From Gnetum montanum (lineage: Eukaryota; Plantae; Gnetophyta), in the NCBI GenBank assembly GCA_015680685.1, contig MNCI01002357.1, positions 305,384 through 369,383 of the forward strand: DNA of 64,000 nucleotides. Reading direction: 5' to 3'. Below the pieces are notes generated by a model. It saw only the letters and a list, made by a program, of their open reading frames with translations, did no database searches and had not been told where the DNA came from. The translations under genes were made by a program, and so were the position numbers. Below are positions 1-64,000 of this stretch, piece after piece (the stretch's first letter is position 1; the number at the start of each line of letters is the position of its first letter).

Positions 1-822
1 AGATTTTGGTCCCGTTGATGTTTTTCAACTCTCCCATGTAGCTATTTCTCCTTCTTCTTTTACTACCCACTTAATAAGCTCTTGGATCTAATGGGTTCAT
101 AGTTCATATAGTTAACCTTGGGCATACGTTCCTAAGGTCTCTCTTGTTTCATTACATAGCCCATCAATAATATGGTACATTAGCCTTTCCTCGGAAAACC
201 CATGGCCTGGACAGTTGTTTAATAGTGAATAATATCTTTCTAAGGCCATGTCCAAGGGTTCATGTTTTGCTTGTTTCCACTCTTGGATGTGTTTCCTCAA
301 GGCTGACACTCTTGCATAGGTTTGATATTTTCCATTAAAGACCTCTACCATTGTTGACTAGCATTGTATTGAATTTGGTTTTAACGATCTATACCATACT
401 TTAGCTTGGTCAACGAGTGTCATAGGAAAGAGCTTAAGTTTTTGCCAGCTATTATCAATGTTATTCCATGTGTAGGCATCATAGAAGGCTAGTAAGTGTT
501 GTTGCGGATCTAAGTCATAGCCTCCTAAAAATTTAGGAAAGTTGTTTAAATCAAGCCTGGGTAGAAGGCTCTCTTTACGATGCCTACGTGAGAATCGAAC
601 AACATCTTGTATTTGTGTTAAGCTTGTAGCAGCCAGTGGGGCTTCATCATCATCAGGTAAGTTAGGCTTTCGTGTGTTGTGATGGCATTGTTTTTGTTCA
701 TGCTTATAGGAAACTCCCACTTTAGGTTGTATACTCCAATCTTCATCGTCATATAGCTCATTGGTTCTCCAATGAACTCCCTCACTAAGTGTGGCGTTAT
801 TATCATCTTGTAGGAGAGGCAT
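1..822 (-). pseudogene. gag: gag remnant (Athila-like), interrupted by stops
   Basis: FPKFLGGYDLDPQQHL...KLKLFPMTLVDQAKVWYRSL and LERYYSLLNNCPGHGF match the Athila capsid pattern (LFPFSL..A..W; CPHHG). Confidence 0.8.
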
Positions 823-934
823 TGTTATGTGTGAATTTATGTGACTTTTTATAATTACTTCTTTTTAAGAGATATAACGTTAAGTCCTTTACAACAACTT
901 TGTATGATATAACTAATCTAGATAACTAGCACCA

Positions 935-952
935 TCCCCGGTAACGGTGCCA
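935..952 (-). other. Primer binding site complementary to the tRNA-Asp 3' end
   Basis: Minus strand TGGCACCGTTACCGGGGA, 1 nt from the LTR; close to the Athila PBS TGGCGCCGTTGCCGGGGA. Confidence 0.8.
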
Positions 953-993
953 ATGATGAGTGGTGAGGTACCCCTACACTCAACCATACGAAA

Positions 994-1413
994 NNNNNNN
1001 NNNNNNNNNNNNNNNNNNNNNNNNNNNNNNNNNNNNNNNNNNNNNNNNNNNNNNNNNNNNNNNNNNNNNNNNNNNNNNNNNNNNNNNNNNNNNNNNNNNN
1101 NNNNNNNNNNNNNNNNNNNNNNNNNNNNNNNNNNNNNNNNNNNNNNNNNNNNNNNNNNNNNNNNNNNNNNNNNNNNNNNNNNNNNNNNNNNNNNNNNNNN
1201 NNNNNNNNNNNNNNNNNNNNNNNNNNNNNNNNNNNNNNNNNNNNNNNNNNNNNNNNNNNNNNNNNNNNNNNNNNNNNNNNNNNNNNNNNNNNNNNNNNNN
1301 NNNNNNNNNNNNNNNNNNNNNNNNNNNNNNNNNNNNNNNNNNNNNNNNNNNNNNNNNNNNNNNNNNNNNNNNNNNNNNNNNNNNNNNNNNNNNNNNNNNN
1401 NNNNNNNNNNNNN
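994..1413. other. Assembly gap
   Basis: Run of N. Confidence 1.
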
Positions 1414-1526
1414 TGGGACTACCAAGCGTAGCTCCTAGGTACCCCACTGGGATTACCAAGCGCAAATCCCAGATACGCCACTGGGTTACCAAGCATAGAT
1501 CCTAGATACGCCACTGGGCTACCAAG
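1414..1526. repeat. 33-34 bp tandem repeat within the LTR, probably extending into the gap
   Basis: About 3.4 copies of TGGGAYTACCAAGCGYARMTCCYAGRTACSCCAC. Confidence 0.85.
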
Positions 1527-2164
1527 TAGTCACACGTAAATGCTCATAATTAAATAACAAAGTGAATGCTGCAATGATGAAGTAATCTCGATCTTTATTG
1601 TCGGTCATGTGCATGTCCAAGTATGGCACACTCGAATAAACACACCGTACAATTACATTCACCACACTACGGGCAGACACGGGAAAAAATCTAACTCTAG
1701 AGGGATCAAACTGCTAGAGCTTCGCTACTCTAAAACTAGGATTCCCAAACAAGGGAGAGACGCATCTTATTTATAGATATGGCGGCGGACTGCGATATCG
1801 CGGCCTATGCAAATCGCATCTCATCAAAAGTGAAATTCATCAACAAAGAACTTTATATCATGGTTTCAATCAATTTAGAAAATATATATACATAAGCCTT
1901 AAGATATGAAATCGGTAGAAATGTATGCTGAAAACAAAAATGTATGGAATGTGATTCAAAATGGGTAATTAGAATATGAAATGCTTTGTTTGTGAAAGTT
2001 GAGGAGCATTATAATTTTGATATATGATAGACTTTTAAAAACATCTTGTTCATATAAATGCCCCTCAATAGAATTCTATGAAACAAGTATGTGGTAGTTT
2101 CAAACTAGAATTGGCACAATACCACAAAGTGGCCACCTTTACTTAAGTTACTATTTAATTGAGA

Positions 2165-2670
2165 AAGCTAGTTAAGATTTTATAAAGACCTTTATGATTT
2201 CCTCCCTCATAAAAGAAGCTTTGTGCAGTTCTAAGCATCTTTGAAGCTATGACCAATACCCCAATTTAGTTCTATACATATAACCAACAATTATAAAAAG
2301 AACTTTAATAGCTAAATGATGATGTGCAATGCTAATTAGCCAAAACCCCCTTGTTATTGGATGTAGTTTTCCCAAAAAGTTAAAACTTTGGAATATTTTA
2401 ACCAATTGAGATTAAAAAAGAGAATTAATCACTTAGTGAAATTAGGATAAGATTGATTCAAAATATCTCGATTTAAAATAAATTCATGAGGTAGCGGTAT
2501 CTCTTTCAAGTCTACCCCAGCATCTAGAAGTTGGTTAATTGGTAAAGAAACTTGAATTTGTGTCCTATCCAAGCTAGGGAATAAAGCCCTAATAATCCTA
2601 CTAAATTATGGTTTAAGATGAACTTCACTTGTTGGAACCAAACTAATTTTGGAGCATTGTTGTGATAATT
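2165..2670 (-). pseudogene. psaA: Nuclear plastid DNA (NUPT): degenerate photosystem I P700 apoprotein A1 fragment
   Basis: Across frameshifts reads [63 protein letters not shown]../[13 protein letters not shown]../HKGLYKILT, colinear with PsaA. Confidence 0.93.
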
Positions 2671-2754
2671 TAATATAAATTTACTATGTACATGTATAAT
2701 ATTATTTTTCATATAAATTTAAATAAATTATTACAAACCAAAACAATTAATAAC

Positions 2755-3024
2755 NNNNNNNNNNNNNNNNNNNNNNNNNNNNNNNNNNNNNNNNNNNNNN
2801 NNNNNNNNNNNNNNNNNNNNNNNNNNNNNNNNNNNNNNNNNNNNNNNNNNNNNNNNNNNNNNNNNNNNNNNNNNNNNNNNNNNNNNNNNNNNNNNNNNNN
2901 NNNNNNNNNNNNNNNNNNNNNNNNNNNNNNNNNNNNNNNNNNNNNNNNNNNNNNNNNNNNNNNNNNNNNNNNNNNNNNNNNNNNNNNNNNNNNNNNNNNN
3001 NNNNNNNNNNNNNNNNNNNNNNNN
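2755..3024. other. Assembly gap
   Basis: Run of N. Confidence 1.
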
Positions 3025-3337
3025 AATAAATTTTTTTAATTATAAAATTAATAATAAATTATTATTGATGTTATTATCATTACTACATAAAAAGACTTCT
3101 TAAAGCAAGGATTGATTTTGTAACTTTTGAAAATGTAGATGAATTGTGAATCTATATTTTTGACAAGGCACTTACAATGTAATGATAAAAGTTTTAATGG
3201 CCCTTGATGGGATTATTCAACATTCAAGCAAAATCCATTTCGCTGCCGCATGCTAGGTCCATTTTCATGAATTAGAAAGTCGTAATAGTTTAGGTAGATG
3301 CATGCCAATGTTCGTGTTCGGTAGACGGTTGGAATAC

Positions 3338-4533
3338 TTATGCCCAATTCCACCATAGATTCTCTTGATCTTCCATGGAAAAAGCAGAGGTACATGCTGT
3401 CGTCGATCCCTCCGGTAAGATGCCTTCCTTGATATTCAGGACGTGTTGTTCCCGAGTTTCTTCCTCTCCTTCGACGTGAGAAAAGTTGAAAATATTTGCT
3501 TCAAATGGAGAAAACCCAGTCGAACTTACATACCCTACAGTTGAAGAGTGTCCACTATCGATTTGATGAGGACTGTCCTCATCGAGAACCGCACTTGCAT
3601 CCATACCGGAATGAAGAGGATCCTCAGACATATAGCGCAAGAGCTGAGAATCCAATGGAGCGATCATCTCGTCTGAGACAACCTCGGACCTCACACTATT
3701 CTGAAGCTGCGAATTAGTATCCATAAGCACTTTATCGCTTTTCTCTTCTATGTCCTTCGTAAGGATTTCGAATCCTTTTTCTTTAGCGTGCAGTTTGTCT
3801 GTCAGGCAAATAACCTGCAGAAGTCCAATACTCGTTGTGAGACCAGAATTATAGGTTCCTTGTTAATCAAGCTTTCACACATGTTCTTAATGTGATTTCG
3901 ACCATTTTGCAAGAAAATTACATAACTAATGTAGAAAAACGATCTGCCCAAATGGCTTGAACATACTGACCTCAGCCCTGAGTTTTTCTGTCTCTTTCAG
4001 CAAATTGACATAATTACTTTTGAGAGTGTCGTAGCTTGATTTTAAAACACCATACTCTTTTTCGAGCTGTTTGGATCTCCGTTTGGTTCACCTATTCTGG
4101 AACCAAACAGTAACCTGCCTGGGCTGCAATCCCAGATCTCTGGCAAGTTGAGTTTTCCTCTCAGGCTCTAGCTTGTTGTCCACCTCAAAGCTTTTCTCCA
4201 GAACATGCACCTACTCCGCTATCAACCGTCTTTTCTTCTCTGGCTAATGAAACTCCTCTTCCTCTGTTTCCTCACCCTCCAGTTGAGTGTTGTAGAACAA
4301 CCTCTTGGATGAATTCTTTACCACTTCTTCAAAGCCGGCAATGGTTGCGCAACCTGAGGATCAACTTAGCCCTTTCAAAAAAAATTCAGAAAATGAAAGG
4401 ACAATGAAAACTACACAGAGAACTAAACCAGGTCCTACTTCAAGCAGAAAACGTTAAACGCACCTTGGAGGATGGAAACGAAGTCCTCGACGCGAGTCTA
4501 GAGGCTGCTGAAATTGAATTAAGAACCGGACAT
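3338..4533 (-). pseudogene. HD-Zip class I homeobox-leucine zipper gene (HAT5/ATHB-like), 3 exons (4533-4464, 4353-3971, 3814-3338), with premature stops
   Basis: [58 protein letters not shown].. plus zipper; GT-AG introns with consistent phases; Trp-rich acidic C-terminus (LWWNW); in-frame stops at 4519-4521, 4498-4500, 4244-4246, 4211-4213, 4088-4090. Confidence 0.93.
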
Positions 4534-5699
4534 CGTCGCATGTCTCAACCCTAAAATCAGCCCTGCCTTCAGTGCCTGCAACAACCACGATGACGACATG
4601 TGCATAGATAGATCTGTCGTTTGCTTGTTTCGATATTTGAATACAAAAATGTGATTGCAATGAGAAAAGATTCAGAGAAATATGAAGTTGAATGTAATGG
4701 GAGGAGGACAAGGAGAAGGAGCAGCAGCAGTGGAAGAAGCAGCAGAAGATGATGAAGCAGTAGCAACGAGTGGAGGTTAGGGCTTTATAAGGCGATTCCC
4801 GCCTTTTGGTAGCATGATTCCCGCATTTTGGCAGCATGATTGCTGGTGATTGCCAATCTTCTGACCGAAACCGCCTACCTGCCCAGATATTGTCGGCAGT
4901 TGGGCTACCTACCTACCTGCCCGGCTACTTCCCTTAGACAAATCTTTTCCCGCTAGCTTGTCTCAGACAAATCTTTTCCCGTCACCGTCTGCCAAAATGT
5001 AGAGTAAAATTATCCCAAATCATGATAGACAAGGAAATGAAATTTTAGTTGCTTGTACCCACATATTATATCTTGCAAATAAATCTAGAATCACTAAAAA
5101 ATTGTAAAATGACTTAGATATGATTAAGATAGTGAATACTCCCAATTCTGATTATTCAAATTCCAAGATTACGTAAAAAATGATGAATGATGTTGATGAA
5201 TATTAATGAATTGATGGTGAACTCGTAAAATTCTTGCTGAAATTATGTTGATGATTGCATGACATGAATTGCCAAGAGATGCCTTAGATATATATATGAC
5301 AAGTGGGGAAAAGTTTACTAAAAATAACATAATATAGCCCTAATGACAAAATAACCTTAAAATTATATATTCGTGTGTGTGTGTGTAGGGGCCAAAATAA
5401 CATTACAATTGACCATCAATTTGAAAATTTCACATATTTTTTTAAAATAAATTCCTATTATATAATAAAATCTTGTTCTCTAAAAAAAATAGTAGAATCA
5501 TATGTAAACCATAGCTAAGTGCATCATCACACACTAGTGAAGCACAAAAATCAATTGTGGCCTTGCATAGTAGGCTATGCAAAATGAACGTAGCCTATGC
5601 TAACCCTTGCATCTCTACCCCTACTCCTCTCAAAAGCATGGTGTTGATGCTTTTCTTTTATCATTGATAGTAATGAATTCTCGTACTTTTGCTATATCA

Positions 5700-6238
5700 T
5701 GCAACTATTTTTCTCCTTGCTACAAGTGTTGTGGTCAAGTTGGATGCTATCTTGCTACTTCATGGCCATTACCCTCATTAATTCCACCAAGCTAGATTAA
5801 GGAAAATTCAAGTAGCCTAGAGAAATGAATGGTCTAGTTTAGTAATAGTTTCAAAGATTTAATGGACCAATTCAACCCTTTAACCCTAGGATTCTATTAG
5901 GATACAATATTTGCTTATGCTATAAACAACTTAGCCCTATTAGAAAAGAGTGTCTAAAGTTACTTCAAAGGGAGAGCACTACATAGAATAGGAGAGTAGA
6001 ACCTATGGTACCAGATCCTAGGATCAACTAAGAAAATAGAGGAAGAGTTGCTAATAATCTTAGGATGGTTCAAGAGAATAGAAAAACTAACAATAATCAA
6101 GGAAGAGGTGGGAGAACTATGAATTAGTGCTAAATCTATGCTATATTAGGAAGAAATATATAGGAGGAACCTAACACTATGATTGAGACTAAAGGTATAC
6201 TTTATGCACAACCTATCCTTATTCTTTTCAATCCTAGC
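5700..6238 (+). mobile_element. Old Tekay/chromovirus-like Ty3/gypsy remnant, left part (zinc knuckle to start of protease)
   Basis: PCYKC.GQVG zinc-knuckle-like peptide; KGILYAQPILILFNPS continues as RHFFINSQIVERL after the inserted element. Confidence 0.6.
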
Positions 6239-8235
6239 TGTACCGCTTGAAATCGTCGGTGTCGGGCTGGAACGTTACGGGCACCGAAAGATTCACAGAC
6301 AAGCACAGCAGACCCTGCCTCCGCTTAAGGGCAAGCTGGAAATGGACAAAGGCAGAGTGCCTTGGATGGTCTGCACGTGGATCAAACAAGGACTTCCCCA
6401 ATGTTTGCCGCTACAACACGTTGGGTTATATGTAAACTGCAACTAAATGTAAACTAGTATGAAACGTACAGAAAATGTAAACGTGCGTAAACATAGAAAA
6501 CAATGTAAAATGTAATGAAAGCTGGCCAAATGTATCAAATGTATTGAAAAAGAGTGTGTACAAAGCATCAGTCTATACGCAGTTGTGGATCTACACAAGG
6601 CGGATGTATAGCCCTGGTTGATGAGGATGGGTGATGACAACTACTGGGAATTTCTACAGGCACAACATGAATGCTGTCTACTCAGCGTGCAGGATGTATG
6701 GCCAGCGTGTGAGATCTGTGCTCCCATGCTCTATGTGTGAAAATCACCAACTTCTCCCCTTTCTGATTTAGACAAAAATTTGGGTTTTTATATGATCTTA
6801 GAGTGTGGAATTTATATCTCAAGTGGGATGATTGGCTATGGGAGGCAAAATTTATGGATCTGGCAACAGGTGGGGTGTTGACCGATGCAAAAGAATAAAA
6901 TTTAACAAGTGTACAACGTGAACCATGCCAGCGTGTACACGCTGGGCGTATACGCCCCACACACTGGACAGTGTGTGGGCAAGCATGAAGAATTTCTGAC
7001 CAAATTTTGAACTGTGAAGCTATTTTTGAGCATGAATCTGGATGCCTAATTTCCTAAGGATGCTACTTGTCAATTTTGGGCTCATTTGACCTTGACTTGA
7101 TAGGGTTTTAGGAGGCTCCAAAAGTGTACAGACTGGGCATGCAGGCCAGTGTGTGGGCATGAAAACTGCAGTTTTGGAGCCTAATCTTGTACACTGGAGT
7201 TGGATCCTTGTTTCCTAAGTGTTGGTGGTTCTCCAAGGTGTTCGGGGGCTCATTTTGGCTTCATTTTAACTGATTTTTGGGCATGTTTCTAGTGTGCACG
7301 TTGGGCATGCACTCTGGGCATGTAGGGCCAAAAATGACCCTTCTGATACCTAAAATTGATGTTTCTAGAGCCTGTGGACTTGTAGATTCATTGACCATGC
7401 CTTGAGGGCCAACTCCATGTCAAAATATTGCCTAAAATGCCCAATCAACCTTGTTCAAAGTGTTGCATGCTGGGCTGCACGCTGGGCATGCAAGCTAGCA
7501 TACAGGCATGAAACTGCCACTTTTCAAGGTCAAAACTTGATTTTTGGGAGCCCAGGATGATGCGTGATGGTTTCCCTGGCTCTAAGAGTTGATTGCTTGT
7601 GAAAATCATGCTTTGAGTGCCTGTGTTGGTCTGTCTATAATGGTACATGCTGGGCATGCAGGCATGAAAACCCATCATTTAGAGCCCAAAACTTGATTTT
7701 TAGGAGCCTAAGAGCTGCTAGGGACCTTGGAGAAGGTCCAAGGGAGTCCAGACCTTCATTTCTGGCTTTTTTTGGTGAGTTTTTGGTGCTCAAAATTTGT
7801 TGCACGTTGGGCTGTACGCTGGTCGTGCACGCTGGCGTGCAGGAATGAAAACCCATCATTTGGAGCCCAAAATTTGATTTTCATGTGCCTGAGAGCTGCT
7901 GGGGACCTTGGGGAAGGTCTTGGGGGTCCATATGCTCAATTTTGGCATGTTTTAGCTCATTTTTGGGGCTCAAAAGTTGCTGCACGCTGGGCGTGCAGGC
8001 CCATGTGCAAGAAGTATACTTAGCTTTGGCTAAGTGTTTTGAGCTTGAAACTTGCAGTTCTTGTGGCCAGATGTTGATGTAGTCTCCAATGGATCTCGGG
8101 GAACTTTTACTTGCTTGATTCGACTCCTTTTGATGCTGTTTGTGAAGTTCACAAATTTTGGTCATACTAGGAAGCATCATGACTTAGCTCGATTCTTATC
8201 CGAAAGTGTTAGGTCCAAATTTTTGTGGTGTTTCA
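6239..8235 (-). repeat. 3' LTR of the non-autonomous element
   Basis: Colinear with 14283-16325; adjacent purine tract on the minus strand (ACAAAGAGGGGCCAA). Confidence 0.95.
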
Positions 8236-9400
8236 TTGGCCCCTCTTTGTTGATTCTTGGAGGAATCAACCTGAGAGGCATTGACAAAGAAGTAAAAAAC
8301 ACCACAACCAAACTGGTAGCAAGCATTGTCCTTTGGCACTTGGCCAAATGTCATCGCACTGTGTTCAGAAGTACCTGGGATTGGGAAATGAGGTTTTCAA
8401 ATGATGTCAACTGTGGGAATGGGAATTGATCAAGGGATTATGCTAGTGTGGGAGAGGAATATTTATGAATGCAAACAGGCCATGTTGGTTCTTGATAGTA
8501 GCTAGTATCTAGCATACCCGGAACTAATGCATGAGATGTATGCATCCTTTGGAGGAACAAGACTCTTGCATCTAGTTTAAGAGAACTTATTAATGCAACC
8601 AAAGCCATGTGATGACATAGCATGCGTTCTTTGGAGAAATAGGACCCTTGTTGTATTTCTAAGGGAACCCATTTTCCGTCAGCCAAACCACACAGTGAGG
8701 TGAAACATGATGGTTTGAGACACGAGTATTGCTTTCCAAGACAACTACCTTCCCACCTGGGGCTTGTATGGGAAGTGCCAAGGGTCTTGTGGTTCATGTT
8801 GCTCTTTGCTCTCTCTCTCTCTCTCTCTTTTATTTTTCTTTTTCTTTTTCTTTTTTGTTCTTTTTCATTTTTTTTGGAAAGAGCTTTCTTTCAATTTTAC
8901 ACTCATGCTCATATGTCGTGTTGTGTGTTGCAACTGCTTGAGAGTGTCATAGCATGAAACCATATGCTCAAAGTTTTGGGGTGTACTAGGTGTATCTAGG
9001 AACTATAACTAGGTAGGAAGGGGAACAAGATTGTTGGGGAAATGGAGACTGTATTGGGGACTGGAAATGTACTTTTGAACAGATTGATTAACCTGGTTGC
9101 GTGCATCAGAAACAATGTGATACCTTGTCACCGTGATGAAGTTTATCCATGTACAAGCACCACTGGGTGTCATCCTACAAACACAACTCCAAGAAGATAA
9201 GAAAACCATAAGTGAATGAGTTAGCGAACACTTCAGACATGAATGTGACTGATGCAAATGGAGGCACCATGTAAAACTTAAGGCAAACAAAATGAGCAGC
9301 AATAGTGTTGTCAGAGCCAGTGTGATGAACGATGCAGCAGGCATTGATGAAGAAATGTCATAAATTACAACAGCAGATGAATGTGCCAGAAATGATCTTG

Positions 9401-9668
9401 CTAGTTTATAGTCTTAGCGGACTGTCGTGGATTAGTTTTATGTCATAACCCGTTGGACATTGCTAGTTTATCGTTGTAGTGGATGGTACGATGCTAGTTT
9501 ATAATCGTGGCAGACTATGAAGAGGCAAGCTAGTTTATAGTCTTAGTGGACTTTGGTGAATCAAACTGTGGTAGTTTAATGTCATACCGGATGCTCTATG
9601 AAATCAGTTTACTGTCATGATGACAGGACTATTCTGTGGTATTAGCTTTAGATCGTGATGCCAGGACC
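9401..9668 (-). repeat. Array of YAGTTT-N3-GTC-N6-GAC hairpin motif units
   Basis: About 8 units such as CTAGTTTATAGTCTTAGCGGACT with variable spacers. Confidence 0.8.
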
Positions 9669-9804
9669 GTCGGTGTGGATGCATGCGTGTGCATCCGTAT
9701 GATCCTGTAAACAAAAGCAACTAGAGAAAACAATGTTATATAGCAACTGCAGAAAACATGAACTAAAATGCATAAGTAAAAAGAAAAAAAATGCAAAAAG
9801 ATGG

Positions 9805-9882
9805 TAGTTTAAGGCCATTTCGGGCCACAGTTTAGTTTAAGGCCTTTTCGGGCCATAGGCTAGTTTAAGGCCTTTTCGGGCC
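9805..9882 (-). repeat. Array of TAGTTTAAGGCC-N6-GGCC units
   Basis: 3 units just downstream of the gag-protease region. Confidence 0.85.
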
Positions 9883-12800
9883 ACGTGCAAACGCGTAAGC
9901 TGGTACCATGCAAATGAAGGTGATGTACTAGGTTGCTCTTGGAGGCGTTCGGTTTTTACCACTCGTTCGGGCATTTTAGCTTTAGGTGTTGTGTTTGTTG
10001 CCACGTGTGTTGCATCAAGAGGCTCTTCTTTCAAGACCTATGACATGTCTATGTTATGGTCAGCTTGAAAGGGAGTGTTCTCACCATGTATAATGACTTG
10101 TCCACCTTCGTATGGAAGGCAGATTTCTTGATGTATCGGTGAGGAAACGACTTGTTGTTGGGCTAGCCAAGGTCTACTAAGAATCATGTTGAAACTTGGC
10201 ATCTCTTCTATGATAGTGAATTCCATGTTGGTGGGGAATTGTTCACCTGCTACAAAGGCTAGGTTAATCTTGCCCTTGACTGTGACACGTGATCCGTTGA
10301 AGGATTTTAGACACGTGGTTTCTGTTGGCATGATCTCATTTGCCATGCCTAGTTTTTCGATGACGGAGTATAGAACTACGTTTGTTGCCACGCCATCATC
10401 AACATGCACTCTATGAATGGTACATTACCCAACACATATGCTAATTGAAAATGGAGCTATTGTGACCTCCCTTCGTTCGGGGTTGACTTTAACTACATCA
10501 TCACAGAAGGCTAAGGTGTTTGAACACAATCCTTGTGGTGTGTGTTGTGAAATCGTTGCACGGATGGATTCCATGTTAGCAGGGATGTCCTCTGTAACAA
10601 GAATGGATGCTAACGTTTGCGCTAAGGCTTCATGATGAGCTGATGATGTCATGACCAGGTCGTACAAGCTCATGGTTGTGTTCTTTTGTTTGAGCGTTTG
10701 TTTCACCTGGGCCAGTGTAGCTACAAAGTCTGTGTTGTTTGCCATTGCGTTGGTTGCCTGTGTATGGGTCGAGGGCTTGGGCCTAGTTTTTTTGGGACTA
10801 GGGGTAGGGCCCCTAGTATTTGGTTGTTGTGTACTAGGTGTGGCCTTTGTTTCAGTTGTGGATGTTGTTCGTTGTTCATTTGTCCTCTTCTGTTGCCATT
10901 TGGTAGGCTTACCCATGTTGTTGGCAATGTTGAATCTTGAGGGAGAAGAGGTTGAGACATTGCCTATGGTTGGGCTCTGGGTAGGTGAGGGGCCATTACA
11001 TGGTGGCACCTTTACGACAAATGGTAGTTTGGGAGGATTTCTTGGTGTTTGACTAGCTTGTTGTGGCATCTTGATAACGAAAGGTTTCTTTGCTGTTGTC
11101 ATTGGTGCATCATGCCAGTTTAACATCTTAGCAGATGACTGTGGTGGTACTTTGACCACAAAGGGTGCCTTTGATGCTCGGGATTGCATTGAATCTTGCT
11201 ACTTTAACATCTTAGTGGACATATGAGGTGGTGGTACTTTGACCATGAAAGGTTTCGTTGGTGCTCTAGGTGTCACCTTGATGATGATGGAAGGCCTCTT
11301 GCTTGTGGAGGCAGAGGGGATTGTTGCCTTGTTGGGAGGCACATGAATCACAAAAGGTTACTGCATAGGTTTAGGCTTACTATTGATGCTAATGGAATTT
11401 ATGACATAGGAGGCATCGTTTGTGCTGGGTTGATTCAGGGTGTTGATGTTCAGTTGGCCCCATTCTATCATTGCTTGTAGATCATCCTTTAATGCACGAC
11501 AAGTGTCGGTATTGTGACCGGACATCTAGTGGTAATGACTGAATTGGTCTAACTTGAAATGTCATGGAACTGGGGGCTCATTTGGTGCTACTAAGGTGGG
11601 ATTCCTTAGTAGCTCATAGTACCTTTCGTGTCGACGACGAGCATTCTCTGCTACTTGTTTGTATTGGATTTGCCCAGTTTTAAGGAGTTGGTCAAATAAT
11701 TGTAAAGGTTTCATGGGCAATGGTGTGTACTGAGAGGGGTTTCTCCTCTCAAAGTTTCTCGCCTGACTCTGTGTAGCATTTTGTGATGTGGACAGTCTAG
11801 GTGTAGCAGCAGGGATAGGTCTAGTATAGCCAGTAGGGGCGGTGGGTGGTTTACCTTGTTGTATCGTACTTGTCTATTAGGTTTCCGCTACTGCTGCTAC
11901 TATTGCCTTAGCCGTTTCTTTGTCTTTTTTTAGTGTGTTGATTTTTAAAGGCTAAGTATGCAAGGTCATGGATATTTTGGGCCGCCTCTTCTATGTTCTT
12001 TATTTGCACGAAGGCTTGGCTTAGAGTGCACGCGTTCAAATAGTACAATTTAAATTCCATGAAATCATTTACAGCTCCCTTTAGGATGGTGAGTAAGTAT
12101 GTTTTAGGGATTGGTTCATGAAGTTTGTTTAGCGTAGCACTCCATCTCTGAATAAATTTTTGTACAGGTTCCAGCAGTGCTTGTTTTACTTGTATCAGGC
12201 TATCTAGGGTTGCTTCAGGCTTCAGGTTGTATTTAAACCTAGTAACGAATTGGTGTAGGAGATCCTCCAAAGAGGATATGGAGTTACGAGGCAAGGCTCA
12301 GTACTAGTCTAAAGCTCTCCCAGTGAGGGACATGGCAAAAATGCGTAAGATTGCATGGGGCCATGCCTGACGTAGTAAACATTCTAGTCTAAGCGTGACT
12401 AGATGGGCATTGGGGTCCCCTTCCCTATTGTATTTGATTAGTTGAGGCAAAGAAACTCCTTTGGGCAAGGTCAATGGTGGAACCAAAGAGCTAATAGGAT
12501 CATCTTGGTAAAATTCTAATACTTTAAGCTCTTCGTTGTTGACTGTTTTGAGGAGTTTTACCTCATCAGTGAGTTCTTGCATTAGATTTTTAGCTTCGGC
12601 CCAGTCTTGGGCACCAGGTGACATGGCAGGTGGGTTATATTGTGTAGTATGAAAGTTAGATTGTTGTATGGTGGACGGGAAAGAGGAAAGTTGAGTGGTC
12701 GGAGGTTGTGCTTGCGGAATATTCATGGTAGGCACTATTAAGGGTGCCATACTATAAGGAAAGGGTTGTTGTTATTGTTGCTGTGGTACTTGAGGGATGT

Positions 12801-13728
12801 TCATGGGTGGAATTGTAGGAGGCAGTATGTTGTAATGAGGGGATCAATGCACTTGCATGCCAGTCATGGCCCACTGTCCAGTCATGATTTGTGAAGGAAC
12901 ACCCTGAACTTGTTGAGTCAAAGTGGTGAAGGGTGTCCCTTGGGTTTGAATTCATGGTATATAGTGAGTGGATATAGAAGCGGGTCTCACAGATGGCATC
13001 CCAATCACTTGGGGTGGGAAGGTCACACCTACATTATTTTGAGTAGGCTGTTGTTGGGGTTGTACTTGTAAGAGAGGGGATAACGTAATGATGGCAGGAA
13101 TAGTGGAGATGGGTACATTGAATTGAGTATCAGTCACTGGGAGAGTGGGAATAAGAGTGGATGGTTCTGACTGAGGCACATGTGTTTGAGTGGTCTTAAA
13201 TGAATGGAGGGACATAGTCTCCCCTATGAAAGTATGGAATAGCAGGTTCGCGTAAGTATGCGGACTGAGAGTATGGTATGAATCCTCATGTTTGGACTGA
13301 GCCGCAAAGTCATCCTTCTCTTCTAACTAAGGATTTGGCATGGACTGGTCTAGGGTCTGACTCCTTGCTAGGAGGAGCTGTGAGATGAGCTCAGAGTAGT
13401 GCTCTGGGAGAGGGATGATGTCATATGGGGAGGGGATGAACTCATGCCCTCCCTTATTGACCAATTCATACTGTTTCTTAGCCTCCAGTTCAGTTTGATC
13501 TATTGCCAAGCTGGCTTGGATCTTTACACATATAAAATTATACTGTTCTTGTGTTATGATGTTAAATGATGGATTCTTCCCTTGTAGTCTGAGAGATCGG
13601 CAAGGTCCCCCCCGAGAATTAACCTCACCGTGGACCCCTATGGGTTGCATGATGGGTATCGGCATTGCCGTGGGGCCAATGATATTCGGAGTGGACTTGG
13701 TTGAAACATTGGTATTGGTAGTATTCAT
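9837..13728 (-). pseudogene. gag: gag-protease polyprotein, decayed
   Basis: Capsid (KYNREGDPNAHL..IFAMSLTGRALD..), nucleocapsid-like region, protease VHVDDGVATNV...FNMILSRPWL; several stops. Confidence 0.9.
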
Positions 13729-13835
13729 GATGGAAAGGTTGTAAGTGTAACAAGATAGATGGGAGATAGTGTCAGCGTGTACAGGTGAGGATTTGGCTAA
13801 GTATGAAATGGGTATACTTGTTAGCGTACACCCGT

Positions 13836-14061
13836 AGCGTGCAGCCTGTCTACACAGCATACACCTAAGTTTGACAGCGTGCAGCCTGTCTACATAGCGT
13901 ACACCTAAGTTTGACAACATGCAGCCTGTCTACAAAGTGTACACCTAAGTATGATAGCATGCAGCCTGTCTACATAGCGTACACCTAAGTCTGACAGTGT
14001 GCAGCCTGTCTACATAGCGTACACCTAAGTCTAACAGTGTGCAGCCTGTCTACACAGCGTA
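13836..14061. repeat. 40-bp tandem repeat in the 5' leader (about 5.6 copies)
   Basis: GCAGCCTGTC recurs at 13841, 13881, 13921, 13961, 14001, 14041. Confidence 0.95.
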
Positions 14062-14259
14062 TGGACTAAATCCTAGTGTACAGGCTTCAACAACCAGCAT
14101 ACAGGGTGAACAGGCAGTGTACAGACAAAGTGGAAAACATGCCAAATAGTGTATAGGCTAAATAGCATATACACACTGAGATTGCAGTAGATCTGGTGGA
14201 ATAGGACGTAGATTTGAAAGATTTAAATAGTGGATCAAAGTAGATTTAAGCAACGAGGC

Positions 14260-14277
14260 GCCCTCCTTCTAGCACCA
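14260..14277 (-). other. Primer binding site (TGGTGCTAGAAGGAGGGC)
   Basis: TGG-starting motif 5 nt inside the 5' LTR; same motif at 55806-55823. Confidence 0.85.
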
Positions 14278-14282
14278 TAAAC

Positions 14283-16325
14283 TGTACCGCCTAAAATCGT
14301 TGGTGCCGGGCTGGAACATTACGGGCACTGAAAGATTCACAGATAAGCACAGCAGACCCTGCCTCCGCTTGAGGGCAAGCTGAAAATAGATGAAGGCAGA
14401 GTGCCTTGGATGGTCTGCATGCGGATCAAATAAGGACTTCCCCAACGTTTGCCGCTACAACACGTTGGGTTATACGTAAACTGCAACTAAATGTAAACTA
14501 GTATGAAACGTACAGAAAATGTAAACGTGCGTAAACATAGAAAATGATGTAAACTGTAATGAAATTTGGCCAAATGTATCAAATGTATTGAAAAAGAGTG
14601 TGTACAAAGCACCGGTTTGTACGTAGTTGTGGATCTACACAAGGCGGACGTATAGCCCCGGTTGATGAGGATGGGTGATGACAACTACTAGGAATTTCTA
14701 CAGGCACAGCGTGAATGTTGTATGCTCAGCGTGTAGGATGTATGCCCAGCGTGTGAGATCTATGCTCCCTTGCTCTATGTGTGAAAATCACCAACTTCGC
14801 GAACCCCCCCCCCTTCTGATTTAGTCAAAAATTGGGGTTTTTATATGATCTTAGAGCGTGGAATTCAGATCTCAAGTGGGATGATTAGCTATGGGAGGTG
14901 AAATTTACAGATCTGGCGATAGGTGGGGTGTTGAACGATGGGAAAGAATAAAATTTTACAAGTGTACAGTGTGAACCATGCCAGCGTGTACATGCTGGGC
15001 GTATACACTCCACATGCTGGACATCGTGTGGGCAAGCATGAATAATTTCTGACCAAATTTTGAATTTTGAAGCTATTTTAAGCATGGATATGGATGTCTA
15101 ATGTCCTGAGGATGCTGCCTATCGATTTTGGGCTCATTTGACCTTGATTTGATAGGGTTTTAGGAGGCTCCAAAAGTGTACATGCTGGGCATGCAGGCCA
15201 GCATGTGGGCATGAAAACTGTAGTTTTGGAGCCTAATCTTGTACACTGGAGTTGGATCCTTGTTTCCTAAGTGCTTTTGGTTCTCCAAGGCATCTGGGGG
15301 CTCATTTTGACTGAGTTTTGGGCATGTTTCTAGTGTGCACGCTGTACTGCACGCCAGGCGTGCACTCTGGGTATGCAATGCCAAAAATGACCCTTTTGTT
15401 GTCTAAAATTGATGTTTCTAGAGCCTGTGGACTTGTAGATTCATTGAAAATGCCTTGAGGGCCAACTCCATGTCAAAATATTGCATAAAATTCCCAATCA
15501 ACCTTGTTCAAAGTGGTGCATGCTAGGATGCACGCTGGGCGTGCAAGCCAGCATACAAGCATGAAACTACCATTTTTCAAGGTTAAAACTTGATTTTTGG
15601 GAGCCCAGGATGATGCTTGATGGTTTCCATGCCTATAGGAGTTGATTTCCTATGAAAATCATGCTATGAATGCCTATTTTGGTCTATCTATGATGGTACA
15701 CGCTGGGCGTGCACGTTGGGCATGCAGGCCAACATGGAGGCATGAAAACCCATAATTTGGAGCCCAAAACTTGATTTTTAGGAGCCTGAGATCTACTAGG
15801 AACCTTGGAGAAGGTCCAAGGGAGTCTAGACTTTCATTTCTAGCTTTTTTGGTGAGTTTTTGGTGCTCAAAATTTGCTGCATGCTGGGCTGTACGCTAGT
15901 CGTGCACGCTGGCGTGCAGGAATGAAAACCCATCATTTGGAGCCCAAAATTTGATTTTTAGGTGCCTGAGAGCTACTGGGGACCTTGGGGAAGGTCGTGG
16001 GGGGTCCAGATGCTCAATTTTGGCATGTTTTGGCTCATTTTTGGGGCTCAAAAGTTGCTGCACGCTAAGTTGCACGCTGGGCGTGCAGGCCCGTGTGCAA
16101 GAAGTATACTTAGGTTTGGCTAAGTGTTTTGAGCTTGAAACTTGCAGTTCTTGTTGCTAGATGTTGATGTAGTCTCCAATGGATCTCGGGGAACTTTTAC
16201 TTTCTTGATTCGACTCCGTTTGATGCTGTTTCTGAAGTTCGCAAGTTTTGGTCATACTGGGAAGCATCATGACTTAGCTCGAGTCTTGTTCGAAAGTGTT
16301 AGGTCCAAATTTTTGTGGTGTTTCA
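14283..16325 (-). repeat. 5' LTR of the non-autonomous element
   Basis: TG...CA; colinear with 6239-8235. Confidence 0.95.
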
Positions 16326-16330
16326 CTAGC

Positions 16331-17170
16331 ATAAGACATTTTTTTATTAATAGTCAAATAGTAGAAAGATTAAATATGTCATTTAAAAAACTAAAAATTT
16401 CATTATTTGTGTAAGCCATGGGACACAATGGATACATAGTAGAATATGACTGTAAGGAGCTTTAACTAAGGATATAAGATAAGGAACAAAATATAAATTT
16501 ATGTATTATGGATTTAGAAGAATATGATATTATTTTAGAAATTGATTGGTTAAGTAGATATAATGAATTTCTTTATTGTAAGACTAAGATAGTTCAACTA
16601 GAGTTAAGATATGGATAACAAGTCTTGGTTGGAGCTAAAGCAAGACCCAGTAAAGTTGATTTGATTTCTTCTAATAATTTCATGAAAATGGTTGTGGCTA
16701 TTGCTAAATCTAAAAATAAGAAGGATGATATAGTTGGTAATGCAATAGTTAATGAGTTTCTAGATGTATTTACAAAATAATTATCAAGGCTATCTCTGAA
16801 AAGAGAACTAAATGTAGAGATTACTCTTAAAATAGGAACAAAACCAATTTCTAAGGTACTGTATTGGATGTACCTAGTTGAGTTAGTAGAGCTCAAGATA
16901 CAAGTGTAAGAACTTTTAGATAAAGGTCTTATTCAACCTAGTGTATATTCATTGGGCACACCAATGTTATTTTTGAGAAATAATGATGGATATTCACATT
17001 ATAGATGATTGAACCAAGTTACTCTTAAGAATAAATATCCTCTACCTAGAATAGATGATTTATTTAATTAGTTGAGGGATGCAACTATATGTTCTAAAAT
17101 GGATTTAAAGTTTGGGTATCATTAAATTAGGATTAAAGAAGAAATAATTTTGAAGATTACATTAAGAATA
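16331..17170 (+). mobile_element. Old Tekay/chromovirus-like remnant, right part (protease end and RT N-terminus)
   Basis: YDIIL.IDWL protease end; KNKYPLPRIDDLFN.LRDATICSKMDLKFGYH.IRI RT motif; heavily AT-decayed. Confidence 0.85.
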
Positions 17171-18787
17171 ATCTTCAGAAATTAAGTTAAATTTCTTCTA
17201 ATTATTTACAAAAATAAGAAAAGAGTAAGTTAAGATTTAAAGGTAGATTATATGTATCCAAAGTGGTAAGCCAAAAATTGTTAGAAGAGGCTCATACAAG
17301 TAGATATTGAAACACCTCAAAGAAAATTTTAAGTTGTAAATAGGGAAGCCTTATGGTCAAATTTTGATTGTAAATGTAATTCATGGCCCATATTGACAAA
17401 AATGCTATGAATTACATCAAGCCACAGTATTTGGTTTCCTATAGTAAAAAATGCTATCAATTCATGTCAAAAACGCTCCACTTGTTAGTCCAAGTGTGTA
17501 TGACAAAAACAATGCAATTATGACTAGTGCAAATTGTAAAAAATGTTGTCTAAATATCCAAGAAAGTTGCTAGAACTAAATCAATGGAGAAACAAAAAAT
17601 CATGTTCTTTTTAAGTAAGAATTGACACCATTTTTAGGATCTTTTGGCACATATGAGATTTGTTAACATAGAGATTTTTGAGACCTTTTAGAGCCTTCTT
17701 CCATAGCATTGATTATTGTGAGTAGATAGAACTTGTTGCAACTATCATTTGGAACCAAGTTGATTAAGCTAGAATTGTTCAAAATAGCTGTAGAACACAT
17801 CCTACCTACTTGTGCCTTAGACATTACATAAGAATTTTAGAGAGATCTCTAGAATTTTGTATTCATAGGCTTCAAAGCATTGATCTATACCTTCTAAACT
17901 TGTGTTTTATAATATTTTGTAGTTTTAATATAAAGTTACAATTATTTTGGCCACATGTTTTATCGTCAATTTTTTCTATTATCTCTTGATTCTCATAGAC
18001 TAGCATTGAATTTACCATACTCTCATTTTCTTGCATGTTTTCACTCATTTATCTTAGTAAAAGACTCTTAAGTTCTTAGTTGATTGACAAGACTTCCTAA
18101 GATACCTCAGTCCTTTTCAAGGCTTGTGGATCTTGAGGTAAAACTGTTCCATGTAGATCAATTTGATTTCTACATCAAATTTTTTTGTTGGTAGAAGAAG
18201 GGCCTCTATCTTACTTTCTTCATCCAAACCCAAGTGCAACCATTATTTGCATGTTTCAACCAGTTTACAATAGTGTATTTAATGAATAGGATCTATTTTT
18301 AGTGATTTGTAATACTATTATTTTGGAGCCTTAGTGTCTTATTTTTGGTTTTTCGACACTAATGTTTTTATCCCAGCCACAAGAATCTCCTATGCAATTA
18401 AACCCTATAAACACACTCATCTTTGGCTATATGAATCCTTAAAATTTACTCCTATTTTCTTAGAAATCCTAGCATTACCTTAAGAATGCTATGTTTAAAA
18501 TTTTGTTTTTAATACATTTTTTATAGTTACACTATTTTAATTGCCTATTTTTGTATTTAGAGTTACAATTACAATTATAGTTACAGTTTTATTTACATTG
18601 TTGTAGTTTCTACATTGCTTCATTATTTTACATTCTACATTATTCCATATTTATATTGCTATAGTGTATACTCTACATCTAATTCCTCATTCACGTTGTA
18701 AAATCATACATCATGTTGATATTATCCCTAAGTTCTACACTATTCATGCCTTTTGTGTCAACTATTCTACCTCAAAACATCATTAAT

Positions 18788-21700
18788 ATGGCCTCAAATC
18801 AAGAATTTTCTTGTATTTATCACCCTAAGGACCTAGTTGTAGTGGAGTGTAGGAAATCTCTTAAGTGACTAGGACTCAACCCTTCTCATGTGAACATTAA
18901 TGAAGAACATTACAATTTTATCTACATAGAAATTCAAGTGGGTTTGTGCATCCCACACAAGGAGTTGTTCTCCAAGTATCCATTCAAAAATTTTCACAAA
19001 AATGGAAAAGAATACATTCCCTCCCCATATGACCATATTAAATGATTAGAGTCTTATGAGTGCATTTTAGCACAATTGGTGGATGTAGATGATCAAGTTG
19101 AAGCAAGTGAGGAAGAAAATTTAGAGTAAGAATAAGAGGATCATGATGCGTTTAGAGCTTATTTTGAGATAGGTACTCACCTATGAGATCATTCATAGCA
19201 ATTTATCACTGAAGTAACCATGTTTAACCCTATAACCCCTATCTTAGTAATAAATCAAATGCTTCCAATAATCTTTGTAAATTAAGTTTCTTAACTCACT
19301 TCTTTATTTTCTTCTGTGTACCTCAATACCTTTTTTCACAGTGTCCCAGCCTCCACCAGTAATTTCCTCCATGCCCCAACCCTTCACAGTTTCAGCCAAT
19401 CCCTCTTTTGGACCTTAAGCACAAGATGTTTTATGCAACTTGTTTGTCACTAATACTCCATTCATTCCATATGCTCCAGTGCAAACATTGTTTTCTATGT
19501 TCAACCCTCCTAAAATAGTAGTTACAAGAACCCTATAGTCCATATCGTTGCGTATCCCATGACCTCAAAATCATCCAACAACCAATGCAACTCTTAAGAG
19601 CACCACAAGGCTTGGATCAAGCCTTTCAAATGATCTAGAACCCTACTAAGAAGTTGTGAAAGATCAAAGCCAAAATCACCAAATAGTAAAAATCATGCAC
19701 TTTAATAAATATGATCTAATTAGCCTTGCTATTCCACAAATAACATTACCTATAGGCATCCCCATTCTTGATTTTATTAAATACAATGATGAAGGTGATC
19801 CAAATGCACACCTTACCATCTTTCACTCTAAATATCTTTTATTGCGAGCTTGGCCACACAATGTGCTCTGCATATTTTTTATGTTCTTATTGGCACAAGC
19901 TCTTGATTTGTACCACATGTTACCGAGAGGTTCTATCTCATCGCTTGATGACTTGATTACCTAGTTTGTTAACTGCTTCAAATACGACCTGAAGCTCAAT
20001 ACAACTTTAGACCAAGTTATGAAAGTGAGACAGGGGATTCTTAAACCATTCTAGAAGTTTAGTTAAAGATGGAATGTAACTCTTAATGAAATTCCTGAAC
20101 CCATCTTTTAAACCCACATTTTGGCTATATTCAACAGAGCAATTAATGATTTTATTAACTACTTAGACATCATGATCTCTTAGTCAAGCCTTTTCTTAGA
20201 TCAAGAACATAGAGGATGCTGTAGAATCTAGTAATGATCCAAGTTACATAGCTTACAAGAATCAACATACAAAGAGAGATAGGGATAAGGATAAAAAAAC
20301 ACATGTAGTTGTAGCCACTGTGGCCAAGGATGTGAAACTAGTAGAGGAAAAGAAGACATCTCAACCCAAAGCTCCTTGATTAGTTTCTTAAAAGTAACCA
20401 TATCCAACATAAGCAACTATCATAGAATCCTTTCAAAAGACATAATTTTCTATGTGAGATTGCTACAGATCCAACCATAGCTATAAAATATGATTCAAAA
20501 CTAACAAAGTACTTCAAGCCTGATTGATTTTGCCACTATCATAAACTTCTTAGCCTTAAGAGATGACCTACAGAAAACAATCAATAGTGGATAATTGATC
20601 TTATATGCATCTAATCTTTTGAGGTCCAAAAACTAGAAAATACATGTATACAAGGTCACCTTAATGCTAGTAATGATCCCTATACCATAGCTACATTCAA
20701 TGTTCCTAAGGGACCCAAACTTGGTAGGGAGTCATTTGTAGTTAGGGTACCCCCTTGTAATGATTAGGCATCAACTTCATCAAGTTCAAAAACCTCTTTC
20801 ATTATAAAGATACCACCACCTGCCCCTCCCAAAGAACCATTTATCATTAGAGTTTTTCTCCCTTTTACTAATAAGCCTACAATAAGTGTTGACTAGTGTT
20901 CATATATTATGGCCAATACATCAATATCTTCCTATTCAAACAATAAGAAATTGGCATTAGAACAATGAAAACCATTAGTTCCTAAGCCTAAGACAAAGGA
21001 GAATATCCAACAAAGAGTCTAGAAAGAAGTAGGTCCATTGAAGCATAGCGCAATCTCAACTGTACCCATGAATACTACTGCTCAAATTGCATCAACTAGC
21101 TAGCCTAAAGAGAACCACAAACAAGAGAAAAACAAGAGGTCAAAACAACAAATTCTTAAAAATGAAATCAAAATCCTAGGTAAGATGAAGGAAGTTAAAG
21201 TAAGAAAAATAGAAAAATCATCTACCAATGACAAGGACTTCCTCATAGCTATGGAACAAGTGAAACGCTCACTGAAATAGAAAAACACTTCACTAAGCCT
21301 TTATGATTTGGTTATGACCTTTTCTACTCATCATGAAACACTTGTTAAAATGTTGACATCTATCCCTATTTGTGAGGATATGCCTGCTAGTGAAGAGTCT
21401 ATCCACTTTGTTATCATCCCACCTCTACACAAGGAAGAGTCAAAATAAATCATGTTAAAATTTTGTGATAGTAAAGTTAAGATCAATCCATAGCATAGTG
21501 AAGTGTTGTATGCCCCTCTTTTCATAACCATACTAGTTGGCCAATATAAGGTGCATCATGTTCATGTTGATGATGAAGCTAGCACAAATGTTATCCCCAT
21601 ACCCATTATTGAAGGTTTAGGGCTAGTCAGAAACATTCAAGAAACCTCCACTTTCACACTTAAGTCCTTTAACGGGTTATGGGTAGCAATAAGAGGGTCC

Positions 21701-22156
21701 ATTTTATTAGAATTTATGGTTGGGGAATAATTTTCCATGTCCATTGACTTCCTAGTGGTTAAGGAAACATCAAGCTTTAACTTGATCCTAGGATAGCCAT
21801 GGTTGACTTAGTTGTGAGTATTTTCATGACAAATTTACCAAGAAATTCATCTACGTTGTGAGGGAGCTGAAATCATTATTGATGAAGAGAATGTAGTTTC
21901 CTTGTTTATTAATAATATTAACATTGAACAAGGATCTAAGGTAGAGTTCCAAGAGGAAACTCCCATAGCCAATGATGAGACTAATGATCATAATGAACAC
22001 AATGAAACTGAAACTAATAACACTAAAGTAAACAAGCCTTGGGAGGAACTTCCATTTAGTATTGTGAGTGAAGGAAATGAAGAGTACAAGATTGTACAGG
22101 AAAGGCCTTACCAGTTTTCTAATCTATCAAAGATTAGGAAACAATTGCACAATTAA
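18788..22156 (+). pseudogene. gag: gag-protease, heavily decayed
   Basis: EHYNFIYIEIQVGL..EYIPSPYD; KYNDEGDPNAHL; VHHVHVDDEASTNVIP; PWEELPFSIVSEGNEEYKIV. Confidence 0.85.
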
Positions 22157-22599
22157 TGTATTATCTTTTTCCTTCTCTTGTATATAAGATGTGGCCTCTT
22201 TACTTTAATGCATTATTTACAGTTTTGGTTTTCATTCCTATGCCTTGTTTTACAATTTTATTTTGTTACATTATATTTTTAAGTTTTACTTTATCATCTT
22301 GTTTTTCATTTTAATTTTAATTTAAAACATATATTTAATGTTTATAAACAAATATAAATCATAGAAAAATATAAGATAAAAAATAAGACTAAAAATTTGT
22401 AGCCTCTTAGCAGTGTGAGAAGCAAAGCCTAAATGTAATATCATGTAGTTAAATTAAAACTAGGTAGTTCATAACAATAGCCATAAGAAATACATAATAC
22501 ATAGTATCTAAAACCATACATGTAGCAAAATAAACAACTAGTAGCCATAACACCATAAAAAATAATAAGTGCATCATCATCATAATTTGTAGCCTAGCT

Positions 22600-23270
22600 A
22601 TGGCATAGAAGAAGGGGGAGGAATGTCACTAATGCCATCATTGTCATTCTCTGGTGCCTATAGGAAATAATACATGCAAATATTATTAACCATAGTGATC
22701 ACCAACATAGCCAAATAAAATAATAAAATGGGCATAATATTAAATAAAATTTGCAAACTTGAGGAGATTGAAGAGCAATGTTTTCAAGAGTAAACTTTTG
22801 GAGGCTAGCCTCAAGCTAGTGAAGAATTTCTTCTTTAGTCATGTTAGCCTAGTCAATGTCTCTCAAATACACTCCTACTAGAACCTTCCCCTTCTCCAAA
22901 TCTATCCACTCATGAGGAGAATAGGAAAAGGTAGCCATAGATGTCTCCCCAAATGTAGTCATGTTTTGATGGGTGGAAGAATCAAGAACAACTATCGACT
23001 CCTTGAACCACTTGAAAGCCTATTCAACACCTATACCCTACATGCATAACTCATGTATACATCACTTGATAGCCTCCTCATGCCAAGACATCATATAACT
23101 CTCATTTTCTATCTTGTATTACCTCTTATAAGCGTTTTGTTTCTTGCTTCATCCCAACACCTAAGCATCGTTGTCTCACCACTCTTGTTTCTTGTGAACC
23201 ATCATTTTTATCTTCACATCTTTCTTCAAGTTTCTCTTGGCTATAACAACTCTTCCCTAGATAATGTACC
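22600..23270 (-). pseudogene. Remnant of the last two exons of the antisense accessory gene
   Basis: Minus strand LEKGKVLVGVYLRDID*ANMTKEEILH*LEASL aligns with VDKGKTLADIDLGLDGTDWASVSEEEILCRLEFGL of the 45892-50318 gene; short acidic last exon after TTTCCTATAG. Confidence 0.65.
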
Positions 23271-24300
23271 AATCATAAAGTATACCAACAACTCTAACTT
23301 ATGTAAAAAAGGCTAAAGTTAAAACAACAACACTTATTGTTTGGTAATCCCAATAGTACATTTACTTAGTATGCCCAATGGTAAATACTTGATACTCGAG
23401 CAACAATCACGTGAGTCTAGGATGTGTAAAAAAAAACCAAAAACATATACTTATTCCTTAGGCTATCTTAGATTTTATTTCTTGTACTTAGCTTAATGAG
23501 CTTAGATTTTATTTCTTGATAATGTGGTATTAGCCTAGTGGTATGAGTTTCACCCTAGTAACCCTAAGTCATAGGTTCAATTATAAATTCTATTAAGTAG
23601 TACAAAGTTATAAAATTTTAAAAATTCCATAATAGGAATTTTGAAATTGGTATGATATATCTAAGGAGTCTCATTGGATATAAGTAAAAATTTTAGTTTC
23701 AATTTCAATGTTTTAATATTACTTTAATCATAACCCAATAACATCAATCATTATATGTCCCAATTATACTCAACCATATAAACTAAGGATCATTAGAAGT
23801 GTAGTTGAAAAGATAACAGCCTACAATCATACTTAATGATCCAAATACCCTTCTAATCTAGTCCACGGATTATGATCAAGTCACTTGCAAATGCTTGTGA
23901 CTTGTAAGATCAAGCATAGTGTTTGTATTACCATGCATCATTGGCTTCATTGTCAAGGAATTAGTGCTAATGGTATAGATTAGTTAAATCATTAACAATT
24001 GCTATTGGAAATTCAATGATTTATCCTTTGAAAAATATCCTTATTTTATTAAGTCATGTATAGTAATTTCAAAATTTCTTCTTTTTGTAGAGCTAATTTC
24101 CCATCTACTAATACTTCTATAAGGGAGAATAACAAAAGAATAAGAGATCATGATATCGTATCCTATGAAGTCAACATGATCTATCAGTATCTAAATCCTT
24201 ACTATCTGGAGTATGCCTTTGTCATACACCAAGATGAACAAATGAGATGCAAGAATCTAGAAGACAACATTATGTTCTTGCCTGATTGTGCAAATCCATC

Positions 24301-24392
24301 AATGCTTATGACAACATTAATTAAAGTTTGACTAGAAACAATATGCTTATGACAACATTAATCAATGCTTATGACAAAATTAATTAAAGTTT
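24301..24392. repeat. Short dispersed/tandem repeat ATGCTTATGACAACATTAAT (3 copies)
   Basis: Seen directly in sequence. Confidence 0.7.
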
Positions 24393-25800
24393 TACAACAA
24401 AAGTCCAATGCTAAAAGAACGATTTCAAAGAGGCACATCATAAAGCAGTAAAGCGAAAAAACCCTAACATTCCCTTAACTTCATCATCTAAGAAGAAGCA
24501 TGTTGATCTCTATTTGGGAAGGTTAGAATACCATAATGCTTTCCTCCTCAATGTAGATAAAACAACTAATCCATGACTACATTCAACCTTGGCTAGAAAC
24601 CAAGTGTTATGAAACTTGTACCACAATGTGAAGCAGATGAACCAAGTTTTAAAGCTCAAGAAAAATTGGAAGAATATATTATTATATGAAACATAATGTA
24701 ATATGTTCAGGTAAAATGCATAAACAACTTGATTTCATAAATGCATTTTTATAAACTAAAAGTGCTTAAGGCTTCATGAGAATAATAGTACTAAAACATA
24801 CAACTAACTCCAAGTGTAAAATGTGATCATTTGGTGACCAAGTAGTATTATTGCATGGTTTTTCCAATAGTGAGGCACTTAGTAATCCCAATAACAATTA
24901 CATAAGTTCAAGTTATGTGCGGAGAGTCAAGAATGGATGTCCATTGCCAAGGCTAGACTAGATTCATTTGTTGTTTACTTAGACTTAGAAACCACTTTCA
25001 TTTATCTTATGTTTACTACGAGTAATATGGCCAAAGCAATATCAGTTATCATACATCTCACTATGAGTTAAATCATACACATTGATTTTACTAGCTCACA
25101 TGGGAAGACAATGATCATGAACTCAAACTAATTACTAGCATAATCATATTGCCTTATCTATAGAATTTGATTGGGCTACGCATGAACGCTCATATCTCAT
25201 ATGGTTAGGAGTTGGATTACTCCACTGCTCATCATTAGCAACATTTCCAAGGACAAGTCAATGTCTTCTTAGTAATTGATTTTTCCAAAGTTTGTTGTAT
25301 CAGAAATCCAAAGTCAAAATCTTAATTTTTAATAACCCCAAATAAGTTACACATACATAAGCAACATCTTAAGTCACAAACATGACCTCAAACAAAGATA
25401 CATCACCACCTACCAAGGAGACAAGAAGAAGCAATGACAAAATCATTGATGAAGAAGAATGGGCAATGCTAATATAAACAAGAATCACTTATGCTCACAT
25501 TGATTCTTATTAGTGAGACTTCACTTTCATCTGTCATCAAAATAATCAAATGAGGTGGAGGGACATGCAAGGTAACATAGTCCTAACTCTAAAACATGTA
25601 GCACTAAACATGCTCCAAAGTGCCTTAAGGGGAATGCATTTAAACTAGATCTAGGAAGGGTATCATGTGGTGCAACACATGACAAGATCCTATGAATCCA
25701 CAAAGGGGTAGATGAGGAGAGATGCTACGACGAAGATCAAACATGTACATAGTAAAGGAAAGGAGGAGATAAAATTTAACTTTAGCCTTTTTTACATAAG

Positions 25801-27058
25801 TTAGAGTGGCCATAAGTATGAACCATGCATACCAACCAAGATCTTGATTTTTATGAACATGACATAGAGGCAATTAGATTGCTCCCATTTTTCATAATTA
25901 CCAGTATCATCCAAATGAATAATTGCTATAATAGTAGGTGGTTCATCCTTATGGATAATATAATCAATGTCCATCCAACCTAAATGAAGAACAATTCTCT
26001 CCTTCCACACCTTATAATTATCACCCNGATAATTCATTCAATTATTCCAACCTAAGGTGCCCAAGTGGAGGCCAAAGTGCCAAAGAAAACCCTATAGAAT
26101 GATGCTAATACATTGGCCAACATGAAAAACACTAGAAATCATAAATGATGAATGCTGGATATGTAAGATAGAATGGAAAAAGTGCATACATAATTCACAA
26201 ATCCAGCTATGCATAGAGGAAATAGACATTTGTTAGCCTTAAAATCACTCAAGTTAAACCAAATCATTATACAAACCCCAAAACTAAAGGAGGTGTTTAC
26301 AGAAAGTAGGAAATCTGTGTTAGCATTACCACAGTAGTAATGGTTTCTATTTTCTAGATTTACTAAGCACAAAAATGAAACAAAATGTGAGAGTGAAATC
26401 TCTTTCACTAGGTAAAAACCAAAAGCAAGAAATCTTCCTCAAACTACAAAGCACAGAAATATTTTAAAAAAAACACTATTTCTAGATTGCACCATCGTAA
26501 AAAAGCACATCAAGATAGAGATCTAATTCTTTGATACCAAATGTAAGAAAATAATTATGTAGAAAAATTGGATTACATAAGTAATCAAAGTACAAAATGT
26601 AGAGAAAATGGAACTAACCTCCAACCATTGATGCCTTCGATTAATCTTGTTCAAATGCTTCTTTCACACCAGTGCTCTACAATGATGGTGTATGCAACCT
26701 CCAAGCATCTGTGAAAGGGACCTAAACTACAATCCTACTATGATTTGTCGTGCCTATGTTCTCCCATCAAGAACAAATTTATAGGCCATGGGATCGATTA
26801 CCATAAGAGACCCAATGCCCATGCATAAAAAATACATTACCATATATGGAGAACACATTGATGTGTTAACCAACTCATAAAAATGTGTTAGTATGTATGG
26901 TGGCCACTTTCATGCATTAACTAACCCATAAAACATGTTAGTGGGCATGGTGGCCACTTTCATGTAGTAACTAATGCATACAACGTGTTAGTGGGTAACA
27001 CATGCTACATGGCATGCCTTGATGAAGATGAAATATTTGTAAGATACACATTCTCAAT
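25801..27058 (-). mobile_element. Ty1/copia 5' fragment (LTR from ~26542, tRNA-Met PBS, gag N-terminus)
   Basis: GDNYKVWKERIVLHLGWMDIDY..KDEPP..WEQSN..VMFIK copia gag N-terminus; PBS TGGTATCAAAG at 26529-26539; outer LTR end approximate. Confidence 0.75.
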
Positions 27059-27813
27059 GATAATGTACAAAAATGATAAATTATTAATTATGTGAAGAGA
27101 CTAAAAATAATTAATTTTATCTTATTATTTCAAGCTTAGTGGTAACGTAGTCATCTTATCTTAGACTCAATCAATCCTTATTAACCCGAGTAACTATGTG
27201 GTAGGTTACTTTATATTAATATAATATATACTTGTTATGTATATATACGGGTTCATGCAATATCATGGCATTATTGAGAAAAATTAGATTCACTTTTTTT
27301 AGATGCTCAAAAGTATGCAATCTTAAGAATCCTAATTCCCCAAGACTTTGAATCTTATTAGTGCTGACAAAAACTTTTAGGAATTGCAACGAAATCATTA
27401 TCTCTAAAACTATAATTGTAGATTCCTGAAGAAATAATTGTTATAAAATATTAAAATATTAAAATTAAATTTTAGAAAGTGAAATTCATCAACAAAGAAC
27501 TTTATATCATGGCTTCAATCAATTTAGAAAATATATATACACAAGCCTTAAGATATGAAATCGGCAGAAATGTATGTTGAAAACAAAAATGTATGGAATG
27601 TGATTCAAAATGGGTAATTAGAATAGGAAATGATTTGTTTGTGAAAGTTGAGGAGCATTATAATTTTAATGTATGATAGACTTTTAAAAACATCTTGTTC
27701 ATATAAATGCCCCTCGATAGAATTCTATGAAACAAGTATGTGGTAGTTTCAAACTAGAATTGGCATAATACGACAAAGTGGCCATCTTTACTTAAGTTAC
27801 TACCTAATTGAGA

Positions 27814-28191
27814 AAGCTAGTTAAGATTTTATAAAGACCTTTATGATTTCCTCCCTCATAAAAGAAGCTTTGTGCAGTTCTAAGTATCTTTGAAGCTATG
27901 ACCAATACCCCAATTTAGTTCTATACATATAACAAATGATTATAAAAAGAACTTTAATAGCTAAATGATGATGTGCAATGCTAATCAGCCAAAACCCACT
28001 TGTTATTGGATGTAGTTTTCCCAAAAAGTTAAAACTTTGGAATATTTTAACCAATTGAGATTAAAAAAGAGAATTAATCACTTAGTGAAATTAGGATAAG
28101 ATTGATTCAAAATATCTCGATTTAAAATAAATTCATGAGGTAGCGGTATCTCTTTCAAGTCTACCCCAGCATCTAGAAGTTGGTTAATTGG
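27814..28191 (-). pseudogene. psaA: Second copy of the psaA NUPT fragment (runs into a gap)
   Basis: Duplicate of 2165-2542. Confidence 0.9.
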
Positions 28192-28663
28192 NNNNNNNNN
28201 NNNNNNNNNNNNNNNNNNNNNNNNNNNNNNNNNNNNNNNNNNNNNNNNNNNNNNNNNNNNNNNNNNNNNNNNNNNNNNNNNNNNNNNNNNNNNNNNNNNN
28301 NNNNNNNNNNNNNNNNNNNNNNNNNNNNNNNNNNNNNNNNNNNNNNNNNNNNNNNNNNNNNNNNNNNNNNNNNNNNNNNNNNNNNNNNNNNNNNNNNNNN
28401 NNNNNNNNNNNNNNNNNNNNNNNNNNNNNNNNNNNNNNNNNNNNNNNNNNNNNNNNNNNNNNNNNNNNNNNNNNNNNNNNNNNNNNNNNNNNNNNNNNNN
28501 NNNNNNNNNNNNNNNNNNNNNNNNNNNNNNNNNNNNNNNNNNNNNNNNNNNNNNNNNNNNNNNNNNNNNNNNNNNNNNNNNNNNNNNNNNNNNNNNNNNN
28601 NNNNNNNNNNNNNNNNNNNNNNNNNNNNNNNNNNNNNNNNNNNNNNNNNNNNNNNNNNNNNNN
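28192..28663. other. Assembly gap
   Basis: Run of N. Confidence 1.
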
Positions 28664-28984
28664 NTTTTTTAATTATAAAATTAATAATAAATTATTATTT
28701 TTATTATTATCATTACTACATAAAAAGACTTATCGTAGGAGTCTTCTTAAAGCAAGGATTGATGTTCTCACTTTTGAAAATGTAGATGAATTGTGAATCT
28801 ATATTTTTGACAAGGCACTTACAATGTAATGATAAAAGTTCTAATAGCCCTTGATGGGATTATTCAACATTCAAGAAAAATCCATTTCGCTGCCGCATGC
28901 TAGGTCCATTTTCATGAATTAGAAATTTGTAATAGTCTAGGTAGATGCATGCCAGTGTTTGTGTTTAGTAGATGGGTGGAATAC

Positions 28985-29603
28985 TTGTGCCTAGTTCCAC
29001 CATAGATTCTCTTAATCTTCCATGGAAAAAGCAAAGGTACATGCTGTCATCAATGCCTCGGGTAAGATGCCTTCCTTGATCTTCAGGATGTGTTGTTCAC
29101 GAGGATGATGAAAAAGTTTTCTACAAATGCTTTCTTCCTCTCCTTTGACATGAGAAAAGTTAAAAAGATTTGCTTCAAACAGAGAAAACCAAGTCGAACT
29201 TACATACCCTACAGCTGAAGAGTGTCCACTATCGATTTGATGAGGACTGTTGTCATCAAGAACTGCACTTGCATCCATATCGGAACTAAGAGAATCCTCA
29301 AACCTATAGCACAAGAGTTGAGAATCCAATCGACCAATCATCTCATCTGAGACAACCTCGGATTTCGCACTATTCTAAAGCTATGGTTTAGTATGCATAA
29401 GCACTTTATCGCTTTTCTCTTCTACATCCTTTGTAAGGATTTCCAATCCTTTTTCTTTAGCATGTGGTTTGTTTGTCAGGCAAATAACCTACGGAAGTCC
29501 AATACTCATTGTGAGACAAGAATTACAAGTTCCTTGTTAATTAATCTTTCACACATGTTCTTAATGTGATTTTGACCATTTTGCAAGTAAATTACATAAC
29601 TCA
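28985..29603 (-). pseudogene. Second HD-Zip I pseudogene copy: last exon (29488-28985) and part of intron 2, interrupted by an LTR element
   Basis: Paralogous to 3338-3814 (SPHQIDSGHSS..); several CAG/CAA/TGG-derived stops; extra 9 codons (SICRKLFHH) relative to copy A. Confidence 0.9.
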
Positions 29604-31372
29604 TGTAGCGACTGAAAACATCAATGGATGGAAACACTGAGAGGTTGTCGGGCAAACAATTTTAACCCTAGATCCATGCAAGGGCGTTGCTGGATAAAAA
29701 TGGAAACAGGGCGCCCTGAATAGTCTGGTTGATCAGACAAGGACTTAGTCGGTGTAACTTAACCTTTCGTAAACGTGTAATGCGGAACTGATGTTTGCAA
29801 CGCAATATAGTAATTAATAAATGCAAAAAATAAAAAATGATGTAAAATGCTATGATAATGAGCAAGAATGTAAAGCAAACTAGAGTTAGAAAATGCACCA
29901 CCTCAAGATTGCGGTTTTACTTTGTTGAGGTGGATACTATCTGTTGTGCAACACTAGGAAGCACAGAGATCCCAAAGGTAACCAGAACGTTCAAAGTAGG
30001 CCAACTATATTCTTGAGCATGGACTCAAAAGCCAACAATGCAAAGTGCTACAAAGCCAACAAAAAAGTGCTAACAGAATGCCGACCAAAAATGCCAACCA
30101 CTTAATTTTGCCAACTCTTTTGGATTGCTAATTTGCCAACTAGATTTGCCAAGAGCTGAAAATTTGCCAACCCTTTGAGTGTTGCTTGTCGAGGTATTTA
30201 TAGGGCTAGGAGCACGTGAGAAATGGGGTTTGGATTACATGTGTCCTAGACCCATGAAATGTTGACATGTCCATATTGCATGAACATGCAAAGCCAATCA
30301 TGAACCTATCATGCTACAATTACGCTGTTAAAATTGGAGATGCTGGAATCAAGTGTGCCAACGACGTAGACGAGGAATGAAGCTTACTAGAATAGCGTAG
30401 CTACCTACTACACTGTGCTATACTGAGGAGTGTAGCATAGCTACTTGCTACGTTGTCCTATGCTATGTAGCGTAGCATAGTGTAGCCACCAGTTTAAAAA
30501 AGAGGATCACGTGGAAGTCAACTGCATCTGTCGGAAGCCTTAGCACACATTGGGTTAACCTTTGAAGCATTTTGTTAGGTTTGCATTTTTGCTACGCTAT
30601 GTAGCGTAGCATGGCATAGCAGCTTGCTTCATCTACGATCCCTTATTGAAGTTGTAAACACTTGCTTAAAGCCTGATCATGCTAACAACTACAACTTTTG
30701 CTCTTCGCAAAGGGGAGCTCTTGAACTTGCTACACTTGCATTTGAGACATCTTTTGTTGTTCTTGCATTGTCCCTATGCTGTGCTACGCTACATAGCATA
30801 GCAGCCATCATAGCCTAATTTTTGCTTAATCCACCACTCTCTAGTAAGAAAATTTTGCTGAAGGACTTGAAGTCGAGCAAGGCAACTAGTTTTAAAGACT
30901 GGAGTGCTTGCCAAGTGCAATTGGAATCACAAGGTAAGCTGGGCCTTTCTGTTTTTCCTTTACTACGTTGTGCTATGCTACATAGTGTAGCATAGCGTAG
31001 CACTTTGTTCTACAACAATTTGGTTTCCTGAGCAACTGTCTTTTGAGGCTTGCTACACTACATAGTGTAGCATAGCATAGCAAACTTCTTCACTAGAAAA
31101 CTTGCCGAACTTTTTTGTGCATCCTGAGCACCGTCGACAACCCCTAGCATGTTTTTTGAGTAAACTATCAGCTAGATGAATTATCTAGGTGGGTAGGCCA
31201 GAGAGTCTGTTGGGCCTGTCAGCATTGGAGGTAGAAAACTTGCCGAACTAGATAGTCTAAACTCTGAGCATCCATTTCCTGCCAATCGATCATGATGCCG
31301 CACTTGTGGAAGTTCCTTGCCTGAATTCCACCCTAGTGAAGCAAGAGGGTCTCAAAAGTTTAGGCTATTTCA
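29604..31372 (-). repeat. 3' LTR of the outer element
   Basis: Starts TG where similarity to the HD-Zip intron ends; ends TTTCA before the PPT-like TTGGACCCTCTTTGT; 30043-30139 recurs at 63904-64000. Confidence 0.8.
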
Positions 31373-32695
31373 TTGGACCCTCTTTGTCAACATCTAGAGG
31401 ATGGACTTGAGAGACGCCGACAAAGAATACGAAACACCATAAAATACAAGATGCTAACATCACTCTTCGGTAATTTCCAAGATGTTGCTTAGCTATACTT
31501 GAGAGTGTTGGATTGGCTATGCAAGGAAAGAGGAAAGGTTAAATTGGGAGGAGAAGTAAGTTCAAGAAAATGGTAAAGATGATTCTTAGCAAGGTCCCTC
31601 ACCAGAATGCTTCTGAGGGAATTGTTTACGTGGTCATCTTTGCTTTTGTTGACGTGTGACCTCTTGTCGAAACATTTAGAGAGGGTCACTGAGAAATAGC
31701 TGTTGTGCCATTTTTTTAGGCATGTTTTTTTATTGCGTGTGCTTTTGCTCTTTTATGCTTTCTCTTTTAATGTTCTGTCATTTACATTTGCAAACAACAT
31801 TGTCGCAAGACAGGTGTTTCTTTCCCAGGATGATTTGCGTTATGTGCATCATGGACTATGCAGTTGGGCATATGGAAGGGCTTTATAGGCATCAGGAAAA
31901 TTCGTAAAAGAGGTGAGAGTGAGAATTGTGGGTGTAAGGAACAAGGTAAAGGAGGTTAATGGGGAGGACAGGATGTGCACTTCGAAGTAGCTAAGCTAGT
32001 CAGGATGACCACCTTGGAACAATGTAGTGTCCTACCTCTATGGTGAAATGCACCTTTGGCCGACGCCCCTCTGATACACATCCTACAAACACAACAAAGA
32101 GCAAACCATAAGAAGCAACCATGATGTAAAACAAAGGCAAGGGTTTTGCTTGCTTTGAACACTGCTGGAACAATAGACATTGTTGCTAAACCATTCAGCG
32201 TCCAAACTAGAAAGACCAACAACGGTTTTGGCAGCATATGTGTGGAGAGGTCGGCATTGAGGCAGCTAGGAATTGTGGTGATGCGAGTGCTTAGGAATCC
32301 CTACCCAAGGTAGACATTATGTAGTTCAGCTGTGAGATGGGCTACCCATCAGCGAAATGCCTTTTGGGCTTGGGCGCTATCAGGGGCTGGAGAATAGCAA
32401 CACTGTGGCTAGGCCACAATAGTGCTGGGACTCCAACAATAGGCGTTGACCAAGGAAGCTACTGCCAAGGTGATGAGCCATGGTGGCGGTAGCTCTAGAA
32501 GGTTAGTAATATGTTAGAAGACATATCCAGAGGATCAGCAAGATGCCAAGAGCAGTGGCATTGCACATATTCCAAAGGGTGTTTTCTTAGCATTGTGAAC
32601 TACGTTCTAGAACTATAACATCCCACCCCATGTCGGTACTATGCACGCTCGCTTGCTTTATGAGTCATGATGCATGCTAAGGATGTGCCACGAAC

Positions 32696-33090
32696 CTAGT
32701 TTAAGGTCCTGGTAGACCATCTGATGTGTTGGTTTAAGGTCTTAGCAGACTGTGGTGCACTAGTTTAAGGTCCTAGTAGACTACTGTGCTAGTTTATTAT
32801 CGTAGCAGATGGTGGATTAGCCAGTTTAATGTCACAGTGGACACGCTTTGCCAATTTTACATCATGGCAGACAATATGTGCCAGTTTATAGTCATAGTGG
32901 ACTGCCTTTGCTAGTTTTACATTGTAGCAGACATTCTGTGCCAGTTTTACGTCATAGCGGATGAGCTTTGCCAATTCTACATCGTAGCGGATGAGCTTTG
33001 CTAGTTTTATGTCGTACTAGACAAGCTTTGCCAGGTTTACATCGTAGCGGACGATTGCTTACCTTTGCCAATTTTATGTCATAGCAGACG
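32696..33090 (-). repeat. ~30-bp tandem array of the YAGTTT hairpin motif downstream of integrase
   Basis: About 13 units such as CCAGTTTATAGTCATAGTGGACT, mostly with a 30-bp period. Confidence 0.9.
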
Positions 33091-33109
33091 TTTTCGTACC
33101 TTGCACATG

Positions 33110-36100
33110 CATGAGATGTAGTATGGCTTGAGATATGAATGATTCATGAGATTTGAAAACTTATTTCCATCCATGTCTACCAACTTGAAGGCCCCATTCC
33201 CATAGGCTTTTGTGACCATGAATGGACCTTCCCAGTTTTCTGAGAATTTGTTCACATGCTCACAGACAACCTTGAGAATGAGGTCCCCCTTTTGAATCGA
33301 CCGTTGACATGGGTTTGCATGGTGCTTCTACCATTTCTTTTTTTGATAATGCTCTATGCAACCAAGTGTCTATGCACACTCCTCCTCTATGGAGTCAAGG
33401 TTGATGATCCTCAACTCATTGTTCTGGCTTCACTCACAACGTTCAACAGGATTATGCGAAGTGACGATACCTGCAATTCAAGAGGTAACACCGCTTCAGA
33501 TTCATAAACAAGACTATAGGGTGTCTTACCTATTATTGTCCTGCACATCATCCTATAGGACCAGAGCACATAGAGGATTTGCTCATGCCATCACCTCTTG
33601 CTGTTGTTAACCATTTTTTAAAGCAAGTTGATGATGGACTTGTTCGTAGCTTCTACTTGTTCATTTTCCTGTAGGTAGTATGGTAAGGAGAATGACTCCC
33701 TAATTCCAAGATTTCTACAAAAGGTTTTGGTTTCTACACTGCTGAATTGTGGCTCATTGTTGGTCAAAATAGTCATGGGAAGCCCAAATCTCATCATGAT
33801 GTTATCTAAGATGAAGTGGCAAATCTGCTAGGATGTGTTCTTCCTCAAGGGAATAGCCTCCATCCACTTCGTTAAATAATTGGTGGCAGTGATGATGAAG
33901 CTATGCCCTGTGGAAGACTTAGGCATGATAGGTCCTATGATATCTAGTCCCCATTGTTGGAAAGGCCATGTGATCTACGTTGGATGTAATTCTGTAGGTG
34001 AAACGTGTATGAGATTTGCGTATCTTTGGCATGTATCATAGGTCTTGACTTTGGCAAAGGAATCGCACTCCATGTAACGCCAGTAGTACCCTAGGCATTT
34101 GATCTTTACAGCCATGGCCTTAGGTGCTATGTGTCCACCACACAGTCCCTCATGTACCTTATTAATGACCTTCTATGCTTGCTCCTCATTTATGCATGCC
34201 AGCAATATCCCGTCATAGGAGCGTTTGCATAAGGCGTTGTCTCCCATAAGCACATATTGCCGAGCACGCTTGTGGATTGCATCTCTCTTGGTAGATGTCA
34301 ATCTGCATGGGGGCTCGCTGTGTTGTAGGTAGGTTTTAATGTTAGCATACCACTCTTGGGTGTCTAAAATGCTAACAGAGGCTACGTGTACTACCTCAAT
34401 GATAGGCTTTGTACACTCGGTAATCGCAGCTGGCAAACTTGTGAATAGGTGTGGTGGCACATTTAATGCTATGGTGGCTAGGGCATCTGCTACAGTGTTT
34501 TCGTTGTGCGGCACATGTTCAACGTCCGTTTTTGCAAATTGTTTGAGAAAATTTTTCGCTAGGTCACAATAGGGCTGCAGGTGTGTAGCCTTATAGGCAT
34601 AGACCTTGGTGATTTAATTCACAATGAGTTGTGAATCCCTGCGAATCACTAGGTGGTGTATGCTTAATGCTTGGGTTGCTAAGAGACTCCTGAGTAACCC
34701 TTCGTACTTTGCCATGTTGTTTGTACATAGGAAGGAAAAACGATAAGCAAAAGGTTGCATTTCCCCAAAGGGGAACATAATGATGACAGCTGCACTACCC
34801 CCTCATGCAATCGAGGTGCTGTCAAAATGCAAACTAGCTTCAAGATGCAATAGGACGGCGTCGATAGTGCTAACATGCTCGTTAGGAAATTCGGGATCTA
34901 TGATTTCCTGGTCATCGATGGGTGAGGTCGTAAGTTGCGTAGCTATAGCTTGACCCTTCATCGACGATTGGCTCACATAATGCAAATCGAATTCCATTGT
35001 TATGGCTTTCCACCAGGCTATCCTACTGCTTTCATATAGATTATTTGTGATACCCTGGAGTACATTGCTCTTACAAATAATGTTAATTTGACTGCGAAAC
35101 AGGTAATGCCTCCACTTCTTTAATGCAAATACTAGGGCAAGGTAGTTTCTATCCACCTCATTGTATCTTGCCTCATATGATACCAATGAATGACTTAGGT
35201 AGTACACTAGAATTTCAGAGCCGTCATCTCATCTCTGACATAACAGTGCTACGATAGACGCATCCAAGGTGGTAAGGTAGATGAATAAAGGCTTATCCCT
35301 CTATGGTGGGTAAATAGTTGGGAGGTGTAAAAGCTCTTCCTTTAGATCATCAAAGGCTTATTGGCATTACGTTGTCCATTCGAAGTTAACCCCTTTCTTC
35401 AGTAGATGTTGCATGGGTTGTAACTTGTCAGTCAACTTTGCTATAAACCTTCTGATGAACTGTACTCTACCTTGTAACCTGCATAATTCCTTAAGGTTTG
35501 TAGGTGGTGCTAGATCAATGATGGCCTTAACTTTGTTAGGGGCCACCCATATTCCAGCCTTCGATACTACAAATCCTAACATGCATCTGGTTCTCACCCT
35601 GAAGACACATTTTTTAGGTTAAGGCATAATTCATGCATCTGGTAACGCTTGAGAACTACACCTAGATCGTTGGGATGATCAGCAGCCTCTTTAGATTTGA
35701 CTGCTATATCATCCACATAGTCGTTCAGCGTTTCTAAGATGTAGTCACTAAAGATATACATTATGGCTCGCTGGTAGGTTGCTCCGATGCTCTTGAGCCC
35801 AAAGGACATCATAGTATAATAGAAGGTCCCCCATGGGGTCATGAAGGTTGTTGTTAACTGATGCTCTAGGTTGATATGAATTTGGTTATAGCTAGAGAAA
35901 TCGTCCATGAAGGATAACAGAGCATGCCCAACTGTAGTGTCGATGAGTTGATCAATACTCGGTAGTGGAAAGTCATCCTTGATAGAGCTTGGTGATTTCA
36001 TCCTGTACGGCTAGTGCGATCTCCGATTTAACCTTGCGATCCTTCTGCTTAACTACTTTCATCCGTGGATCTAAGACAATGTTGTGTTGTATAAGCCTCA

Positions 36101-36456
36101 GGTCTAAGCCCGGCATGTTGTTGTAAGACCACGGAAATACTTCAATGTTTTCCTACAATACTTTGGATACATCTTTGTGCATCTGTGAATTTAGGAGGGA
36201 GCTAAACTTTACCATTTTTATTTTCCCCCTGGATGTGGTCATAGGAATTTCGATGAGAGGATCCTCAGTTACATCCCCAGCCTCTAAGTCTAAGGCTTGG
36301 ACTAGATGTTCAATCCAATCTAGAAATGTTTCTAAGGATGCTACAGTGCTTTTTGTGAGTGAATCCTAGTATATTGACTCTGGGTTCAGTTGTCATATGG
36401 ACCTTTTAAGGCTAGAGGTGAAGAAATATTTTGATGCATTGCCATTCTTTCTCAAC
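33110..36456 (-). pseudogene. pol: pol (RT, RNase H, archaeal-type RNase H, integrase) of the outer element, decayed
   Basis: KDDFPLPSIDQL, SFMDDFSSYNQI, YVDDI; YYLSHSL..LALVFALKKWRHY; NTVADALA; integrase ending in a GPF motif. Confidence 0.92.
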
Positions 36457-36590
36457 CTGCCACAATAAGATAAATGCCTAGTCAAGGGATACATGTTTGT
36501 AGCAACAGTGCATAGTAAACATTCATAAAGTAGTAATGAGATGTCAACACTTGAAATAACTATAAAATATGGCACAAAATTTGCAAGCTG

Positions 36591-37024
36591 CTAGTTTAAA
36601 GTCATAGCGAACTTCCTGGATGCAAAAGTGTAAATCTGCTAGTTTAAGGTCTTTGTGGATCACTAACAGGATAGATTCACGAATTAAAAGTATTAGTTTA
36701 AGGTCTTTGTGGACCGCTAACAAGCTACCCTTGCAAAAATACAAAGTACTAGTTTAAGATCTTTACGGATTGCTAATGAGATAAAAGCTACGTGTTAGAA
36801 CTGCTAGTTTAACCTCTTTGCGGACCGCTAACTCGTTATAGGCTGTGGGTCAGAATTGCTACTTTAAGGCCTTTGTGGACCGCTAACTCATTGGAGTTGT
36901 GAGTTAAAATTGCTAGTTTAAGGTCTTTGCAGACCGCCTGGATGTAGAAGTTTGAAGTTGCTAGTTTAGGGTCTTTGCAGACTGCTAATTGGTTATTTTT
37001 GCGAAGGCCAACGACTAGTTTAAA
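36591..37024 (-). repeat. Repeat-spacer array: 28-bp conserved unit CTAGTTTAAGGTCTTTGYGGACCGCTAA with 21-28 bp variable spacers
   Basis: About 8 units between the pol start and the accessory-gene promoter. Confidence 0.9.
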
Positions 37025-37159
37025 GTGGGATGAAGTTTTTGGTTGGGTCCACTTGCCATAATGCAAACAGTGCCGCTATGCTACGGGGAATGCTATGTTG
37101 TACAAACACCCCACATTAATCAGGGGAGAGAATGGAAATTTCCTTTTCACTGTTTTAGC

Positions 37160-37167
37160 TATAAATA
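37160..37167 (+). promoter_or_regulatory. TATA box of the outer element's antisense accessory gene
   Basis: CTATAAATAG about 140 nt upstream of ATG 37302; positionally equivalent to 45640. Confidence 0.65.
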
Positions 37168-37301
37168 GGGGTTTACCCCCATTAAACTTATCATTTTCAC
37201 CGTAATAGCGTAGAGCCTACATTCAGAGAGTAGAGCGCTTATGCTAACCAAGAGCAAGGCGATTCAGCGTAGCGACTGAGAAAGAATTGGCAACCAAAAC
37301 A

Positions 37302-39097
37302 ATGGCTCCCAAGAAAGAACACAAGCATCTAGCACCCACCAAGGTGGACGAAGTGAAGGACACCCTAGTACGTGTGTCGCAGGTGCACGTCATGGTGCAA
37401 CAGGAGACCCCATCAGCTCGGTAAGTTTCTATGCTCCTTTTTTTTTCTATGCTATGGTTATTGCTTCTGCTTTCTCTATTTTTGTTTCTGTGATTTTTGT
37501 TATGTAATCTACATTTTTTGTCATCATTTTTTTGATATTTTGGCCATTACACCGCTACTGTTGCTGATTTGGCCACGACTGGTGTACGGACACTATGCTA
37601 AGGTTGCATGTAGTGTTGCCTAGACTACCATTGTTGTGGCTAGCTTGCCATAGAAGCTTGGGTGATTTTAGCAACTCAACATGCACATAGCATAGTGTAC
37701 GACCCTAAGGAGGGTTTGGCCATGTGCATGATTTGGCAGCGTAACACATGTCTATCACGGTGTAATGCAAACCGTTCTGTCAGGAGGAATATTTTTTGAA
37801 ACTAGTGCAACGCATTGAATTCTTTCTTGTAAAAAGATTTCCTTCGTATTTTTTGCTACACTATATGCATGGAGAGAGTTGTAATATGCTATCTGCTAAC
37901 TGCTAATTCTGCTACGCTATATGTGAATCTCACTCGAACATGACATTAGCATTTGCCATTGTGTTATGTAGGATGGTGCCATTAAGATTGGCAAAATCTC
38001 TAGGATTTGGGAGATGCCTAAATACAATTGCTACCATCCATACAACACTTTTTTTATTGCCCGCCATATGGAAACTTGTTTTCAAAACCCATCAAGAACT
38101 ATTTATTATGCCAGTAGGTGAGTTCTGTAAACATATTCCGCTACGCTATGCAATACTTGCTATGCTAGATAAATGTTAAAGCGTGTTTTTGTTACTAGGT
38201 TTTTCATCAATAAGAATGGACTTCACAGTGATACAGTTGTGTTCACCTTGGCATAGATGGTGCTACGAGAGTTTTCCTCCACTGAAAATATGTGCGTAGG
38301 CGTGATAGGCCAATGCAGTACCAAACCTACCCAACCTAGTACTCCTACATCTACAATAGATGCAAGAAGCTAGATTTGTTGGATGGGGATTGGGCACCCT
38401 TTAAATTGATCACCATTGAATAAGTATTAGTGGATCTTCTACCATTCCCATCACCATTTAAACCTGGTAAGATGAACTATGAGTTATTTTCATGTTCGAG
38501 TATTACTCCTATTTTTATGCTATTTCTACTTTTATCTAAGTTTTTGCTTTTTTCATGTGTAAAGTACTATAGCAGCGAAGAAGTCCGAGAAGGTGACGAT
38601 GATCACCTTTGGACATCATGAGGCCAACATTTACTTCAAATACAAAGAGGTAGATGAGACCTAATGCTGGCTTTGCAATGGGGCCCTGGAATCGTTGACC
38701 AAATACCTTCAGGACACTGGACTCATGGAGTTGTTCCTAGTCATGAATCTGAGCGTCCCTACTGCTTAGATGCTCGACCTAGCCAACTCCTTTTCTAAAA
38801 AGATAGACCGCTTCCACACACGTGTGCATGATATGCAGGTGGTCCTTGAGATCAATGACCCGCTATTCATGGACCTCTTCAGTGTCCCTGCTGATGGTCT
38901 CCCCGGGGGTGTAAAGACCAAAAAAGAGGTGAACCATCAAGGGGACACTAAGGAGTGGCTAGGGGTGGTGAAAGGGTGAAAGGGGATCCTTATGAAAAAA
39001 GCAAAGCCAAAAGTAGCCAAAACCATTTACCCCATATTTTGTGCCTGTGCTTTCCCTCAGCTACTTTTCCCAGGAAAGATCATTGGGATTGAGCAAG
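37302..39097 (+). pseudogene. Antisense accessory gene of the outer element, 5' part (exons ~37302-37420, 37972-38117, 38199-38466, 38573-39097)
   Basis: KISRIWEMPKYNCYHPYNTFFIARHMETCFQNPSRTIYYASR (NIF-like C-half); LMELF..SF..LFSVPADGL..EWLGVVKG; homologous to the nested element's gene, with matching intron positions after the NIF exon. Confidence 0.8.
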
Positions 39098-40344
39098 TGT
39101 ACCGCCTGAAATCGTCGGTCCCCGGTTGGAAGGAAATAGAGACCGTGGGATCGCAGGACCAGAACAGAAGACCCTACCTTCACTTGAGGGCAAGCTGGAA
39201 TGCAACGAAGGCAGAGTACCTTGGGTGGTCCGCACGTGGATCAGACAAGGATTTCCCCAAACGTACACCAAAGTGCTATACGCCGGGATATACGTGAATA
39301 GTGTAGGAAACGTAAACAAAGCGTAAACAGCGTAAAACAGATGCAAACGGAGAGTAAACGTAAGCGGGCGTAAATAGAACATGTATGCCAAATTGACGTA
39401 AACTATAAACAATTTTATGCAACAAATGTAACAATGATATTACAAGATGAGAATACAGTGCACCGGTCTAACGCAGTTGTGGTGAAACACAAGGCGGACG
39501 AAAAGCCCCGGTGGATGGGAGGGCGGCGGGGCTGGTTCATGTTGTATGCACGGCGTAGAAACTATGTGCGCGGCGTACAGGTTTTTCCAGTGTAAGAAGG
39601 TTTTGAGCTCTAGTGCGCAGCGTAATTGCTCCTGGGTATGCTCTGGGATTTTGCCAACCGACCTAGTTGAAGTGGAAAGTCGGGGCTTTTATACCGGTTG
39701 TTACGCTAGACTTGGGTTGGGTGACACGTGGATGTTGACCGGGTGCAAAAGGGCGTAAAATTTATAGTATACAACATATTACATCTGCTGGGCATATACA
39801 CTGCATCAGGTCGGCGTATACGCTGGATGTGTTGGACGAACATGGGTGGAGATGCTATGGACGCTGGGCGTATACGCTGATGGATGTTGGGCATGTACGC
39901 TGGGCGAACACACTGACGGATGTTGGGAGTGTACGCTGGGCGAACACGCTGATAGATGTTGGGCATGTACGTTGGGTGAACATGCTGACGGATGCCGACT
40001 TGCTTCAATTCTTGCTCTTCGGTGTTTTTTTCACTTTTCCTTTGGAGGTTCTGTGCCGGGCGTAAACATTTGTTGTTCCTGCCGAGCGTACAGGTGAAGT
40101 GTGTACGCCGGGCGTGAGTTGGATGTCTACGCTGGGCGTATACGCTGGGCTTATACGCTATGGATGTGAACTTGAGCGTAGACGTCGGGCGTATACGCTG
40201 GCACTACAAACTTAGTGAAAACGAAGCGTTTTGACCTCCCCAAAGTTGCAATCGTGACACCAAATGTAGCCGTAGTTATCTGTGGGTCCCAGTGACCTGC
40301 TTGTTGCTGAAGAAGTACAAAGCTCGGAATTTTGTGGTGTTTCA
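39098..40344 (-). repeat. 3' LTR of the nested element
   Basis: TGTACCGCC...GGTGTTTCA; by manual alignment about 14 mismatches (13 transitions) in the first ~170 nt versus the other LTR. Confidence 0.95.
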
Positions 40345-41385
40345 TTGGTCCCTCTTTGTTGACGCTTGGAGGAATCGACTCGAGAAGTGTTGACAAAGAA
40401 GTGCAAAACACCACAAGTGACTTGATGTAGACTTTGTCCTCTGCCACTTGACTAGACGTCATCGCACCGTGTTCAGTAGTACATGAGATCGGGAAAGGGG
40501 AAGTTTGTATCTGGTGGGTCATGGAGATTGTGGGGATTGATTACTAATCTAGGGGATTATGCAGGGGAAAGGGGATGCCCTGGTGTGCAGCATGCTGATC
40601 CTTGTCGACAGCCATTGTTTAGCAGACTCAGAGTTCAGACATGCAGTGTGCGTCCTTTGGCGGAACAAGGCTCTTGGGTAGTATTCAAGAGAACTTGTTG
40701 GCAAGACCAAAGCCACAAGAGGATGTGTTACATTCTTTGGAGGAACAGGGCCCGTGTTTAATGCTGGCTGGGACCTGTTGGCGGATAGCCAAAGCCATAC
40801 AACTAGATGCTTCTTGACCCTTTTGGGCATGAGTACTTGGTCTTGAGACGACTGCCTTCCCGCCTAGGGCTTGTATGGGAAGTGCCCGGGGTTTCACCTT
40901 TTTGTGTTTTTTTTTTTGGATTTTGCCTTGCTTTTTGTACTCATGCTCAAGTGTCAGGCCATGTGTTGCAACTGCTGTAACGTTTTTTAGTGTGCTCAAA
41001 GTTTTAAATGTATTCAGTGTGTCAGAGGTCGGTAAACAAATAGTGTATACCGGGAGTGGGGATGTACTAGTGAATGGATTGATTTAGTTTTTCCATGTGC
41101 GCTACAAACATTGTCCCATTTTGTTGCTTACGATGAGATGCACTCCTATGCGAAAACCTCTGGGTGTCATCTTGCAAACACAACTCCAAGGAGACAAGAA
41201 AACCATGTGTGAGTAAGCGAGCTTAGATTTTAACGGCTGCAGATGGGACACAAATACTGGAGGAGAGTCTGAGCAGTGTGTGTGCATGGCGGAGATGTTG
41301 ATGAGATTGTTTGGTGATGGGCGATGCAGTGAAATGATTTGGATGAGCGAGTGCGGCTGTGGAGTGAGAGCCGGAGATGAGCATG

Positions 41386-41698
41386 CCAGTTTATAGTCTT
41401 AGCAGACTATGATGAATGCAACGGTGGCAGTTTCACTGTCATACCGGACAAGTGCTAGTTTATCGTCATTGCGGACACTATGGGGTATCAGTTTATTGTC
41501 ATGATGCCAGGACAGTGGCGGTGCCAGTTTTAAGTCGTAACCCAGGACTGTTCTGTGGTATCAGTTTACCGTCATGATTCCAGGACGAGCTATGGTATCA
41601 GTTTATAGTCGTGATTCCAAGACTTGTTGTGGTATCAGTTTATAGTCGTGATTCCAGGACTTGCTGTGGTATTAGTTTATAGTCGTGATTCTAGGACT
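41386..41698 (-). repeat. Array of the YAGTTT hairpin motif downstream of integrase
   Basis: About 9 units such as CAGTTTATAGTCGTGATTCCAGGACT. Confidence 0.9.
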
Positions 41699-41719
41699 TG
41701 CACGTACTTGAGTTTGTAC

Positions 41720-44700
41720 TCAGATGTAGAACGGTTTTAGATACAAATGATTGGTCGGATTGGCAAACTCATTTCCTTCCATGTCAGCGAGCTTGAATAC
41801 TTCGTTGTCGAATGCTTTGGTGACTAAGTAAGGCCCTTCCTAGTTGGCTGAGAATTTTTTCGGGTGTTCTCGAATAGCCTTAAGCACAAGGTTGCCTTCC
41901 TTGATTGGGCGTTTGTTGATGTTATGCCGATGTCGTTGCCGTTGTTGTTTTTGATACCATTCGATCTGGTCAAGTGCACATATGCGCTCTTCTTCCATCG
42001 AGTCCAGGTCAATGATGCATAGATCATTGTTCTGCCCGTCGTCGAGGAGTCCGGAGAGTGTGATCCTTAAAGATGATACCTGTAATTCCAAAGGTAAAAT
42101 AGCTTCTGAACCATAAACCAGACTATATGGTGTTTTACCTGTTGACGTTCGGTGTGTAGTACGGTATGCCCACAATGCGTACATCAATTGCTCGTGCCAT
42201 TTTCTTTTGCTCTGGGTAAGCACTTTCTTGAGTATCGTGATAATCATCTTGTTTGTTGCTTTCGCTTGTCCATTGCTTTGAGGAGAGTAAGGGGAGGAAA
42301 ATGAGTGTTTGATCCCCAGACCATCACAAAAGGATCGAGTTTCGGCACTGCTAAATTGCGGCCCATTATCAGTGATGATTGTCATGGGAATACCGAAACG
42401 GGTTACAATGTTTTCAAGGATGAAATTACATACATGTTTAGAGGTAGTTTTTCAAAGTGGAGCAGCTTCTACCCACTTCGTAAAATATTCGATTGCAGTT
42501 ATGATGAAACTATGCCCTGCAGAAGATGAGGGTGTTATCGGGCTGATAAGGTCCAATCCCCACTTTTGAAAGGGCCACGTGATTTGCACTGTGTGCAATT
42601 CATTTGGTGGTACATGTATTAAATTGCTATGTTTTTGACAAGTGCTACACATTTTAACCTTGGAGAAACAGTCATATTCCATGTGCGGCCAGTAGTAGCC
42701 TAAACGTCTTATTTTCATTGCCATGGCTTTTGGTGTTATGTGTCCTCCACATAGTCCCTCATGTACCTATTCAACAATAGTTTGGGCATCGGTATTACTA
42801 ACGCATGTTAGCAATATGCCTTCGTAGGATCGATGACACAGTGTGTCCCCTACCAGGGTATACTGCTTAGAACGTTTCCACACTGTGTATTTCTGCACAT
42901 TTGTTAGATGTCGTGGTGTTTCACCGCGTAGAAGGTATTCTTTTATGTCATTGTACCATTCTACCGCGTGCGTTGTACTAACAAATGCGATTGGCAGGGT
43001 GTCGAGGGTATCGGTGATTGGTTCAGCACAACTAGTTATGGAGCTTGGCAACGTGTGAAACATGTCAGGTGATATATTTAATGCTAAGGTTGCTAATGCA
43101 TCTGCGATGGTATTGTCGTTTCTGGAAACGTGTTGTAGATCGATGCTTTCGAATCGCCTCATTAGGTGTTTTTCCAAGTCACAGTATGGTTGCAAGTGTT
43201 GGGCTTTGCATGTATAAATGTCTGTGACTTGGTTCAGGACCAGTTGTGAGTCACCTCTGACTACCAGTCATGTGATGTCTGAAGCCAGTGCTTTCATGAG
43301 ACCTCTAAGGAGACCTTCGTACTCTGCTATGTTGTTCATACAGTGAATGTTAAAATGATAAGCAAAGGGTCGGATCTCCCCTGAGGGATAAGTGATAACA
43401 GCGGCTGCACTTCCCCCTCGAGAGGTGGATGCTCCGTCAATGTTTAAGATGGCATCGTAGTCATTAGGCACGATGTCTATAGCACTTATACTCTTGTCTA
43501 GGAATTCCAGCTCTATAGTCGCTTGGTCACGTGTTGGTGATGTAGCCATTTGATTCGCTATGGCTTGACCCTTGACTGATGATTGCGCTACATAGTACAG
43601 GTCAAATTCGGCTATCATGGCTTTCCACTGGGCTATTCGACTGGTTTCGTAAATGTTCCCTATTATGGCTCTTAGCACATTGTCCTTGCAGTATGTAAAC
43701 CTGGTTATGGAAGAGGTAATGTCACCATTTTCTTAAAGAAAAGACCAAAGCTAAACATGACTACTCTATGTCGTTATACTTTTTCTCGTGGGCAACTAAT
43801 GCATGGCTTAAGTAGTATACAGGGACTTCGGTTCCGTCATCTTGTTTCTGGCAAAGCATAGACGCGATTGACGATTCCGAGGTGGCAAGGTAGATGTAGA
43901 ATGGTTTATCATTTTGGGGTGGATAAACTATGGGCAGTGGGGCAAGTGCTGTTTTGATGTTCTCGAATGCTTCTTGGCATTGTGGAGTCCACTCAAAATG
44001 GACATTTTTGCGTAACAGGTGGTTCATAGGTTTTAGTTTGTTGGTGAGTTTTTCTATGAAACGCCTTATAAACTGCAGTCTACCTTGTAAACCTCGAAGT
44101 TCAGTAAGGTTACTTGGTGGTTTCAGGTTTTTTATGGCCTTAACCTTATCGGGGTCTACTCGTATCCCTGCTTCTGAGGCTATGAATCTGAGCATTTTGC
44201 CTATTTTGACGCCAAAGACACATTTTTTTGGATTGAGTCTTAGTTCATACTTTAAACAATGCTTTAAGACTAAGTTGAGGTCTTGTACATGTTGTTCTTC
44301 CATTTTTTATTTAACCACAATGTCATCCACGTAATCGTTGAGTGAGTGTAACATGTAATCGCTAAAGATGAATGTCATCGCTCTTTGATACGTGGCCCCA
44401 GCGTTCTTGAGACCAAAGGGCATCATTGTGTAACAAAAGGTTCCCCATGGTGTCATAAAGGTTGTCCGAAGCTGATGCTTCGGGTTGATTCGTATCTGAT
44501 TGTAGCCCAAGAAGCCATCCATAAAAGATAATAATGCATGCCCCGCAGTCGAGTCAACAAGCTAATCGATGCTGGGTAGAGGAAAATCATCTTTTATGGT
44601 TGCAACATTCAAATCTCGGAAGTCAATGCATAAGCGAATGCTTCCATTTTTCTTCCGGACAATGACCATGTTGGACACCCATTCTGCGTAATCAACAGCC

Positions 44701-45205
44701 CGAATGAAACCAGCTTGATAAAGCTTGGTGATCTCATTGTGAACTACCAATGCTACCTCAGGTTTGACCTTTCGTGCTTTTTGTTTTACTAGCCTTAACT
44801 TTGGGTCAAGAATAATGTTGTGTTGGACAATTCTAGGATCTAACCCAGGCATGTCTGTATAGGACCAAGCAAATTCTTTCATATTTTTCCTAAGCACGTT
44901 TTCAATGTCTTTTGCTAGTTGTGGTTGCAGTAGTGTGCTCAATTTTAACATTTTGATTTCCCCATCTGGCATGGTGATGGGGGTTTCAGTCAACGGATCT
45001 TCGGTGATATTTTCAGCCTCTATGTCAAGGAATTTTGTTATGTCTTCGTAATTGTCTGCTGTTTGTTGTGTTGAGGCTATGACTACGTCGTCCGTTGGTG
45101 AATTTAAATTGATGGAGTTTATGTTAATTTCTCATGTAATTTTTCCGTACGGTCCGTCAATGATTAGCAGTGCTGTTAAGTGCTGGCAGTCCATTGAGAT
45201 TGCTC
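41720..45205 (-). pseudogene. pol: pol: RT, RNase H, archaeal-type RNase H, integrase (few stops/frameshifts)
   Basis: IRLCIDFRDLN..KDDFPLP; MDGFLGYNQI; MPFGLKNAGATYQR; YVDDI; RH KPFYIYL; aRH LNIDGAS..NNIAEYEGL..GDSQLV; integrase WGLDL, TDNGPQF, PQSNGQA, EGPY. Confidence 0.95.
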
Positions 45206-45318
45206 CTTCCAATAAACAAAGAGCAAAATGAGAAGAAGGAGACCGTTCTATGTCTCTTGATAATTTTAAACTATGTGTACTTGCATAATGGTGGATTTTC
45301 ATCACACCGGGATGTACA

Positions 45319-45454
45319 GCAGTTTAAGGCCGTACCGGGCCATAAGCGGCAGTTTAAGGCTGTACCGGGCCAGCATTGGATTGGGAAATGGTAGTTTAAG
45401 GCCGTACCGGGCCATAAGTGATTTGGGAATTGGCAGTTTAAGGCCGTACCTAGC
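45319..45454 (-). repeat. Array of YAGTTTAAGGCCGTACCGGGCC units upstream of pol
   Basis: 4 units with variable spacers. Confidence 0.9.
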
Positions 45455-45639
45455 CATAAGTGATTTAAACGAGAATGTTCAGCCTAAACGTGTAAAATGG
45501 ACGTAATAATCTTTGTTCTTAATAATTTTTAGCATTTTTTATTATTTTTTCTGGCAAATTTTCACGAAAAATAAGTAAAAAGGCACAAAAAGGGCAAAAA
45601 GAAGCAATGGCGGTGCCAGCGTCGACGTCAGCGGGGCGC

Positions 45640-45647
45640 TATATAAA
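45640..45647 (+). promoter_or_regulatory. TATA box of the antisense accessory gene
   Basis: CTATATAAAG in a GC-rich context about 250 nt upstream of ATG 45892. Confidence 0.7.
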
Positions 45648-45891
45648 GGCGGGGGTCCATTTGTTTCTTACTTTGAAAGCGACAGAGCATAAACTGCTAA
45701 AGCGTAAGCGTAGACGATCGCGCTCAGTGTAGATGCCGAAGACAAAACCTAGCGTAGACGCCCAACACTTAAACCCCAGTGTAGACGCCGAAGAGTGACC
45801 CTAGCATAGACGCAGAGTTCAAACTCAGGTGCCAGCTAGACAGTTGTTCTCTTCAGCGTAAACGGATATCGTCAACGTAGAGAAGGCGGAG

Positions 45892-48800
45892 ATGGGCAAA
45901 GGGAAGGAAGTGGAGGTCCAGGGAAGGAAGGGTCCCGACTTGACGTTCTTGGAGGAGACTGAGGCTATGTTACAGGGCCTGCCTAGGCCAAGGATCCCAT
46001 CATGGCCTGTGACATCCCACAGGTAGGTTCCAATCCTTATCTTTGCTGTTATTTTTGTGCTTCCTGTTTTTGTTTGTAGTGTAGACAGTCTCAGCGTATA
46101 CGCCGAGCGTTGGGGGTTTCTAGTGTATGGGGTTTCTTCGGCGTATACGCCGAGCGTAACTGTGGACTGCGTAATTAGTTTCATTGGCATAAACATTTTT
46201 CCTACGTTATTGTTAGCGTAAGTCGTGGCGTCTTGAGTTCCTTTATATGCGAAATCTCGTCAGCATGATTCCTTTGTTCTCAGCGTAAGTTCTGTTTACG
46301 GCGTATACGCCGAGGGTTTATTCGACGTATACGCTGTGCGTGCGCGATTGCCTTTACAGCCTACTCATTTTTCATGTCTCTGGAGTAGCGTAGACTGTTT
46401 ACGTTGGAAGCGAACTTGGGCGTATACGCCGAGGGTTTCTTTAGCGTATACGTTGTACGTGAGGGGTTTGGGCGACAGCGTAAAAACGGTTCATTGTCAG
46501 TGTATACGTTGAGTCGGGCAGCGTATACGCTCAGTGTACAGCGTATACGCTGAGTTTCTACAGCGTGTTTTACGCTAAGTGTAAATAGTTGTGCTGGCGT
46601 ATACGTTGGGTGTAAACAGTTGGCAGAATTTTTTGATTTTAAATGTTGATTTATTGGTGTGAATTTTTGCTTTTCGGGCTGTTTCGAAGCATGGCTGATT
46701 GATTGTAGCGTTGCGATTGGTTGCAGGGACAGTAAGCGCTTCCTTATCGTCGTTGAACTCATCGGGGTATTAACATGGGTTGGCCCCATCGAGGATGGCG
46801 AGGTTCTCCCGGATCTGACCGTGGATAACAACGGGGTTTGGTTCAGGGAGGGCGCTTGTGAATTTCTGTCCTTCTTGTTAGAGAATTTCGAGGTGGCCAT
46901 CTGGTCAAACTTTAGCGAAGTGGTTGCATGAAGCGTGGTTAATGCAATGTTGTCGGGGGCTACGGAGGGCATCATGGTCTTCATAGAAGACATCGACGAG
47001 GGGCCCCTTGTTAATGAGGATGGTACTACCCGCGGGCCCCGGTCAACACGCCCATTAACGCGCGTGTGGGCACTATTGCCGCAAGGGTTGGATTACCTCA
47101 ACAATACATTGTTTATAGCTGCCCGCACACACACCTTATTACAGAATCCTCCTAGCACGGTGTATCGAGTGGCCAGGTAGGACTATTTAAATTTATTATT
47201 TTCCTTTCGCTGCTTGGTATTTGTTTCTTGTCTTGACATATATTTTATTTACAGGCCGAAGACCAACCCGGACGGGACACTTATTGAAGATGAACGAATA
47301 GCTCTTGCTTGCACTGCACTGGAGGCATTCATGACGGGCCCCACCCTTCGTGGAACCGTACTGGGTCAAACAAAGTGTTCGATGGTCTATTTTCATAATC
47401 AGTTTTCCAGAGCATTCGCGATGTGAAAAGCTCGTGAGTGGCTTCACGAAGACTATACAGATAATGGGCCAATTTTCCCTCATAACTTTGGCAGCACCTC
47501 TAAATCTGCCACTAGCGGTAAGTGATAACATTTCTTAGATATGTTAGTGGGTTTGTCTAACTGCTTGAAGTTACGCTGATATAATCCTTTTAAAATGCTT
47601 TTACAGTTGATGTACCTCCTGGTGGGGATCCCGTGACAACAGGACGAACCGAGACAACTTTTTCGATGAAGTTTGGGGAGGTGGCTAAGGCGCAAAAGTG
47701 GTTTCATGAGCAAGCTCCCCCATCTATTACTCATTGCCTGGATGATGCTAGCCTCATGGAGCTCTTTATGATGCCAATTCCTGATGTGTCCATCGGGGAG
47801 ATGATCGGGATCATGGACTCTTTTAATGAGTCTGTCTCATACTACAGCACCCAGATTAAGGGTGTCAAGGTAGTTTTTCATCTGTCGCCTATGTTCTTTT
47901 CCAACTTATTTGGCGTGCTAGCAGATGGTTTAAATGTAGTATTAGACAGAGCTCATAAAGAGCTCTAGACAATTCGTGAGCTGGAAGATTGGCTAGGCGT
48001 GGCCAAGGGTGCCAAGGGGTTCCCGATGCAGGGGAAAGCGAAAGTTGTGGAAGTGAACGAATTATACCCCCTGTTCTGGACATGGGTGTTCCCTAAAACC
48101 CTTTCTCAGGTGAGGTGTCTTGGGGTTGAGGCTGTTCGTGTCATGCGGACTGTCTTGGAAACGATTATGCGATATAACTAGGCCCAATTTTTGTTATCGA
48201 GCATGCACAAGGAGGTAGTGCAGATGCGTTCGAATGTCGAGACGCAGTCCCACTTCACCTTTGTATTCTTCGCCGGTTATCTTCACCGTTTTTCCAAGTT
48301 CCTAGTAGTTTACGCGGACAATAAGTTTGTTCTACGGGATTGGGGTCAACTAACCCGCCTGTGGGTCAATCATTTGTTTGTGACTGCTAAATCCCAAGAT
48401 GCACCCGAAGGCATTGATGAATTCGTCTCTATTACAATGGGGGGATCATCTGGCACTTCTATCCACACACGTGATAGTTTGGGGATAGAGCCATAAGATG
48501 TACCTTTAACTGCTAGACGGGTAGAACGGGTCATCAAGGAGACCATCGGCCAGGTGAAGTCAAAGCTAAAGAGGCCTGAGCGCACGACTGAGGAAGTCTC
48601 GGATGTCAACCGGCCACACGTGAAGTGTATACACTTCAAGATGCCTGGTAAGCAACACTGACTCACTTATTGTTGTATCATTTTCGTTTTGTTTATAGCT
48701 TTTACCTCAATCTCTTACGTGTTATTGATATTTTTGGCTTGATTTTAAAAAGTGAGGAAGCAGGCTTTAGAGACCATCACTGAGGAGGAGGAGACCAACA

Positions 48801-50318
48801 CAGAGAAGAACAACGGGGAGGAGAACCAGGAGAAGAGCCAGGGCAGAGGGATGGAGTTAAAGGAGAACACCACTGAAACCGAACTGTTGGACGATCAGGA
48901 CGCTATCAACCAGATGTTCTGCAGCATCCTTAAGGGAAATCTGGATTTGGGAGACCCCTCAGAGGGTGAGAAGGATCATGGTCCATTTTCATTTTTTATT
49001 CCGTTTTGAATTGCTTGATCAATTGTTAGTTCTATGGTATTTCATGTTTTGATCTTGTTCTGATGAAGGCAGCAAGACCAGGACGGTGCGGTTAGATGTA
49101 CCCATGAAGACGGTTCTCCCTGAGAGGACCGCTGAGGTTAGTTCTCGTATCCGTGAGCCACTTGCTTGGTCAGAAATGCCAAGCAAGAGGGATTTTATGG
49201 CTAGACTTGCAGAGGAAGTTGTTGAACGGATCCAGGAGGCTCATCCTGATATAGGTATAGATCATTAAAGGCTTAGAATCTCACGTCTTGTTTATATCAC
49301 TATTAACACTTGTGTTTTTTGCGTGGGCAGGTGCTCAATTGAAATGGGATCCCTCTGAAAGCATTAGCATTGAAAGTTTAACCATGCTTTCCCCAGAGGT
49401 GGAACAGGTGCCAAGGCCTGTTTATGAAGGGGTTGCAGAAGGTTTTGTGCACAATGCTAAGTCGTTATGGACCTGTAGGCGCTCCATCGAGCAGTTGTGG
49501 CTGCAAATACAGGCAAAAGAAAAGGTCGTCTCTGAGTTGTCAGCGGAACGTGACGATCTAAAGGCTCGGTACGAGTTCACTGCTGCCAGACTAAGTGGAG
49601 ATCGCTCTTGGCAAACGTCGGAGGTTACATACACCAGGTATTGGAACCTTCTGAATTGTCATGCATCGCTAACTCGGAGAATGGCAGAACGGAAAGCCCA
49701 AATTGATCTCCTGAACCTTAAATGTCAAGATTGGAAGGCTTTTTCTTCCAAGGTTCGTAAGTGGGGTCAAGATGAGAAAAGTCACAAACATTATTACAAG
49801 AAGTCGCTAAAAGAGGTGTTTGTTGAAAAGCGCCAACTAGAAATGTTTGTGGAAGGTTTAGGTTTGCGTTCGGCCTTCGATACTTTTGCCCAGAATACAA
49901 CTGTGGAAATGGAGTCACCTACAAGGGTGATCACAACTACGTCTGGGGAAACATCGGTGGGTGAGTTCCCTCTGAAATGCCCTACCTGGTCGGCTGTTGA
50001 CAAGGGCAAGACTTTGGCAGACATCGACCTAGGCCTTGATGGGACAGATTGGGCCAGCGTTTCAGAAGAGGAAATCCTTTGTCGGCTGGAATTTGGCTTA
50101 GGGGGATCTCCTATGGTAAGAGTTTTGTTCTTATGGAGTTAATTTATCGAATAATGTTTAAAAAGTCTTGTCACTCACTTGTTCTTACGCTAGTTGTTTG
50201 TTTTCGATATTTTCAGGATGAAGGTGGTGATGATGCCCAAGAGGCTAGCCCCAGTGGAGCAAGGGCCCCTGACGCTGGTGGATCTAGAGAGGACGACCCT
50301 CCCGCCTCGGATGTTTAG
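45892..50318 (+). pseudogene. Antisense 8-exon accessory gene (~1056 aa): FCP1/NIF HAD-like pseudophosphatase, PMD-like domain, acidic linker, coiled-coil-like region; exons 45892-46022, 46727-47176, 47255-47517, 47607-48647, 48753-48965, 49069-49254, 49331-50115, 50217-50318
   Basis: All seven introns GT-AG with matching phases; spliced length 3171 nt (1057 codons) and no frameshift; five point stops at 46929, 47424, 47966, 48179, 48494, each one transition from a sense codon; homologues in two other elements in the window. Confidence 0.87.
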
Positions 50319-50640
50319 TGTTTTAAATTTTTAAGTTTTTGTTGTTTTGTTTTTTAACTCAGATTTATACGGGAGGTGTGACTCGAACATTTTGAGATGG
50401 ATGAAAACAGTTGAAATTTGTAATTGTACAACATTGTATGTAAGAAAGATATTTTTTTTTTGTTGATTTTGAATCTAATTGTAAACACGACATGACAATA
50501 TAAAATATTTTGGCTTGTTTTTGGGTTTGTTTGCATACACAATACGATAATGTAACATATTTTTGGGTTTACTTTTCTGTTTTAAGCGTGATGTACTAGA
50601 GTGATTATAAGTGAAATGTGAAAAGCAAAACAAAGTATGC

Positions 50641-50868
50641 ACTAATTTAAGGCCATTTTGGGCCAGGTTCACACTAGTTTAAGGCCATTTCGGGCTTCGT
50701 TGTGAACAAGTAATATTTTTGATAAAACAGGGAAGTTTCTTGATTGACCGATCATCTCTGATCGTGGCTAGTTTTATGTCGTTGCGGACATGATAGTTTA
50801 ATGTCATTTCGGACTTCGTGTAGTTTACCATCGTTTCGGATGAAGGGTAGTTTAATGTCATTTCAGAC
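50641..50868 (-). repeat. Array of the YAGTTT hairpin motif just downstream of the gag-protease stop
   Basis: About 6 units of both the GGCC-N6-GGCC and GTC-N6-GAC types. Confidence 0.85.
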
Positions 50869-50888
50869 AGCGGAGTAGTGGTATTATT

Positions 50889-53800
50889 TTAATTTTTTTT
50901 TATTCTTTTTAGTTTCACGTCTTGCGATGTATTAATTGGTATGATTTTATATTCGGCGTCCCCTTCGCTAATCACGTTAAATGATAATTCAGCCCAAGGG
51001 ACGTCTGATGGAATGGATTCTGTGTTAGTGTTTTCAGATGTTTCAGTGTTTGTTGTGGCTTCTGTATTTGTTTCTACATGAGGAGGTGTGTTTACAGTGT
51101 CGAGCGTAGGTATTTCGATTTTAGGAGGTTTTTGTTCCATATTCAAAGGTTTACTGCCTATCGGTAGTTGCAGATTCTTGTCATTTCGGCTAGGCTTTTC
51201 AATCTCGACCTCCGAGCCCTGATCCGTGTCCATATATGACGAAATGATAGGGGTAGCTGCTTCCCTATGTATGATGATTTCACCGCCCTCATAAGGCAGG
51301 TGAATTTCTTGGTGTATAGGGGAAGAGACAGCTCTGAGTTGGGCCAACCAGGGTCTCCCTAATATTAAGTTGAATCCTGGCATTTCATCGACCACTAGGA
51401 AATCGGTAGATGTAGGGAACTGGTTTCCCGCTATGAAATCCAAGGTTATTATGCCTTTTACTATTACGCGTGACCCACTGAATGACTTTAAACATGTGGT
51501 CGCGGTTGGTTTAATTAACTCAGTAAGCCCCAATTGTTCAACGATGGGGTATGGTACAACATTTGTGGCGGCTCCATCATCTACGTGGACCCTATGTATC
51601 TTAAATTGATTTATACGTATCATTATGAACATGGGGGCTGTTGTTATCTCCCCTATTTTCTTGTCCACCTTGATGTTGTCGTCATGGAAGCTTACGGGTT
51701 TGGGAGTAGTCCCGTGAGGCGAATACATCACCGCATGAATGGAGGGTTCATTTGGGGGCAGGTCCTCACTTACCGGGATTGATGTTAACATGCGTACCAA
51801 AGCTTCAAAATGCGTTTGCGATGTCAGAACTAAGTCATATAAGCTTAGTGAAGTATTTTTTTTGTTTCAATGCTTGAGTGACTTGTGTCAAGGCTGTCGC
51901 GAAATCCTTACTGTTGGGGCCATTTTTATCGGCAATGACTGGGTCCATTGGGCCCAATAGTTTTATTTCACGTTTTGCTGATTTGTCATTCTCGTTCGGA
52001 ATTTTCGTTTTAGGTGGTTCATAATTTTCAGATGATTTACCTCCGTTGCCTATGTTGGATTGGTAGTTAGGGGACGACATGGGCATGGAGTTAAGTGGAG
52101 TGGGCTTAGGTGGCCCCATGGCTAGCCGTTGGCGTTCCTTCTCCACACGTTCATGTGTAAGCTTGTCTGCTAGGCGTTCTCGTGTGTGGCGTGGAGGTGG
52201 CGCTGGCTTTGGAGCTTGGGGTTACCCTGGGACCTTTATCACATAAGGAGCTGGGCGTGGTTGCGGTTGGACAATGTCGAATGTTTGAGCTAAAGGCTGG
52301 CCAGGGGCCCTAATAACATAGGAGCTAGGTTTGCCGTGCGCTCGTGAGGTGGTGTGTTGAGGGTTGTTAGGACTTCTGGGTGTCCTAACAACGTACGAGG
52401 TTGGTTTTGGTGGAGATTGGACTTCCGCTATTGCGACAGCGAGTGGTACTCGAACTACGAAAGGTGTAGGCCGCACATGAGGGGTTGATGCACTTGAAGG
52501 AATAACGGGAGGGACACGCACCACGTATGGTTTTTGACTTGTCATGGCGTTGGATGTGGGTACGGCCGAGGGGACTTGGACGACGTATGGCTGCTACGGG
52601 GCACGTGGTGGTTGAAATGCGGGTGTGCACACAGCGGGAGGAATCTGAACTACGAATGGCCTACTAGGTGTTTCCTTTTCGTATTCGGGGTAGACGGTGT
52701 TGATGCGGGGTGCCTCGGAATCATCATCACAATAGATTGTATTGATTACGTACGGTGCCTCTTTAGTGTTCAGGGGATCTTTATACACCCCCATAGCTTG
52801 ATTCTGTGGTTGGACTGGGTTAGCCTCATCAAAAGTGATTTGGCCGTCATCAATCATTCACTGAATATCCTGTTTCAAGGTGAAACAGTAATCCGTACCG
52901 TGCCCGTTTCATTGATGGTAGTCGCAAAAGCGATCCATCCTGAAACCTTTGGGTACAGGAGGCTCATGCGGCGTTGCTAGGCTTGGGTTCTGTACGAGTT
53001 GACAGAACCGGTCATGTCTCTCGATGGCTGCTGGGGATAACTGTTTATGTTTCATTAGCCCAGCCTTCAAGAGTTGATCGAAGAGCTGGAACGGCTTCAT
53101 TGGTAGAGGCGTGTATTGAGAGGGTTCTTTCCTCTCGAAATTTCGCGTACGATTTGTGGAGTTCTGTTGTGATGATGATTCTGGCGCGATCGTGGGGGTA
53201 GGTTTGTTATAGTTAGGGGGAGTTACTGGCGGTTTGTTTGGCTGCTGCATTCCCGCTATCGCCGCTATTGTTGACTTAGCCTTTTCTTTATCCTTTTTAG
53301 TGTGTTGATTCTTAAAGGCTAGGTATGCCAGGTCATGGCTGTTTTGGGCCACCTCTTCTATCTTTTTAATTTGCACAAATGCTTGATTAAGATCACGCAC
53401 ATTAAGGTAGTATAGCTTGGATTTAAAGAAATTGTTAACAGCCCCTTTTAGAGTGGTAAGTAGGTAGGTCTAGGAAATTGGCTCATGTAGTTCATTGAGA
53501 GTAGCACTCCATCTCTAGATGAATTTTTGCACAGGTTCAAGCGGTGCTTGCTTGACCTGTATGAGACTGTCCAGTGTGGCTTCAGGTTTCAAGTTGTACT
53601 TGAACCTGGTCACGAACTGGCGTAATAAGTCTTCCAAGTAGAAGATGGAATTCCTTGGGAGGGCCCGATACCAATCAAGTGCTCTCCCCGCGAGGGACAT
53701 GGGGAATACTCATAGTATGGAGTGGGGCCATGCCTGGAGCAACGCACACTCTAATCTAAATGTTATGAAGTGGGCGTTGGGGTCTGTCTCCCCGTTATAC

Positions 53801-55068
53801 TTAGTTAGCGTTCGTAAGGAGACGCCTTTGGGCAAGGTCAAGGGTGGGACGGAAGAGCTGATGGGGTCATCGTGGTAGAAGTCCACTACCTTCAACTCCC
53901 CGTCGATGGCGGTTTTGAGGCGTTTTACCTTGTCCGTCAATTCTTGCATTAGTTTTTTAGAGTCCACCCAATCTTGTGCACTCGGTGAAGCAACGGGCTG
54001 GGGGTGTGGGGCTGTATACAAGTTAGACTGTTGGGTCGTGGGTTGAAAGGCCGAAAGCTGGGCGATCGGCGGTTGGGTTTGTGGAAAGTTTACAATGGGC
54101 GGTACTAAGGAAGGGATGTTATAAGGGAAGTGTTGTTGTTGCTGCAGTTGGGGCTGTACCTAAGGAATATTGGTTGGTGGTATCGTGTGGGATGGCACAT
54201 GGGGGTGAGAAGGTTGGTGTGACGGCACACCCATCGCTGGCCATTACCCAACCACATTGTGTGAAGGGACTCCCTGTTGGGTTACGACCGTCGAGGGGCC
54301 TGCATGCGTTTGAATATGCGGGATGTAATGAGCGGATGTGGAGGCGGGTATCACGTGTGGAATCCCTATCACTCGGGGTGGGAATGTCACTCCCACGCTA
54401 GCGTGAGGGGGTGGTGCTTGTGAGGACGAGCTCGCAGCTGCAGCAGGGATAATTGTGAGAGGGAATGTGTTAGGTTGAAGGTCGCTCGAGGGAGGAATAT
54501 GCACTAGCGTGGATGTTTCCGGTGGTGGGGCTTGAGCTTGGGTGAGCCTATGATGCTGGAGGGGCAAGATTTCCCCTGCATTCGGATGAAAAATGAGGTT
54601 AACATGCGCTTGCGGGCTCAGAGTGTGGTAGGATTCCTCATGTTCTGATTGGGCAGCAAAGTCATCCTCTTCTTCTAGTTGGGTCTCTAACGCATGTTGA
54701 TCCAATGTGCGGCTCCTTTGCAGGAGGAGCTGTGTGACGAGCTTTGAATATTGCTCCGAAACTGGGATTACATCATATGGGGAAGGGATGAACTCGTGTC
54801 CTCCCCTATAAAAGAGTTCAAACTGCCTTTTTACTTCCATTTCAGCTCGGTCAACAGCCAGGCCAGCTTGTATCTTAATACATATAAAATTATGCTGATC
54901 TTGTGTGATAATGTTGGAGGCTGGATCTCTTTCCTGCAATCTTAGGAACCGACGGGGCCCCGCTGTAGGTTGTACTCCCGGGTGTTGCACGATGGGCTGT
55001 TGAACAGCCGTGGTGTATATCATGTTAGTGGCTTCAGTGGTGGCGACCGTAGTATTTGCAGGGTTCAT
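50889..55068 (-). pseudogene. gag: gag-protease polyprotein of the nested element, ending in a stop before the accessory gene
   Basis: ATG 55068; capsid KYNGETDPNAH..SLAGRALDWYRALP; FCDYHQ.NGH zinc-knuckle-like motif; protease VHVDDGAATNV..FNLILGRPWL. Confidence 0.93.
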
Positions 55069-55805
55069 GATGTGGTTTAGGGTATGACATTGGGTAGAAT
55101 GTGATATTAATGTACTGTGCAGCGTACGGCGTATACACTTTAACTGACAGCGTATAATGGCAGCATATATAGCGTATACATATGTGGCGTATACAGTCAG
55201 CATAGACAAGTCTACGAAAATAGCTCAGCGTATACGCTGGAGAGCGTATACAGCGTAAGACAGGTCCCGACATAAAAGGGGTCACGGCGTAAAAAAGGAA
55301 GCATCGTAAAGCTGGCAACAGCGTGAAATAAGTCAGCGTAAAACAATAACCAGCATCAAACAGGGGATGGCGTAAGACAGGTCATAGCGTAAGACAGGGA
55401 ACCGCGTAAAGCAATGCATAGCGTAAAATAGTGCTCAGCGTAAAAGAAGGCAGCATAAAACAAGGCAGCGTAAATAAGCTCAGCGTAAGAGCAAGTTCAG
55501 GTTAACATAATACTCAGCGTAAAACAATCCACAGTGTAAAAACAAGGCAGCGTATGGTTTTTTGAGGGAATGTTTTAAGAGGAAGAGTGTAAATAGCGAA
55601 CAGCGTAGACGTTGGACAGTTAGCAGACTAGGTTTTCAGATCGGGCTTCGTGGACGCTGAGAAGATTTCAGCGGGAAGCGGCACACGGTTGGTAGCGTAG
55701 ACGCTCGACAGCATAAACGCTGGAAATGTGCGATGTCTTGAATATCACAGCGTAAATGCTGATCAGCGTAGATGCTGGGAGCACGCAGGTGGGGTTTTAG
55801 GCGGA

Positions 55806-55823
55806 GCCCTCCTTCTAGCGCCA
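55806..55823 (-). other. Primer binding site TGGCGCTAGAAGGAGGGC
   Basis: 5 nt from the 5' LTR; shared with the non-autonomous element. Confidence 0.85.
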
Positions 55824-55828
55824 ATTTC

Positions 55829-57079
55829 TATACCGCCTGAAATCGTCAGTCCCCGGCTGGAAGGAAACAGAGACCGTGGGATCGCAGGACGAGAATAGAA
55901 GACCCTGCCTTCGCCTGAGGGCGAGCTGGAATGCAACAAAGGCAGAGTACCTTGGGTGGTCCGCACGCGGATCAGACAAGGATTTCCCCGAATGTACACC
56001 AAAGTGTTATACGCCAGGATATACGTGAACAGCGTAGGAAACGTAAACAAAGCGTAAATAGCGTAAAACAGATGCAAACGGAGCGTAAACATAAGCGGGC
56101 GTAAACAGAACACGTATGCCAAAATGACATAAACTGTAAACAATTTCATGCAGCAAATGTAACAATGATATTACAAGATGAGAATACAGTGCACCGGTCT
56201 AACGCAGTTGTGGTGAAACACAAGGTGGACGAAAAGCCCTGGTGGATGGGAGGGCGGCGAGGCTAGTTCACGCTATATGCGCGGCGTAGAGACTGTGTGC
56301 GCGACGTACAGGTTTTTCCAGCGTAAGAGGGTTTTGAGCTTTGGTGCACAGCGTAATTGCTCCTGGGTATGCTCTCGGATTTTACCAATCGACCTGGTTG
56401 AAGTGGAAAGTCAGGGCTTTTATACCGGTTGTTACGCTAGACTCGGGTTGGGTGACATGTGGATGTTGACCGAGTGGAAAAGGGCGTAAAATTTATAATA
56501 TACAACATATTACATCTGCTACGCATATACGCTAGGCGTATACGCTGAATGTGTTGGATGAACATGGGTGGAGATGCTATGGACGCTGGGCGTATACGCT
56601 GATGGATGCTGGGCGTGTACGCTGGGCGAACACGCTGACGGATGATGGGCGTGTACGCTAGGCAAACACGCTGATGGATGCTGGGCATGTACGTTGGACG
56701 AACACGCTGACGAATGCCAACTTGCTTCAATTCTTGCTCTTCGGTGTTTTTTTCACTTTGCCTTTGGAGGTTCCGTGCTGGGCGTAAACATTTGTCGTTC
56801 CTGCCGAGCGTACATGTGAAGTGTGTACGCTGGGCATGAGTTGGATGTATACGCCGGGCCTAGACGCTGGGCGTATATGCTGGGCGTATACGCTATGGAT
56901 GTGAACTTGAGCATAGATGCCGGGCGTATACGCTGGCACTGCAAACTTAGCGAAAACGAAGCATTTTAACCTCTCCAAAGTTGCAATCGTGACAGCAAAT
57001 GTAGTCGTAGTTATCTGTGGGTCCCAGGGACCTGCTTGTTGTTGAAGAAGTACAAAGCTCGGAATTTTGTTGTGTTTTA
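55829..57079 (-). repeat. 5' LTR of the nested element (termini mutated TG>TA and CA>TA)
   Basis: Colinear with 39098-40344. Confidence 0.95.
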
Positions 57080-57084
57080 GCAAG

Positions 57085-59572
57085 CTTGAGTGATAAGGGA
57101 GGTCATGGAATAGGGGGCCCATTACAACTAGGCTAGGAATCTCTACAAAGGCCTACAAGTTGAAATGGTCAAGCTTTATACAAATCATGAGTCCTGTTTC
57201 AATGTGCATCATGCCTTTTATGTAGCCTTCTTGTGATGTTTCGCGTAATTCTTGGTGGTCCATGAGAATGGATTCTAGGTTATGTAAGATTGTAATTAGA
57301 TTTCCAAACCATGGATCTTCCAAGTCTTCTGGACCACCCGAGCCCAAGATCCCCCAGAAGCTATTAAGAAATCATTTTCCATGACGACTAAGGATCGGGT
57401 GGCCCACAACTTCTGTAGCCAGGACAGCGTAGGCAATGTGCCCCCTGCTGCTATAGGTAGCGTATCACAGGGAAAATGTCTCATTGCGGAGATGGTGGTC
57501 ACCAAGTTGTGGAAAAAGAGGTCTCGTCTAGCTGAGGAGCCTCCCCATACAGAAAAAGAAGATAGGCAGACACTGCAGTTCAAGCTATGTAGGATACAGC
57601 CCCTCATTAGTAAATGCTTTTGTCATTTTGCTTGTTTTTCTACTTATTTGATTAATGTTTGCTACGTTGTGCTATGCTAGGTAGCGTAGTGAAGCATCAG
57701 TTTTGAGTTAATACGCTATGGCCTAATGCGAACTTGGTTTGCTATCAGAGGAAGAAGAGGAGGAAGAATAAGAAGAAGAAGGTGACAAAGAGGTGTTGGC
57801 CCCCAAAACAAGGGTGGCCAATAAAGATGCGGGGGCCCCAATCACAGAGGAAAGGGCCCTGATTAAGAGAGAAGGAGCCCCTGCCACAAAGGAAAGGATT
57901 CCCGTTGACAAAGAAAATGCTCCTACTGACGAGGAGGACGTTTCACCTGACAAGGAGGATTCCTCCATGGATGAGGAGGATGCTAGCACCTGAAAAAGAA
58001 AGGCCCCAGCGAATAAAGAGGAAGCCCGTGTCAACCAAGAAGGAACCTTTGCTGATGATCCCTTTTGCTGAGTACATTTTAGCATCGGAGGAGTAGATGA
58101 ACAGCGAGGATGCTGCCATAGTTTTAAGCCAGCAAGGAGAGGAACTACAACTAGATGCTAGTGAGTTTGATCGTATATTCGACAGTATGTCGATGGGTGA
58201 CCCCCTTGCTATCACCCCTGAGGAATTGCTAGGTAGGATCCCTTACACTGTTGTTTGTGTTTTCCATTAGCTTTATTGTAGTCCATCTTATTCATGATTG
58301 ACGTGTTTGGTTATATGGCAGACACCACCACTAACACTGTAGGACCTTCCTTGATCTAGCTGGAAACATGGGCCGAGACCCCTGACAAGCTTACGTTCAT
58401 GCAGGGGGGTTGTTGACGACATGATCGACTATCTCAAGCAGGTCGATCAGGAAGTGGGTGAGTGAAGTGGCTACGATAGGCTTTTAGCTTGCTATGCTAG
58501 ACTTCTTGAGTTGCCAAACTTTGCTACGCTATTGTGACTAATGTGCTTTTATGTGTGATAACAATCTCTCACCTTAAGTGGGACTCAAAATGAGTAGTAA
58601 AGGTGGACACCATGCCTACATTCCCACGTGAAGTGACTGAGGTGCCTCGTCGCATATACGATGAGGTTAGTAAATGTGTGTTGCACTCGGCATGCTCCTT
58701 ATGGGAGTGTAGGTGTGTGAATGAGGACCTCTGGAAACGGGTCTAGAGGTAAGAGAGAGAAAAGGCTGATCTGACCGCCAAGGTGGGAGACCTCTGTTCT
58801 AGGAATGAGTTCCTCCTAGCTCATGATACCAATGATGGCAGTTGGCTTAGGGCCATCATAGATTACGCAAGATATTGGATGGCTTTGCAATGCAACAATG
58901 AGACCACCCGAGAGATAATTGAACAATGGATGAAAATGGACTTGTTGCCTCAGAAGAACCAGGGTTGGAAGGACTATAGTGCTAGAGTTTAAGAGTGGGG
59001 GCAATCCCAGAAAAACCATAAGCACATGTATAAACTAGAACATGCTACCTATCGTAAACAATACTAGGATGCTTCACTAAAGTTGTATACCCATGAAGCA
59101 TTCCTGGATGCCATTGGTGCTTCTGAAGCTTACAACAAGTTCATGTAGTAAGTGATGGTCAGTGAACCGCCTGAGCAGGAAGTGAATCTTCCCATAGGTG
59201 AGACCACCACTGCCTCCTTTTCTCTGAGACTGCTAAGATGGATGTCCATCGAAAAGGAGAAACCTACAACAAACACTAAACTGAGCGATAGGCACTGGGT
59301 AGATATTACGTAGGCGGAGGTCTGGCATCGCCTCGGGATCGGATCGGATCGCATACCCTGTGGGATAGACGCGGGGCCGTCTTGGGTTAGTCACTTTCTG
59401 CAATGCAACAATTTATGTTTTTCTAGCCTTTGTGTGTTACTCTAGATGACTTCTTCATTTTATGGTGTAGATTCCAAATGAAGAAGCAGGGCCCCTGGAG
59501 AACAGAAATGATGATGCGGAAGAAGTTGATGCAGAGGGAGATGATGCAAGGAAAGATGACGCATGACAGTAG
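57085..59572 (+). pseudogene. Antisense accessory gene of the outer element, 3' part
   Basis: Frame continues across the TSD (IGIEQA*VIREVME*GAHYN*A vs LGVEAVRVMRTVLETIMRYN*A); acidic exon; DYARYW..EWGQSQKNHKHMYK; acidic last exon after GTGTAG. Confidence 0.8.
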
Positions 59573-59724
59573 AGCTTTTGATTTTTGTATTTTTGTAAAA
59601 CTGTCGAAAACATTATCTAAGTGAAATTTTGAATGAAATTTTTTTGGCAAGATTGGTGTTATTTGTTTACGCGTTATCTATGTGATCTGTTTTTATGTTT
59701 TGTTTTTGATGTTTTTAATGTGTC

Positions 59725-59998
59725 TTAGTTTTAGGCCATTTTGGGCCGTCACTAGTTTTAGGCCACTTTGGATCATGCGTAGTTTTAGACCATTTCAGGT
59801 CATATGGTAATGTAAACGAAAGAAATATTTTTGCCAGTTTTAGGCCTTAGCAAGTTGTATGTAGTTTTAGGCCGTTTTGGGCCATGTGGTAATGCAAATG
59901 AAGGAAATATTTTTGCCAGTTTTAGGCTTTCGCGGGCTGTATGTAGTTTTAGACTATTTTGGGCCATGGGACAATATAATTTTAGGCCATTTTGGACC
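59725..59998 (-). repeat. Array of YAGTTTTAGGCC-N6-GGCC units downstream of the outer gag-protease
   Basis: About 8 units. Confidence 0.88.
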
Positions 59999-60210
59999 AT
60001 GGCATAAATAGAAGATATGTTAACGGCTTAAAAAAAGTAAAATAGTGTACCTAGCATAGATGGATGGATGCGAAGTGAACAAAGGATAAATGTACAAATG
60101 ATGTTAACTGGGTAGGAAGCAGTGGGGTTGCTATGCTATGCGTAAGTACTTTCTAACCCATCATGGATTGGGCGAGGTGTAAGGCCAGGATGCTTTGTTA
60201 GGGCATTTGT

Positions 60211-63200
60211 CTACATCGTTGTCCTCTGCTTGGAAGGGCAACTCAGTCCACGCATTTTCATTTTCTGAGCCAGCTCCTTTGCTAAATGGTTAGTATCTAT
60301 GGAGACAAGCACTTCATTCTTGGAGGTTATGACCTCAGAGCCTTGCTCCATATCTATGTTGTTTATTGCTTGTGTCGTTACCTTGTCGCCATGGATTACC
60401 ACCTCCCTCCCTGCATAGGGTAGATGGATCTCCTAATGTATGGAATAAGAGACTATCCTAAGTTGTGCTAACCATGACCTCCCCAAGATCAGGTTAAACT
60501 CGGGCATCTCTTCCACCACAATAAACAGTGCATTCATGGAAAACTATTCCCCCACCACAAAGTCAATGTGGACTATGCCTTTCACCATGACCCATGACCC
60601 ATTGAACGACTTCAAGCATGACGTTGTCCTGGGTCTGATTTGGTTGACCAAACCCAACTTATCCACAATAGGGAATGGGATGACATTCGTAGTAGCCCCA
60701 TCATCAATGTATATCCTTCGGATCTTATGTTGACCAATCCAAATTATGATGAAGAGAGGTGCTATAGTCACCTAACCCTTTTCAGGGTCTTCCCTAATGG
60801 AATCATCTCAAAAAGTCAATTGGGATGGCTTTAGTTCTGCAGGTGCAGAAGGAAGCATGATCAAGTGGATTGCTTTCTCTTTTGCTGGCATGTTCTTGTC
60901 AATCAGAATTGCCATTTACATGTGAACCAGAGCCTCATGATGTGTAGTAGAAGTCATAATCAGGTCATACAGGCTCAATGTTATCTTTTTCTGCTTTAGA
61001 GCTTGCTTGACCTGAGTAAGAGTGCTTAAAAGGTCGGGGCCACCTATTTGTTTACTGCCTTTCTCCTCTTTCATTTATCCCAGGAGATAAATTTCTCCTC
61101 TTTGGTTTGGGATCAGACCCTTTTGGGTGATGTGGCGATGACTGTTCATGTGTTGCAATGTTATCTTTCGATAGTGAGGACATATATGTAGAGGGCAAGG
61201 ACGTACGCTTGGAAGTACTCAGGGTGGTACGTTCTATTGACACCTCACCTGTCAAACACACTTCTTGTTTCTTTAGATGAGAAGGCTGTTGTGCTATCTT
61301 ATGTGGGGCAAGAGCGGTTGAGTGACTCGGCCCCCTGATGACAAATGGTGCTAATGATGTTAATTCATGTAGTGGTTGTGCAGTTCTGCTTATAGGAAGT
61401 GTAGGGGCAGATGTCTGAGGAGGGACTCTCAAGACAAATAGTTGCTGCAGAGTTTGTTTAGCTGCTGCTACTGCTGGTGCACTACGCTAAGGCACACGAA
61501 CCACAAATGGCTGCTGGGGTGGTTTAGGATTACTGTCAACACCAATGGTGTTGATAATGTAACCGAAATTTCTAGCATTGAGAGGATCTATGTGAACATG
61601 TAGAGATTGATTTTTAGGATGCACTAAGTTGCTTTCATATACAACCAGTTTCCCTTGATCAATTCTTTGGATGTCATCTTTTAATGCCATATAGTAATCC
61701 ATTTCATGACCACACTGTTGATGGTAGTCACAGAACTGGTCCAGCCTAAAATTCTTAGGAATTGGCGGCTCATTGGGCAAGGCCAAGGAGGGGTTCCTAA
61801 GGAGTTTGTAGTACCGTTGATTTTTTTTAACTCTCTCCTCTAACATCTTCTTGTGTTGGATGTACCCCACCGCCAGTAACTACTTCAAAAGTTCTGAAGG
61901 CTTAATAGGCAATGGGGTATACTTGGAGTGATCTTTACGCCCAAAATTTGGCTTGGGCGGTGTGGATGCTTTGGACGCAAATGTGGAGGGTTGAGTTGTG
62001 TTGCCCTGTTTGGGCGCGGGGTTAGGTGCTACTGCGGCTACTTTCTTGTTGTTCTTATTATTGAGTTTGGCTTCATTTGCCACAGCAGCTACTGTGGCTA
62101 TTGCAGCCTTACCCTTATCTTTGTCCTTCTTCGTAAAGGTGTTCTTGTATGCAACGTAGGCCAAGTCTTTGCTTGCCTCAGTCACATCTTGTATACTCTT
62201 TGTCTGGGAGAAAGCCTAACTAAGAGTTTGGGGAGCGAGATAGTATAGTTTAGACTTAATAAAGTCATTCACTGCACCCTTAAAGATGGCCAGCAAATGG
62301 GCCTCTACGATGGGCTTGTGGATTTCGTTAAGGATAGCACTCCACCATTGTATGAATTTCTGGACTAGTTCCAATGGATCTTGCTTCACGCTCATTATTT
62401 GATCCAGCATAACTCCTGGTCTCAAGTTGTAATTGAAACACATTACGAACTAGGTCAGGAGCTCCTCTAGGATTGAGACGAAGGAGCATGGAAGCGCGCG
62501 GTACCAGTCCAAGGCTTTTCCCGTCAGAGACATAGCAAATATGCAGATGATTGTATGTGGCCATTGTTGCAAAAGAAGGGACTCAGATCTAAACCTAACA
62601 AGATGCTTGTTGGGATCACCCTCCCCATTGTATTTTGTGAAATGGGGGAGTGGCATCCCAGGGGTAAAGTTAGCGTGGGAACTACTGGGCTAGTAGGATC
62701 ATCCTGGTAGAAGTCCATGAATTGTACCGTGTTAGAACCAGTAGCCTTGAGGCGTTTAATTTTTTCAGTAAGGGTTTGGATAAGATGGAATGCTTGATCT
62801 AGACCTGAGGATGATGTGGATGGTTGGGGAGCTACCAGGGTAGCTCCCATCTGTGGTGTGAGAGGGGTAGCGACGTGATCCATAGGTGATGTTCGTTGGG
62901 GTGGCCCCTATTAGCGGTGCCACTTGTGCTATCCACCACATAGTAGGTGGTGCTATTGGAGCAGCAGCTGCTGGTTGTGCCATGGGGTAGGCCATTTGTG
63001 TGGTTGGTGGGACAGAGCATAGTCTAGTGCTTGGTTGTACCGTTTTCGGGCCCTGGTATGTTTGGTGATGAGCATAGTGGGACATTTGTCACAATTGCGA
63101 AATAGGAGGAGAAGTGAACGGGGTCCACCATGTGGATGGGCCTGGGCCCACCGCTAGTAGTGGGACAGGTGTAGACACAAGCATAGAGGCGGTAACTACA

Positions 63201-63897
63201 TGCAACTATGAGGTAGGTACAGTGTGAACGTAGGGTAGGGTAGCCATGATAGGTGTGTGATACGATGCATCAATGGACTGGGAAATAGTTTGCAGAGGAG
63301 TAGTGGCTAAGAATGAGATAGGGGAGTAGGCATCTTAATACGCTGAGGACATGGCATGGCTATCCATGGCTGATGAAATCATGGGTTATGACGACGTAGA
63401 TGTCATCATGAAGGAAGCTATGGTAGAGAGTGGGTTTGTCTAGAAAGATGGGGTGGGAGGTATGGTGGCAGGGTTAGTTTGACCCTCACCCTCGGATTGG
63501 AAATCTAATTCCTCTTGCCCATCTTGGAACACCTCATCATGGTGAGACGTTGTGTCTCGTTGCTCCCTAGACCTAGTCAATCCTGTCAGCTGATCTCTGA
63601 GCCACTGATGTGTTTGCATCAGAGAACAAATTCCCTTCCATTACAGTAAGCAAACTTGAAGTTACATTTTTCTTGAAGTTCTTGTGTAGTTAAGGGAAAA
63701 TCTACTTGCACCTTAGCGCAAAGAAATTTATATTGTTTGTATTGCTAGGTCAAGTCCTCAGGTGCCCAATTTTGGATCTTGAGGGATCAACATGGCCCCA
63801 GCACTAGGCTGGGCGGCTGCTCGGCACCTGTGATGCCTTCAACTGAGAAGGGGACCTCAATGTTAGAGGTAGTAGCTATGGTAGTTGAGGAAATCAT
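60211..63897 (-). pseudogene. gag: gag-protease of the outer element, decayed
   Basis: ATG 63897; KYNGEGDPNKHL..SLTGKALDWYRALP; FCDYHQQCGH; IYIDDGATTNV. Confidence 0.9.
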
Positions 63898-63903
63898 TGT
63901 CGT

Positions 63904-64000
63904 AAGTGCTACAAAGCCAACAGAAAAGTGCTAACATAATGCCAACCAAAAATGCCAACTACTTAATTTTTCCAACTCTTTTGAATTGCTAATTTGCCAA
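63904..64000 (-). repeat. Truncated 5' LTR of the outer element
   Basis: Matches 30043-30139. Confidence 0.85.

Follow-up and report, generated by a model that had tools for sequence, protein, structure and literature searches.

A conserved, intron-rich antisense accessory gene with a predicted dead phosphatase domain in Tat-type retrotransposons of Gnetum montanum

A conserved gene lies in antisense orientation between the Gag-protease and reverse transcriptase (RT) regions of a Tat-type LTR retrotransposon in Gnetum montanum, and its existence is solidly supported. In the window, the whole stretch of 64,000 nucleotides that we analysed, the conserved block at 47607-48647 is predicted to form the fourth and largest exon of this gene, which would comprise eight exons and ~1,056 codons (Table 1). 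The gene likely encodes a regulator of the element itself. Our best explanation, which we put forward tentatively, is that exon 4, as part of the antisense accessory gene of a distinct Tat lineage, codes for the nucleic-acid-binding core of a regulator that favours expression of the family.

Table 1. Features of the accessory gene and of the elements that carry it (positions in the window).
Feature	Position	Strand	Remarks
Predicted exon 1	45892..46022	+	ATG at 45892; GT donor and phase; peak of family DNA depth
Predicted intron 1	46023..46726	+	704 nt; rich in palindrome GCGTATACGC; CpG o/e 1.58
Predicted exon 2	46727..47176	+	NIF/FCP1-like HAD domain, predicted to lack catalytic aspartates; 1 in-frame stop
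Predicted exon 3	47255..47517	+	linker; 1 in-frame stop
Exon 4	47607..48647	+	~265-aa conserved domain, predicted mostly helical, and weaker-conserved tail
Predicted exon 5	48753..48965	+	acidic, 27% D+E; alternative 3' end 48980
Predicted exon 6	49069..49254	+	splice model
Exon 7	49331..50115	+	open frame, predicted coiled coil; donor confirmed by RNA
Exon 8	50217..50318	+	acidic, carries the stop; RNA reads from relatives show intron 7 removed
Inner host element	39098..57079	-	18-kb Tat-type Ty3/gypsy LTR retrotransposon; LTRs 39098-40344 and 55829-57079; 5-bp TSD
gag-protease region	50889..55224	-	own stop before accessory gene
pol	41840..45131	-	RT, RNase H, second (archaeal-type) RNase H, integrase; degenerate
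Spacer pol/gene	45132..45891	+	YAGTTTAA array; probable promoter of antisense gene
Spacer gene/gag-protease	50640..50888	+	YAGTTTWA array
Outer element, 5' half of homologous gene	37303..39097	+	NIF remnant and first half of conserved domain
Outer element, 3' half of homologous gene	57080..59570	+	homology to inner gene
Third element, last two exons of gene	22600..23010	-	gag-protease on +; antisense, just past protease

The insertion of the inner element, with LTRs that differ by a K2P distance of 0.084, split an older outer element and left the target site duplication (TSD) GCAAG at 39093-39097 and 57080-57084. Its archaeal-type RNase H (aRH; RVT_3, E 6.6e-20) between RT_RNaseH and rve, together with the 5-bp TSD, places it in the Tat clade as defined in PMC6317226 (aRH between RH and integrase, 5-bp TSD). 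In a quick tree with midpoint root and no REXdb references, the integrase fell on the side of the Tat elements bearing a plant mobile domain (PMD) or DUF7745 and away from those with Transposase_28. There it formed a long branch with one Logan protein (support 100) that belonged neither to the Transposase_28 nor to the DUF7745 group. The distance from protease to RT is ~6.3 kb in the inner and ~6.2 kb in the outer element (insertion removed), and 163-1,502 nt in all 37 other Tat loci in which both were found. Three elements share the place and orientation of the gene, with proteases 52-59% identical to the inner one.

The block reads through 347 codons in a single frame with 3 in-frame stops and is bordered by AG and GT. 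A second copy lies in the outer element in two pieces (38560-39096 and 57081-57600), which BLASTP matched to exon 4 with 54/166 (33%, E 3e-26) and 45/168 (27%, E 2e-19) identical residues. Because both outer pieces are matched, exon 4 is conserved over nearly its full length, most strongly in the first 265 codons. Nucleotide identities at codon positions 1, 2 and 3 were 0.51/0.65/0.33 and 0.43/0.61/0.29 for the two pieces; the order second > first > third recurred in all four blocks compared, with third positions saturated, and therefore selection acts on the protein. The conservation between two families described in an earlier note on this DNA is thus real, and its view of an element-encoded, protein-coding block is borne out by the frame, the two-family conservation and the remnant in a third family. 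Most of the motifs it quoted are present (LMELF, SF, LFGVLADGL or LFSVPADGL, WLGV.KG, YP.F, FP and YN.A); the bracketed W in YN(W)A is absent, its column being a stop in both copies. Stop counts and the codon-position pattern reject a chance open reading frame (ORF), and the presence of the gene in three elements rejects a single-copy capture.

In the splice model, all seven predicted introns are GT-AG, T-rich and in phase. Over its 1,056 codons the gene frame is interrupted by 5 premature stops but by no frameshift, and the five other frames hold 32-74 stops. As predicted from the sequence, the eight exons would join into one protein of ~1,056 aa with a dead NIF domain, the exon-4 domain, an acidic linker and a coiled coil. 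Exon 7 shares 38% identity over 156 codons with the outer copy and gave weak SMC/Rad50/DivIC-type matches; its coiled coil would follow the exon-4 domain, the order seen in the PMD-coiled-coil (PMD-CC) extra ORFs of Tat elements. The fusion of the block to a pseudophosphatase, as claimed earlier, agrees with the phase-consistent model, while none of the RNA joints listed spans the introns from the NIF exon to exon 4. Since RNA confirms the last intron alone (1/7), the NIF/HAD fusion is a prediction.

RNA reads confirmed that relatives of the present copy transcribe the gene and splice its last intron on the plus strand. The intron 7 joint was found in 7 reads of RNA run X14 and 3 of X15, and in 0 contigs of DNA run X1. 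Strand bias over the gene was evident in RNA run X11 (summed depth 147 vs 3.7; 46 vs 1.9 without three pile-up bins). This expression belongs to relatives, because no read was 99% alike to the present copy and most were less than 90% alike. Family DNA contigs reached a median depth, which is not copy number, of 16,177 in 11 exon bins compared with 875 in 7 non-exon bins.

Exon 2 passed Pfam PF03031 marginally (E 1.5e-4, 21.9 bits against a cut-off of 21.8). A weak match to TIGR02245 HAD-IIID (E 0.21) agrees with the NIF assignment, and the sole PDB match was UBLCP1 (3shq, residues 43-143, E 0.12). In the column of the motif IV FDD, the inner copy reads FIAA and the outer copy FIAR. The first strand reads FLIVVELIG, with no aspartate, at a position outside the aligned range that we take to be the expected DxDx(T/V) site. 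The aspartates of HAD catalysis thus appear to be absent, in line with the pseudophosphatase proposed before; an active phosphatase was rejected on their predicted loss from both copies.

The earlier note also saw PMD hallmarks in the block. We found no sequence support for this identity, with PMD controls passing. At E up to 10, neither exon-4 copy matched any Pfam family, including PMD (PF10536), DUF7745 (PF24924), Transposase_32 (PF20167) and Transposase_28 (PF04195), the last of which gave no profile match either; among 38 control ORFs, 7 passed PMD, 5 DUF7745 and 8 Transposase_28. Profile-profile comparison by hhalign with PMD and DUF7745 alignments returned probabilities of 0.2 and 0.1, the same as against integrase. 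With unfiltered HMMs, all 12 scores of exon-4 queries against PMD profiles lay within the shuffle range (best 23/300), compared with leave-group-out PMD controls that beat all 300 shuffles in 7 of 8 cases (the other was reached by 2/300). The profiles are shallow (10-14 sequences; an attempt to deepen them returned only 4 proteins) and one single-group control failed (2/2), so a very remote PMD link is possible. The resemblance to the hallmarks turned out to be visual only: the hallmark block (helix, W/Y, F, hairpin, T/P-T-L-E/D, LG.P..G) scored z values of -0.74 to 0.11, i.e. chance, against 7.2-23.5 for controls. To us, the spacing of the exon-4 motifs presumably comes nearer to Transposase_32 or Athila ORF1 than to PMD. 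A short motif scan for Transposase_32 picked up 3 viral contigs, examined by tblastn only.

Searches for relatives of the exon-4 domain were negative in a set of 1,630 candidates between 609 and 2,000 aa long, in 1.84 billion cluster representatives (0 at E up to 0.001), among the matches of a pattern search in metagenome contigs (0/50), in 2,008 ORFs of 81 Tat loci (best E 0.46) and, by tblastn, in 84 loci. PDB sequences included neither a match to this domain nor a sequence relative of PMD, and NCBIfam gave a chance-level match only. In the ESM Atlas, a stop-free segment of 69 aa from the outer copy had no usable match and exon 7 only matches of 0.84 or less, neither of which is a sign of novelty. 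Because the domain fits no family, DNA binding cannot be read from its sequence. AlphaFold models from 3-row alignments were too low in confidence for use (pLDDT 30.2 and 32.3); Foldseek searches of BFVD and PDB with them yielded nothing at E up to 0.001, only generic helical hairpins, and the best VIA-align hit (Z 6.9, a 61-residue helical hairpin) is meaningless at pLDDT ~30. Since the models failed, a PMD/VANC-like fold without sequence signal is still conceivable, and we give it somewhat less than an even chance.

The non-coding DNA around the gene is rich in short repeated motifs. YAGTTTAA occurs 26 times, 24 of them on one strand, on both sides of the gene and in the 3' UTR, against 7.9 expected from shuffling, and the palindrome GCGTATACGC, which lies in LTRs, 5' UTR, spacer and intron 1, occurs 28 times against 0.34 expected; the shuffle test overstates both excesses, because the motifs were picked after inspection and matches within tandem arrays are not independent. 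YAGTTTWA reaches 6.6-13.8/kb in four gene-flanking spacers versus 0.2/kb in 81 other Tat loci, within arrays of differing period, and an 8-kb derivative that has neither pol nor the antisense gene retains a motif array. Short motifs in one orientation, arrayed in non-coding tandem repeats (here chosen post hoc), are also the targets of VANC (PMC5735166), and Tat/Retand elements often contain tandem arrays, in about half of clusters (PMC11963269). CpG o/e is high in LTRs, UTR and intron 1 (1.1-1.6). CpG decay between the LTRs, an indirect test, shows no trace of methylation protection in the present copy (23/58 within 30 nt of CG-rich motifs vs 16/39 elsewhere, Fisher p 1.0).

In the explanation that we prefer, the predicted protein would act in trans on these motifs in the family's non-coding DNA and raise family expression. 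With the gene in antisense, its introns would survive the stage at which the element exists as genomic RNA; the dead HAD domain may dock a phosphorylated partner without cleaving it, and the coiled coil could oligomerise the protein on arrayed sites. A more specific and unlikely version makes it a retrotransposon counterpart of VANC, in which a far-diverged PMD/DUF1985-type fold reads the element's own arrays, the dead CTD-type phosphatase holds on to RNA polymerase II in its phosphorylated form or to a different partner in chromatin, and silencing is lifted from autonomous and non-autonomous copies alike.

Action on the RNA or the particle of the element, in the manner of accessory proteins such as retroviral Rev, is somewhat unlikely, although several observations favour it. 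On this view the protein would recognise the strand-biased motif on genomic RNA and govern export or packaging, the targeting of integration, or the excision of the 6 kb between protease and RT that keep Gag-protease apart from Pol. The bias of YAGTTTAA and its sites on both sides of the gene and in the 3' UTR fit an RNA signal equally well. The second motif speaks against it, being palindromic and placed in LTRs and promoter-like regions, which is more typical of a DNA site. Gag-protease closes with its own stop upstream of the accessory gene, and therefore Pol requires splicing or separate initiation; Ogre holds a spliced intron at the same protease-to-RT position (PMC4408406), and roles of this kind have been proposed for antisense extra ORFs (PMC7264820). 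Restraint of the element by antisense RNA or protein, limiting transposition and thereby copy number, seems quite improbable. Transcript and genomic RNA are complementary over ~4.4 kb and such a route has been proposed (PMC7264820), but the families that carry the gene are highly repeated, judging by DNA depth, and with selection on the protein, RNA alone is no sufficient explanation.

The earlier proposal, a true far-diverged PMD united with the phosphatase in a single-chain equivalent of MAIN/MAIL1-PP7L with an anti-silencing function, is decidedly unlikely. A low-confidence model places helix, beta-hairpin and helix at the hallmark block, the order known for PMD and Transposase_32, but Pfam, hhalign, unfiltered HMMs and hallmark block all stayed at null level. 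With its globular domain ahead of a coiled coil, the predicted protein recalls the PMD-CC extra ORFs that Tat lineages carry (PMC4408406), and PMD-C and VANC DUF1985 are reported to have a common predicted fold (bioRxiv 10.1101/2024.09.27.615353; PMC13547354), so that a fold can outlast family-level sequence signal. Host MAIN/MAIL1-PP7L likewise pairs a presumably inactive phosphatase with a chromatin-type domain, but there the two are host proteins in their own right, required for silencing TEs, and not parts of a predicted single element-encoded chain (PMC9899485; bioRxiv 10.1101/2024.09.27.615353); because PP7L is a PPP phosphatase and exon 2 HAD/NIF, the link is an analogy only. Least probable of all is a passenger that does nothing for the retrotransposon, whether captured from the host or belonging to a nested DNA transposon. 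Introns and NIF domain hint at a cellular or DNA-transposon origin and the 8-kb derivative spread without the gene; against this stand the shared place and orientation in three elements, the conserved protein with saturated third positions, the lack of a host homologue among the candidates and cluster representatives searched, and the only inverted repeat of the window, a short one far from the gene. The pattern contrary to a passenger (dN/dS well below 1 across copies, near gag) is already partly seen.

Among described systems, the regulator that we favour stands closest to accessory genes of Tat elements, where PMD and PMD-CC extra ORFs lie antisense at the 3' end (TatIII, TatV) or sense at the 5' end (TatIV/Ogre; PMC4408406; PMC6317226). 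The present gene shares with the PMD-CC ORFs its antisense orientation, the RT-RH-aRH-INT order, the protease fused to Gag and a globular domain ahead of a coiled coil; it differs in its site between protease and RT, its seven predicted introns, its predicted N-terminal dead NIF domain and the failed PMD/DUF7745 sequence tests. Antisense ORFs of Retand, Grande and RIRE2 are likewise conserved across copies, beside tandem arrays and proposed regulators, and Grande gene23 is described with its own promoter and as nuclear (as cited in PMC11963269, PMC7264820); unlike the present gene, they carry Transposase_28 and lie between pol and the 3' LTR (PMC11963269, PMC7264820), and our integrase falls outside that group. 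VANC of VANDAL (Mutator) is also an element-encoded accessory protein beside same-orientation motifs in non-coding tandem repeats, and its motif starts with YAGT as well (PMC5735166), but it belongs to a DNA transposon and has DUF1985, for which the present gene gave no match, and the CpG decay in our copy indicates no protection. Exon 2 shares the NP motif after motif IV with UBLCP1/HAD-IIID CTD-type phosphatases (PDB 3shq), from which it differs by FIAA/FIAR in place of FDD, a first strand devoid of aspartate and no ubiquitin-like domain. AlkB-bearing orchid Ty3/gypsy elements are another case in which a Tat-related lineage has kept the fold of a host enzyme in an extra ORF; that AlkB is active and closely resembles host proteins (PMC9289625), whereas the NIF domain here is very diverged and predicted dead.

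Titles and opening abstract lines of the papers that literature searches listed described no NIF/FCP1 or multi-exon antisense gene in LTR elements, and NIF terms are absent from 17,418 characters in five supplement files of PMC6317226, which do not include its large element table. Position, introns, the predicted dead phosphatase and an exon-4 domain without detectable relatives are new in this Tat accessory antisense gene. Few unexplained genes are as common in large plant genomes as the extra ORFs of Tat, Ogre and Retand elements, to which the present gene adds a slot between protease and RT and an intron-rich antisense organisation of the kind missed by ORF-length surveys. Its recognisable, predicted dead enzyme domain and the candidate cis motifs make a direct binding test possible. 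If the protein indeed lifts silencing, sequence-specific anti-silencing would extend beyond Mutator DNA transposons and take in LTR retrotransposons.

The conserved exon lies in plant DNA full of nested Ty3/gypsy elements and belongs to the inner of these. The pol domains of this element follow the order RT, RNase H, second RNase H and integrase, the order ascribed to Ogre and Retand (PMC6317226); the protease is joined to Gag and closes with a stop of its own. The integrase most closely matched one Logan protein (67%), then Cryptomeria proteins at 42-44% and elements of angiosperms at about 40%. In a quick integrase tree of 110 rows (28 of 120 protein matches entered, rows covering <230 residues dropped), both window elements and the Logan protein formed a separate long branch, which by midpoint root only falls on the PMD-/DUF7745-bearing side, apart from Transposase_28 elements. 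Candidate routes to the distant Pol of the inner element are an Ogre-like sense intron of great length or an own start; the PW.ELPF-like motif, short and conserved, could have a role in processing or in the switch to Pol. Elsewhere in the window, a long-repeat pair encloses the small and third elements and is possibly the LTRs of an additional element, and a 97-nt match may mark the LTRs of the outer element.

Coordinates of the features in the window
Feature	Position	Strand	Remarks
Inner element, 18 kb	39098-57079	-	LTRs K2P 0.084; target duplication GCAAG
5-bp duplication	39093-39097 and 57080-57084		
Predicted eight-exon gene	45892-50318	+	antisense to gag-pol
Conserved exon (exon 4)	47607-48647	+	single frame, 347 codons, three stops
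Gag-protease to Pol, inner element	45132-50888		about 5.7 kb
PW.ELPF-like motif	50889-51000, 22037-22160, about 60220-60260		end of Gag-protease in three elements, past variable linker
LTR element	6238-16325	-	2-kb LTRs 88.5% identical; gag-protease only, without pol and accessory gene
5' UTR arrays rich in AGCGTA	55253-55474 and 13836-14061		17- and 15-nt, 40-nt periods; 26.6 and 8.6 per kb
Long-repeat pair	1827-3934 and 27476-29608		blocks of 97% and 87% identity, with N runs; spacing 25.6 kb
97-nt match	30043-30139 and 63904-64000		94%

The second copy of the domain is in two halves because the inner element jumped into its middle, that is, into the conserved exon of the accessory gene of an older element of a related family, and the halves rejoin in frame over the 5-bp duplication. 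The two outer halves align with the inner copy at 33% identity (166 residues, E 3e-26) and 27% (168 residues, E 2e-19), and in all four blocks identity was 61-68% at second and 15-33% at third codon positions. The block, described in the earlier note as conserved between two families, is real, with selection acting at the protein level. In place of the tryptophan of its proposed motif YN(W)A, both copies have a stop codon.

The exon is predicted to be part of an eight-exon gene, and we regard the gene itself as solid. All seven predicted introns are GT-AG, six of them AT-rich and 76-105 nt long. The predicted exon phases, with splice sites of exons 5 and 6 picked among several nearby candidates, give 1,056 joined codons that contain five premature stops but no frameshift; the remaining five frames hold 32-74 stops. 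Median depth of family DNA contigs was 16,177 in 11 exon bins versus 875 in 7 non-exon bins. The RNA runs, those of the best-matching organism label, gave thin coverage (100, 71 and 261 reads). Reads across the intron 7 splice joint were found in two of them (7 in X14, 3 in X15), versus 0 contigs in the DNA run X1, and the gene strand is fixed because this joint is GT-AG. A third RNA run, X11, showed a strong strand bias across the gene, the direction of which fits an RNA from the plus strand if the library follows the usual convention. Since no read in the RNA runs was 99% alike to the window copy, the detected expression is that of relatives. The proposed fusion of the domain to a pseudophosphatase stands as a phase-consistent predicted frame, but as a prediction only, these thin runs giving no splice joint at the other six introns.

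The third element retains the last two exons at the corresponding place. Protease and RT lie about 6.2-6.3 kb apart here versus 163-1,502 nt in 37 of 37 other Tat loci, namely those yielding both protease and RT matches among 84 searched. We infer that the introns can survive retrotransposition because they face away from the genomic RNA. Antisense extra ORFs of Tat elements are already described (PMC7264820; likewise PMC11963269 and PMC6317226), located either after pol, ahead of the 3' LTR, or 5' of gag; the gene here differs in lying between protease and RT and in its several predicted exons. Enzyme capture by such elements (PMC9289625) and Transposase_32 in Athila (PMC11728184) are described as well. 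Neither an antisense gene of several exons in the protease-RT interval nor an LTR element with a NIF domain was found in the open-licence literature, covered mostly at title/abstract level.

Exon 2 barely passes the Pfam NIF cut-off (21.9 versus 21.8 bits), and its sole PDB match is UBLCP1 (E 0.12), whose FDD aligns to FIA. The aspartate is absent from what we take to be the expected DxDx(T/V) site in the first strand, and the outer copy likewise lacks the aspartates of FDD; a dead HAD domain is the simplest reading. The suggested parallel with PP7L fails at the level of fold, as that presumably inactive phosphatase is of PPP type (PMC9899485), whereas exon 2 is HAD-type and unrelated.

By sequence, the domain is not a PMD, because four types of comparison were null. 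A Pfam search with E up to 10 returned zero matches, and hhalign, a profile-profile comparison of the kind proposed against PMD and Transposase_28, gave a probability of 0.1-0.2 for these and for DUF7745, with integrase scoring equally. With filters off, 12 of 12 HMM scores against PMD-type profiles lay inside 300 shuffles (best 23/300) versus seven of eight leave-group-out PMD controls above every shuffle, the power being limited in that a single-subgroup profile missed the other subgroup (2/2). The hallmark block, whose likeness to PMD had been noted earlier, reached z -0.74 to 0.11 versus 7.2-23.5 for controls. Controls came from 81 fetched Tat loci (Pfam-confirmed ORFs: PMD 7, DUF7745 5, Transposase_28 8 of 38 scanned). 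Ogre-type 5' ORFs (L006:2037-3713 (+), P0125) exceeded both the PMD and DUF7745 Pfam cut-offs and so link the two families; the IMG/VR viral contig L001 is a Retand-type retrotransposon of a plant, whose antisense ORF is Transposase_28-like. The motif spacing of the domain is presumably closer to Transposase_32 than to PMD. No relatives of the domain appeared in any sequence search (protein representatives, metagenome contigs, Tat loci, PDB), which is weak evidence of novelty because coverage of transposon proteins is poor for plant lineages that lack annotation. Despite the absent sequence signal, the domain may share its fold with PMD: a model of pLDDT 32 shows a helix-hairpin-helix at the hallmark block, the integrase tree places the element on the PMD/DUF7745 side, Tat extra ORFs have the same domain-then-coiled-coil layout (PMC4408406), and PMD-C and VANC DUF1985 are reported alike in predicted fold (bioRxiv 10.1101/2024.09.27.615353; PMC13547354).

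Two short motifs characterise the non-coding parts of the elements: YAGTTTAA (26 occurrences versus 7.9 expected, 24 on one strand) and the palindrome GCGTATACGC (28 versus 0.34; LTRs, 5' UTR, upstream spacer and intron 1). The density of YAGTTTWA was 6.6-13.8 per kb in the four gene-flanking spacers versus 0.2 per kb across 81 further Tat loci, and the motif was absent from both pol regions. In three elements the YAGTTTAA-type motif lies within arrays of differing period. The gag-protease-only LTR element, likely a non-autonomous derivative, has the same flanks at primer site and purine tract, along with the YAGTTTAA array.

Among the readings of the gene, we tentatively rank first a trans-acting regulator that would bind the family's own DNA motifs. 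In its favour, VANC targets are described in like terms as motif arrays (PMC5735166), and an 8-kb derivative lacking pol and the accessory gene retains its YAGTTTAA array. Against it, the motifs were picked after inspection, copies within an array do not count independently, Retand elements commonly carry arrays anyway (PMC11963269), and between LTRs CpGs near CG-rich motifs decayed as fast as elsewhere (23/58 versus 16/39). The strand bias of YAGTTTAA would equally suit an RNA signal and is compatible with an RNA- or particle-level helper, a less probable product. A strict PMD/PP7L-like reading is improbable in view of the null sequence tests and the unrelated folds; self-restraint of the element by the gene is still less probable, and a mere passenger the least of all. 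For the regulator, motif binding would favour expression of the family, and an anti-silencing role is a candidate, a testable idea.
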